Assembly: GCA_001643675.2 (NCBI GenBank)
Contig: LSRY02000001.1
Location: 992,001 to 1,056,000 of the forward strand
Origin: Monocercomonoides exilis PA203
Taxonomy: Eukaryota > Protista > Preaxostyla
Length of the DNA: 64,000 nucleotides
Direction: 5' to 3'
Shown: one piece after another, positions 1 to 64,000 of the stretch
Numbering within the stretch: position 1 is the stretch's first letter
Layout of the letters: the number at the start of each line of letters is the position of its first letter
The notes under the pieces: generated by a model
Database searches by the model: none
What the model saw: the letters and a program-made list of their open reading frames with translations, nothing else
Told to the model about the DNA's origin: nothing
Made by a program: the position numbers and the translations under genes

Positions 1-1322
1 CTTCTTCTTCACGTTCTTCGCGTTCTTCTTCTCCTGATAAATCACAATCGCCTTCACACTCTCGTTCTCATTCTCGTTCTCGCTCTCATTCAAGAAATCG
101 CTCATCTTCTCCATCGGCCTCTTCATCGGCATCTCCTTCTGCTTCTGCAACCCGCAAGCATTCACACTCACACTCAGCCTCTTCAACCTCGTCTTCTCCT
201 TCTCCTTCTTCCCGTTCTAATTCTCGTTCTCAATCTCGTTCTCCTTCAGCTTCTTCCTCGTCTTCCTCTCCTTCTGCCAAATCAGCACACAATCAGAGAA
301 AATCAATGAAAAGGCGCTCAAAACGAGCATCACGTGGTTCATCTTCTGCTTCTGCTTCTGCTTCTTCTCGGCATTCTGCACATGCAAAACAAACAGCAGG
401 AACTCATACAAGACGTTCTTCTTCATCTCATTCTTCGCATTCTTCTCGTTCTCGTTCTCGTTCTCGTTCTCGCTCTGCTTCAACATCTTCTTCGTCTTCT
501 TCCACTCCTTCGCATTCATCTCCTTCTTCATCTCGATCTCGGTCTCGTTCTCGTTCTTCTTCTCGTTCTCATTCACGATCACATTCAAATGCTCCTTCAA
601 CAACACAAAAGAAAGACGAAAAGCAATCAACTGCACAGCCAACAACTCAAAAGGAGGAGAAAAATGCAAGTTCTGATTCATCAACAGCTGCTAATGAGAC
701 ATCTGAGGATAAGAAACAAGCAGCAAATTCACCTCGTTTATCTTCAGAATCTTCATCTTCATCTCTTTCATCATCGTCATCACCTTCTTCCTCTTCTTCT
801 TCTTCCTCCTCTTCTTCTTCTTCTTCTGTGACAGATTCACAATCCCATTCTCAATCACATCCTGATAATCAATCAGAGGAAAAACCTTCGGATTCTTCTT
901 CTTCCTCCTCATCAAAATCTTCTCCTTCAAACGCTTCTTCTTCAAAGTCTTCATCATCTCTTTTTCGCAAAACTCGTAATTCTCGTTCTCGTTTCCATTC
1001 GCCTTCGCATTCTCATTCGCGATCACCTTCTTCTTCTTCTTCTTCTTCTCGTTCTAGTTCTCCTTCTTCTTCTGATTCTGGCTCAGATTTAGAATCTTCT
1101 ACACAACACGAAGCAAAGAGTGAAAAGAAAGTGAAACATGGAAAAGAGAAAGAGGATGAGAAAGAGAAAGAGAAAAAAGAAGAGAAAGAAGAAGAGAAAG
1201 AAAGTGAAAGTGAAGATATTTTGAAAGATGAAGAGAATGTATTTAAAGAAGTTCATCCAAAAGAAGAGGATTCCGACTCAGATTCTGCTGATGCACATCT
1301 TCCGGCAAGAAAAAGAAGATAA
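1..1322 (+). CDS. Ser/Arg-rich low-complexity protein, 3' part (5' end outside window)
   Basis: The frame of ORF 306..1322 is already open from position 3. It contains RS dipeptide runs (SRSRSRS), poly-Ser and a charged C-terminus ending PARKRR (NLS-like), then TAA and AT-rich sequence. Confidence 0.75.
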   Translation, partial: SSSRSSRSSSPDKSQSPSHSRSHSRSRSHSRNRSSSPSASSSASPSASATRKHSHSHSASSTSSSPSPSSRSNSRSQSRSPSASSSSSSPSAKSAHNQRKSMKRRSKRASRGSSSASASASSRHSAHAKQTAGTHTRRSSSSHSSHSSRSRSRSRSRSASTSSSSSSTPSHSSPSSSRSRSRSRSSSRSHSRSHSNAPSTTQKKDEKQSTAQPTTQKEEKNASSDSSTAANETSEDKKQAANSPRLSSESSSSSLSSSSSPSSSSSSSSSSSSSSVTDSQSHSQSHPDNQSEEKPSDSSSSSSSKSSPSNASSSKSSSSLFRKTRNSRSRFHSPSHSHSRSPSSSSSSSRSSSPSSSDSGSDLESSTQHEAKSEKKVKHGKEKEDEKEKEKKEEKEEEKESESEDILKDEENVFKEVHPKEEDSDSDSADAHLPARKRR

Positions 1323-2396
1323 ATAAATTATAATGGGTTTTTATTTATTTATTTTATCAGTCATCTTTATTTTTGGAATTAATAAAAATACAACTTCAAA
1401 AATCAAATAGTTATTTTTTTTTTCCTTTTATTTAATGAAAAACTCTATAGAATATGAACAAAAGAAAGAAAATTGAATGGAAAGTTGTATAAAAAGCTTA
1501 TCTCACTTTGTGTAATTCTTGTTTTCCATATATTCTTCTTTCGTTCATTCCTGTTCAAAGCCGAAAGTCAATATTTGACAGTCAGTTGTCTCGAAGCATA
1601 AGTTTCTTAATTTGACACAAGTAAATAACCCATTGAAATCTTTATTTATTTCGTGCTATCTTTGAGATATTTTTGTTTCTTAATGTATTTTTAATATTTC
1701 TTTTTTTTAAAAAAAATACAAAAAATCTCTTCTTTTTGTGTTATAAACTCGTTTATTAAAAATGAGGATTAATCAAAAATTAATAAAAAGATTGATAACA
1801 TATAGACAAATAGGCAAAGAAGCAAGAAATAAGAAATAAGAAATAAAGAATGAGATGAAAAAAGTTGATTATTATAAGAAAAAGCAACAAAATCCTGTTA
1901 AAATTCAAAAAAGATAAAATAAAATAAATGAAAAGAGGGCAAATACAAGTAAATAAAAAAACAATATGAAAACAAAGAGGGATAAAGCCATGAAAAAAGG
2001 AGAAAAAATAAAGAACAAAATTAAGGTAACTGTTCGTTGTTCAATTTGTTTGTTGAAAGAATCCTGAAGAGAATGAATATTTTCATTAAGATTAACATAA
2101 GATGAATCTGACTAAACAAAAGGCAACGATACAAGAGGCAGCAATTTCATATGCAATTTTTTTCCTTTATTTTTATTTTATTTTTTTTAAGTTTTCCCCT
2201 TTTCCTTCTTTTTTTCCCTCTTCGTTCAGAAACTCTGTCTTTTCTTTATTATTTCACAATTGTTTGCTACGCGTCACATGGCTTTGTGTCTCTTCTTCTG
2301 TCAAACGCAAATATCTCTTTTTCCTTTCTCCTTTCCATTTTCCTCTTCGCTCTCCCTCTTCGTCCCCTCCTCCTCTTCTCTTCATATTCTCTTCCT

Positions 2397-3344
2397 TTAC
2401 TCTGGCGGTGCCATCACACTTGTTCCTTCCTTCGTCATCGATCCTGACTGCTCCGACAGATCCACATCGTCTGCAATTGGCACATACTTCACTCTTTCGC
2501 TCTTCCCTTTCAGCAGCTGCCACAGCACAAGCACGCTCAGCATCCCCGTCACAGCCACAAGCACCACACTCAACGCTATCCCGACCTGCCATGCACCAGT
2601 CTGGTATTTTCTTACTGGAATCTTCAGACACATGTCTTCGATACCGTTGTAGTAGTACCCAACCTCGCACTGCGCAAACACACACTGTGATGTATCGAAC
2701 TGCTGTGTGGTTGCATTGCACGGGTGGCCGTACACTTTGTGCGAGCGGCGGGGTGCTTTTGTTGCACATTCCGGAGACAGCTCCACCTCCCACTTGAAGC
2801 AGACATCGAAGTACTTCACCAGACGGCCCTGTGCAAGTGTCTTGAATCTTTTCGCGGTGAACTCGTCAGGCGTGGGGAAGTGAGACGCAACAGCATCAGG
2901 AGACACCCTCACAAACTCCAGCACATCCTTCGCGCCTTTCTCTTTGCCTTCTTTTTTCGTCTCTTCACTCACTTTCTTCCTCAACTCCCAGTTGTATGTG
3001 TATGGCTCCTCAAACGCCCACCGCATGCCCACTCCTTTCCTTACGAACTCAGCTGGGAGTGTGTCGAGCTTCGCTTTTGGATATGACACCTTCAGTGAAT
3101 GAATCCAGTCAGAGTCGTGATAAGAACCGAAGGGATATGTGCCCACAGAATATTTGGAGAGATCGATATCTTCATTGGCTGAAAAAAATTTTTTTGTGGA
3201 TTGGAAGAAAACAAATGGAAAAATAAAAGGAAAAAAAGAAAATAAATATCCATTGCCAAAAGCAATCAAAAATCATTGAAAGCATCATCAAAAACGAAAA
3301 TATTTAAAATTTATCAAATATTTTTTTTCCATTATAAGTTGTTG

Positions 3345-3391
<47 letters not shown>

Positions 3392-5917
3392 AGATCATAT
3401 TCACACATTTTGAATTCTGGTGCTCCATGTCAATGGAACTGCCTGCAAATACAACTTTCCCCAAATGTCCTTCAACAACACGGTCCAACATCAGGGCGCA
3501 GCTTCCACCGCACAGCCCATCCTAATTACAGAAATAGACAGAAAGTTAGAAGATAGCAAAAGAAGAAGAAGAGGAAGAGGAAGAAGAAGAAGATAATGGT
3601 GATGATGAAAATGATAATGATTATGATAAAAATACATTCAGAAATCCAATAAATTAATATTTAAATGAATGAAAGCATCAAAAAAACAGGAAAAAAATCA
3701 AACAGTAACAAAGAGAAGATGCTGTGGATCGAATGTTCTGTGGTTGGGGTCTTCAAGAAGTGTCTCAAGATGCTCTTCTTCGTGTTCTTCTTCATCTGTT
3801 ATATCCAGCATGTATCTGTTATTATCATAAATGAAAAATAAAAAGAAAAAGAAAAAGAAAAATAAAATTTGGAAAATTACATTTTAAAAAAATGCATATA
3901 AAAGCATCAGAATTTTGAATGTTACAAAACAAAAATTATTTTTGGAATAATCTTTGAAGATTCATTTATTTTTTTTTTCTGTCAAAGCATAATTTCAAGT
4001 ATTTTTATAATCTCTCTCTCTCTCTCTCTCTCCTCTATTCATTCATTCATTCATTATCCCTCCAATCTTCAATCAATTAATCAACCAACCAACCAATAAG
4101 CCAACATACTTTGACGAGTAATCGTGTGTGAATGTGCTGTTGTCCTCCTTGCTGAATGTGCGTGTTCTGCCAGATGTGTACCAGGTGGTGGAGATGCTTT
4201 TGTCTGTCAGATATTGATACCTTGGAACCTGAGACAGGATTGCCTGTGACTCCAGCTGAGTGTAAATCTTGTTCTTTCGGACATCTAGACGAAAGAATCA
4301 AATCAAAAAGAAAGAAAGAATAGAATAGAAAAATGTCAATAAAAGATATTGAATAACAAATAATAACAATAAAAATTGAAGAATATTCGATTAAAATCTC
4401 AAAGAAAAAGACAACAGCGATCCCAAGGGGAAAGAAATAAACAAATAAAATAAAATAAAATAAAATCATTTTTATCATTCGCTCTCAAAAAAATTAACTT
4501 TTCCCTATCCAACTATTAAAAAAAAAAAAAAAAAAAAAAACATACCGACTTCAGGCATTAGAGGATACACGTTTCCAACAAGATACTGAAGTGTGTTCAT
4601 TGCGAGTGTCGGGTGCCCTCCGCTATTCGACCGCACATCCACAATCAAATAGTCAATAGCCCTTTCTCTCATCAAAGTATTGGCATATGTCATTTCCTCG
4701 GTAAATATGTCGTGTCCATGCTCTGATCTGTAGAATGCGCCAAGTCGCATAAACCCAATGTTCTTCTCCTGTTCTTTCACTTCGTAAAAAGAGAGAAACT
4801 GGCCTTTGAACAGCTCTTCCATCGTGTCTTCTTCTCCTTCGTTTTGCCCTTTGGCATCAGGAACTTCCAAATGCTTGAAGAAATTCGTGCCATCTGGAAT
4901 AAATGTTGTTTCCTCAACACTTTCGAATATTCTGCCCAAAACTGTGCTTTTCTTCTTCGTTTTCTCTCTTTTAACTTGGGCATTTTCTCGTTCAGCTGAA
5001 TTTGAAGAGCTCCCAACATTCAAAAGTGGGCACAGACTCTTAAAATCGGTGATGTTCTGTAGTGAAACACCGTACCATGGAATGGTCACGTCTGATTCTT
5101 CATCACCCTCTTTTTTCACAGTAACTTGAATTGTTGAGGTTGGAGGTATTGGAAGCCTTTCGAGTAATCTAACTGCAAAATCAATCTGAACAGCGCGTGT
5201 GAATCTAGACGCACTATTCCTTGAAATAAACAAATTATCGGTTGCCCATCGATTAATAGTCTCAAGGGCTCGTTCTGCTTGGGTGGGTTTTGAATCATCC
5301 AAAGATATGTAAAGAATTTCATAATTCGTTAAATTATCACCTCCGTGTTCTTGAAGATGTTGTTCTGTTACAAATTTGAAAGCTGCAGGAAGGGCAGTAA
5401 AATATATGTGAACGTCTGATCCGTCTTCAGACTCTTCAGCTTTAATTCCAAAAGGTAGCACAAAAGCAAAATTTCGCGAGCAAGGCTTTTGAAAAGCTAA
5501 CTGATTATCTCGCGATTTTCCAAATAAAGAAGCTATCTCCGAATAAAACGATTCAGCATCTGCATAATCATTATTATACAATTTATTTAGCTCGGCTTCC
5601 AGATCAAAGCTTTCATCTGCATATGGTTCATGTAATGACAACTCAGCATCTTTCATAGCGTGCATATCCAACATTTTTAGGATTGCATTAAGAGTGGCTT
5701 CTTTTTCTTTTTTTGTTTCATCAAGCTTTTAAATTTATACAAAAGCCAACATAAAATATCACCATCAAAATTAAAATCAATTTTAAAAAATATATACTTC
5801 AAATGATTTTAAACATTCTTTTAAAACTTGGTACTCAACTGCTGTTTTTGTAGTGAACTTGCAATCGCCATCATTGCAAACTGCCGAGAAAGAAAGCGCA
5901 AAAATGAATATGATCAT
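2397..5917 (-). CDS. Multi-exon type I membrane protein with a peptidase S41 (tail-specific protease/CPAF-like) domain
   Basis: Signal peptide MIIFIFALSFSAVC from ATG 5917. S41 motif YLIVDVRSNSGGH in exon ~4548-5725. Splicing joins FDPQHLLFVT|DGLCGGSCALML (acceptor TAG, exon starts 3521), matching the S41 LLTDGxCASTC motif. The last exon has a Cys-rich stalk, TM helix (WQVGIALSVVLVAVTGMLSVLVLW) and short tail. Internal exon ends are approximate. Confidence 0.75.
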
Positions 5918-6058
5918 TAATCCTTATTATACTTATTAGGATCAATTGATAAGAGAAATTCACAAATGTGGTCCATGATGATAAAAGAAATAAAAAAAGA
6001 CTAATTAATACGAAAACATAATGATTTCGACATAACCCATAAGAAATAAATTATGTGA
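5918..6058. promoter_or_regulatory. Putative bidirectional promoter (141 bp)
   Basis: Lies between divergent ATGs at 5917 (-) and 6059 (+). Confidence 0.5.
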
Positions 6059-9000
6059 ATGTCTTTGCCTTTAACCCGTTATAAAAGCACAGATGAAATA
6101 TTAAAGCAAATTGCAAAAACAAAAGAAAAAGTCAAAACTATTATACCAATTGAAAAGTACAGAATAGCTTCAAATAAAATCAAATTAAAGACTGACGTTT
6201 CGCAAAAGAAAAATGATTGGCTCTCTGATTTTCGTTCAACAGCAAAGGAAATGTGTATTTTAAGCATTGCTTTCTATAATTTTTTGTATAACTTTGATAG
6301 TTTAGTGTTCAACTTAAGCGACAAATTCACAATCAAGAAAAAATTATGTCAACAATTTTTCAAGACGAATCGATAAATTATACGAGCGTCTCCAATATGT
6401 GCGCGGATTTGTTAGCCTCATTAGAAAATCTTCAAAATCCGAATTCGGATGAAGGTTCCACAAGCTTTTTGTGCTCTGATTCAAAAGAAAATCTTCTAAA
6501 AGAAGCGAAAGAGAGAGAAGTCTCATCCATTCAACCTCTTGGCTTCAAAGACATTTGGAATTTACTGCTTCAAGAATGTGAAGAAAATGAAGAACTATTT
6601 GTAAATGATACAAACAGTTTGCCTATTCTGATATGGATAGATATTTTTAAACTTTCACATCTTCATTCTGACTTATCGCGAAATTTCAATATCATAGGTC
6701 TGAAACAGGAACTAACAGAAATAAAAACAGATGTTTTTTCAATTGCATCTTTCAAAGGAATTGGCGAACGATCAGTTGAAGATTACGGAAAATCTGCATC
6801 AAGTCCTGTTTCTTCTGAAAAAACTCCCCAAGCATTTTCTGTAATATCTCCGCTCATTGCGCCTGTAGAAGAAAGAGTTCAAACATTTCGCGATCATCTT
6901 TCGTTCTCTCTCGCGGAAATATCGAAAGAAATCAATGCGGCGCAAAGCGATCTTGACAATGGCGTGTCGAAGATCGCATTTTCTGTAAAATCCGCTGATG
7001 AATTGGCGCTGTTGATAGAAGAGGAGTTTTCTGTGTTCAGCAAGCAGAATGCATTCAAAGCTGTTGGATGCGAAGAGAATGAAGGAGAAAAAGGGAGAGA
7101 CGAAGCCAGTTCTCACTCAGCTTCTTCTGCTTCTCTAATAACTCCTTCTTCAGCAAGATCAAAGATCCCTTCTACATTCACTAGAGCCTCCTCTGCTTCC
7201 TCCTCTGAAGCACCGCTCAAAAGGAAGATTGCATCACGCCCTTCACTTCAAAATCCTGTTTCATCATCGTCATCATCATCATCTTCTTCTTCTTCTTCTT
7301 CTTCTTCCATTTCTTCCACTTCATCTTCCACTTCATCTTCATCTGTCAAATCAATCAAATCAACCCTTCCCACATCATCTGTGAGACCGAAGCGCTCTTC
7401 TTCGGCTTCTCGTGCTTTGACCACACCTCACACGCAATTCAGTTCTCATGGCACAGCTTCATCTTCTCCATCTTCTTCTTCTGCTGCTGCTTCTTCTGCT
7501 TCTTCTTCTTCTTCTTCTACTTCTTCTTCTTCTTCTTCTTCGGCAAAATTACCATTAGCCAATCTCAGAGCATCAACTCCAAAGAAAACTTCCCAGCCAC
7601 TTTCAATCAGAAACAGTAAAATCGTCGCAGCCCCTAAGCCCAAGCCTAAAACAGTCAAAATATCCAATTCATCTGCAGCTTCTGGTACAACTTCATCTTC
7701 ATCTTCTCCTTCGTCCTCATCCTCATCTTCAGTGAAAATTACTCGTTCATTATCCACATCAAGAATTCCCTCTGCCAACAGAACAACACTCCATTCACCT
7801 TCAGTGCGGCAGCTGTCTCCCGGCCGTTCTGCTGAAGAGGAAGATGAAACAGAGCTGGTTGAGCAGATCAGCTGCCTATCGAATTTCAAACAAAGACTCA
7901 ACAGATTGCAGCAGTTCAAGCCGAAGTTCAGGTCATTGAGGTGTCTTCCATTGTCTGTTGGAGGGATGTGTGAGACAAAATGTTCGGAAGGTGCAGTAGA
8001 AGAAGAGGAAAAAAAAGAAGACAAAGAAGATAGAGAAGACAAAGAAGTGAAAAGCGAAGATGGATCAGTTGGAATTTCATCTGAAAGAGTAATGGAAGGA
8101 TCTTTTAGTACCACTTTAGCTAGTTCTGATGCTTCTTTTCCTTCTTCTTCTTCTTCTTCTTCTTCTTCTTCTTCTTCTTCTTCTTCTTCAACAGAGACAG
8201 CAGCGGAGGCAGCATCTGCGCAGTTTCAGCAGCGTATTCTGCATCTTCTGCGGTCATCTTCGATGAAAGGGAAGAAGAAGAGGGATGTGGCTGAGCGGCT
8301 GTTGTGGGAGATTGAGATGGAGGTGGAGGCAGAAGGAAAAGGAAAAGGAAAAGGAAATGCAAAAACAGAAGCAGAAGCAGGAGGAGAGGCACAGGATGAG
8401 CAAGCGAGAGAAGGGAAAGAAGGAAGCAGGTGGAAGGGAATGCTGGTTTCGGATGTGATGGTATGTGTATTTCTTTTGTGTTTGATTGATGGTTTTTCTC
8501 ATTTTGCTGCTATTTTTATTTATTTGTATTTTTAAAAAAAATGTGAATCTTTATCTTTTATTTATTTATTTATTTTCATTTTCATTTTCATTTTCCTTTT
8601 CCTTTTCATTTGATTTTAAACATTTTAATCCAACAACCACAAACAAACCCGTTTATTCCAACATCAACTTGTGTTCTGCCATTTCCAGTCATTTCTTGAA
8701 TGGCACGAGTCAGTTGCACGCCTTCACCAAATGATTGAGACACTGAACAGTAGAATCATATCAGATAAATTGAAGAGATTGCAGCAGGAAAAAAGTAGAA
8801 AATTGGTTTGGATGTTTTATTTGATGCTTTATATTAATAATAATAATAATAATATTTTTTATTATTATTGTTTTTCTTTTTTCTTTTCTTTTTTCTTTTT
8901 TCTTTTCTTTTTTCTTTTTTTTTCAAACAATTTTTCCTCTTCCTTTATCTTCATTGCAATTTATTCAATCTTAAAATATTCATTCATATTTGATAAATGA

Positions 9001-10570
9001 CAAATTCATGTAAATTTGTGTGATTGCGTGATTGTTGTGTTCTTTTGCCTTGGCAGACGCAACAAGAATTACTTCGCCAAAAAAGGGAGAAAGAGAAGGA
9101 GAAAGCAGAGTGGAAGAAAAAGAAGGAAGAAATCGAAAAATTGCTGAACGTTCAGAGAGAAATATTTGAAGCAAAAGAAGAAGAAAGGAGAAGAAGAGAA
9201 GAGGAAGAGGAAGAGGAAGAAAGGAGAAGAGAAGAAGAGAAGCGAATTGAAGAGAAAAAAGAAAGAGAAAGAAAGAAAGAGCAACTGGAGTTATATCATG
9301 ACCGTATGAAACTTGGAGATTTAATTTTGTTCAATATTTTTTTTGACAGAAATCTAAAGCACAATTTAAAAGAAGAGGATGATTTTTTTTTTCTTTTCTT
9401 GAAATCTTCCATTAAATTGATATTGATATTTATTAATTGATATTATTGATTATTTTTTAACTTAATTTGTTTTTTATTCTTATTCTGAATATTCGCTTAT
9501 TATAATGATGTTTATGTATATTTAACAAGAATTACGGCAAATGGAGGCGAATGCTGCTGTTGAGCTTGCCAGAAAAGCAGAGCAAGAGTTGGCAGAAAAA
9601 GTTATTCGAGACGAAGAAAACAGAAAAAGGGTGGAATTCAGAAGAAATGAATTTGAGAAAGCGAAGGTTTGTTGATATTGCAAAATATGTTCAAAAATAA
9701 AAGTGTTGAATGATTTTGTTGTTTAATTGCAAACTTTTCTTTTCAAACAAAAAACTTTATTTTTTTTTTTTTTTTTGAGCAGACTGCTATTGCTGAAAAG
9801 AAGAAAGAAATTGAAAAGAAAGAAATGGAAAAAGAAGAACGACTTGAAAAATTGAGAGAAAAAGTTAGGATCACTGCTGAAAGGTTTGAAATAAATGTTA
9901 ATTGGATTTGTGGATTATTGAAATATGTGCTAAAAAAATTGAAAATGAGTGAAATATTCAATTTATTTTTTTTTTTTATTGTATGTCTTCGATTTTGTAT
10001 ACTTTTCATTTTTATTCCCTGATCTATCGAATGTGTTTGTTTCAAATCTCCTCAATGGCCTTTCCTGATATAGTGATCCTGCTCGACTTCTTCAACCTAT
10101 TGAGTCCAGCCAGTATTCCAGTTCAGAATCCCCCGAGAGTGCTGATATGTTTGCCATACATGGCTACACCGATGAGGAAATGTTCAACGACCCCCGCTTT
10201 CAGATTCAGCATGCTTTGAGACTGAAACATCTGGATCAGACTCCATACGCACAAATGCTGATGAAGCAGGTGCAGCCAAAACGGTTTGTGAGTCGTGAAT
10301 GTGTTTGATTGATGAAAATGAATGAATAAGAAATTGAGACAAAAGATTTATTTTTTTTTTTTTGCTGAATTTTTGGATTGAAAAGAGTTGATTGTGCTTA
10401 TATCATCATTTATTTTAACTTTTATTCATTTATAAATTTCGTTTATTGTCAAATTTCCTATTTTAATCGAATATTTTAATTTTTCTAGCCCTCCGCGAAT
10501 AGATACGCTGACAACAGAGCAAAAGGATATCCAACTGAAGCAAAATGATAAAAATAATAATTTATTGTGA
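6059..10570 (+). CDS. Multi-exon coiled-coil protein, CCDC148/CCDC112-like
   Basis: The spliced C-terminus FAIHGYTDEEMFNDPRFQIQHALRLKHLDQTPYAQMLMKQVQPKR|PPRID resembles the conserved CCDC148 C-terminus. E/K/R-rich coiled-coil exons at ~9058-9305, 9530-9666 and 9783-9883; long Ser-rich internal exon to ~8460; stop TGA ends at 10570. Confidence 0.7.
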
Positions 10571-10670
10571 AATGTTTTTTTTATCATCCGTAGTCAAAAA
10601 TTATTTTTTCAGTTGACTTCGAACAGAAGCTTTAAATAATAAAGAAAAAATAAAGGAAATTATTTTTATA

Positions 10671-12799
10671 CAGTCTGTCCAAAAAAAAATGTAGATCATC
10701 CCTCAAAATTAAAAAAAGAGATATTCCCACAATCTCTGGCTGAAATTACGAGAAAAATACAATGCAAACAATTTCCTTTCTGGATGCGAGAACACCAAAC
10801 AAAAGGACGTTATTGAGCAGCCAAGTTCCAAATATATCAGAATACAGAGTTGAATACGTTGCAACGCATTTTTCACATCCTTTGGAAGAAATGATTCATG
10901 AAAATATTTGAATGAGAGCAGCTTTGAAAGAAAAGGAAGACAGAGAAAAAAAAATTGAACAATTCAGGCAGAATGACAGTGAGGTTGAAGGAAAATGCAA
11001 AAGGCCATACACTCCAACAACTGTCGAAAAAAGAAAAAAACTTACAGATTAATACAGAATTTATGGAAGAAGCAAGCCCGAAAACTGGTATGCGAATGAA
11101 TGCACCCTAACAAGCATCACCACCAGCAGATATTTACAAAAACTGCAGATTGGGATGGATATTATTCACAATGAAAAACAAAAAGGAAGAAAAAAATAGT
11201 GAACAATGACCGAAACAAGAATCTCATAAGACAAAAAATGAAGCAAAATTCATTAACCACCCTTCGAACAATATCACACGAGCATTCTTCAACTGGATTA
11301 CATATTTCAAAATCTACTGTGCACAATATGCTTCATGAAAAAAAACAATGATTCAGATTTATTCCCGATATTTTCTTTCAAGAGAATTACTATTAGGCCA
11401 GCATACGCAAACACCAATGAAAATAAGAAACAAAGAATTCATTTCATTGAAAAATTATTCCAATACGAGAAAGATGGTGCGCTAATTTTCTACATCGATG
11501 AGACGTCATGGAACGTCAGTTGCATCAGGAAATGCGGTTGGGCAGAAAGAGGAGAAAAAGTTTTGGTTCCTCCACCTCCACTATTTCAATCTATAACAGC
11601 AATAACATCCATATCCATGTTAGGAATGGGCTACACAGAAGTGATTTGAGGAACAGTCAACCATGAAGTGTTTTAGGCCTATATTAAGCGTTTTCTATTA
11701 TCCATTAAAAATTACAAATCGTCTGTGATCGTAATGGATAATGCAACAATCCATCTTCTTAACACGGAGAGTCTTACAAAAGAAGCTGGGCATGTCATGC
11801 TATTAAACGCTGCATATTCTCCAATTTTGAACCCAATCGAGAATATATTTGGCATTTGGAAGGCAAGAGTTGAATCAAATACGTTAAAGTGGGAAGGGGA
11901 GTCACACTTTTTCGCTGAAATGGCAAAAACCTTTGAAGAAATTTCTGCCAGAGAAGTCAGAAAAACCATCATGGATATCGAAACAAATATACGGACGCAG
12001 ATCATATCCTTGAAGGATCTGTGAAGCAAGTTTTCACTTTTAATTTTTTTCCACATTTCATAAGTTTTTTTTGTTTCAAATGTAACATTCGCTTTCTTAT
12101 TACAATGATTTTTTTTGAAACAAAAACAAAGTTGAAAAAACATATTCGTAACTTATGTATGCATTTGTTCGTTCATTATATTTTCAGCACTTCAATTCAC
12201 AAAACAAAAACAAATTTAAACAGAATGCCTTTTTGTTTTCTATTAAAAAATAAAAATAAAATCACATTATTCAATAGTTTTTCACAATTCGATTGAACGA
12301 GGTGAACATTGAAATGTTCAAAATAGTTTGATAAAAACAACAATTAACAATACGTCAACAACTATTCTTCAAGCATGCAAGATTGAAAAGAAATAAGTTG
12401 TTGCAACGTAAATCAAAAAAAAAAATGATGATGACAAATATGAAAAACAAACAAAAACTTTACAGCGTGTGAAGAAAAATAAAAGCACTTATCAAATTCT
12501 TCCACTTGTTTGTTGAACAAAGAGATGTGAACAAATAAACACTCTTCTTTTGAAAAGATAACTATTTGCTAAACAACTCATTATCAAAATGAAAACAAAT
12601 AAAAAAACAATATTCAAATTGCAAAAACAACACACCCTTGTGTCATTTTTGCTTCAGAGTTCATTTATTTATTGAAAATTCACAAATTTATGAAAAGAAA
12701 AAGATTCCACAAGCGATGTGGGGAATATCTCTTTTTTTAATTTTGAGGGATGATCAACATTTTTTCTGGACAGATCAACATTTTTTTTTGGACAGACTG
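10671..12799 (+). mobile_element. IS630/Tc1-mariner superfamily DNA transposon (defective)
   Basis: TA|CAGTCTGTCCAAAAAAAAATG..GATCATCCCTCAAAATTAAAAAAAGAGATATTCCC at 10671 has its inverse at ~12718-12799 (ending GGACAGACTG). Encloses a DDE_3-type transposase. Confidence 0.9.
10762..12024 (+). pseudogene. IS630/Tc1-like transposase pseudogene (DD33E spacing)
   Basis: Motifs IFYIDET, VMDNATIH and YSPILNPIENIF; several in-frame TAA/TGA/TAG codons and a frameshift. Confidence 0.9.
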
Positions 12800-13940
12800 C
12801 AGTATGTTGGAAAACCCGAACATTTGCAAAAACCCGCACATTACATCTTGAATAATAAAAAAGTTGATGAAAATTAATAAAATGATGTTTTTTTTTTGTT
12901 TAAACTCAATGTCGTTTTCAAAAATTCATTTTTATTCTTGAATATTAACTATTTTGGTACAATTTTCAGTTGAAGAAAAATCTTGATTCTTCTCATTTTT
13001 ATTATGATGTTATCTTTCAATGATTTCATTCTTTTTTTGTTGTCAACAAAATCACTCAACTTTTAAAGAATTTTTGTCTTTGACATCTTTTTTTTATGCG
13101 AAGTTAAAAAAACCAGAAAAATTGAAATCTTTTCACAAATAATAAAATGACAAAGAATTAACTGATAATATTAACACATTACAACAGCGAAACATTGAAA
13201 ATGACTTCTATTTCATAGAAAAATCGGAAAATTACAACATTTATCTGATTTTCTTTTTAAAATGAAATAAATATGAAGAAAGTCAGTATATGAAATTAAT
13301 GAAATTCTATTGAATTCCATAATTGCATTATAACTTTAAATGGAAATTAATTTGCAGATTTGTCATAGTTGCGATCATCACATTGTCTTCAATCAAAACA
13401 ATGGGTTCAAAACTTATAATACAATTATTTCTATCCAACAACATTTTTTAAATTATTCAACTTTGAAGAAATACCTTCATGTGGTTTGTTCTTCATGTTT
13501 GATTTTGATTTTGATATCAAAAAATAATATTTTGTTCTTTTCAAAGACAATAGCACAACAATTTATAGTTTATTTTTTTCGACAAGTTTTTCAATGAAAA
13601 AGGTATATTTTTATTGTTGCAGGTTTGTGGATCACTTATTTTCTTTCACAAAAAAATTTAGTGCATTTTCTATTATGCGATTCGTTTTTTTAATTTGAAA
13701 ATGAAATAGATTGTTTTTCTCTTTTGTTTTTCTTTTTTCAAAAATGTTTTTATTTCTTTTTATTCTAAAAATTATTGTTTCTTTTCATTGAAAATGCGTA
13801 CACTTTCTTTTTTAGATAAAATAGAGTTGTTCTGATTCTTTATCAAGAATTATTGAAACTTATTGTTGGAAACAACACCATTAACAAAATGTTTGACAAT
13901 AAAATTGCATAGAGATTTCCTGAATGATTATTGTTCGATA

Positions 13941-14182
13941 TGTGTAATTCTTTTTGAAAAGTCGCAAATGTTTAATTTTCAAATAAATCAAAAATTTCAA
14001 ATCTTGATCAAATTTCGGTTCCCGCTCATGCAACTTCACTAATATGGAAATATCAACATAGTTAAGGATTTGTTTCAATGATAGCAAAATTTGGTGAGTG
14101 AAAACAGAAATTTGATAGAAATATGAAATTTTTGATTTATTTAAAAATTAAACATATGCGACTTTTCAAAAATAATTACCCA
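13941..14182. mobile_element. ~245-bp foldback MITE, family 1, copy A (inside the pogo element)
   Basis: TA|TGTGTAATTCTTTTTGAAAAGTCGC...GCGACTTTTCAAAAATAATTACCCA|TA with ~100-bp imperfect inverted arms. Confidence 0.85.
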
Positions 14183-14232
14183 TATGAAGAGATTGAAACG
14201 GCTTGTTATGTTATTCAACTTTTCACGATAGT

Positions 14233-16865
14233 TTATTTCTCACTAATCATTTTTCTTTGGATAATTTTCACTTTCATCAGAATCCGCAAAAAAAACATAT
14301 ATTGCTCAGATAATCTTTTGGGCAAACCTTTCACCGATCTCATGGAATATTTTTTGTGCAATTTTTTTTCATCCGAATCTTTTTTTTCATTGCTTGATGA
14401 AAGATCATCTTCTATGTATTCACTGCTGTCAAGATCTCTTTTTTCTCTTTTCTTTCGATTTTGAAAATTTGTCGGAATGATGATCAGTCTCTGAAGATTC
14501 ATCTTCAGAGTGATTAGAAGAACTTTACAAATCAGTAACTTGTTTTCGACCGTCTGCTTCATCCAAATGATCTGACTGACACAAAAAAAATCTATTCTGT
14601 TTGTTTTTTCTTCTGAAAACATGATCGACCAAAATATATTCTGCCACTTCTTGTGAATCAGTTGGATTCGATTCGAACTCTGATGAACATGAGTTATCGT
14701 TAGGCTCAGTATCTTCGCTAGTGTTTTCATAAGAAGCGAGGTTTGAAAGCTTTGAATCAGAAGAAGTTATTTTTGAAGATGAATGTCTTTCCTTTTTATT
14801 TTTAATCGTTTTTTGATTTATATTTGTAAAATGAACATTCTCAACTCTTTCATCATCATCAATTGACTTTTTCTCTTCAAAAACTTGCCATCCTTTTAGA
14901 ACTGCTGTTGATGTAATAAGATTACCAGAGATTGACCATCGGTTCGTCTGTCTAGCCGGTTTTACACCGAAAGGCAAGGAATCCAAAGTGAGCCTCAGAA
15001 CGTGAGATAATTGAGAAGACGTTATTCCAGCTTCGTAGAACCCATGCTGCATTACTCTTGGGGCCATCGCACAAAAAAAGCAATCTGCGATGGCTTGGAC
15101 AAAAGGAAAAAATTCTGTTTTCATTTTGCTCACACTTGGTTCATTTCGAACATTTTTCAATTGCTTTTTAAGTGCTGCATTAGGTCAGAGATCAAGTGGC
15201 TGAAAGATATGGGATGCGTGTGCTGGCAGCACAACGACATCCGCGTTTTCTTCAGAAAACTTTTGCCACAGCTGGATATTTTTTCTTGAAGAATGTCCGT
15301 CAAGAATAATAAAAGCAGAAGGAAATAAATGGCTTGTTTTTTCTTCAGATGTTTTTTCGTATTAAGTTATTTCTTTTTCCGATAAGTTTGCTTTTGTCAG
15401 CTGAGCGTCATTCTTTATCCACCAATCTCATTTATCATCTTATTCAAATAGAAACATTACTTCATCAGAACAATTTTATTGAGTTTCATCACGAAAGTTT
15501 GAAATTATACAAACATCAACTTTAGGGAATCCGTCTGATGGAATTTGAAAACTCTTTTTGTTTCGAATTGAATTTTACACTCTGAAAATTCTTTAAAAGC
15601 ATCAGATGCGGATTGGTGCAGTTGCTGCAACACTTGAATTCGATCTCCTTCCGAATACATTGTATTCGATAGTTCCAGTTTGTCAGAACAAATGGATTCC
15701 TTGTGACTTTTTTCATTATCGTACTGATCTTTGGATATTTGGGATTTTGTCGGTGAATCTGAGTTGTCTATTGGAAGAAGTTCTGATCCAGCTGATAAAT
15801 GCAATTCTATTGATTCATGATCGTCTTCATCTTGGAAATTTTGTTGTGTTGTTTTTTCACTTGTTTCATTTTTTTTCTTTTTCTGTTTGAGATTTTTTAA
15901 CATTTTTTCTTTCGTTTTCAATTCACTAGATTTCTTTTGGCGTATTTCATATTGATATTGATGAATTCTTTTTACAATTTTTCTTTGCTTCTGTATGAAA
16001 GGAAGAACATGTTCTAACATTATTTTTTCAAATAGTTCCTATGTCATCCATTCTTTTTGTGTTAAATGCAATACGAACGAATAGTCATTCCATTGTTCGT
16101 ATATTTCTATTTCATATTTTGAACATTAAAGAAGATGAGTGGGGAGATGATATCCATCAGCTCTCACAATGAATAAAAGAGTTAAATGACGAAGAGGAGG
16201 TGTTTCTAAACATGGCAAGTATTTGCATTTCTCATTAGCAGTTCTTTTTTTTTGATGATGACAATTGGACTGGCAACTTGTTTCGTCCAATTGCAATATT
16301 AAAGAAGGATGATATTTTTTCTTCAGAATTAAAGTTCGCAAATGTGAAAGAAAAGACTGAATATTTGCTTTTAACAATGCTCTCAAGCGTGCATGATCAA
16401 GTCGAACTGGACTTATCATGCGCAATTGTTTTTGCCTTGAAAAAATATCGTTAACCCATCTCAGTCTCGGTGTTTCGATATATTCAGTCGAGGCCGGAGA
16501 TCTTTCGATTCGAATTTGTCTTGCCTTGATTGGAAAATAAGTTTCAAATTTCAAAATAAAAAAATCATACTTAAAAAGGAATGCCATTAATTGATGGCTG
16601 CTACAAAATATTGTGCCAATTTAATATAATTTGAACAAGCTTCTCTTCTTCTTCCTTCGTTAAATATCGTGGCCTTCCATTAATACCAGATATCTCACCT
16701 CGTAATTCCATTCGATTTGCTCTATTTCTTCGAAAATATTCTTATCTGGAATTATTCATATTTTCTGTCTTCACTTTTTGCATTTCAAAAATTTGGTTAT
16801 TTTCCATTGACTGATTTCTGCAATATTTTTGGCTTTTTGAAAATTAAATATGGAATCTCTGCCAT
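14233..16865 (-). pseudogene. pogo-like DD35D transposase pseudogene with a large internal insertion
   Basis: GINGRP motif, intron 16525-16570, LQLDETS (D1), IILDGHSSR (D2) and HIFQPLD (D3), with 35 residues between D2 and D3; several stops and frameshifts. Confidence 0.85.
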
Positions 16866-17016
16866 TATAATAAATGTATTTTCATTCCGATTAAAAATTC
16901 ATTTATAATTTCATGTGTTTATAAAAAAAGTCTTTAATTTAACACTTAAATTATATGATGTTTCCAAAAATCCTAAGAGTGCTGGTTTTTGCAAATGTTC
17001 GGGTTTTCGCACACAT

Positions 17017-18605
17017 CATTAAAAATATATACACTAAAATAAGTCAGTTTGATGAATTACACTAACATCGTTTAATGTCTGACCATTATTTTGAAAATAA
17101 GTTAACTTGATAAAAGAAGCATTTTGCATTTCATTTTTTAAATTCCACTCCATGTTTTGTTCACCAAACAAAACAGTTATCAAAGCTCAAAACAGTTTCT
17201 TTATTTATCATCGAAAAAATGACATAAATAAAATACTGGCAGAAATTAAGGTTCGTTAAGTTTCCTGACAAAAAAAAAAAAAAAAAAAAAGAAATTCGAA
17301 TATTAAAAGGTTAAGAAATTCCAATATATTCATATTCATTGAATTCAAAATACCACAATTACTGCAACTCAAAAAGCAGATGGAAATAAAAAGGTATTGT
17401 GCAAAAGGATATATTAGAAATGAAATCGGTTGATTAACTAAAACTTCAAAAGAATCGGTTTCAAAATACGTTTTCACAAAAAAACTTATTGCTCAAAGAA
17501 TTTTCAAATGCAAACCTGGGTGTCCAACATTTCTGACAAGAAAAAACAGAATTATCGTCAAGAAAGCGCTGAAAGAAAATTTGATGCATAGGGCAGGAGA
17601 TATCCCAAAGGTCACAGGTATCCATTGAGGTCTTTCCACAGCACGATAACTGTTGCACAATGTTCCGTCCAAATACACACCACGAAAAAAAGAAACCATA
17701 CGAATCGTATTATTCAAAACAATAGAGAAAGGACTTTGCATAGTGCCATTTGAGAGACGATGACAAATGGAATTATTCCTGTTTCGCGGATGAGAAACAA
17801 ATTTCCCTTGATGGGCAAGATAGAAGATGGATGGCATGGATTCATTTAAAATGATTCTGTCACCTTCAATCATCAAAGTCAGAAACCTCGAGAAAAACTT
17901 CCTGCATGAGGTGCATTTGGTATGAATTTCAAAAGTGATTTATTAACATTTGAAAAAGCAATAAATTCAATTGATTATGTTTATGTTTTGAAGCACTCTC
18001 TGAAACAGCAAGCTTATGAAAAGTTGCATTTTTGCAGGAGATTCGTTCATAATAATGCACCTATTCATAAATCAAAGCTAGTGATAAAATATTGTGAAAA
18101 CAATCGAATTCACACAATTTCATGACCACCACACTCTTCAGTTTTTTATCCAATGAAAATGTGTGATAAATGTTAAGCGATAGGTTTTTTGCAGATGAAG
18201 TCACAAAAACATCCATTATAGAATAAAAAGAAAGACTGACAACAAATTGGAAAAGAACACCTCAATTCATGATTAATAAGACAATCATGTCTATGCACGA
18301 TAGATTGTCCGCAGTTATTGAAGCTGAAGGGAATTACACAAAATATTAAATAATTGTGAAAAATTTTTGATTTCTTTTTTTTTGTGAAATTTTTATAATT
18401 GTATTCTTTTTGGTACATTTTTTTAATTGTTATGGAACAATTTTTCATTTCATTTTATTCACAAAATAAAAATGAGTCAATTTTGATAATGACGATGTTT
18501 GTCAATTATTAAATATCATTTAACATAAAGAAAAAACACAACACACAAATATTTAAATCAAGAGAAATCAATTATAAAAATGTCGGATAGTTTTCGTTGG
18601 CACTG
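17017..18605 (+). mobile_element. Tc3/Tc1-like transposon relic (left end not identified)
   Basis: Decayed transposase ~17370-18350 with WNYSCFADEKQISLDG (cf. Tc3 FSDEKKFNLDG), FVHNNAPIH and IS*PPHS. The right end ...TTTTCGTTGGCACTG|TA at 18605 is a typical Tc1 terminus. Confidence 0.75.
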
Positions 18606-19549
18606 TATTTTTGCGGAAGCAATTCCATTTCAATTGTCAATGCTTGTGCTTTGAAGTGCGCCAAATACTGTTTCAGCAACACCATCAACGCTGACAAAGC
18701 TTTTCTTACCGAATTTTCTTCCTTATGATAACCATCTTCCTCTTTCTTGGAACAACTTCACAAAAAGGCGCATCTACCATGAGAGATCGTTGGCACTTTT
18801 TAATATCTTTCTTCTTTTTCATATTTTGCCGATCGCGCATAATTATAAATATTTTTGTGACTTCTTTTCCTCCCTTCTTTGGTACACGGAACGAGTGATA
18901 ATTTCACGAATTCAATCAAAATCTATTCTTTTAAACTTTTCTCTATAAGATATCGTTTTTAGAGAGCAATGAGGAGATTCATATATAGCCGTAATCTCGT
19001 CAGAGCTGAATGAAGCAACGGAAGATTATTATCTTTTTAGAATGTTGAATGGAAAGCACGCGAACAGATTATTCATTCGTCCATCTGCAAAGTGAGTAAG
19101 ATCATAACCAAGAAAAAAATTTTATCCTTCTTCTTCATCTTCTTAATAATTCTTATCACAATCCACACTCTTCCCATAATTTTTTTCTCTCTTTCCTCCT
19201 CTTTATTGTTCGGTTCTCAGTGGTCTTATCATCTAAATGCAAATGAATCAGTGCTCTGAACACAGTAGTGAAAGCAGAAGGAAAGCAGATGGAAAGAGGG
19301 TACATAGCGACTGGTATTTTTTTGTTATTTTGTGAAATTACATAATTTATTTGAACACAATAGGATACAATGATTTCGTTCTATAAGTGTTTTTGATATT
19401 TTCTTACTGATAATAACTGATAAATATTAATAAAAACTCAACTTTCCCATAAACAAAATAATAAATTTATGTGCAAATTGTTATTAATTAAATTTGAATA
19501 TTAAATTTGACAAAATAAAATAAATGATTAATTGCTTGATTTCTATTCA

Positions 19550-20595
19550 ATGTCAACAAGTATCAACGATTCGAGAAAGGATATTGCAGATTTGAATGAT
19601 GAATTTTCTTGTGTTTCATGTTCATTTGATTGGCTCATCAATAATGCACTGAACGTTGTCAATTAAAAATGTCCGAGATGTTTGAATAAAATGTGCATTT
19701 ATTCAAGATCAGAAACAAGAAAACAATACAGATGTGCATAATGCGACAAATCGATCAGTATATTTGAAAATACTTCTTTTTTCAACTCGAAAATACCATT
19801 GAACAAACTTCTCAGAATCATTTTGCATTTTTGTTTACAATTGAATATCACTCAAACAAATTTTCTCCAAGACATCAATTGAAAAACCCTCAGTTTTTGG
19901 TATTCTCAATGTCGTGCAATTTCTTCGAAAATCATATTTCAGGATTTTCAGCCAATTGGAGGTGATGGAGAAATTGATGAAATTGTCGAGGCTATTCGAA
20001 GAAGGAGAAAATTCCACAAGGGAAGAAAAAAATCAAAGATATGGCTTTTGGAGGTATTGAAAGAAAAAGCGAAAAATGAGGAGGAAGATTTTTTATTGAA
20101 AGGGTCAAAAATAGAAAAAAAGATTCAATGCTTCCCATCATCCTTGCAAATATAAAACACAAGACAATGATTAACAGTGACGAATGGCGTGCTTATAATT
20201 GCTTATCTGAATACGATAATTCATATATATCAGAATGCCATAAATTCACTTTCAAAAATCCACTTTCTGTGGTCTGCACGAACGGAATAGAGGGATTATT
20301 GTCCAGATTTCGTCGGTTTTTGCAGAAAACATGAGTTAACAATATGTTTATTGATGACTACAATGCAAGTTACATGTTCCACTCCTCATAAAAATGCTCT
20401 TTCATAGATTTTGTGAAAAATATTCAATTTCCTGTTCCAACAGAAGAAGAAAGCGATGATAGTGATTCTAATGAATCAGAAAGTGAAGATGAATCATGGA
20501 CTCCATTAGTTGATGATCTTGTTTCATCAACTGAAAGTGACATATATGGAGCTGGCGATGGTGAATCTGCATCTGAATATGCAGAATTTTCTTGA
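19550..20595 (+). pseudogene. ISXO2/IS1595-family transposase pseudogene
   Basis: Zn ribbon CPRC..YRCA*C, IGGDGEI, TMINSDEWRAY and CTNGIEGLLSRFRR; stops and frameshifts; acidic C-terminal tail. Confidence 0.85.
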
Positions 20596-20608
20596 AAAAT
20601 AACGGATC

Positions 20609-20849
20609 TGTCTAAATTTTTTGAAAAGTGCCTTTTGTTTAATTTACAAATATAGAAAATATTTCATATTTCGATCACATTTCTGTTCCCACTCACGAAA
20701 CTTTTCTTGAATGGAAATTATAACATTGTATAGATTTTATTTTCATAGCAGCGAAATTTCGTGTTTGAGAACCGAAATTTGATCAAAGAATGAAATTTTT
20801 GTTTTATATGATTTTTAAACAAAAGGAACTTTTCAAAAAAATTGTGACA
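20609..20849. mobile_element. MITE family 1, copy B (inside the Merlin element)
   Basis: TGTCTAAATTTTTTGAAAAGTGCCTTTTGTTTAA...AAACAAAAGGAACTTTTCAAAAAAATTGTGACA inverted arms with the TTTCTGTTCCCACTCAC core. Confidence 0.85.
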
Positions 20850-21401
20850 TCTTGGAAATATTTTTTTTTTTGAGATTAAAAATTCATTCTTTTTTTCTGC
20901 ACTTCATTTCCAAAAAAACATATAAATGCAGAACATGATTATTCTTTATGTTTCTTATCCATGAAAATTAAAATTTAAACACAAATTTTTGACCGGTCGC
21001 TATCTGACCTCTTACCAAACAGGTTAAAGAAAATGTCAAAATTTGAATTTTTGGACTGCGCATGAAAGTTATCGAGCAAATGTTGAGATATTACTCCCTT
21101 TTCAAAATTTAATCAGCACAAGCTGCATCTTTAAAACTCACATCCGCTCAATTATAGGCAAAACTTTTAAGAAAACTCCTTTTGTGTGCACTGGAACAGC
21201 CGATAATCCAAAACTTTTATGTTCATTCAGAGAGGCAGTTGCAGAAGAAAAGCAGCAACTCAGCCAAATTGCGGATCTGGATCTGCCTTTCTTTTCTTTC
21301 TGCTCTGGTAATTCATCTTCCTTTTCTAGCACATTTCTTCGCTTATGATCTTTTTCTGCACTTCATGTGAAATCACCTCCATAGTCCTCTATTTTTTCTA
21401 A

Positions 21402-24252
21402 CCCTGGGTGACGTGGTGACTTCTGACGTGACTTTTTCGATTTTTGACGGACGTAACAAAAATTTTTAAGTCACAAAAAAAAAAAGAAAGAAAGAAAAAA
21501 AAAATCAGATTTACCATTATTCATTTTTCACTGACGTGAAAGCGGCTATCGGAATATTGACACGTCACTGAAGTCAGTGACGTCAGAAGTCACTTCCCGT
21601 CATTTATACGAAAAAGATATTTAAAGGAGCAAAAGAATTGAACAAACTTGCAAAATTTGAAAATGAGAGTTTTTATTTTTTTCTGATTATCGCAACCATA
21701 AAAATTCGTGTTTATTTTCTTTTTTCTCTTATTTTAACAAAAGATCAGAATTTTAACCAAAAAACAAGGAGGAGAATTTTCATTGACTGAACATTTACCA
21801 AATATTTGCTTTGAAGAAGCGAATTTGATGCTTTATTCGCTGAATTGGATATTATTTGATTAACAAATAAAACTATTCTCCACACGCGATATGACGATTA
21901 TCATCCGTGCAAAGCAAAACAAATTACTATCAAATATCATCTTTTATCGTTTTTTGCACTCATTCAGAACTGTCTTAAATGTAACATATGAAAATAGGTT
22001 TTTTTATAAAAAAGACAATTAAAAGAATCAAATTGGCTTTCGTGAAATCAAAAAATGATTTTTGATAGTGGGCAAAGCGGGCGCAGGCTTTCTGTCTTGG
22101 CACGTTGAAATTGCAATTGAAGAAGAGAAAAGGCATCGAAATAATATGAGTCGCAAAAGAGATTATTCAAAAACAAACGAATCGAAGAAGGTAAATGCTA
22201 TAATTCTTATAAGGAAAATTGTCTTTGAAGAGTCAAAGAAAACGAGAAAGCTAAAAAAAATGCATGTTATTTTGTTTTTTCTCTGTAATGTTGTAATCTT
22301 TTCTTCTTATTTATTTAAAACAATAAAAATCAGTAATTATTAAAACATAAAATAAATATTTTCTATTTTGTAAAATAATTAAAAAGGAAAAAACAAAAAG
22401 GTTGGGTTTCAAAATGAATTTTTACTCATTTTCCCAACCTTTTCAAAAGTGTTTAGAAACACTTTATTGAAATCAAAAACAGTTCAATTCTTTCTGTAAA
22501 AAAAAATAAAATATTTCTTGAAAGCAAACGATTTCATCTTCATATTTCTTTTTTTTTGTCTTTTCAAATGTCTTCTTATTATTGATTATCTTTTCACATC
22601 ATTCTTTTTATCATTCTCATCCTCTTTCAATAACCATAAAATCAAATCCAAAAGTCTAAAGAAGCCGAATACAGCTCATTATCAAAAGTTGGCTGATGAA
22701 TATCCTTAAAAAAGGCAGAGATAACAACTACTTTCACAAAGTCATCAATTTACACTGTTCCGCATCCTATCGTGTTTGCAAAAGCATATTTCAATCGATT
22801 CTGAATTCATCTGTGATTATTCTTTACTGCTCAAAATATTTTCTCAACTCTTCTGATAAGCTCAGTGCATTCTTCGTTCCTCGATTCACAACAAGGAAAA
22901 TGATCCATAACAACTTTAAGCAATCCATCAAAATAAGCTCTTCTTTTATTTCTTTTTCTCTCTTCTCTTCTTTCTCTCTTTTCCAATTCACATGCTTTTA
23001 TGGAGCTTCCAGTTCTCTTGCTGCTTCTCTTGCAAAATGCAGTTCATTTGTGATCACTTCTTCATAAACTTCTTTGTGAAATCCATAAATCAAATAATCT
23101 TAAGTACACTGATAGGCAAGCTGAGTGAGATCACAATGATTCTGATGATTCTGGATAATCTCATTGATTTCATTGAAGTAAAGTTCTTTTTCAAATAACT
23201 AATAAAAAAATGATAATGAAATTCAAAAATATCAAAAAGGAAATAGAAATGTTCAAACGTAATATTCTCCAGTGTAACACAAAGCCAACTATGCAATTTC
23301 CACTTCCTTCTGAGTTTCTTCGGTCTTGTCTTTCTTCGAGGCAACCTTCAGAAGGTGAGGCACATAAATTGGTATCAATTCATCTGAAAGGATAGAAAAA
23401 CTCAGCAAAGCAAAGCATTCGCAAAGATCAACAAAAAGCCTTCCGTTCTTTTCTTCCTTTTTTCTTCTTCAAATATCATCTTTTGAACAATATTTTTACA
23501 ATAATAATTCTTGAAAATCATCAATCCAAGCTTCTTTCAAAGCTTTGCAATATCCAGTGCACTTCAACAAAAAATTGAATTTCCCGTTGATATTTTCTCT
23601 TCTTTAATCATTCTATCGATTTCGCTGTAAAGTTCTTTTGCTAAAACAGATTTCTATTCTTTCCTATCCATTTCCCACATCACTTCATTCATTTCATCGA
23701 TTTACCGCATGATTTTTTCATTGTAAAAACAATGCTCCAGCTTTGAAAATGATTCTTCAAAAAATAAAAAAGAAAGAAAGAAATTCACTCATCATAATAC
23801 AAACGCAAGAACATTATGCACCTGCTATCTTTTCAGCTTAATTCTTGGCCTGATTGTTAACAATGCAATCGTGTTCAGAAAGTTGTGCTTTTTTCACATA
23901 AATATTGTATAAACATTTATTTGAATTCATTCATTCGAAAAGAAATAATTATTAGACAATTCCACGAAAAAGTGACTTTTCCAACTTCATGAAACACATA
24001 TGGATTTCTCACAAGATTATTAAACAAAGCAACGTTAATAACATGATCATATTTTTATGGTTTTCATTATTATAAAATTTTTTGATAAAAAATAATGAAT
24101 ATTAGCTAAATGTTGAAAAAAAAGGATATCAGAAATATTGTTAAGAAATGTTTTTTTTTTTTTTTATTTTTTTCTTTTCTTTTTTTTTTTTTTTGGAAAG
24201 TGGAAAAGTGGTGACGGACGTGACGATCTTTTTTTCCTCACGTCACCCAGGG
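21402..24252. mobile_element. Non-autonomous piggyBac-like element carrying a host gene
   Basis: Perfect 14-bp TIR CCCTGGGTGACGTG / CACGTCACCCAGGG; flanks CTAA and TTAA; clustered GTGAC/TGACGT subterminal motifs; no transposase recognisable inside. Confidence 0.8.
22480..23790 (-). pseudogene. Decayed member of an expanded alpha-helical multigene family (Monocercomonoides-type)
   Basis: Minus-strand reading gives IDEMNEVMWEM..KELYSEIDRMIKEEKIS..LLKCTGYCKALK..LFVDLCECF..VPHLLKVASKK..ETQKEVEIA..|LFEKELYFNEINEII..LTQLAYQ..NELHFAREAARELE. Phase-0 GT-AG intron 23199-23258; many stops. Family recognised from memory only. Confidence 0.75.
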
Positions 24253-25399
24253 TTAATTTTTACATCTTTTCCTTCATTCATTTTGGTGATTATTTTTGTT
24301 ATCATATAAAAAGATCAAAAATCAAAATAATAAAATCTATTGTGGTATTTTTTGATCAACGAGTCAAATTGATTTTTCATGAGTATTTCGCTTTTCTTTC
24401 TGCAATATATATTTGTTTTATTTATAAGAACAAAAAAACATACCTTTTTTCATTAAAAAGAATTTTTTGATCAAGTTAATAAAAAGTGAACGAGAAATTA
24501 ATAAAGTTTAATCAACAAAACACATTAAAAAGACAAAAAAAAAAGATTCTTAATTTGTTAAACAAAGCTAATAAAAAGGAAAAAAAATATTTAAAGAACT
24601 TTAAAAAAATGCAACAAATATGTGAATTTTTTTTTCCGTAGAAAAAAAGATGTGCTTTTCCTTAATCTATCTGAAACATCATTAAAAAATAATTGTATCT
24701 GCTGATTAGCTCAACAGATTCAGCAAACAAAGATTGTGTTATTCAGGAAACTGCAGTTTATAAAAATAATTGACTCAACCTCGAAACTTCTCTTTTGATT
24801 CTTTATGCAAATTCAGTTAAAGCTCATTTCTCAACACACCATATCGTTTCCTTTATTTAATCTCGACATTTCTTTATTCATCTATTTTTCACTGCGTTCT
24901 TTTCCAAAGTTCCTGCTCTTGTTGCTCTGTGTTGTAATCAACATTGAATTCGCCTCAGCCATCATTCGTCTTTTGTTTATTCCATTTCTTTCCCTCTTTC
25001 ATCATCATCTTCCTCTTTCTCTTTATTATCCTTTTCTTTTGTTTTTGCTTCCTCCTCATTTCGCTCTCTCTCCATCGTCACCCTCATCGCTCCCTATGCC
25101 AACAATATCTTTCACTAAACAAGCTACTTGCTTTGATGATCAAAATTGATAGCCCCCCCGCTCTGCTTTCAAACCTTCTATCTTCTCTTTCTCTTCCTTC
25201 GGCTCTCGGCATCAGCAGCAATCAAACAATGGCATGCACAGTTCTTCCCTCCCTTGTGGAGTTTGACATGTACTGAACAGTTTATCCTTTCCCTTTTCTT
25301 TCCACTGCTCTCGCCCCTGTTCGCTCTCAGAGTCGTTTGGCAGTGCTTCATTGAACCTCCTGAGTCGTATCGAAGTTCTTTTTAATTGGCCGTTTTGTG

Positions 25400-27499
25400 A
25401 GAATTATCAATCAGCAAGAATTCAGATTGCGAAATACGTTGAGGCTGGGAAGAAGAAGAAGAGTAAGGGAATGAAGGAGAAGGAGCAAATGGTTGAGGAA
25501 TTGATTTCACCCTCTTTCAAATACGATTCTGAAAGAAGAAAATCATTCTTGTTGTTGAGGAGTGCACTTAGTGACTCAGATATTGCAGTTCTTATCTTCT
25601 CATTGGACTATGTTCCGCTGTGGCTGTTTTGCGCTGCATTCTGCTGAGGTGGAGATGCATATATTTTTCAGACTGTGGGTGGAGCATGAAATGGTGGGAT
25701 CGGTATGGCATAGAATTCGTACTGAGGCAATCAATGGATTCAGCAAAGGTGAGGATAGGAAAGAACGCAGTCGAGACAAAGTGGGCGAATGACCTTGTGT
25801 GCTAGGAGAAGACGGACATGAACACCAATCTTCTTCTTCTTCTTTTTCATCTCTTTCGTTACACTCTCCTTTTCTTCATCCTCTTCATCATTATCCTCCT
25901 CCGTATCTTCTCCTGTTCTTCTTTTTCCCAACAGCTGCATGCAGATTAAGCAAAGCACCATCAGTTATTATTTTCGCTATGTCAGTCGCCGTTGGTGAAG
26001 TCAGTACACCAACAAGAATCGATCCAACACCTCAGCTCAGCAAACGAAGCAACAGCTCTTTCTTTGTGACTGTCGGTTCGTTGTTCGCTTCTTTATCCTT
26101 CTCGTTTCTCTTCTCCTTCGCATCCCCATTCATCACACTTCCATCATATCCCCTCCGTGGCATTCCACCATATCCTCCATCTCATTTTCCTTCACCATCT
26201 CCTTCTTCATCCAGCCCTCTTCCTTCTGCAAGCGCCTCGATGATTTCCGACGCGTTGTTCCGCACAATTGCCCGTGGTGAGTAAATCAGCTCGACTAGCT
26301 CGTTAAACAGCGCCTTGCCGAGAGAGCTGGCAAACAGCTTGAACGACTTGTTGGTCAGCGAGAGAAGGATGGAGGAGGCCTTGCCGCTGTATTCAGCGCA
26401 CGGCGAGTGCAGCAGGCGGTGGATGGGCTGGAGAATGCCGTGGTGCAGGAACACGGAGTGGAACACTGCACCGTTAGTGATGAACTTGTTGGTCACAAGA
26501 AGAGAAGAAGAGACAAGAGGATTCCATCGGAAACTGAATGAGAGGATATTTGCGTATTTTTATATAATTATACGAATGAGCGAAAAAATTGAGGGGGAAA
26601 AGGAAGAAATAAAATCTTGTGAACAGAATCTCAATAAATATTTTCTGACAAACCCCATGAACCTGATCAATTGCTTTGCAACAGCATCATTCAGTAAATA
26701 ATGTTTTCTGCTTTGCAAAACAGTTGTAAAATCATTGCCATTAGTCCACCATCATAACTATTCATCATCATGAGAGAGAAAAAGAAAATTTCAATAAAGA
26801 TAAATATTTGAAAAGCAAAATACAGATTAACAAATATAAATGAATCAATTAATGAAATATATTTCATTTTATAGAAAAATTCAAATTTTCCATTCAATTC
26901 TGGTTCGCAACGTGGGTTATGGCGTTGAGTCCCCTCAGCCTGCGGATGTCGTCGAAGACGCAGACCATTAACTGTTCAACAGGAAACGCACAGCGCAGCG
27001 ATAATGGAACGTCCATCAACAGAAAAGCGCCACAAACGACACTGGCACACAGATTAATAACATTCTGCCGCTTCACTTTGAACGAACGTCCTGAGCTGTG
27101 CTTGATGGATGGGAGGTTGGTTGGGGAGGGAGAGGAAGAGGAATAAGAAGAAGAAGAGGAAGATGAAGAGGAAGAAGAAACAATATTTGACTGAAGAAGA
27201 TTTTATGTGTTTTTGGCTATACAGTTTATAACAGGCACGCTTGTCGCTGAACGAGAAAGTGAATTGATAGAAGGCGAATTTTGTGTTTGAAAATCGAGAA
27301 ATGAGGAAGATGGTTGATTGAATGAAGGAGGATTATCAGAAGACGACGACGAAGAAGAAGACGAAGAAAAAGATGCAGTTGAGGAATGCGAAATCAGTCG
27401 TTCGATATTTATGATGTTTGGAATAATTTGTATGAAATTGTTGATTGGCCAAAATGTCTTTCTTGATGTATAAACTTCAGATTGGTTAGAAAAATTCAA
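25400..27499 (-). pseudogene. Degenerate multi-exon gene with ARM/HEAT-like helical segments
   Basis: Coding-like blocks at ~26900-27499 and ~25750-26500 (HHGILQPIHRLLHSP..ASSILLSLT..LVELIYSPRAIVRNNASEIIEALAE) separated by AT-rich intron-like DNA; several in-frame stops. Confidence 0.5.
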
Positions 27500-27871
27500 T
27501 CACAAAATATGTGACGAACAGATTTTTGTAAATCAATAAAGCTGTATTTCTTCAAAGTCATTTTCCCTCTTTTTGTAATTTCCTCTCCTTTCCCCTCAAA
27601 AACAGAAAATGATAATATTTCTCAATTTCCATTCCTTTCCATTCAATCCCAAAAATCATCAAAAAATGTCAATCCCCTCCTTTTCTTCATCTTTCCCTGT
27701 CTCTTCCAAAATAACTTCTCCTTTCATAAACGATACCCCCATTCCATTTGAACACTTCAGAATATTCTTCTTCTTGCACACTTTTGCCCTCTTTTCTTTC
27801 TTTTCAAAATCCATTTCTCCAATCAACAATAATCATCTTCTTTAACATCTCCAACAACTTCTCTACATATT

Positions 27872-28114
27872 TGTCAAAATTTTTTTGAAAAGTTCCTTTT
27901 GTTTAATTTTCAAATACAGAAAATTTTTCATATTTTCATCAAATTTCTGTTTTCACTCACCAAATTTCACTATCATGATAATAATATCTTGATAATGTTT
28001 ATTTTTCCATTCTTGAAAAGTTTTGTGAGTGGGAACAGAAATTTGATCGAAATATGAAATTTTTTCTTTAAATTGAAAATTAAACAAAAGGAACTTTTCA
28101 AAAAAATTTTGACA
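27872..28114. mobile_element. MITE family 1, copy C
   Basis: TGTCAAAATTTTTTTGAAAAGTTCCTTTTGTTTAATTTTCAA...TTGAAAATTAAACAAAAGGAACTTTTCAAAAAAATTTTGACA, with near-perfect terminal arms. Confidence 0.9.
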
Positions 28115-29761
28115 TTTACTATATTATCTTCTCAGAATCTCCACCTGTTCCTTCCCTATCTTTTTGTCTCAGAATTTCTTTCATTCATAAATCATTCTTG
28201 AAATATAAACATTCAAAAAACCAATCAACTCCCACCATCTGTCACAAAAAACATTCTTCCATCTCTTCTCTGCCCCATATCCCTCATGTGCAGGGTGTTT
28301 ATGAGATTGACTCAATTACTTCTTTGGGTGGTTGAAAATATTATAAAAGGAGATGATCATGCCAAAAACTGAAAAAACCCCTTTGGATATCCATCACAAT
28401 GTGTACGGGCTGAGAAGACCCTCCAGAGAGATACACGATGTATTTTGTGGAGAAGGATGCAATGCTGTATTCAGCCATTCTGAGACAGAAATGAAGAGAT
28501 TTATTTTTTGAATGATGATGGATGTGGAAATGAGTGTGCTTGGTGAAAAACGAGCGAAGTTCAGTTTGGTCTTTATTTATTTTATTTATATGAATATTTA
28601 TCTGTTGACTGTTTTTGTGTTGTTTTCAGGGCAGGATGTGGAAAAAAATGAAAATGAGAAAAAGCTTCATATCTCGTTGTGCAGGGTGACCACTGAGTTG
28701 GGAGAGCGAATTCATATGGAAAGTGTGCATGATGAAGGGATTGGGAAGGGAATTGGAGATGATATTTTCAGACAAAAAACAATCTATTTAAAATCGAGAA
28801 AGATTAATGCAACTCACAAAACACAAATTTTAACAATTTCAGAAGATCAAGAAATTGAAGGACATGTTGGAGAAATGACTTCTGGAAAAGATGGATGATG
28901 AGTCAGATGATGAAACGCTTGATAATTGAACATTTTCATTTTATTTTTATCGATTTCGACCTATCTTATTCTATTTTTTTTTCAAAAATATTATTTAACT
29001 GTTCTTTTCTTAAGATATTGATTTATATTGTTATCTCAATTATTGTTATCATGTTTATTTATTCAGAAAGCTTCAGTTTTGTTTTGTTTATCAAATTATC
29101 GAAAAATTTTTGAAGAAATTTTATCAATTTCTTAAAATATGAAATAAAAACTATTTGTTTCAAATAAAAATCAACAAGCAATTAATAATAATAATATTTA
29201 AAGCAATACATTTGTATGATCATCGCTTTCCTTTTTCCAATCAATAGAACCCTTAATTAAATTTGTTTTTGATCAAACATCGGAATTTTTTTGTATCAAA
29301 AAAAATCACCCATTTGGATCTTTGCAATTTCCATTCCTTTGATCTGCAACTACTTCTTTTCGAAAAAGCGATGAGAAAGAAATGAAGGTGAACAAATCAT
29401 TAACAGGGAAGAAGAAATTAAGATCGAATTTAAGGCTTTATTCTTCTTTTGCAAAGTGTTGGTGAAAAGAAATGAAAACGAACAGACGGATGAAGATGAA
29501 CCTGAATATCATGTTTTGGAGTTTATTTTTTCTGAGTTTAATGAGAAAGAGCCAAAAAACTTTATGATTTTTTTTCTATCAAAATTATTGCGCGGGTGGA
29601 GGCAGAATCTGAGGAAGATTCAATAAAAATAGCAGATAAAAGCGAAAATGCGGCGAAAAAATGCTGAAAGCAAGAAATTTTGAGAAATAGCTTTGAGCAA
29701 TAATAGGGTTATTATTTTCTCCTGACCCTTTTTCAATATTCTGACACAAAAAAATGAAGTG

Positions 29762-31377
29762 TCAAAAGTTCAAAAAACAACGTAAATAAAAGCAAACAAA
29801 ATCAGAATTAATTCTTCTGATAACTTTCCTTTTTCCTTCACCTCGATTTAATGCATTATCTTTCTTTTCATCTTCATAATCATCGTTTTTCACATGAAGA
29901 AATTTTCTTTTTATTTTTTTCTTTTCATCCACAAGAGTCTTCACATCATTTTTCTTATTTTCATCCATTTCATTTTTCCTTTCAATATTCATTTTCAAAT
30001 GATTTTCCCATTTCTCAAAAAGATTTTCATCATTTATCACTTTCCCATAAAAGTTGTATCTATTTCTGCGGGATGGAAGAGGATAAATAGATAATTCGTG
30101 CAGTTTCAAAAGAACTGGCTCAGAAGAATTATACAAAACACCAATGAAAGCAAACGCATTATGAATAACAAAAGGTGATAATGATAAATAGATGACTTGA
30201 CGGAGAACGTCTGAAATTGCAGCTCGTTTTGAAGAAGATGAAGAGGAAGGTGAAGCTTCAAATCTGTTTGTCGATTCGGATTTGAACATAGCAAACACTC
30301 CTCTGTCCAGTGGTTGACAGATGTGTGTGCTGTGTGGCACGAAGGTTAAAACGTCGACTTGTTGTTTTTGGAATTCTCGCCAGATCGATGGATCTGCGCG
30401 AGATGCATGAGAATCAAGAAGGAAAAGAATGCGTTCGTTTTTGAGTGTTATACACTTTCTTCTTTCGATGACAGAATGAAAAAGATTGGTGAGAGCAAAC
30501 ATTTTCAATCACTCATTGTCCATCTAGCCACTTTCATTTACCCATATCTCAAGTGTTTATGACAAAAGGCTTTTCAGCTCTTCTGGCAGGTTTGCGCTTG
30601 ACCATATAATAATGGAAGGAAAGGCATATTAATAAGCTGCAACAGCTGCTGCGAATGTTGAGATGATCATTCTTGGTAGTTCTTTCGTAAAACCTGCTTT
30701 TGTGTCAGCTGGATGCACAACAAGCTGTTTTGAATCTGTAAAAAGGCATGTTGTCGATTCATCAATATTAACAATCAGTGCCAAATTTAAATGGAACTTT
30801 TCATGCATCTCGTCAAATGTTTTATACCAGGGTTTAAAAACACTTTTTCACGAAACAGCCAATCTGTTAATGTCCAGATTCTTCGGCGTTCCAGTCTTCA
30901 GCTCCGGATGACGCTTGACAAAGCCATACGTGGCAGACATTGAAACTTCTTTAAATGGAGAGTCTTCGTCATCGTTGTCGTTTATAACATTTTCTATCTG
31001 AAAAACAAATGATTAAAACATATAAATAAAAATTAAACAAACCAATTCTTTTGTTTTTTTAACGTTAAACATGTTCCAGACTTTGCTTCAATATGAATAA
31101 CGACTTAAACTCTTTGTTCCTTTTCGCCAACAACTGCTGCAGGTCTGCCAATTTTTCCAACCAGCCTTCCTTCTCTGAGAGCTCTCACAGCATTTTTTAT
31201 TCCAGTGCGACCAAATTCCTTAGAATTGATAGCATCAGTTATACGAACAACTCCATCTACAACGATGTGAGCCATTCGCTCCAGCCGACTGTTGTATTTT
31301 CTATACTTGCGCGAAGACATTGCTCGATGTAATTTTTTCTGACCTTCTTTTAATTTTGTTTCTGTCGATATTTTCAT
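29762..31377 (-). pseudogene. pogo-like DD35D transposase pseudogene (TIRs not found)
   Basis: GKIGRP motif, intron 30998-31042, IVNIDES (D1), FLLDSHASR (D2), HICQPLD (D3); stops and frameshifts. Confidence 0.88.
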
Positions 31378-31405
31378 TTTTCAAATAATATTTTTCAAGA
31401 TCATT

Positions 31406-33905
31406 CCATCGTTAAAAAACCCGGGAATTTTTCAAAAACCCGGACTTCATGAAAAAACAGTTCATGATTATCTTGTCAAAAAGCATTATCAATAATTGCA
31501 TTATTTCTCGTTGTATATTATCATAAATCCATAATCAAAAAAAACAAATCACATTTCATTGTTATTGAATATGCGTTGTTAAATTAATTAAATTTTGAAA
31601 TATATTCATTTCTCAAAAAGAAATTGAATTAAGCCTTCTCCAATTATCATATTTTTCATTTTCACAATTTTTCGACACTTTGATGATTTCTTTTTTTTGA
31701 AGCCTTAACAAAAAATCAAAATTCAAACTCACTTAAAAAAAACATTATCAAAAATCAAACCCAAATTAATGGCTGTTTCAAAAGAATTGAAGTTTCTAAA
31801 TTTTAGAAAAAAGTTGGCAACTTCCGAAATGAGAAGATAAAAAGCATCCCAAAAAATATTTGAACTGCGTAAGGATCATATAATAACAAGAAAAGTGGCT
31901 GTTGATTCTGGTACAATATCAAATGGCTCATGGTACAGAGGAATAGCGGCAGAGAAGCAGAAAAGGAAGGCGGGAGTGAACGGAAGACCTCCGATAATTA
32001 AGCCAGATTTAATAGAAAAAATCGAAAACCAAGTTATTGTTCATCTCTCAAAAGGTGAAACAGTAAGAGTTAAAGACGTGCACAAAATGGTTTATGTTTA
32101 ATTTTTATAATAAAAATTAATTTTTTTATATATTTTTAGATTGTGGAGCATTTGGAACAATCCTCAAAAGACGAAGAAGCGAAAAAAATACCAAGTTTAA
32201 CAGCCGCATACTATGTTATTCAAAAAAGTTCAATATTGAAGTCAGCTGTTTCAAAGCAATTGGACACTGCAAAAATATCTTCCCAATCTTCTGATTCCGT
32301 CAGAAAGTGGTTTGATGAACTTTCGCAGATTGTGAATGAAAAAGAAATAGTTCCATCAGGTATCTTTAATTTTGATGAAACTTCACTTCATCTGGGTGAA
32401 GATTCTTGCAAACTTGTGGTATGTCTGCAAAACCAGAAACCTCCTTCGACTCCTTCTCCGAAAAAGACTTCTAACACGACATTGTGCTTATGTGCCTGCG
32501 CAGATGGCTCATGTTTGTCATCTTTTCTTCTTTGGCCTGCGAAAAAAATTCCAGTGGAATTTCGTATGCTTTCGTCGTTCAACATAAATTATATCTTCGC
32601 ATCTTCAGGATGGATCACTTCAAAAATCTTCGAAAAAATTATGCTTGATTATTGGCTTGATAATATTGAAAAAAAGATGAAAGATGGAGGAATGAAATTT
32701 GCATTGTTCCTGATGGATAACCATTCTTCTCACAACAGTGAAGCTGTTGAAATGGTTGCAAAAAAGAAAAACATCATCATAAAAAAGTTTCCTCCGAATT
32801 TAACTCATCTTCTCCAACCGTGCGATAATTCAATTTTTGCACGGTTCAAGAAAACATATAATAATAGCTTCAAAGCTCCAACTGATCATTCTTCTGCAGC
32901 GTTTCGCTCAGCCATCTTCGATATTCTTCCAGAAGCTCTTTCTGCTGCGGTCGCACCTTCAAATATTAAGCATGCATTCAGGCAGACGGGCGTTTGGCCG
33001 GTCAAAGCTGCTCCGGTTCTTGAAGGAATAAGTGGTACACCTGAAAAGGAAGCATCATTAAATGACGATGAGAATAAAGAGCAGCTGTTTGGAAAGTTTT
33101 CTCCAAAGAAAAAGAAAATTGAAGATGTAAAAAAAAGATATGGTGAAAATGAATCTATTCAAAAGATGAAAGAAATCAACTGTGCTTCCATTCTTCGAAA
33201 AGAAAAAAAGAAACAATCGAGAGAAGATTTATTGGATTTGAAAAGAAAAGAAAAGAAAGAAGAGAAAATGGAGAAAAGAAAAGGAAACAGTTGCAGGAGA
33301 AAAAGCGATAAAATGAAATGGAAAAGAAAATGCATGAGGATCGAATATGACGACGATGCATATAACAAAAGAAAGATATCGAAGATATAACAAAAATTCT
33401 TCAGGCAATTGTTCATTGGTTTGGACGACAAACAAATGCAACTTAATCAAATCCTTGAAAAGTGCATTTATCATGAAGAATATCTTTTTATATTCGTTAT
33501 TCATACAACAATTGTTTTCTCATTTCAGAAAAGTCTGATAAAATAGAAATAATTGAAGTTTATTAATTCGTATTAATGTTTGTGGCATTGAGTTTTGAAT
33601 ATAAGCAATTTTATTTGCGAACAAAGACAAGTTGCATGGAAATATTAGAAACAAACAACAAATTCTAACTTTCGATTGCACAAAGCCAAAAAGCAGTTTG
33701 AATTTCTTCTATGATTAAAACACACAACTCAATAAATATTGAACGAACAGATACGATTTCAATTGACGAATGAATCATACCTGCTTTTATATTGGTTCGT
33801 ATTGCGGAAATCATACAGGAATTCTTGTTTTGAATAAGTTTGAATGCAAATTTAAAAAAAGGCTTCTCCGGGTTTTTGAAAAATTCCCGGGTTTTTTAAC
33901 GATGG
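31406..33905 (+). mobile_element. pogo-type DD35D transposon with perfect 39-bp TIRs
   Basis: CCATCGTTAAAAAACCCGGGAATTTTTCAAAAACCCGGA (31406-31444) has its exact inverse at 33867-33905; right flank TA, left flank TT. Confidence 0.95.
31769..33390 (+). pseudogene. Near-intact pogo-like transposase (single premature TAA at codon 24)
   Basis: ATG 31769, in-frame TAA 31838-31840, GVNGRPP, intron 32090-32139, then an open 416-codon exon with IFNFDETS, LMDNHSSH and HLLQPCD (DD35D). Confidence 0.9.
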
Positions 33906-33940
33906 TAATAATTTTTTTCTTTTTTAATAACAATGAAATG

Positions 33941-33980
<40 letters not shown>

Positions 33981-34748
33981 GAAAAAATAACATTTTTGAC
34001 AAACTGAAGGTTTTATGCCCCATGTGACCCTCCAATTCCACACAGAAGTTCAAGGAATGGGCCAAACTCCCCATCTCCCACCATGCGAAATTGGGTTTGT
34101 TTCAAAATGTATTTAATTTTATCTGTTGAATTCATATATATACTTAAAATTCTTTTCAAATATGAAATTGTGTGAAAAGTTAATGATTAATTAAAAAAAT
34201 GGTCTTGATGAAATTATAACCCTAAATTCAGTTTCATTATATAAACGGATTCTTTATAATTGTGAAAGAAATAAATATACAACAGTAACTTTTTAACTTC
34301 TTTGTGGCTTGATCTTTTCCATTTCGATGTTCAGTCCGAAATTACAATCATTTGAATATATTTTCATTTGACACAAAACAAACTTTTTTCAGTCATATTT
34401 TTAGATTGAATTTTTGCTTTTCAAAACGAGCATTAACGCATTGCTCCAAAATAAAATAGTTTCTCCAATTGCTTTTTCATGTTTGAATTTAACTCGTTCT
34501 AATTTGAATTGTTTTTAATGAAAAAAGTTTTTTAAAGTCAGCTAAAAAATCATCTTTGCCCTGCTTTTAAAATTAAATTCCAAAAATTAGTGTGCTCTAT
34601 TGTCATTCAACTTGCCATCATACTAATCTCAAAACTCAATGAAACGAGTTTTCGTTTTGATCAAAATTGAGGCAAATATGTTGAAACAACTTTCTTTCTT
34701 TCTCACACAGTTTTCATACATTGATGATATTTCTTTTGCCTTCAGCTC

Positions 34749-37700
34749 TCATCCCTCGTCAAACTTGCCTTTCGTTTCATTCACTTCAAGTTTCCATTCC
34801 TTTTCACACTCCTTGCTCTCACCGTTTTCTTCCTGCTCTTCACTGCTTTCCTCAAGAATGATTGCATCTGCCATCGTCACAACAAATGTCCCAGAAGGAA
34901 ACAGTCCAACAAGCTCTTTCTTCACTTCAGCGAGCGTTGGTCTTTTCGATGCCTCTGCTGACAGACACGCATCCACCACATTCTTCAATCCACTCTCTTC
35001 AATCCCCATCTCATCTGGCTTCTCTCCATCAACAATCTTCTTCCCCGCCACCTCTGCCTCGTATTCTCCAAATGGGATCTGGAGTGTCAGACACTCCCAC
35101 AGCATCATCCCAATCGAGAATGCCACTGACTTCTCTGTTGCACCCATCTTCTTGTTCATCACCAGCTCTGGCGCCTTCCATCGCAAACACTCTTTTTTGA
35201 AACTATCTTCATCCTCAAAGGCAGATGAGGGCAGAAAGTCATCATCATCATCGCCACCACTGGCAGATGTGACAATTGTTGATGATGAGATGGAAGAAGA
35301 GTCAGAATCATCAGATGAAAAGGAGTAGTTTGCGTTGAGGGCGATGCAGATCAACATGTGCTCTGACAAAAGCACGATGTGCGGACTCAGGTCTCGCAAA
35401 GAGGGAAGTTCGTCTTCCTCATGTTCAAGCGAGTGCAAAGCCCCATTCGCCGCCCAGAACAGCATCTGCGCTCCGGTCACCTCTCTCTCCTTTAGAGTGC
35501 CAATCGCCATTTCTTTCTTCTCATTCCTCCCATGAAGCAACATGAACAGAGAATCTCTCAAATCCACAATCAGCTTCTCATGAGGCGATGAGCAGGCCAT
35601 TGCATCCACCAGATTTGACATTGACGAGGTGGTTGGGCACAGATCCTCTCCTCGAACAAATGTTGAATCTGAATCAGTTGAGCATGTTGAAGATATTGAA
35701 GGTGAAGGAGTTCTTTTTCTTGTCTCTTCTTCTTCAACCTTCTCCAGCATCCATTCTGGAATCTTGTCTGAGTCTTTTCCCAAGATATATTCAGTGGAGC
35801 CACTCTCAGACAGCAAATGCTCCGATGACTCCGAGTGTCCCAAGCTTTTCTCATACACCCTCTTCTTGATCCTCTCCTCATTCTTCTTTTCTGCCTCCCT
35901 CTCTGCTCTCTTCCATTGTTCCTCAGGCGACATCTCCATCGTCATCATCTCAATCAGCTTCGGATCCTTCCTCACTGTGTCATTCACAATCACTTCCAGC
36001 TCTTCGGTCCTTCTCTTTTGCTTTCTCCATCGAACAGCCAGGATAATAGATACAATAAGAACAATCAACAATAAAATAACAAGCACAATCACAATCAACA
36101 ACCAATAAGATTTCCGTTCTTTTCTTCCTTCAACAAATTTTTCATCTCCATTAATCTTTGTTTCGCTTGCATTCTTCAGTATGAATGACTGTGTCGAAGA
36201 AGGAGATTCCACATAACCAAACATTAAATATACAGTCACCTCTATTTCCTCTCCACAATTGCTGAGGAGATCCTTTGCCACACTCCCTTCTGCTTCTCTT
36301 TCTGATAAAAACCCATTTGAATCAAAATCATGTTTTTCAATCTCTTTCTCTTCTCCTTTTCTCTTCACAACTGAGAATGACAGATTGCATGGAACAAGAA
36401 GCGATCCTTTGAATGTAAGCTTCATTCTATTTGTCTCTTCTTTTGTTTCCACGCTCTCCAGAACAGGAATGAAAAACGATGAATCCCTTTCTGAAACAAT
36501 TCCATCAAAACTGCACCCATCATTCAACATCCACAGTGATGAATTTGGCAAAACTCCATCTCCTCCTTTCAAACTCATCACTTTCAAAGATCCAGAATCT
36601 GAGCAAATGATATTTTTTCTCAATGATGGATACTTTTCAATGAAAGGATTATTATTCAAAAACTCTCCTTTCTCAATTATCACATTTCCTCCACTAATTG
36701 TTATTCCACCTTCTGGTGAATTGGTTATTGTTGCGTCTTTCATCATCACAGAACTCTTCACAGCATCCACAAGAGATCCAGACCATCTGCACATCTCTTC
36801 TTCTGTATTTGAATTCTTCTCATTTCTTTCCTTTGAACTCCCATCAAAAATGCAACTATCTATTTTCATATCTGTGCAATTCTCCATTTTCATCACTTTT
36901 CCTTTTGTGGTCTTTGAAGTTGTTTTCTCCATTGTGCAATTAGTCAATTGAATTGTCTTTTTCATTGACAAGCAAGATATCAATGTTTCTTCATTTCCTT
37001 CAACAGTGATATTTTCTGTATAGAAATCTTTGATTGTTAATTGTCCACATTCATTAATGCTTATCAGAGAAGTTTCTATTGTTGAATTGCAAACCGTGAA
37101 TAAATAAACCACTGATGAAAGCGGTGATGAAAGATACAAAGCTGATTCACGAAGTATTAGATTTTTCACTTTGAATTCCATAAGTTGTAATTCTCCTTTT
37201 GCCACATCAAAAATGTGAAATGGAATATTTGCAAAATTAACATTTCCTCCTTCATTCGATTGCTTTGAGTCAAATGAACAATTCATAATTTCAAGAATTC
37301 CTCCTTCTGGTGATATCAGTGATTCGTGAAAAGAGTTGAAAAACGGATCAAACACAAAGTTCACTCTCAGCAATGAAACTGATCCATCTGTTGCCACCAA
37401 AGTCTCTCTTGTTCCTTCAATCCCCGATTCCACTTCAACTTTGCACATCTCTCTGCTCTTAGAGCTCGAACTCATTTCCTTCAAATTGATCTCTTCACTA
37501 ATCACACTCTCCTCAACAATGAACATCAGACTCATGAAATCTGAAGTCAGATGCATCAGTCCATAATCAATCGAATGACATGGAAGAGCATTTGTTCCAC
37601 ATTGCCTCTCATCCGATCCATTCACACTGCTCACAATGATCGTGTCGCTCTGGTGAATCGTCACAAAATCAATCAGATCTGTATCGATTTGATGATCACA

Positions 37701-40700
37701 CTCATCTCTTCCATATATTGCGTTATCACGAATGTAATGGTCTTCTCGAAGATCAAACGGAAATTGACTTTCATTGATCTGAGATGTGATGTTGAAACAT
37801 TCAATGAAAATGTCATTTCCCACTCTAGCTGTGTTTGAACTAAATTTTATCCCCACAAATGTGAAATTCAATTCTCCTCTTTCCTTTGTTGCCAAATACA
37901 CTCCTCCTCCTCTTCCCGTGCTGTTGCTGCAGCTGCAATAGCTGATTGTTGAGTCAATTATCTTCATTGATCCAGATGCACCCAATGTGAAGAATATTAC
38001 CCCTCCTTTCTCACTTGTTTCTGCTTTGTCTTCTGTGATGTTGCTCTCATTCACAACCAAATAAATCTTTTTCTCACTCTTCAAATCCAAAATACTTGAT
38101 CCATTGTCGTTTCTCTTCACTCCTGAAAATGATGATTTCTCAATCTCTATATTTACACCTTCGTTTTCTCCATTTGTCTTCAATCCTGCTTCAGATTTCT
38201 TGACTGATAAAAAGCAAACTCTACTTTCATTCAACGACTCCACTCGAACATTTAAGAAATGGCAAGAAACTCCAGCATCGTGAATAGCAAAAATGCTATT
38301 TCCAACATTGCATGATTCAATCGACAAATCATTCACTTCTACACTGCCTCCAATCGCATTCACAAATACGCAATCAAATCCATTGTTCATTCCTGCCTCT
38401 GAATGGAATGCACATCCAGTTATCACCAAATCTCCATTTATATTTGAAATAATTGTTTTGGCTGAGTTGTCAAATCCAGATGTTAGTTGAAGTTGGATAT
38501 TCCTCAATTCAAGATGAATTTCATTCACCATGAAATGTTCCAGTTGATTTCCAACTGCCTTTTCAACATTTAATATTGCTTTCACATTCTCTTCTCCCAT
38601 CAATGAAGACTTTTTGATCTGATAATTGGATACATTGAATGAATCTCGAATAATAGTTGATCCTTCAATCTGAATTGTTTTATTTCCTTCTTCGTCTTTC
38701 ATGTTTTTCATCCCTTTCCACATCGTTTGACATGGCTCTTCCCCACTTCCACAACGTGCAACATCAAATCCAATAGAAGAAATAAATATCTCAAACGAGC
38801 TGAATGGAACGAGGAACATGAATAAATCCTTTTTTTGATGAAAATCATCACTTCCGACAAACAAATTGTTATCATCCTTCATTGATGAGTAATCAAACTT
38901 GAATGACTCATTTGTCGCAGTTGAATTAAAATTCTTACCCAAAATGAACACATTCTTTCCAATTGCAGCTTTGTTGTTCTCAAAAGTTACGTCAGCATCA
39001 AAAAGAAATGGTGTTTGATCCAAACAATTTTTGCAATCCAAATACAAGAATCCGCCTTTTCCATTGGCTGATGAAAGTGAGCAAAATGATGCATTTGTTG
39101 AATTAATAACCAGATTTTCGTCATTTTTCAATGTCACTTTTGCAACACCTCCTTCGCCACTTCCAGTGTTCGCAATATTTGTTAAGTTGTTGTTTTCAAT
39201 CAAAACAGAAGAAGCAATCACTAATGGTGATTTGACAAATGAAGACCCTTTTAAACTGCATCCATTCAATGTGCAACTTCCAGTGGTTGTTGTTATCAAC
39301 GAGTATTGAATGGCCGTTGATGATTGGAAGTCAAATAAACAGTTTACGAGATTAAGATTATTACTCGAAGAGATTAAGGAATTCATACTTGGTGTAAATT
39401 GGTTTGGAATCTGTAACTTTAAAGATAACAAGCTGAGTGGCTTAATTGATGAAATAACAGATGAAGATGATGATGCAGAATTTCCTTTGATTGTCCCTTC
39501 AAAATAAACTGTCTTGTGTTTGGCTTCATCTCCTTCATTCACACATCCATCAATCACAAGTTCATCTGAAAATGAATAAATATCTTCAATTGCCCCTTCG
39601 TCCTTCACTTTCACTTTCCTTTCTCCTTCTGTTCCACTTCTGTCAATATGATCAATTCCATTTTTCATCGATTCGCATGGGAATATCTCACTTCCACATC
39701 CCAATGTGTCATGCCCATCTTTCGACACAGATACAACCACCCACTTCAAAGAAACAAGAAACACTCGAAGATCCATTTCTCCATAAATCCCATCTTCCCC
39801 AACAAATGCATTTCCATCCTCCTCGTAATCTGAGTAACCAAACGCAAAACGCTCTATCTTCACACTGTTCACCAGATTGCTGCTCTTCACAAACATGTTC
39901 TTCCCAACTGTTGCTGAGCATCCAGAAAACGATATTGATGTGAGTTGAAATCCGACTTCATTTGAACTGCAATCCAAATATATTCCTCCTCCTTTTCCTC
40001 TCTCACTCGTATTCTCGCAAATACATCCAGTAAATGAACTGTCTTCAATTTCCACATGTCCTCCTCCCTCCAACACTATCTTTAGTGCTCCTCCTTCTTT
40101 GCTCTTCTCCGACACTGCCCCTTCTATCTTGCTTCCATTTATCACCATTCCAACTCCCACATTCCCTCCAAGCACCGCTGCCTCTCCTTCTACTGTTTCT
40201 CCATTATCAATTTCCAATCCTTCCATTGTGCAATTCAACAGTTTCACTTTGTGTTCCTGTTCATTCACATTTCCAGAAGTAAGAGAAAATGAAAATAGCG
40301 AGACAGATGATTTCACATCTGAAATCGTGACAGATTCCAGTTCAACCATCTTTCCAGTAGATATGATCAATGAAAATCCAATCGTGTTCAGTTTCCCTCC
40401 AGTCACGCACATTGCGCAGTTCTTCATGTGCAACTTACCATTTACACTACTCGATTTGATAACAGATGTGATTGTTCTGTTAAAACTCGATGGAATAACA
40501 ATCCCAATGAACTTCATTTCTGTCATCGATTCTAATTTCAGAACACACGCTTCAGATCCGCTCACTTCTCTTTTGCATTCGATACTCACAATTGCCTCAG
40601 TTCTAGCCTTGATACATATTCCACCAACATCCAAGCTCCCAGCCATAATCGAATTTGAATAAACAATAATAACTTGTTTGATGCCTTCCGTTCTCTTCAA

Positions 40701-43700
40701 ACGCCCCATCCCATAATTCACGTTCAAACAAGGCGCTTTCTCCAGCCCGCAATACACCTTTTCCACTCCAGATGTTCCATCAACATATGCCTTGTCTGCG
40801 AAGTATCCATCGAAGAATATGAATAAATCCACATCCCAATCACCAAATGCTTCTGTTCTGTCATGTCCAACAACAGAGTTGTCTTTTTCAGTGATGTTTC
40901 TCATGAAGGCGAACAAGGGCTCTTTCACAGAAGCGACAAGTGTCTCACACACACAAAACACATCTCTTCCCACACTGGCCTTGTTGGCTGAAAACACGAT
41001 ATTGGTGATGGATAAGGAGGATTCTGACACTTCTGAATCGTCGTTGTACTCGATCATGAGTGCCCCACCTTTTCCTCCAGAACTTGTATCCTCGCTCACA
41101 GAGCAGGTGGAGAAGGTTGTGTCACTCACCGAAAATGTGTTGGTAGAAGCAGATGAGGCGAATGAGATGCACCCGCCATTGGTGGCAGTCTGATGGTGTT
41201 GTGGAGCTGAGTCGATGTTGGTGATGGTGCAGTTGGGGAGGGAGATGGCGAGGGCAGGGGAGGTGGCAGAGGAGAGGACACAGCTGGTGGGAGTGGCAGT
41301 GGAGGTGATGTGGGTGATGTTGGAGGAGTTGAGGGTGAGGGGAGATGTGAAGGAGGTGAGGCGGAAGATGCTCTGGCTGTTGAGGGTGAGACTTGTGATT
41401 GCTGTGTGGTTAAGGGAGAGGGAGCCTGCAGTGATGAAGAAGAGGGGTGTGGTGATTGGTGATGAAGATGAGGTTGTTCCGGTGATGGTGGTTGTGTTGA
41501 GATTGAGGGAAGGGGAGTTACCGGAGAGGTGGAAGAGGATGGGGGTGATGGGGTTTGTGGAGTTGTGGGCGATGGCGAGGGCAGAGACTGTGAGGGAGCC
41601 CTGGGTCTGCTGGAAGAGGGCAGACGAGACAGATGGATCTGGTGAAGAAGATGTTGATATTGATGAAAATGATGATGTTGATTGTGATGACTGTGAATGT
41701 GAGTTTGATGGTTGGGGAATGCCACTGGAGGCGATGGTGGTGGCAGTTGTGCCATTTCCTGTGATTTTTGTGTCAACCGCGCTGAAAGTGAGTGTTTGAA
41801 GAGGAACAAATGTTGAGGTGAGGAGGGTGAGGGAGGCGTCGTGGAGGAGGGAAATGAAGCCGTTGAGGGCATACTCGATGGTGGCACATGGGGTCTGTTG
41901 GGGTCTGCCACAGGCATCAACATCAGTTCCGCTGTTAGAAACGATTTTATTCTGGGCAATGAGTGGGAGCCAACTGTTGAAAGTTTCATTGTCTGCTTGT
42001 CCATTATTATACACTCTTTTGGTTGGAGTTGTTGATCCACAATTCTCAAATGGAGATTGAGTGATTGTATTGCCACTGAAGAACACATCATTCCCGCTAC
42101 CATTTGTTGCGGTGTTGCCATCGAAGAAGCAGAATGTGATGAATTTATTTCCGCTCATCCAGGAACAAGTCGAACAGAAGAAAATGGCAGCGCCTCCATA
42201 TTTGACAGATGCAGTCAATTTGTTATTAATAAATTGACAATCATTTATTAAAAACAGACTTGGCTTATTGACTGGAGGATTATTGAATGTTAAAGAGCCA
42301 GCGGCATTTCCGCCAGTATTTGCGATGCACTTGCATTTAGAAAACAAGAACTGACCATTTATTGGAAAGTAATACATATTGAAATACCAGCCGGTTCCAC
42401 ACCAGTTTGTTATTGAACAACTTTCAACTTTGTTATTTGAAAATTTCCAGACAGAAAAAGATGGCGGTTGAGCTATATAAGCAGATCCACCATTTGAAGA
42501 TGAACATCTTGAAAAATTGTTTTTCGAAAAGTCAATACTGCATAGCTCATCGCAATTCAACGCTCCGCCATGATTAGAATTTGAACAATTGTTGAATGAA
42601 CAAGAGGCAATTGTGAGATTAGCATTTGAACAAGAAACAAAAAGTGCGCCACCAGACGAAGATCCACCAGTTGTATCATTCCATTCACACCATTCGAAGC
42701 GATGGCTGTTAACATCAAAAGAAGTCAATCTTCCAGGTTTCGCCCTTTGAGATTCAGATCCGACATGCACGACAGCAGCATTTGGTGAAGAGCGTGTTTG
42801 GTGGAGAAAAGAGGTGTTGAAGGCAGAGAGAGAAGTGGATGGGCTGTTGAGGTTGGGGAGAATGGCTCCATCGATGGGGTTGTGGGTGTGGAGGAAGATG
42901 GTTGAGTGGATGGAGAGGGATGAGTGAAGGGAGAAGGAGGGAATTGTATTGGAGTTTGTGTTGGTGGAAGTGGAAGAAGAGGAAGAAGAGGTTGAGATGA
43001 AAGGATTGAGCAAGTGTGAAGGAAGGGATGGAAGAGATGAATGGGAATGGGGAGAGGAGATGTTGGAGAAGAGGGTGTTTGAGAGATGGTGATTGAGGTA
43101 GATTTGGAGGTGGGGATGGGATTGGTGATGGATATGGAGAGGGGAAGGGGAAGGGGCAGAAAAAGAAGACGATGAGGATGAGGAAGATAAAGGAGAAGAG
43201 GAAAGGGATGGAGATGGAGAAGGGGAAGGGGAAGGAGATGGAGAAGGGGAAGGGGAAGAGAGGGAAGAAGGAGAAAAAAGGAAGGGCTGGATGAGGGAGA
43301 TGAAGGAGGAGAAAGAGGAGTGGGAGATGGAGAAGGAGGCAGGGATTGGGGAGTGGGCATCTGAGAGGAGATTGTTTGGGGTGGAGAAGAGAGGGAAGGA
43401 GAGGAAGGCTGGTTGGTGGGTGATGAGGGAGAAGTTTGTGAGGGCGAGGGAGGAATGAGCAGAGAGGAAAAGTGGAGATTTTGTTGCTGGTTGGGCTTGG
43501 AAAGTGAAAGAGAAAATGGAGGCAGCCGAGTGGTGTTGGGCAGTGAGGAGTGGACAACCGCTGAGAGGGACGATGTTGAGATGGGTCGCGCACAACGAGC
43601 TGTTGATGATATTCAGACTTGTTTGAATACAGCAGATGCGATTGTCAGCTGGTTTTACAACTTTCGCCAATGAATTATCTACATTATGTTTGTTATTGTC

Positions 43701-43841
43701 ATTTCCGTTTGCAATGTTGATCCTGCCTTCATGCATCTCCTTGTTCATTTCTTGTTGAATTTGCCTTTCCGCAATGCCTTCTCCATTACAGCGGTTTATA
43801 ACAAGCAACAGCAACACAAAAAATTTTATTGCAACTCTCAT
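34749..43841 (-). CDS. Giant (~3030 aa) type I membrane protein: Cys-rich beta-helix-like repeat ectodomain, TM helix, C-lobe-only pseudokinase
   Basis: Uninterrupted ORF. Signal peptide MRVAIKFFVLLLLV from ATG 43841; five CGxxxx(x)PC modules and recurrent GGA/GGG-I/V motifs; TM WLLIVIVLVILLLIVLIVSIILAV followed by RWRKQKRR; kinase remnants RWKAPE and AFSIGMMLWECLTLQIPF. Confidence 0.9.
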   Translation of the reverse strand: MRVAIKFFVLLLLVINRCNGEGIAERQIQQEMNKEMHEGRINIANGNDNNKHNVDNSLAKVVKPADNRICCIQTSLNIINSSLCATHLNIVPLSGCPLLTAQHHSAASIFSFTFQAQPATKSPLFLSAHSSLALTNFSLITHQPAFLSFPLFSTPNNLLSDAHSPIPASFSISHSSFSSFISLIQPFLFSPSSLSSPSPSPSPSPSPSPSPSLSSSPLSSSSSSSSFSAPSPSPLHIHHQSHPHLQIYLNHHLSNTLFSNISSPHSHSSLPSLPSHLLNPFISTSSSSSSTSTNTNSNTIPSFSLHSSLSIHSTIFLHTHNPIDGAILPNLNSPSTSLSAFNTSFLHQTRSSPNAAVVHVGSESQRAKPGRLTSFDVNSHRFEWCEWNDTTGGSSSGGALFVSCSNANLTIASCSFNNCSNSNHGGALNCDELCSIDFSKNNFSRCSSSNGGSAYIAQPPSFSVWKFSNNKVESCSITNWCGTGWYFNMYYFPINGQFLFSKCKCIANTGGNAAGSLTFNNPPVNKPSLFLINDCQFINNKLTASVKYGGAAIFFCSTCSWMSGNKFITFCFFDGNTATNGSGNDVFFSGNTITQSPFENCGSTTPTKRVYNNGQADNETFNSWLPLIAQNKIVSNSGTDVDACGRPQQTPCATIEYALNGFISLLHDASLTLLTSTFVPLQTLTFSAVDTKITGNGTTATTIASSGIPQPSNSHSQSSQSTSSFSSISTSSSPDPSVSSALFQQTQGSLTVSALAIAHNSTNPITPILFHLSGNSPSLNLNTTTITGTTSSSSPITTPLFFITAGSLSLNHTAITSLTLNSQSIFRLTSFTSPLTLNSSNITHITSTATPTSCVLSSATSPALAISLPNCTITNIDSAPQHHQTATNGGCISFASSASTNTFSVSDTTFSTCSVSEDTSSGGKGGALMIEYNDDSEVSESSLSITNIVFSANKASVGRDVFCVCETLVASVKEPLFAFMRNITEKDNSVVGHDRTEAFGDWDVDLFIFFDGYFADKAYVDGTSGVEKVYCGLEKAPCLNVNYGMGRLKRTEGIKQVIIVYSNSIMAGSLDVGGICIKARTEAIVSIECKREVSGSEACVLKLESMTEMKFIGIVIPSSFNRTITSVIKSSSVNGKLHMKNCAMCVTGGKLNTIGFSLIISTGKMVELESVTISDVKSSVSLFSFSLTSGNVNEQEHKVKLLNCTMEGLEIDNGETVEGEAAVLGGNVGVGMVINGSKIEGAVSEKSKEGGALKIVLEGGGHVEIEDSSFTGCICENTSERGKGGGIYLDCSSNEVGFQLTSISFSGCSATVGKNMFVKSSNLVNSVKIERFAFGYSDYEEDGNAFVGEDGIYGEMDLRVFLVSLKWVVVSVSKDGHDTLGCGSEIFPCESMKNGIDHIDRSGTEGERKVKVKDEGAIEDIYSFSDELVIDGCVNEGDEAKHKTVYFEGTIKGNSASSSSSVISSIKPLSLLSLKLQIPNQFTPSMNSLISSSNNLNLVNCLFDFQSSTAIQYSLITTTTGSCTLNGCSLKGSSFVKSPLVIASSVLIENNNLTNIANTGSGEGGVAKVTLKNDENLVINSTNASFCSLSSANGKGGFLYLDCKNCLDQTPFLFDADVTFENNKAAIGKNVFILGKNFNSTATNESFKFDYSSMKDDNNLFVGSDDFHQKKDLFMFLVPFSSFEIFISSIGFDVARCGSGEEPCQTMWKGMKNMKDEEGNKTIQIEGSTIIRDSFNVSNYQIKKSSLMGEENVKAILNVEKAVGNQLEHFMVNEIHLELRNIQLQLTSGFDNSAKTIISNINGDLVITGCAFHSEAGMNNGFDCVFVNAIGGSVEVNDLSIESCNVGNSIFAIHDAGVSCHFLNVRVESLNESRVCFLSVKKSEAGLKTNGENEGVNIEIEKSSFSGVKRNDNGSSILDLKSEKKIYLVVNESNITEDKAETSEKGGVIFFTLGASGSMKIIDSTISYCSCSNSTGRGGGVYLATKERGELNFTFVGIKFSSNTARVGNDIFIECFNITSQINESQFPFDLREDHYIRDNAIYGRDECDHQIDTDLIDFVTIHQSDTIIVSSVNGSDERQCGTNALPCHSIDYGLMHLTSDFMSLMFIVEESVISEEINLKEMSSSSKSREMCKVEVESGIEGTRETLVATDGSVSLLRVNFVFDPFFNSFHESLISPEGGILEIMNCSFDSKQSNEGGNVNFANIPFHIFDVAKGELQLMEFKVKNLILRESALYLSSPLSSVVYLFTVCNSTIETSLISINECGQLTIKDFYTENITVEGNEETLISCLSMKKTIQLTNCTMEKTTSKTTKGKVMKMENCTDMKIDSCIFDGSSKERNEKNSNTEEEMCRWSGSLVDAVKSSVMMKDATITNSPEGGITISGGNVIIEKGEFLNNNPFIEKYPSLRKNIICSDSGSLKVMSLKGGDGVLPNSSLWMLNDGCSFDGIVSERDSSFFIPVLESVETKEETNRMKLTFKGSLLVPCNLSFSVVKRKGEEKEIEKHDFDSNGFLSEREAEGSVAKDLLSNCGEEIEVTVYLMFGYVESPSSTQSFILKNASETKINGDEKFVEGRKERKSYWLLIVIVLVILLLIVLIVSIILAVRWRKQKRRTEELEVIVNDTVRKDPKLIEMMTMEMSPEEQWKRAEREAEKKNEERIKKRVYEKSLGHSESSEHLLSESGSTEYILGKDSDKIPEWMLEKVEEEETRKRTPSPSISSTCSTDSDSTFVRGEDLCPTTSSMSNLVDAMACSSPHEKLIVDLRDSLFMLLHGRNEKKEMAIGTLKEREVTGAQMLFWAANGALHSLEHEEDELPSLRDLSPHIVLLSEHMLICIALNANYSFSSDDSDSSSISSSTIVTSASGGDDDDDFLPSSAFEDEDSFKKECLRWKAPELVMNKKMGATEKSVAFSIGMMLWECLTLQIPFGEYEAEVAGKKIVDGEKPDEMGIEESGLKNVVDACLSAEASKRPTLAEVKKELVGLFPSGTFVVTMADAIILEESSEEQEENGESKECEKEWKLEVNETKGKFDEG
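38177..38707. repeat. 531-bp segment duplicated in inverted orientation at 46819-47349
   Basis: The peptide NMKDEEGNKTIQ...KKSEAGLK is identical in both ORFs except G/E at CNVxNS; one nucleotide difference seen by eye. Confidence 0.95.
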
Positions 43842-44915
43842 AACGTAAGAGCGTCTTATCACAGATGTGGATCCTGGGAAAATGTGGAAATAAAATATTC
43901 CTGCGCCCCATATTATATTGATGAATATCTGAATAAGATCAATTTGATAATTACTCTTCAAAAGATGTCTTTCAATCACATTAAATAATTAAAAGGCAAA
44001 ACTGTCATTCAATTTTGTTTTATTTTGATATCAATAACAACAACATTAGCATTTGATTCTTTTGTTTAATGATGAACAATCATTCGAATTTGACATTAAC
44101 GATAAATAGCTGAGAACTGTAAATTCAGAATTTTTTTTCAAAACAATCAAGATGTAATTTCAATTTCAAGGGGAAAAAAATATCAACAAAAAAAACGACA
44201 ACTACTAGGTTTTCAAAAGATTATAATTACTAAAATAAAATTCTTGCATTGTTAAGAATTATATCAAACAAACAATAAAAAAGATTGCTTTCATATCTTT
44301 TTCTTGTATTTATTTTGTTTCAACAAACGAAAACATATCATGCTTTATGAAAATGTTTTTGTTTTTTTAATACCCAATTAAAAAATTATTGAACAAAAAA
44401 ACAGAAAGAAGTTTCGAATAGAAAATTTTTTTACAAACTTAATGTTGTTGCTGTTTTAACGTGCTTCAATTATTAGAAATATTCTTCCTGTTACAATATA
44501 AATTAAGTTTTCTTCTGTTGATTCAAACAGAAACAAATAAACAATATTGTTATTTAAAAATGAACAACGCGTTGTTGAGAGATAACAAGAAAATTTTAGA
44601 AAAAATATCAGTCTCTATAAGAAAAGTTCAATAAATATTTTATTATTTTCAAATCAACTTTTTGTATACATTTTCACAAGTTAAATAAAAATGTGTATTT
44701 TTTTATCTGTGCAACATAAACACATTCACAAAAAATTTTAATAATCAAACAGTTTTCACACTTGACATCATAATAATAATTCTTTTTATTTAACTAATAG
44801 AAAGAGATATTTTTTCAAAATATTCGAAGCATGAATAAAATTGAATTGAATGTTTCATTGTTTTTATTCAATAAAATGGGTTATTCTTTTTGTGAAGTCT
44901 CAAAAATAAAATATA

Positions 44916-45157
44916 TATCTAAATTTTTTTGAAAAGTTCCTTTTGTTTAATTTTCAATCAAAATAAAAATTTCATATTTCTATCAAACATCTGTTCCCAC
45001 TCACCAAATTTCACTGTGATGGTTATAATTGAATTGTTCAGGTTTTATTTCCTTTTGAGAGAAATTTCGTGAGTGGGAACAGAAATTTGATGAAATTATG
45101 AAATTTTTATTTTAATAGAAAATAAAACAAAAGGAACTTTTCATAAAAATATTGACA
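44916..45157. mobile_element. MITE family 1, copy D
   Basis: TA|TATCTAAATTTTTTTGAAAAGTTCC...GGAACTTTTCATAAAAATATTGACA|TA with internal CTGTTCCCACTCAC / GTGAGTGGGAACAG inverse pair. Confidence 0.88.
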
Positions 45158-46802
45158 TATAGGTTTTGTAAAAAAACAGATCATTTCCTGAATATTTTTT
45201 TTCCTTCAAGTCCTTCATGTTTCTCCTCAACGAAAAAATATATAAACAACACATGGGGGAAAATATGAACTTTCAAGCTTTTTATGCACTAAGCATGAAA
45301 ATATTGTTTCTCTTATTACATTATTACACTTTACCAGATTTCAAAATAAATTTGATTTTTATTACTCTAAACAAACATCATTGAAATAATAACAAAATGT
45401 TTTGTGACATCACATGTATTTCTAAAAATGAACCCATTTATTTCAAATCTTATATTCACAAAAAGTCAATGAAAAGTGCATAATTTTTCTTCGAAAATGC
45501 TTGAAGTCAAATATTTTGTCCCACATGTGTAAAATTGCACAAATTCTTCATTACGGATTAATAAGACGGATTATTATTGTAAATTTTCCAAAAAATGACG
45601 AAGCAAATAATATACAAAAATTAAACATTTTCGGCTTTTTAAAAAGGATTACACGCTTATATTGATCAAATTACTGTTAATACTTGTGTGTTTCAACAAG
45701 AACGGAAAACAATTCTTTGACAACGTCATTATTTCCATACAAAATATATGGTGAGAGGGCATAGGTCTAGATGCGCTTTTTTTGCAAATTGCGTTTTTAG
45801 GCATTAAAATTATGATGAATAAATAGGTAATAATTATTATAAAACTTTTTATGGACCGATTTTTCGAAAAAAATTTATTTTGTTGAAAAAAATGATTTTT
45901 GAAAAATGACCCATAAAAACATGAATTTCATTAAATAATATTCAAATATTAAAGAAAACGTGATTTTTGGACATCCAATGTGTTTGCATTATTATATAGA
46001 CATATTTTATTTGTTAATTTTCATCAAAAAAATATAAATCATAAACAAAAAATTTAATTAAACATCTTTGATCTAACCCACAATAAAATTAGTTTTCTTT
46101 AGAAAAATTGAATATGGGATAAAATTTTTGCATTTATGAAAGAAACAACGATATGTTCCAAACATTTTCTCCAACCTAATCATTATAAGTCTTTCATTCC
46201 CATTTCAAAAAAATACAGAAAAATACTAAAATTAAGAAAAATATTTGTTTGAGTAGAATGGAACAAAATTCATAAAGCAAAATATTTCGTCCCATATGCT
46301 GTTTTGGCTTAAATAGAACTCAATAGTTTGCCATAGTTTCATTTTTATATATAAAATTAAAGTATATTGTTATATGCGCACTTGTTTTGTGTTGAAAACA
46401 GCTTTTTTTCACAGTTGCATTAAAGTGTGCCTTTTTGCTTGAATATTCTAAAACTACCTAATATTAGTCATTTTCGTTCGCAAAGGAACGCAAAAGGTTA
46501 TAAATGACTCTTTAAATAACAATATTATTTATTTTGCTTTAAATTTTCATATATTTTCTTGTTCTTTTATATTTCTATGTTTTTTTTGAATTAGATAAGA
46601 TCATTGCATTATTAAATGAAACTTTTTACCCAGATAAACTTCAATTTCCCAATGAAATATTATATTGAGTTATAAAAACAATGGACTTTATTAAAGTTTG
46701 TCGTTTGTGTGTTTTTAAAAATACAAAGAATGAGATTGATTTAGCTTTTCTAGTGGATCTGATGTTGAGAGCTGGAGATGTGAGGATGAGCTATGCCAAA
46801 CA

Positions 46803-49800
46803 ATGCGGAAGCGGATGGAAAACATGAAAGACGAAGAAGGAAATAAAACAATTCAGATTGAAGGATCAACTATTATTCGAGATTCATTCAATGTATCCAA
46901 TTATCAGATCAAAAAGTCTTCATTGATGGGAGAAGAGAATGTGAAAGCAATATTAAATGTTGAAAAGGCAGTTGGAAATCAACTGGAACATTTCATGGTG
47001 AATGAAATTCATCTTGAATTGAGGAATATCCAACTTCAACTAACATCTGGATTTGACAACTCAGCCAAAACAATTATTTCAAATATAAATGGAGATTTGG
47101 TGATAACTGGATGTGCATTCCATTCAGAGGCAGGAATGAACAATGGATTTGATTGCGTATTTGTGAATGCGATTGGAGGCAGTGTAGAAGTGAATGATTT
47201 GTCGATTGAATCATGCAATGTTGAAAATAGCATTTTTGCTATTCACGATGCTGGAGTTTCTTGCCATTTCTTAAATGTTCGAGTGGAGTCGTTGAATGAA
47301 AGTAGAGTTTGCTTTTTATCAGTCAAGAAATCTGAAGCAGGATTGAAGATTAATGAAGGAGAACTGATTGTGGATGGATTAATGATGGAAATTGCAGCGA
47401 CACTGACGATGAATGGGAAGCCGCCAATATCGATGACAAGCGGAGTGAAATTGGACATCAAGAACAGCAGAGTGAGTGGAGTGACGGTGGAAGACGGGAG
47501 CGGAGAAGGAAGAGGTTGCATTGGTGCTGCGATAAAAGAAGGAGGAAGCGCAGTTGTGGATAACTGCAGCATTTCAACAACATGCACAGGTGGAAGTGGG
47601 ATGAAAGGAGGAGGGATGATGATTTCAGTTGAGAACGGAGGAAGTTTGGAGATTAAAAGCGCAACATTCACAGGATGCCAGGTGCCAACAGAGGACAGCT
47701 TGCAGAAAGGAAGAGGAATGGGAGGAGGGATGTTTGTGAGTTTGGCAGATACAATGGGATCATTTAAGATGGAAGGAGTGACATTCAGCGAGTACAATGC
47801 CTGGAAAGGGAAGAAAGTGTTCATATCGGGAAATGAGCTGGACGAGGCTATGTCAAACGAACAACTGAAATGGGGGTTGAGTGCAAGTGATGAGAATTCA
47901 TTGGATAAGTTGTGTGGATGGGAGAAGAAGACTACAGGAGAAAATGGATATGTAATTCCACTTGTTGTGTATTTGTGGTTCAATTGGAGCAGGAATGGGT
48001 TTGTATCGAAGGAGAAAGGAGGAGACTTCAGCGGGTGTGGGTTTTCTGAAGCACCATGCTCATCGATTGATCACTTGACATCACTTCGATATCCAACGCT
48101 TGGAGGAGGGGAAACACATATTGCCATTGTGGAATCAGGATTGTTAATCCATCCGATATCATTCTTGTCTTCATTGCTAAATTTGCCAGATTCAGAGGTG
48201 CCAGCAGTTGTGATAAAAGGAACAAAGAAAGGGACAGGAGTGACGATCAGTGATGAAGATGAGAATGATCCAAAAGATTCAATGATATTATCTGATGTGA
48301 GTTTATCGATTGTAAACATGACATTCACAAAACCAGTCGCGAAAACTAATCATGCAGTATTCATTGAATCGTCAGGAACAAATGCATTCTTGACAGTCAC
48401 GGACTGCTCATTTGGATCAACTGGCGGGACTGTTGAAAGTTTTGGGTGTTGCCTGATAAAAGTGAATGGAGGCAGAGTTATTGCTCAAGAGTGTTTGTTG
48501 GATGCGGTTGACAAATTGAAAGAGTTCATCGCTTTCAGTGCAACAGCAACAAGAGAGGTGATTGTGGAGGATGTGAACATCTCGAATGTTGGGGTGAAGG
48601 AGAGAAGTCTGATATCGATGTTTGAGGATGAACAGATGAATGGGATGAAAGCCAAAAAAGGGATAAATGGAGGGGGAAATGGGAATTCAAACAACAAAAA
48701 AGTGGTGGTAAAAGTGAATGGCTCTTCGTTTTCATTCATCACAAATGGAGAAAACAGAGCAGGGGTGTTGAGTGTGGATTCATTTGCGAGGGCAATGGAG
48801 TGTGTGTTGGAGGGGTGTTCAATCTCGAGTTGCAGGAATGAAATGAGCGAGGAAGAAGGAGAAATGAAAGTGTGTCTGAAGAGAGGAGAATCAGAAGTGA
48901 GAGTTGTTGGGTGTTCGCTGGGGATGTGTTCGTGCTATGGGGTGAAGGGAAGAGGAGGAGGGATGATGGTTGAAGCATTTGACCCGAATGGGGGTGGAGC
49001 CAGTGCACTTGGGCCTGTTGGGATAAGGATGGAGAATGTGAGGTTTTGGGGGAACGAGGTGTTTGTGGAGAAGGATGTGTTCATCAAGTGCCACTCGATT
49101 GGGAAACAGATCAATAAAACGATGTTTGTGCTGGACTTCGAGCGGGATGCACTGAAGGGGAAGAACTCGATGTGTGGGAGCGATGGAGAAGGGAAAGTTG
49201 ATGTTGATTTGATTCCGTTGATCACATTCTTTCACTCAGCTCAGGTGTTTGTGAGTGTAAATGAAAATGATAGCAGACGGTGTGGAGCACAGAATTATCC
49301 GTGCCAGAGCATAAGTTGTGGTTATAAACATATTGAGAGAAGCGTTGCAAATATGATTTTAATTCATGGAGAATGCATGATTTGTGGATGGTGTGAGATA
49401 GGAGATTTGAATGTGAAGTCGGTGAAGAAGGCAAAATCCACAATCCATTTTGAGGGGAAGATGGGGGACAGAGGAGAGGAGAGGAGCATGATGGTGTTTG
49501 TGAATGAGTGTGTTGTGGAGAGGTGCAAGTTTGTGTTTGGAGACCCATTTGAAGGGGTTGAAGAGAGTGTGGGAAAAGATCTCATCAGTAGTCGCGAAAA
49601 TGACATCGAGGCGAGCGTGTTAATTTTATTTGGGAATGCAGAATTTCCTTCTTCAGCACAGCCATTTGTTCTGAAGAATACAAGTGAAACAAAGGGAAAT
49701 GGAAATGAAATAATGTCAAAAGGAGAGGATAAATTTGAATGGAGTTTATTTGCCTTTATTGAATGTATTGTGATTGGTGTGATTCTGTTGTTTGTGATTG

Positions 49801-49955
49801 TTGCGGTAGTTGTGCTAATGAGAAAGAAATTAAGGGAAGCAGAAAAGAGAGTTGAGAAAGAAAGATTTGAAAACGAGCAGATAATGGGAAAGATAGAGAA
49901 GAGAAGAAGGAAGAAAATTTTGAGAATATCTCAGTGCATATTGAAGGAAGCGTGA
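46803..49955 (+). CDS. Chimeric, 5'-truncated paralogue of the giant surface-protein family (1050-aa ORF with TM; no signal peptide, no kinase tail)
   Basis: Starts mid-module. aa ~6-182 equal the 34749-43841 gene; these are followed by a divergent ectodomain with two CGxxxxPC modules, then an abrupt jump to the juxtamembrane/TM module (SVG|KDLISS). Expression unknown. Confidence 0.7.
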   Translation: MRKRMENMKDEEGNKTIQIEGSTIIRDSFNVSNYQIKKSSLMGEENVKAILNVEKAVGNQLEHFMVNEIHLELRNIQLQLTSGFDNSAKTIISNINGDLVITGCAFHSEAGMNNGFDCVFVNAIGGSVEVNDLSIESCNVENSIFAIHDAGVSCHFLNVRVESLNESRVCFLSVKKSEAGLKINEGELIVDGLMMEIAATLTMNGKPPISMTSGVKLDIKNSRVSGVTVEDGSGEGRGCIGAAIKEGGSAVVDNCSISTTCTGGSGMKGGGMMISVENGGSLEIKSATFTGCQVPTEDSLQKGRGMGGGMFVSLADTMGSFKMEGVTFSEYNAWKGKKVFISGNELDEAMSNEQLKWGLSASDENSLDKLCGWEKKTTGENGYVIPLVVYLWFNWSRNGFVSKEKGGDFSGCGFSEAPCSSIDHLTSLRYPTLGGGETHIAIVESGLLIHPISFLSSLLNLPDSEVPAVVIKGTKKGTGVTISDEDENDPKDSMILSDVSLSIVNMTFTKPVAKTNHAVFIESSGTNAFLTVTDCSFGSTGGTVESFGCCLIKVNGGRVIAQECLLDAVDKLKEFIAFSATATREVIVEDVNISNVGVKERSLISMFEDEQMNGMKAKKGINGGGNGNSNNKKVVVKVNGSSFSFITNGENRAGVLSVDSFARAMECVLEGCSISSCRNEMSEEEGEMKVCLKRGESEVRVVGCSLGMCSCYGVKGRGGGMMVEAFDPNGGGASALGPVGIRMENVRFWGNEVFVEKDVFIKCHSIGKQINKTMFVLDFERDALKGKNSMCGSDGEGKVDVDLIPLITFFHSAQVFVSVNENDSRRCGAQNYPCQSISCGYKHIERSVANMILIHGECMICGWCEIGDLNVKSVKKAKSTIHFEGKMGDRGEERSMMVFVNECVVERCKFVFGDPFEGVEESVGKDLISSRENDIEASVLILFGNAEFPSSAQPFVLKNTSETKGNGNEIMSKGEDKFEWSLFAFIECIVIGVILLFVIVAVVVLMRKKLREAEKRVEKERFENEQIMGKIEKRRRKKILRISQCILKEA

Positions 49956-50039
49956 TGAAGATGGATGGAGCTGAAAGGGGGTTGTGTGTGCTGAACTGTT
50001 CCTTTGTGAAATGCCGTAGCACGAACAAGAGAGGAAGGA

Positions 50040-50305
50040 TGATAAGGATATGTTAGTGCGTGGATGTGCTGATTGGATCGTATATGTTTGATGGAGAGGA
50101 AGGAGATGAAAAAGAAGGAAAGCATGAAAATGACGATAATGGAAGAGACGAAGAGATATGCAGATGGGATGAATCTCTTGTGGATATCTTTAACAGTTCT
50201 GTTTTGATGAAAGATTTTGCAATCTCTAATTCACATGAAAAAGGAATAACAATGAGGGGAGGAAATGTGTGGATGAAAGCAAAAACATTTTTCAATAATT
50301 ATTAG
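50040..50305 (+). pseudogene. Out-of-order ectodomain fragment of the same family
   Basis: EEICRWDESLVDIFNSSVLMKDFAISNSHEKGITMRGGNV aligns with EEMCRWSGSLVDAVKSSVMMKDATITNSPEGGITISGGNV, which lies upstream of the TM in the full-length gene. Confidence 0.85.
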
Positions 50306-51396
50306 GACTTTTTCACTTTATTGCAACAATAATTTTGAAATTTTCTTGTTGTTCACATAAAATTGTAAATGTTTTTGTTTGTGTAAAGGAAATACATCTT
50401 TATTTGTATCTTTGCAATTATTGTTTGATGTTTATAAAACAATTTTAAGAATGAAATGAATATATTATTTGTGAAAAAGATATGATCTTTATAATTTCTA
50501 AAGCAGTTTCAATATTTTTCAATCAATTATTTATTCACTTTGCTTGCAAATTATAATTATTCTACAACATATTTTTGTCATCATCCGTGACACTAGGATC
50601 AAGAAAACAAAGAACAAATTCAAAAATAACTTTTCAATGAATGAAATATAAACATTTCTAAACGACTGATTAATTAAAAACTTCTTTGCTGAAACATACT
50701 GTAATAATTCCTTTCTTTTTGTTTTAATCATGCAGAGTTCAAAAATGAAAGATAAAAAAATGAAAGAATATGTCAGTTTTTCAAAGTTTCAATTAAATTG
50801 AACAATTTTTATCCAGTCAGAGTTTAAACAAAACTTTTTCAATACATTGCCATCTTTATTGAAATGAATATCCAGTTGCTTCTTAATAATAAAGTGCATT
50901 TCAAAAAGTTTTCTTGACTAAGGAATGAAAGCATTACATAACATTAAACATTCACAAGCGTAATTACATTCAAATAAATAAACACGAAAGTGTTCGATTT
51001 TCAAACTTTTAGGTTCTATTTAAACCAAAACAATATATTCAATTTTCCAGATATTAAAAAATTTATTGTGGGTTAGATCAAAGATGTTTAATTAAATTTT
51101 TTGTTTATGATTTATATTTTTTTGATGAAAATTAACAAATAAAATATGTCTATATAATAATGCAAACACATTGGATGTCCAAAAATCACGTTTTCTTTAA
51201 TATTTGAATATTATTTAATGAAATTCATGTTTTTATGGGTCATTTTTCAAAAATCATTTTTTTCAACAAAATAAATTTTTTTCGAAAAATCGGTCCATAA
51301 AAAGTTTTATAATAATTATTACCTATTTATTCATCATAATTTTAATGCCTAAAAACGCAATTTGCAAAAGGAGCGCATTTTGACCTATGCCGAAAG

Positions 51397-53886
51397 TTAT
51401 CGAACAGAATCTGCGTCAAGTTCAATAGAATATAGTGAAGTTAACGACAACAATGAAAAAGACGGGAAAATCGAAGAGATAATGTGAGGCACGCAAGGAG
51501 AAGAGTGTAGTTGTGTAGATTCTGAAACTTTTGAAGCCGTTGCAGAAGCAAATGCTGCTTCAGATGCAGAGGCATAAATGATAGAAGAAGAAGAAGAAGA
51601 AGATAATTCGAAGATACAAAACATTGAGAATGTGAGGAGACATTTATTTGGAAAAATATGATTTCATATAAGAAAATGAATCGAAAGAAGGAAAATGAGA
51701 AAATGAAGAAAAAAGAAAAAAGGAAAAAAGAAAGAAGATAGAAGAAGATAGAAGAAGAGAAAGAAGAAAAGGAGGAGGACGAGGAAGAAGCAGTAAAAGA
51801 GTTATCCAAAATAGAATAGCCAAAGATCCCTCACACTCACGCGCCAGTGTGGAGCGCGAGTTTGTCGAGAAAGAGCTCCGCAGACGAGTCAAAGTTCCAT
51901 TTCCAGTTGCAGTTCCAGTTGCATATGCATTTGCAGTGGCTGTTGTGTCTGTGCCTTCTGGAATAACACCAACATCAACATCAATGCCAGTGCTAATGCC
52001 AGGCGGAGGAGTGAAAGAGAGAGGGATATCATTAACTGTGCACAAGCGGGAGCGGTTCAGGCTTATGTTCGCACTCGGATAAAAGCAATTATCTGAAGTT
52101 AACTATCGACCTCTTTCTCTTTCTCTCTCTTGCTCCTTCTTTGGTTAATTCCTTATTTTCTTCATCGCACTTTTCAGTAACAGCACCTGTCAGAACATTA
52201 TCTGAAAGAGAATCTGCAATAGGAACTGTGTCTGAACTGACAGTTAATGCTCCCTGTGTCTGCCTCGCTACTCCACTCAGCCCTATTAGCCCAGCAATAC
52301 CGGCAAGCGACGGGTTGAAGGAAGAGGCATCTGTATGCACCGAATGTATTGAATGCACTGAATGCACAGAATCCAGAGAAGATGCCAGTGTGTTTGGCGA
52401 AGATGAGGACAACGGATGAGGCAGAGAAGCGCTCAGAGAAAGGGACAAGGAGGAAGGAGCGATGGGGATAGAAGAGCTGTGCAGAGGCTGCAGATGCTGC
52501 GTTGCTTTATTATATGATGCCAAAAGGGATGAAGAAATCGGAGGTTTTTCAATCGGGTCAGAGAAGACGAGGGAAGGTGGGTTTGGCCCATCGCCCATAG
52601 CGTCCTGCAAAGAGAGCAGATCAGTCTCAGTGAATGCGCTGTGGTGTGCAGCTGTCCCTCTTTCCTTCTTCACCGAGTCAAACAAGGAGGCAGAGAAAGA
52701 GCGGGGCTTAGAGAGTGATAGTGAAGGGAACGGGAGAATGAGGTCGGAAGGTCTGATGGCTGAGGAGTTGGCAGAGAAAGTGCCAGCGCTGCTGCTGTTG
52801 ACGTGTGTGAAGGCGCTGAGGGAGGAGCAGCGGGGAGAGGAGAAGGATAGAGGGTCAAAAGAGTCAGGAAGAGCTCCTTCGGAGAAGTTGTTCCTGGAGC
52901 TGTCTAGAGAGGAGAAAGAATAAGGGAGCATGGGGGAGAGAGGTAATTATTATTGTTATTATTCCTGAAATTATTATTGTTGTAATTATTATTAATACCA
53001 ATGATGCTTTCATTGAGTTTATTGCTGTTGTCCCTGGTGAGTGAGAACAGATCATCAGCTGCCTCTTCCCCAACAGAATATGTCACTGACTGATGCTTAT
53101 TCAAATACTCTCTGTCTTCTTTTTCTTCTTCTTCTTCATTCAACGAGCGATTTGTCACCGATCCTACAATGTTTATCTCTGAGGCAATGGCTGTTGACAT
53201 ACCAACTCCATTGTCTATGCTATTCTCTATTCCATTTCCTATCCCATTTCCTGTGCCACTGATTGTGCCTATTCCAGAGAGAGACAAAGAAAGCGAGTGC
53301 GAGCGGGGCTTCGAGCCGTCCATGATGGAGCGGCGGGAGGAGTGGAAGGAGCGGAGCGAGGCGTAGCGGGAGGAAGACAAAGAGAACATTTCGTCTTCAT
53401 CTATCGCGGGGGCAAGTTGATGATGATGATGATGACGACGAGGGGATTTCTGGAGTGAGGTTGTGTCATTGTCATTGTCATCATTGGTATTATTATTATT
53501 ATTATTATCTTCATCATCGTCATTATTATTGTTGTTGTTGTTGTTTGACTGGCTGAAACAGCACGCACCGCTGCTCCTGAAAAGGAGGAGAAAGAGGAAG
53601 AGAAAGGAAATGAAGAAAAAAAAGAAGATGAAGAAGATGAGGAAGAAGAGGACAACAACGAAGAAGAAGATAACCCCACAACAATATGTCTTCTGGAAAA
53701 TGTGTCTGAGGCTAGGCGATGAGATAGCACGTCAATAGACATTCCACGAGGTGCTTCAAGTGCTGTCTTGATGTCTGTCTGAACTGAGTTCTTCCGGTCA
53801 ATTTGACAGAAAATGGCATCTTCTTCTTCCTCTTCTTCTTCTTCTTCTTTTTCTTTTTCTGTTAGTAACATGCTTTTCTCTCGCAC
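51397..53886 (-). pseudogene. Low-complexity (Ser/Asn/Glu-rich) uncharacterised coding-like region broken into several frames
   Basis: Consecutive minus-strand ORFs 53401-53886, 52904-53389, 52089-52931 and 51644-52045 are joined only by frameshifts or stops; no recognisable domain. Confidence 0.4.
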
Positions 53887-54039
53887 TCTCTTCTACAAGC
53901 ATTTCATTCCCCCTTCGCCTCATTCATCTGTTCATGATACACACTCAAAATTGAATGGAATAACTACTTCTCTTTCCTCCTCTCTTTCTTCTTCTTCTGC
54001 GGCTGCTCCATTCTCTGCAAGTGCATCGTTGTCTGAGAA

Positions 54040-54771
54040 CAAGCAGCGTGTCTCGTCTGCTGCTATTGGACTGAGGAACGGGTAGTGGGGCACACTCACA
54101 TCGAATACACTTTCAAAAGCCCGACTGGATGTGGATGAGATCGGCGACTCGAAAAGCCAAATTGCAATTTTACTGCGTTTTCTAGCTGTTTTTGGAGCGT
54201 CTGCGAGGAAGATTCTTCAGGTGAATGAGAACATTCTGAGCATCATCCCCAGCGGAGGTAGTGACCAGTCACATCAACAGCACAACAACAGCAGCAGCAG
54301 AAGAGAACTCAGCCGATTATTGTGGATGTGCCGCTGAAATGGCCGATCTTCAGCTGCAGAGCCCACTTCCCAGCAGCTGCAGTGTCTGCCACGAAAGAAG
54401 TGCGTGTGAATGTGATGTTTGCAAGCCACGTGTCCATTCCGCTGGAGTTTGAGACTGTGACACTTCTGTTCAACCACTCAGCACTCAGCACAACACTCAC
54501 AAACAAGCAGCTGGTTGAGCATTCCGTTTTGTACCAGGCACTTGCATCGAGAGAAAAGCAAAACGAAAAGAAGACAGAGGATGGTGAGGGTGAAGGTGAA
54601 GACAGCAAAGGAAATGAAACCGGAAATGAAGTGTCTCATCACGGTGAGTCTGAGAATTCAATTAATAATTCATCTTCGTCTGATGATTCAGCTGTTCAGT
54701 CTTCACATTCCTCGTCTTCTAAATTTGCACTTCGAGATGCTTTCAAAGCACTCACAGAACAATTTCTTTGA
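54040..54771 (+). pseudogene. TRAPPC11/TRAPPC10-like (foie gras/gryzun region) gene fragment
   Basis: LRNG*WGTLTSNTLSKA..IGDSKSQIAILLRFL resembles the foie-gras YRxEGWxxLLxxxL motif. PIFSCRAHFP..VRVNVMFASHVSIPLEFETVTLLFN resembles the following beta-sandwich. Internal TAG and a frameshift are present. Confidence 0.5.
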
Positions 54772-55760
54772 GTCCAATTCAATCAGAACTGGCCGTCACT
54801 TATGGACTCTTGTCAACTGGTATCACCTCAAAATCATCGTCTTCATCATCAGAAACAACAGCTTCTTCCAAAACTTTTTCAAAAGCATTAAAAGCTTCTA
54901 GTGAGTAAAAAAAGAAGGAATGAAAAGGAAATGAGAGAAATACAAAAGATAAATGAAAAAGAGTGGAAAATTGATATTAAAGACCAAGAATTTAATAAAG
55001 AACGAAGTAACTATTGACTTTTCTTTTTCGAAACAACAATGAAACAATGTTCACAAAAAGCAATTATTTTTTTGAACTGATAATTTTTTTGTATTTTTTA
55101 ATTTGAAAACTCTTGTTTCATATGTTTGTTTTTTGTTTTGTTATGTTATGTTTATAATTTTTTTGTTCGTCTTTTTTTTATTGTTTGATTATGAAAATTA
55201 TGCTTTTTTCATGAAAAATTTTCTTTATCTTACAACCTGAAAGAAATAATTATGTGGAAGTTGTAATGTATTTTCTTTTTTTTTTATGAAATCTTTAACA
55301 GTAACATATCTCCTTCTGTTCCGCCGTCTTTTTGAGTTTGAATATTTTTAACTTTTGTTTATTGAAAATTTATCAGAAAAATCATGGTTTAATTTGAAAC
55401 ATTTTTTTCAAATTGTGGTTTTGTTTTTTCTTTGAAGTTAAAGTTGTTTCCTTTTTGTTTGAATTAAATAAGTTTTTGATATTTTCATCTTTTGACAGTA
55501 ATATTTTGTCATAGTTATTTTTTGTAATTCAAACAAATATTACATTTTGTTATGTGCAACTTCCAAATCCGAAGAAGCGGAATTGTTTTCCACAAAATAA
55601 CTATTTCATCAATGTTATATCACCGAAATCAAAAGTTCGTTTAGTTAAATCAACTTTTATTCATCACACATTTGAATTTAAAAAAATAATTTTCAAAAAG
55701 AAGAAACATTTCTTTTAAAACTATCAAAATTTTTGATCAAATTGTCCTTCAATGAAAATC

Positions 55761-55804
55761 ATTGTCCACAGTTATTGAAAGTGTCCACAATTATTAACAC
55801 TGAC
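55761..55804. repeat. Solo terminal repeat of MITE family 2
   Basis: TGTCCACAGTTATTGAAAGTGTCCACAATTATTAACACTGAC|TA matches 57639-57680. Confidence 0.75.
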
Positions 55805-56786
55805 TATAGTTGAAAAACTTATTATTCAAAATTGGTACACTTTTTACACAAATTTAATAAAAATGAGTATGATTTTTAAAAATAAATTTTTTTTGAAAAA
55901 TTGGTTTTTTGCTGAGTGAAAGAAAGCAACAAAAATATTACATTTTTTCATTATAGATAAAAAGGATGAGAAATTGAACCCCGATTTTATCACTTGTCAA
56001 TAATCATGAAATTTTCTGATTTTTCAGAAAAAAATCATCATCATGGAAATCGGATAATTTTTTATTGATTCACTTCACATTATTTAAATATGCATTTCTC
56101 AAGCAAGATAAATCATTTTTTTAGAAACATTTTAAGACGATAAATATATAATAAATGAAGAATTCCGAAAGGTCATTCAAAAACTCATTCAGTTGAGAAA
56201 ATTATTTACATGATGTTTGGAAAATTGACATAAATTATTTTTCTTGATTGAATAATACATAATTTAACAATGTGATGAACATTCATTGAAAATTATTAGA
56301 TTTTAGTGATGATTATCAATTCAGTAAATGTTAATTTTTTCTGTTTTTCTACAAATAATAATATTGGAGGTTCTATTTCTCATCAATATTTCGAATATTG
56401 ACTGAATTTGATATTTTCATCACTTGCTCGTATTCAGCCAAAAACAAAATTTTCACAATCGAAAACTATTATTGAAAAACACTCTATCTGATCGATATTA
56501 AATAAGTTCAAATAACTTGTTGTTTGATCTTAGAGAAATCGTTTCTTTCACTTCCTTCTCTCACTCTCCCAACTATAACAGCTCATCTCCTTTATAATTT
56601 TGTTACTGCAGAATAACAATGACGGAAAAGTAAAATAATTATCAGACCTTCTTTTTATTTTGAACATTTTTAAAAATGCATAATTTGAAAATTTATGTCT
56701 TTCCTGTTTTTCACACATGTGTTTTTTCAACTTGAGAAAAATTTTTCATTCTGCCAATTATCAATTCATTTTCAAAATTTCCCATA

Positions 56787-57031
56787 TGTCTCATTTTTTT
56801 TGGAAAATAGTTCATTTTGGTTAAATCTCAAATAAAATAAAAATTTCATATTTCAATCAAATTTCTGTTCCCACTTATGAAACTTCACTGAAATGTGAAT
56901 AATAACATTGTCGAAATTTTGTTTTCATAATGGTTAAATTTGGTGAGTGGGAACAGAAATTTGATCGAAATATGAAATTATTATTCTATTTGAAATTTTA
57001 ACAAAAGGAACTTTTCAAAATAATTTTCACA
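56787..57031. mobile_element. MITE family 1, copy E
   Basis: TA|TGTCTCATTTTTTTTGGAAA...GGAACTTTTCAAAATAATTTTCACA|TA with the family core GTGAGTGGGAACAGAAATTTGAT. Confidence 0.85.
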
Positions 57032-57035
57032 TATA

Positions 57036-57680
57036 GTTAGTGTAAATAATGGATTATTCAATTTGAAAAGTCACAAATGTTAAATTTTCAAATTATTCAA
57101 AAAATTCATATTTTGCTCATATTTCTGTTTCCACTCACTAATCTTCCTAAGAATGTTTGAAATAGCATTATCAAGCGATAGATTCCATTTAAGTCAAATT
57201 TGATATTTAGAAACAAAATATTAAGCAAAATATGAATTTTTTGATTTATTTGAAAATTAAACATTTGCGACTTTTCAAAAAGAATTACCCTAATGGTGAA
57301 TACTTTCAATAACTGTGGACAGTTGAATTATCTCAACAACCGTTGACAGTTGTTTTTTGACAATAAATCATATAATAACTTCAATGAATATGAACTTATA
57401 AGATATCCGGAAATAAAACAACTTGCTCCGCAAAATGAAGATAAAAACACTTTTAATTTTCGGGTAAACAAAGAGAATCTTATTTCTTCGGGTATTTGGA
57501 AAAAGGAAAAATAATTATATATAAATTCATTGTGTTGGATGCATAATTGAAATAATTAAAATTCGGTTATATTCAATGAGGGAATAGTTGTGTTCATTAT
57601 TAAAATACATCAATGAATGGTTGTTGAGATGAAACCACTGTCCACAGTTTTTGAAAGTGTCCACCATTATTAACACTAAC
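57036..57680. mobile_element. MITE family 2 (~60-bp TIRs), left TIR interrupted by a family 1 copy
   Basis: Removing 57049-57290 and one TA restores GTTAGTGTAAATAATGGTGAATACTTTCAATAACTGTGGACAGT..CTCAACAACC, the inverse of 57619-57680. Confidence 0.8.
57049..57290. mobile_element. MITE family 1, copy F (A-type subfamily), nested
   Basis: TTTGAAAAGTCACAAATGTT...AACATTTGCGACTTTTCAAAAAGAATTACCC, flanked by TA at 57047-48 and 57291-92. Confidence 0.85.
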
Positions 57681-58414
57681 AATACCCACCTTTTCGTATC
57701 ATTTCATAAATAAGCATTTGATCGCAGGATGACTGACCTGAAACGCGGAGCTCTCATAACTAAAAGAGAAGGAAGTTTAATAACCATTTACACTTTCAAA
57801 GTTTCATAAGTTTGAATAATTAGTTTTCCAAATTTGAATAATAAATAATGTATTATCTTGAAATATTTTCTCTATAGAAAATCAGAATTAAAAATGTTAG
57901 AGTAATTTTCACAAGATAATTAAATGAAAGCAACCGAAAAAATAATTTATTTTCTTCAGTTCCTTTAACAGTTCAACATTTTCAAATGTCATTATTGCTT
58001 TTTAAAGCTTCTTGTTAAATAGTTTTTTCTTTTTTTAATAATCTGAGAAAAAAGCGACAAAAAAATCATTCTTTTTTGCAAATTACCAAATGAAATGATA
58101 ATCAATATCACATTTTTGTCCAATTTTTCACCAGACATATTGAATAATATATGTTGTTTAAATTGGAATCAAAAAATGATTTCAAAAACGATCAGCCATA
58201 TTTCATATTTAATATTTTTTTATAAAATCAATGAATTCTGAAGAGAAAAGTTTTTAAAAAAAATTAAACTTTGATTTTACAAAATTAAAATTCTCCAAAA
58301 ACAAACAAGATCGAGAATGATCAGAGAATTTCAAATTTAATTTATCAAAAAAAATCGAAATGAAAGAGAATAAAAAAATATTTTACAAATAGAAACAGGA
58401 GAAAAATAACAGAA

Positions 58415-60008
58415 TCAAAGAGACAAAACATCCTCAATATCTTGAAATGAAGGTCTTTCCGGCAGAATTTTCTTAACTCTATTTAGTCCAACAAGCGGAG
58501 CAGCCACATTTCCAGGACCACCAATACATCCTCCATCACAACACATAACTTCCAACAAATTTCCTGGAATTTCTTCTTTTCTATCTGACCAATTTTTAAG
58601 CTTCTTAAATGATGTTTTATTCAGCGGAGACACAAATATCGGAGCAAGTGTAACATCGTCATCGCTGAGAGTCCCCGTCTCATCCTTTATAACTCGAAGG
58701 GCTTTTGGAGCAGCATGAATAACAGCTTGAGTGACTCCCTGTGTAACACAATAGAATGAAGATTCCATTGAAGGAAGTCTTGTTGATTGTGGATCACCTT
58801 TCCCTTCCATCTTCGAAACATCAACTTCACAAGCTTCAAAGATACACGATAGTTCCATTGCTGTCAACACATAGTCAGTATTATCTTTCATAAGAGCTTC
58901 TGTTCGCTTTGCTGTACATGGTCCCACAAAAACTGTGATGCACGTTGGATCTCGCTTTTTCAATAAATCTCCTGTGTATACCATGGGAGACTGCGTGTGA
59001 GAGACAAAAGGCTCCAACCCCTTTAGATGAACTTGAGTGCATCGCACCCAAGCTGGGCAACAGGAAGTCGCAAGCAGCTTTTGCTTTCCCATTGCCACTT
59101 CCTCAAAGTACTCTTTAGACTCAGTCAACGAAGTTGTATCTGCTCCAAGTGCAACCTCGACCATATCTGCAAAGCCACACTTTTTACAAGCAGCTCGCAA
59201 TTGAACAGACGTTCCTGAAAATTGTCCCAATACAGCTGGTGCAACCATGGCAATGACATTTTCTCCCTTTTTTATCTGAGAAATAACATCAACAACTTCA
59301 GAAGGCATTACAATTGCTCCAAAAGGGCAACGAACAGAGCATCTCCCGCAGTGAATGCATTTAGAAGGATCAATTATACTATGACCGCTGGAGCTCCTTG
59401 AAATGGCATCTACGGGACAATCATCCATACACGGAATTCGTTTCTTAATGATTGCTGAATAAGGGCAAACCTTGACACACATACCACATCCAATGCATTT
59501 ATCTTTATCAATCACTGAATGACCATCTTCGATGGTAACTGCTTTTTTTGGGCAGTTGGCAACACACGGGCGTGCAACACATCCTTCACAAGCATTTGTT
59601 GAGAAAATATTGCATTCTCCGCATTTGTGGCAAGCTTCAGTAATTACTGATGCTCCGGGCAGATAATCTTGTTTTTTTCGATTTATAGTTTCTTTCAAAC
59701 TTTGTGAAAGCGGTTTTGATGGAGGTGCCAAAGAATTTATTAATTCTCCAACAATTGATTGTAATTGGCGATAGCACACAATTCGTTCTTTTTCAAGCAT
59801 AAAATAATAAAGAAATCACTGCATTTTAAAATATCAACAAACCAACATCGATAGAATTGAAATAAGATGGCAGTCTTTCCTTTGGATACAATTCTTCAGG
59901 AATATTGTCTATTGTTTCTTCTAATGTTCCATCAAACATTCCCCTGCAAACTTTTACCATTAATTCGCGATAATTTTGAGTGGCTTGATTTTTTGTACCG
60001 ACAATCAT
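58415..60008 (-). CDS. hydA: Monomeric [FeFe]-hydrogenase, group B type, with N-terminal [4Fe-4S] ferredoxin motifs
   Basis: H-cluster motifs TSCCPAW, GPCTAKRTEA and EVMCCDGGCIGG; ferredoxin motifs CIGCGMCVKVCP, CIHCGRCSVRCP and CEGCVARPCVANCP; one predicted intron 59788-59842. Confidence 0.95.
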
Positions 60009-60122
60009 TGCTCCAAAACAATATTTTGAATATCTTCAAAAATATTTTTTGATTATTTAAAAAGTGTTGGTCAAGATCAATATATATTAACCATAATAAT
60101 ACCACATTAATTTGAATACATC
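60009..60122. promoter_or_regulatory. Putative bidirectional promoter (114 bp)
   Basis: Lies between divergent ATGs at 60008 (-) and 60123 (+). Confidence 0.55.
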
Positions 60123-63100
60123 ATGCAAAACGAGCCAATTGAAGAGTTTCAATCCCATGAGCTTGCAGAAAACAAATTAGAACAAAATGAAAGAATGAAC
60201 GTCGTTGTAAGGTTTGAAAATTTATTTGCCTTTGAAAAGAAATTAAATATTTAATTGATATTTTATGATAAAGAGCGCGCCCAGAAACAATAGTGGAACA
60301 TGATAAGGGACAGAGAGTTTTAAATTTCATCGATGATTGCAGCATATCGTTTAACAGCACAGATTCAGCATCAGGAAGTTTTCAAACTGTACCAAATATG
60401 AAAAAAGCTTCTGAACAAGTGTACACATTTGATCATGTTTTTGACTCGTACGCTGGACAAGAAGAAGTTTACAAAAACAGTGCAAAGAAAATTGTTCCGT
60501 TTGTTTTCGACGGCTTTAATTGTTCAATATTTGCATATGGTGCAACAGGTTTGGGAAATATTAAAGTTGTTTTTTGCACTTATATGAAATTTATATTTTT
60601 TTTTATGAAAAAGGATCCGGAAAAACCTATACCATGCTTGGGAATGAAATTGTAGGACTTGGAATAATTCCACGAGTTTTGAATGATATATATAGTCATT
60701 TCAAAATCAAGCAAAATGAAAATGACTTTCATCTGTTTCTTTCATACATGGAAGTTTACAATGAAAAAATAAGAGACCTGTTGAATGATTCAACCAGCGA
60801 AGATTTTCGTCCGTTTTTGACAAGTGAAAGAAATTTAGAAATTCGAGAAGATGTAAATGGAGGAATAAGTGTTTGCGGTCTTTCTGTGCATTCACCATCA
60901 TCAATAGACGAAGCACTTTCATTGATTTCTTTTGGAAACAGATCTCGTGCTGTTGCTTCAACAGAAGCAAATGCCTTGTCATCACGCTCCCATGCAATTC
61001 TTCAAATTACAATTGAATCCATGAAAAAGACAAAAGAACAAGATCCAGTATTTATCAGTGGAAAATTGAGTCTAATTGATTTAGCTGGATCAGAAAGAGC
61101 TTCTGTAACCCAAAACAAAGGGCAGCGGATGAGAGAAGGGGCAAACATAAACAGGTCTCTTTTGGCACTTGGGAATTGTATCAATGCATTGAGTGAAGGG
61201 AAGCAGGGAGTGTTTGTCCCATACAGAGATAGCAAATTGACAAGATTGTTGAAAGATTCGCTGGGCGGAACAGCGAAATCTGTAATGATTGCAAATGTGT
61301 CGCCATCAAGTCTCTGCAGCGAAGATACAAAAAACACATTGAAATATGCGAACAGAGCCAAAAATATCAAGGTGAAAGCTATTCGAAACAGTTCTCCATT
61401 TTTGGATGCAAAAAGATGCACAGAGATTATTAATTCTCTTCGAACTGAAATCGATGATCTCAAATTACAACTCTCAAAGGTAGCTTCCGTTCAAAACATC
61501 GAAAAACGAAATGAATTAAAAGAAGCTGCTGAGAGAACTTTCGATGATCAGCACATTATTGCTCATTCATCCTCAGAATCAAGTTCTGGATCTCAGCAAA
61601 CACAGCCAGAAACAGATAAAGAGGCGTCAACCAAATCAAGTGATGAAGAAGAAAGTGAAACGGAAAAGATGAAGCAGGAATTGAACAATTTGTTCACATC
61701 TCGATGCGACGTTGCAAGGCAAATAGTAGAAACATCAACAAAACTTTCTTCATTAAGCGGAGAAATAAAGCGAAAGAGACGATTTCTTCTTTTATGGCAT
61801 CGAATGAACCCGCACGTTCGTGCAGAAGATAGCCCATCAGAACTAAGGGCAACAAAAAGAGAGATGATGAGAATGGTCTCTGAAGAGAAGAAGTGTGTGT
61901 CGAGGAAGAAGTCTCTAACAAAAGAAAGAGACTCTCTGGAGCAACTTACTGAACGACTTGTCGCGCTTATTCCAAAGAGAACGCAAAGCGATGAATGCAA
62001 AAAACAGCTGGATGAAATCGTGCGAATGCGGATGATGGAGCTTAAGGAAGTGGAATATGAACACGAAAGCCAGAAAATGCAGAATAGTTTGCGCGAAGCT
62101 GATGAAGAAGTCGGTGACATGCGAGGGGCTATTGAGAAAATGGGAGAAGCAACTGAGTTGTTTTTCAAGACGTTAGTTGAAAAAGGAATAGCAAATGAGC
62201 TCTTGTGTTCACAATATATTCAAGCTCATTGGCTATGGAAAACATTTACTGAGCAAAAGTTCCAATCATCAAAATTACAATCATCTCCCTATCATTCAGC
62301 AAAAGTACCAGAAATATTGGAAGCAGCTAATTTCTATCAATCGCTTGCTGATCTTTCTCCACCAGCACCTTCTCCTCAACAAAAAGATCAGCAGAAAAAG
62401 TCATCTCCGTTATCTCCAGTAACTTCAATTCCAAATACCTCAGAATTATATAATCAATTGATGACTCCACAAAATCCAGGTTTTTCGATCCAAATACCAC
62501 AGCAGCCCTTGAAACAGAATATGTCTGATGAAAAAACTACTCCTCTTTTGGATTTTGCATACAAAATGCGAGATTTCAAAAACGATTCAAGTGCGATGTG
62601 GAATTCATCAGCTCAGTCAGCCCAGACAACACCTTCACCATATCGCACTTCTTATGGATTGGATACATTTTTCGCAACTCCATCTCCATCGCACTCACTT
62701 TCAACTGTTTCACCAGTGACTCCGTCAACGATGTCAATTACACCTTCTCCTGCACATCTCTTTTCCCCTTCTTCATTTGCAAGCACCCCATCACTTTCTT
62801 CCTTTTTTTCATTTCGTTCTGTATCTCCTCAATCATTTCATTCTTCTTTGAGTTCTGCACCATCTTCAGAAAATCATCAATCACAACAACCTTTTTCAAT
62901 ATTCCAGTCGGCTCAAGATTCCGAAAACAAACAAAGAAATCCTTTGCGAACACCAGATTTTTCAAGAAATGCGGGACAAACACCAAATTCTGAAAAATTT
63001 AGTTCAAATAGACTCAGCACTGTTCGAGAATCTCATGATGAATCCATCACATTGCACGAACAGCTTAATAATGATAGGCCATCAAATGCGCCAGCATCTA

Positions 63101-64000
63101 ACACTGCATCTCCAAGTGGATCTGATCTTGTTAATCAATCTCCATCAACTTCTCAGATAGCATCAAATTGTTCTTCTCCCAATTCCATTCCAACGACAAC
63201 ACAACTACCTTTTAGCCATTCTCAAACATTTTCATCCGAACAAAATTCAGCATTCACGAATCATAGTGCAAGTTGTTCCTCTACATCGCCATTTAGAAAT
63301 GGGGCATCAAATGAAGCTTGGACAGACGATACCAATTTATCTGATGTTGGAGCCTTGCCGTCTCAAGATGCCTTTTTATCATCAATGCACCCCACACCCA
63401 TTCGCTCTCCAAAGCGTGCTCTTTCGACTCCTCAACGTTTTCCTACACAGGTCACGTATGAAACAAACTCAGCAACAGCGAAACGAAAATCATTCAAAGA
63501 AATTAACCTTCCCCCAAAAACTCCATCTTCAATGAAGAAGCCAAACACAGCTTCGTCTTCTTTTCGTCCAAGCAATCAAAACAAGATCATTTCTTCAAAT
63601 ACAACCCCAATACAAAAGAAACGCGCAAAATCATCATCAAGTTACAAACTTAGTTATTCCGCAAAGAAGAGAGCTGCTTCCACTTCATCTCAATCTCCTT
63701 TACAAACTTTTTCTTTTGGGCAGGATGCAACTCACCGCACTTCAAATCATTCACATACTTCTCTTCTCTCAACATTTCGCGAATCGGAACAATCCTCTTC
63801 AGAACCTGTTTCTGGCTCTTCTTTTATTTCTTCAACTCCAATTGTGTCACATACACCTTCCTCTGCCCCTTCGACTGTACCAATTCGGACTCATTCCACG
63901 AATGACACCCTCTCATCGCTTTCACCCCTAAACACGTCTTTCCTTTCAAGTCCAACTGCTTTAAACCAAGAAAACACTTCATCTATGATTAATGATCGCA
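60123..64000 (+). CDS. Kinesin-8 family motor (KIF18/KIF19-like), 3' end outside window
   Basis: Introns 60212-60273 and 60549-60613 restore VVVRARP and the P-loop YGATGSGKT. Also SSRSHA, LIDLAGSERAS..EGANINRSLLALGNCINAL, PYRDSKLTRLLKDSLGG and DTKNTLKYANRAKNI, followed by a coiled coil and an S/P/T-rich tail open to the window end. Confidence 0.95.

Follow-up and report, generated by a model that had tools for sequence, protein, structure and literature searches.

A probable non-autonomous Merlin-superfamily transposon in Monocercomonoides exilis carrying an ancestral receptor-gene chimera

Merlin transposons are already known from Monocercomonoides sp. PA203, in which more than 100 copies form at least 7 families with terminal inverted repeats (TIRs) of 23–29 bp and the transposase as their sole cargo (PMC8101967). 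Merlin TIRs generally measure 24–462 bp, a range quoted in the same article from Feschotte 2004 (PMC8101967). Host gene fragments, in turn, are the cargo of the Pack-TYPE transposons of plants, which include Pack-MULE, Pack-CACTA, Pack-hAT, Pack-PIF and Pack-Mariner elements (PMC8903248). Repeats constitute 46% of the M. exilis genome and unclassified repeats 35% of its assembly, and the unclassified fraction overlaps the protein tyrosine kinase family for a cause that the authors left unexplained (PMC8767320).

The locus described here occupies positions 45758–51391 of a 64,000-nucleotide stretch of the M. exilis PA203 genome (the window). It is very probably a 5.6-kb non-autonomous member of the Merlin superfamily, in which an ancestral receptor-gene chimera has been overwritten by host gene conversion. 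Like Merlin elements, its family combines an IS1595/IS1016-type DDE transposase and a CxxC...CxxC motif with an 8-bp target site duplication (TSD; 8 or 9 bp in Merlin) and TIRs that begin with 5′-GG, and it resides in the same host species. Unlike the reported Monocercomonoides families, it has a second, host-derived ORF of 1050 aa (ORF1) enclosed in its arms, which measure 0.35–7.2 kb, and it has given rise to foldback-like 1.74-kb derivatives and to non-autonomous copies with ORF1 only. While the TIR of the window copy (358–405 bp) lies within the general Merlin range, the arms of other copies (~0.87, 4 and 7.2 kb) extend beyond it. No mention of a long-arm, ORF1-carrying Merlin family was found in the literature searched.

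The element resembles Pack-TYPE transposons in that it is a non-autonomous class II TIR element whose host coding fragments are carried, transduplicated and fused in chimeric ORFs, here as B-type, A-type and TM-region pieces of the giant TKL receptor-kinase family lying between the TIRs, and in that the sets of fragments differ among relatives. A flanking TSD is lacking around the window copy and present around five other ORF1-only copies. The differences concern the superfamily (Merlin), the host (an oxymonad protist) and the source of the cargo, which is a single huge gene family whose sequences would continually rewrite it by gene conversion, instead of unrelated genes. Furthermore, the autonomous partner of a plant Pack-TYPE element usually lacks the cargo, whereas here the main cargo is ancestral and the autonomous copies carry ORF1. 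In this respect the family resembles the Kaonashi MULEs, which are autonomous transposons with a transduplicated ULP1-like protease fragment; in both, a host-derived ORF moves with the transposase in an autonomous element and persists across subfamilies. Unlike the Kaonashi cargo, ORF1 is located inside the inverted arms, two per element, and recombines with a family of >300 members. Foldback-type and other long-TIR palindromic elements offer a parallel to the 1.74-kb full palindromes and to arms that are 99.8–100% identical over 4–7 kb, but the present family differs from them in its Merlin-type transposase, its 8-bp TSD and its arms without tandem subrepeats, no direct repeats having been found in the arms of the window copy.

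Terminal repeats, transposase and family members

The near-perfect inverted repeats of 330 bp in the original prediction proved to be arms of 349 nt (45758–46106 and 51043–51391) that are 97% complementary and separated by a spacer of 4936 nt; by BLAST, arm matches arm over 358 nt at 96.4% identity. Their termini read GGCATAGG...CCTATGCC. Once a nested MITE within the left arm (Table 1) is discounted, the arm homology amounts to ~405 bp. This MITE is peculiar to the window copy, since all other family copies skip from element position 359 to 537, and elsewhere in the genome it is present in at least 40 copies at up to 97% identity (691 candidates). The adjoining subterminal region belongs to the extended inverted arm in both short and long relatives and is palindromic in the 1.74-kb copies, and element positions 4145–5634 align at 68–73% with the copies on contigs C1, C6, C44, C48 (C48b) and C49.

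Table 1. Coordinates of the element, its modules and the neighbouring gene in the window.
Feature	Position	Strand	Description
Adjacent B-type giant receptor-kinase gene	34749–43979	-	3076 aa; C-terminal kinase domain, PK_Tyr_Ser-Thr, E = 7e-9
Left terminal inverted repeat	45758–46115	+	Starts GGCATAGGTC; 349–358 nt at 96–97% to right arm
Nested MITE, inside left arm	46111–46298	.	~185 bp; short GGGA...TCCC inverted ends
Element-specific subterminal region	46294–46730	+	94% to 10.6-kb copy on C16
N-terminal module, from B-type giant receptor-kinase gene	46731–47358	+	Corresponds to neighbour residues 1730–1937
ORF1	46803–49955	+	Uninterrupted, 1050 aa; chimera of giant-family modules
Ectodomain core, first part	47358–48437	+	Putative recent A2-type conversion tracts; siblings only 61–96% identical here
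Ectodomain core, second part	48438–49569	+	A1-like to ~49037, then element-subfamily-specific
Juxtamembrane/TM module	49570–49899	+	330 bp; TM helix aa 983–1006 (49749–49820)
Putative stranded ancestral ORF1 3′ end (ectodomain piece after TM)	49958–50305	+	Other frame than ORF1
Non-coding tail	50306–50986	.	Common to other ~5.4-kb transposase-less copies
Right terminal inverted repeat	50987–51391	-	Ends GACCTATGCC

Chance does not account for the inverted repeat: across the genome, the terminal pattern was found 31 times in forward and 30 times in reverse orientation, whereas the control gave 0 and 1 hits. The 61 termini resolve into ~29 inverted pairs with common ends. About 40 TIR copies were scored genome-wide, with identities of 86–100% (86–90% between the left window arm and the others), and both ends of all copies show GGCATAGG, with the conserved 5′-GG. 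The TSDs of 22 pairs were checked: 15 were perfect over 8 bp, one matched at 7/8 positions and one at 6/8.

An autonomous partner with the same ends, as envisaged in the original prediction, is represented by a 10.8-kb copy (C13:173742–184510), whose left end was established by pattern search and which is flanked by the perfect TSD CGAATATT. This copy has one ORF1 per arm and, at its centre, an intact 485-aa ORF that matches PF12762 (DDE_Tnp_IS1595, E = 1.7e-21), possesses an N-terminal Zn-ribbon-like CxxC...CxxC motif and is predicted to be the only intact transposase of the family. The family-specific transposase was also found in a 10.6-kb copy and in the arms of a 20-kb copy, both on C16. 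On account of its 8-bp TSD and IS1595-type transposase, the family is assigned to Merlin rather than to Mutator/Pack-MULE, for which a 9–11-bp TSD and a MURA-type transposase would be expected. Of the two superfamilies to which the ends had originally been compared, Merlin therefore stands and Mutator falls, as does the description of the element as Pack-MULE-type.

The transposase-bearing copies on C13 and C16 carry ORF1 within multi-kb inverted arms, one per arm; the two arms of the 10.6-kb copy are 100% identical to one another, and the 7.17-kb arms of the 20-kb copy are 99.8% identical and contain ORF1 copies of 1072 and 1063 aa. The transposase at the centre of the 20-kb copy was rejected as the family's own, because it belongs to another Merlin subfamily (52–57% aa identity). 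A Polinton/Maverick origin of this copy was likewise rejected, in that Pfam searches of its ORFs returned only DDE_Tnp_IS1595 and a kinase fragment, with none of pPolB, integrase, capsid genes or a 6-bp TSD. An internal TIR-like piece in its arms lies in direct orientation, which leaves a simple TIR–ORF1–transposase–TIR ancestor unsupported.

ORF1 is also present in copies on C1, C6, C44 and C48 (two copies, one of them C48b) and is kept in every examined copy of at least about 5 kb, except for an 8.1-kb copy on C15; about a dozen or more loci have received it through the family. Mid-size relatives hold other assortments of giant-family fragments, and the 1.74-kb copies are complete palindromes without ORF1, yet have perfect TSDs. 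As originally predicted, no transposase is enclosed at 45758–51391: tblastn with the family's own transposase detected nothing there, and ORF1 has no Pfam match. The window copy belongs, by this comparison, to a ~5.4-kb deletion form in which ORF1 was kept and the transposase lost. The same form has transposed at least five other times, as five other ~5.4-kb transposase-less ORF1 copies have their own insertion sites, all with perfect TSDs. We propose that the family transposase moves the window copy in trans.

Host-derived modules of ORF1

All four giant-family pieces that had been proposed as cargo were recovered, namely a neighbour-like module, an ectodomain, a TM module and a post-TM ectodomain, and the 1050-aa frame does fuse host gene fragments in one ORF. 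Judged from its sequence, ORF1 is a genuine non-collinear chimera, its pieces coming from different subfamilies of the giant TKL receptor-kinase family, the largest gene family in M. exilis, rather than following any one ordinary paralogue. It is not a transposase but an old fusion of a B-type segment and an A-type ectodomain core. The core (aa 181–917) exhibits 57–66% protein identity to host genes of ~3000 aa; its second part is 87–95% identical to sequences on C70, C50, C58 and C12 and 92–100% identical to sibling elements. Structure prediction for the core gave a low-confidence model (pLDDT 58) with weak parallel beta-helix matches only. The TM module shares 66–71% amino acid identity with TM regions from other giants. 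Homology with the three other element lineages breaks at 49569 and returns at 49900, and in the window subfamily the TM module probably took the place of 259 bp of ancestral ORF1, a form without a TM segment, and shifted the frame. Such a replacement of 259 bp by 330 bp would have cut the former 3′ end off from the ORF1 frame. This piece (KMDGAERGLCVLNCSF...RIC*) corresponds to the C-terminal end both of the 1072-aa ORF1 in the 20-kb copy on C16 and of the longer C13 ORF1, and it is 38% identical to neighbour residues 2340–2443.

Because the span of B-type homology is the same in all element lineages, its capture is ancestral, and the B-type junction was gained before the subfamilies diverged. 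What seems to set the window copy apart is later conversion from host paralogues, not capture. Positions 46731–47358 are 95.7% identical to 38168–38793 in the adjacent gene, while other element copies show only 80–83% over the same span. More than 150 B-type paralogues (73–85% aa identity) possess this 628-bp tract natively, and its insertion from the element into the neighbouring gene was rejected on this ground. The adjacent gene is thus the probable donor in a recent conversion, and the element the recipient, in the only tract whose direction can be judged. Further downstream, 47358–47510 are identical to a giant on C62 at 149 of 153 positions, and 47431–47765 are identical to giants on C14 and C8 at 326–327 of 335 (about 97%). 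The conversion tracts were located by sliding-window identity on the alignment, megablast at ≥93% having missed them. For the A2 and A1 tracts, we infer the direction from the many host genes that have the sequence in a sample of 15 host segments. The ORF1 cores are polyphyletic among host genes, falling into three clades, with monophyly rejected (p-AU 1.3e-18). We propose that ectopic gene conversion overwrites ORF1 again and again because its homology to hundreds of host paralogues persists. The adjacent gene would have rewritten the N-terminal module of the window copy, and A2-type genes the next 0.4–0.6 kb.

Role and origin of ORF1

ORF1 is most likely a passenger that the element does not need, its frame remaining open through youth and through conversion from intact genes. 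That the family instead serves as a two-way shuttle for the TKL receptors, with ORF1 copies taking modules from adjoining paralogues, as at the present locus, transporting them to new chromosomes and passing them on to other paralogues through gene conversion, and with some intact TM-anchored copies, such as that in the window, expressed as truncated receptors, seems unlikely; if true, such a shuttle would be a driving force of module exchange within the largest M. exilis gene family.

It is quite unlikely that ORF1 specifies a functional protein, whether of the element or domesticated (for example a truncated decoy or a membrane-anchored beta-helix), by which the family actively diversifies receptors through two-way conversion. 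A function would agree with the retention of ORF1 in nearly all examined copies of at least about 5 kb, and in each arm where a transposase is present, with its intact frame in the window copy and in the two arms of the 20-kb element, with the gain of the TM module in the window subfamily and with the demonstrated conversion with host genes. The dN/dS ratios of 0.35–0.48 among element ORF1 pairs, clearly below 1, could also mean selection on ORF1, but tracts imported from selected host genes explain them equally well. In addition, no N-terminal signal peptide was found in ORF1, the ancestral form lacks a TM segment, most copies are disrupted by 1–8 stop codons or frameshifts, the 1.7-kb copies transpose without ORF1, and the element is the recipient in the 628-bp tract; all of these argue against a function. 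A role in antigenic variation appears to have no support, because there is no signal peptide and most ORF1 copies contain stop codons.

A second alternative holds that there is no mobile unit at this locus, the inverted pair having arisen by local rearrangement, by recombination between two different copies of the element or through an assembly error in an ONT contig rich in repeats. Consistent with it, the window copy lacks a TSD, as first noted (flanks GGTGAGAG versus GAAAGTTA, with no displaced copy within 400 bp), contig C1 harbours three of the four TSD-less pairs, the two flanks of the C49:550012 copy are mutually reverse-complementary, and the family tends to form palindromes. We nevertheless regard it as very unlikely, in that the window arms are closest to each other (96–97%, with no other copy exceeding 90%), the full architecture recurs at 89% identity with a perfect TSD at C48:548002–553454, and the window flanks show no inversion or crossover relation to other C1 copies. 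Empty-site paralogues of the flanks, which contain other repeats, were not found, and for ~200 bp on each side of the element the scored hits contained no further match. Because a TSD is lacking, the arrival of the window copy by transposition is argued from its siblings. The remaining alternative, a fresh Pack-MULE-type capture in which a non-autonomous element of the Mutator superfamily took four host fragments by gap repair, apart from its autonomous partner, accommodates the TIRs, the non-collinear fragments and the different assortments of giant fragments in mid-size relatives, but it is highly improbable and largely refuted by the 8-bp TSD, by a transposase of the IS1595/Merlin type rather than MURA, and by the occurrence of the same chimeric ORF1 and B-type junction in transposase-bearing copies and in all ORF1-bearing subfamilies, with the TM module alone subfamily-specific. 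The capture of cargo by the window copy or a non-autonomous lineage, as originally supposed, is thus abandoned.

Consequences for the M. exilis genome

A Merlin element with an ancestral chimera that is overwritten by host paralogues would provide one concrete mechanism for the overlap between repeats and kinase genes, in that an ectodomain gene of the kinase family is carried by a mobile element that exchanges sequence with the host copies. The carriage of host genes known from plant “Pack” transposons would then have a counterpart in a protist and in the Merlin superfamily. The family also shows that Merlin elements may have multi-kb arms. There is a consequence for annotation as well: the exact sequence of ORF1 is already deposited in NCBI, UniRef and EukProt as an ordinary M. 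exilis protein, and its C48 sibling as MONOS_9772, although both lie inside transposons.

The window element and its transposon family

The element at 45758–51391 is best described, from its sequence and that of its relatives, as a non-autonomous Merlin element with a host-derived chimeric gene, ORF1. A repeat search of 44–53 kb of the window (C1:992001–1056000 in an assembly of 82.3 Mb and 101 contigs, here numbered C1, C6 and so on) returned a single large inverted pair, with arms of 349 nt at 97% identity that grew to 358 nt at 96.4% when the two ends were aligned by BLAST. The element begins with GGCATAGGTC and ends with GACCTATGCC; its flanks, GGTGAGAG and GAAAGTTA, have nothing in common, and no displaced copy of a target-site duplication (TSD) was found within 400 bp. 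ORF1 is the one long ORF between the arms and had no match in a Pfam search, and no trace of the family transposase was found there. Thus, the inverted arms, transposase-less interior, 1050-aa ORF and absent TSD that had been described from the sequence are all present in it. The exact ORF1 sequence is found in NCBI, UniRef and EukProt, and MONOS_9772 of Monocercomonoides exilis is the representative of the 90% cluster to which it belongs. The left arm is also split by a nested MITE of ~185 bp with short GGGA...TCCC inverted ends, the family of which has at least 40 genomic copies (691 candidates) at up to 97% identity, suggesting that it was recently active.

Features of the window element and its surroundings (window positions unless stated)
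Feature	Position	Description
Neighbouring B-type giant gene	34749–43979 (-)	donor candidate for the 5′ part of ORF1
Left-flank repeat 1	44912–45161	~250-bp palindromic unit, arms 117 nt at 83%
Left-flank repeat 2	45246–45530	~280-bp unit
Left arm	45758–46106	349 nt
Nested MITE	46111–46298	~185 bp
ORF1	46803–49955	1050 aa
N-module	ORF1 residues 1–185 + 72 bp upstream	matches B residues 1730–1937
Core	ORF1 residues 181–917	A-type equivalent of B roughly 1550–2213
Juxtamembrane and TM module	330 bp between 49569 and 49900	TM helix aa 983–1006
Ancestral ORF1 3′ end	49958–50305	other frame, KMDGAERGLCVLNCSF...RIC*
Right arm	51043–51391	349 nt
Right-flank repeat	51583–52900	low-copy; includes a ~120-bp unit

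The ends of the window element belong to a real transposon family. At least 40 scored genomic matches to the 349-bp arm (158 candidates), 86–100% identical, lie nearly all in facing pairs, and a search for the terminal pattern GGCATAGGNNNARAYNCG gave 31 hits in forward and 30 in reverse orientation, versus 0 and 1 for the control. The hits of this pattern group into 28 proper inverted pairs with spacings of 1.7 to 20.4 kb; a C15 copy with a mutated right end provides a 29th, and three or four ends are solo. Among the 22 pairs for which flanks were read, 15 have a perfect 8-bp TSD, one matches at 7/8 and one at 6/8 positions, and no TSD is present at four (C1:847013, C1:2186537, C16:997450 and the window copy). 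At the remaining pair, C49:550012–554300, the 14 bp on each side (tgaaagatctctga and tcagagatctttca) are exact reverse complements; the palindrome therefore runs past the element, which points to a foldback duplication rather than a TSD.

Several size classes are present in the family. Copies of 1.74 kb are full palindromes of the first ~870 bp and retain perfect TSDs. The ~5.4-kb form, to which the window copy belongs, consists of TIR, ORF1, a 1-kb tail and TIR, and since five further members at independent insertion sites each have a perfect TSD, this transposase-less, ORF1-carrying form has been mobilised repeatedly. An 8.1-kb copy at C15:401585–409699 has family ends around a ~6.4-kb interior in which neither ORF1, a transposase nor any Pfam match was found.

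Superfamily assignment and origin of the cargo

An autonomous partner with the same termini was found in a 10.8-kb copy at C13:173742–184510, which has a perfect TSD, CGAATATT, and in its centre an intact 485-aa ORF with a DDE_Tnp_IS1595 domain (PF12762, E = 1.7e-21) preceded by a CxxC...CxxC motif. Damaged relatives of this transposase are carried by the 10.6-kb copy on C16 and by both arms of the 20.4-kb copy on C16. Merlin elements are defined by an IS1595-type DDE domain, an 8-bp TSD and 5′-GG termini (PMC8101967), and by these features we assign the family to the Merlin superfamily. Of the two superfamilies originally offered for such TIRs, Merlin thus stands, while Mutator is ruled out by the 8-bp TSD and the IS1595-type transposase. 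For M. exilis, the same paper reports at least 7 Merlin families with 23–29-bp TIRs, totalling over 100 copies, and describes neither a long-arm family nor a second ORF (PMC8101967).

Sequence matching the interior of the element lies between the same ends at C48:548002–553454, at 89% and with the TSD CAGTCACG, and twice, in inverted orientation, at C16:1369301–1379912. More distant matches, again between the same ends, are found at C1:817245, C1:847013, C6:333118, C44:429987, C48:540175, C13 and C16:997450. In transposase-bearing copies ORF1 lies within the inverted arms, giving two ORF1 copies per element; in the 10.6-kb C16 copy the two arms match at 100% over ~4 kb, and in the 20.4-kb C16 copy, where each arm holds an open ORF1 of 1072 or 1063 aa, they match at 99.8% over 7,171 bp. 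Mid-size relatives (3–4.3 kb) carry different, rearranged sets of giant-gene fragments. The recurrence of the window interior between the same ends shows that the ORF1 cargo is an ancestral trait of the family and was not captured by the window copy. The original reading of a non-autonomous element with chimeric host cargo therefore holds in that respect, while its Pack-MULE-type capture does not, because the same interior recurs between the same ends, including in transposase-bearing copies; the element resembles Pack elements in carrying host-gene sequence, yet it is not a Pack-MULE.

Two further arrangements were observed. C1:817245–822642 and C1:847013–852408 have identical ORF1 cores, 30 kb apart and in opposite orientation, with a perfect TSD at one and none at the other. 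The 20.4-kb copy, C16:997450–1017897, is a composite without a TSD, in which each arm holds ORF1 and a stop-bearing family transposase and the 6.1-kb centre holds a kinase-domain fragment together with a transposase (PF12762, E = 1e-17) that belongs to another Merlin subfamily.

Composition and mosaic structure of ORF1

The host family consists of roughly 330 giant transmembrane receptor kinases of about 2,400–4,400 aa; it corresponds to the TKL 'protein tyrosine kinases', and no other gene family of M. exilis is as large. The B-type neighbour has its kinase domain at the C-terminus, and an A-type member on C70 is collinear with it over its whole length at 35% identity (A 3–2342 = B 792–3042). 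Given the B intervals to which the N-module and core correspond, their join at 47358 is non-collinear. The B homology, from 38793/6 down to 38168 or 38328 in the neighbour, has the same span in all element lineages (80–83%), so the capture at the B/A junction is older than the family split. In the window subfamily the juxtamembrane/TM segment appears to have replaced 259 bp, since homology to three other element lineages ends at 49569 and restarts at 49900; its best host matches are at 66–71% aa. The 71-bp difference in length shifts the frame, causing ORF1 to stop 18 codons later, at 49955, and the stranded ancestral 3′ end explains the ectodomain piece that had been noticed after the TM. The core is predicted, with low confidence (pLDDT 58; PL6 lyase and pertactin matches), to fold as a parallel beta-helix.

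The cargo appears to be continually rewritten by gene conversion. When the window copy is compared with those on C48 and C16, and these with each other, the 5′ two-thirds of ORF1 swings between 96–100% and 67–80% identity over 150-bp windows, differently in each pair; the 3′ third stays at 93–100% throughout. Positions 47358–47510 match an A2-type gene on C62 at 149/153, and 47431–47765 match A2-type genes on C14 and C8 at 326–327/335, in both cases above sibling elements; 48438–49037 is 87–95% identical to A1-type genes. The tract at 46731–47358 is 95.7% identical to the neighbour, 7 kb away, versus 80–83% for other element copies, and because more than 150 B-type paralogues carry it (73–85% aa) it is native to the neighbour, making this gene the likely donor and the element the recipient. 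In a core tree with 15 sampled host segments, in which mosaicism makes any single topology an average, element copies form three fully supported clades among host clades, and monophyly of element cores is rejected (delta lnL 175, p-AU 1.3e-18).

Wide retention of the ORF, three intact copies and dN/dS values of 0.35–0.48, compared to 0.23–0.38 among host genes, might indicate that ORF1 is functional. However, it has no signal peptide, its ancestral form lacks the TM, most copies contain 1–8 stop codons or frameshifts, and copies without ORF1 still transpose. Because imported host tracts alone can lower dN/dS, we treat ORF1 as a passenger held gene-like by conversion, and consider a functional product, or a two-way shuttling of modules, improbable.

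The missing TSD and neighbouring repeats

No TSD flanks the window copy, even though each of its arms has the other as its closest relative. Contig C1 holds three of the four TSD-less pairs (the window copy, C1:847013 and C1:2186537), and no reciprocal flanks were found among the C1 copies. Rearrangement after insertion, or transposition with ends of different copies, is a plausible cause.

The right-flank repeat has four other copies (83–87%), on C49, C20, C47 and C6, and its ~120-bp unit forms tandem-like clusters on many contigs; ORFs within this repeat had no Pfam match. Both left-flank units have dozens of copies among scored matches (76–87%) and hence are probably MITEs. Elsewhere in the window, the family transposase aligns weakly by tblastn with 19667–20101 (20% identity, E = 0.001), perhaps what is left of a further DDE element. 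Genome-wide, 147 scored Merlin/IS1595-type transposases among 724 candidates, many with open frames of 300–670 aa, split into several identity classes, an abundance exceeding the 'over 100 copies' from an older assembly.
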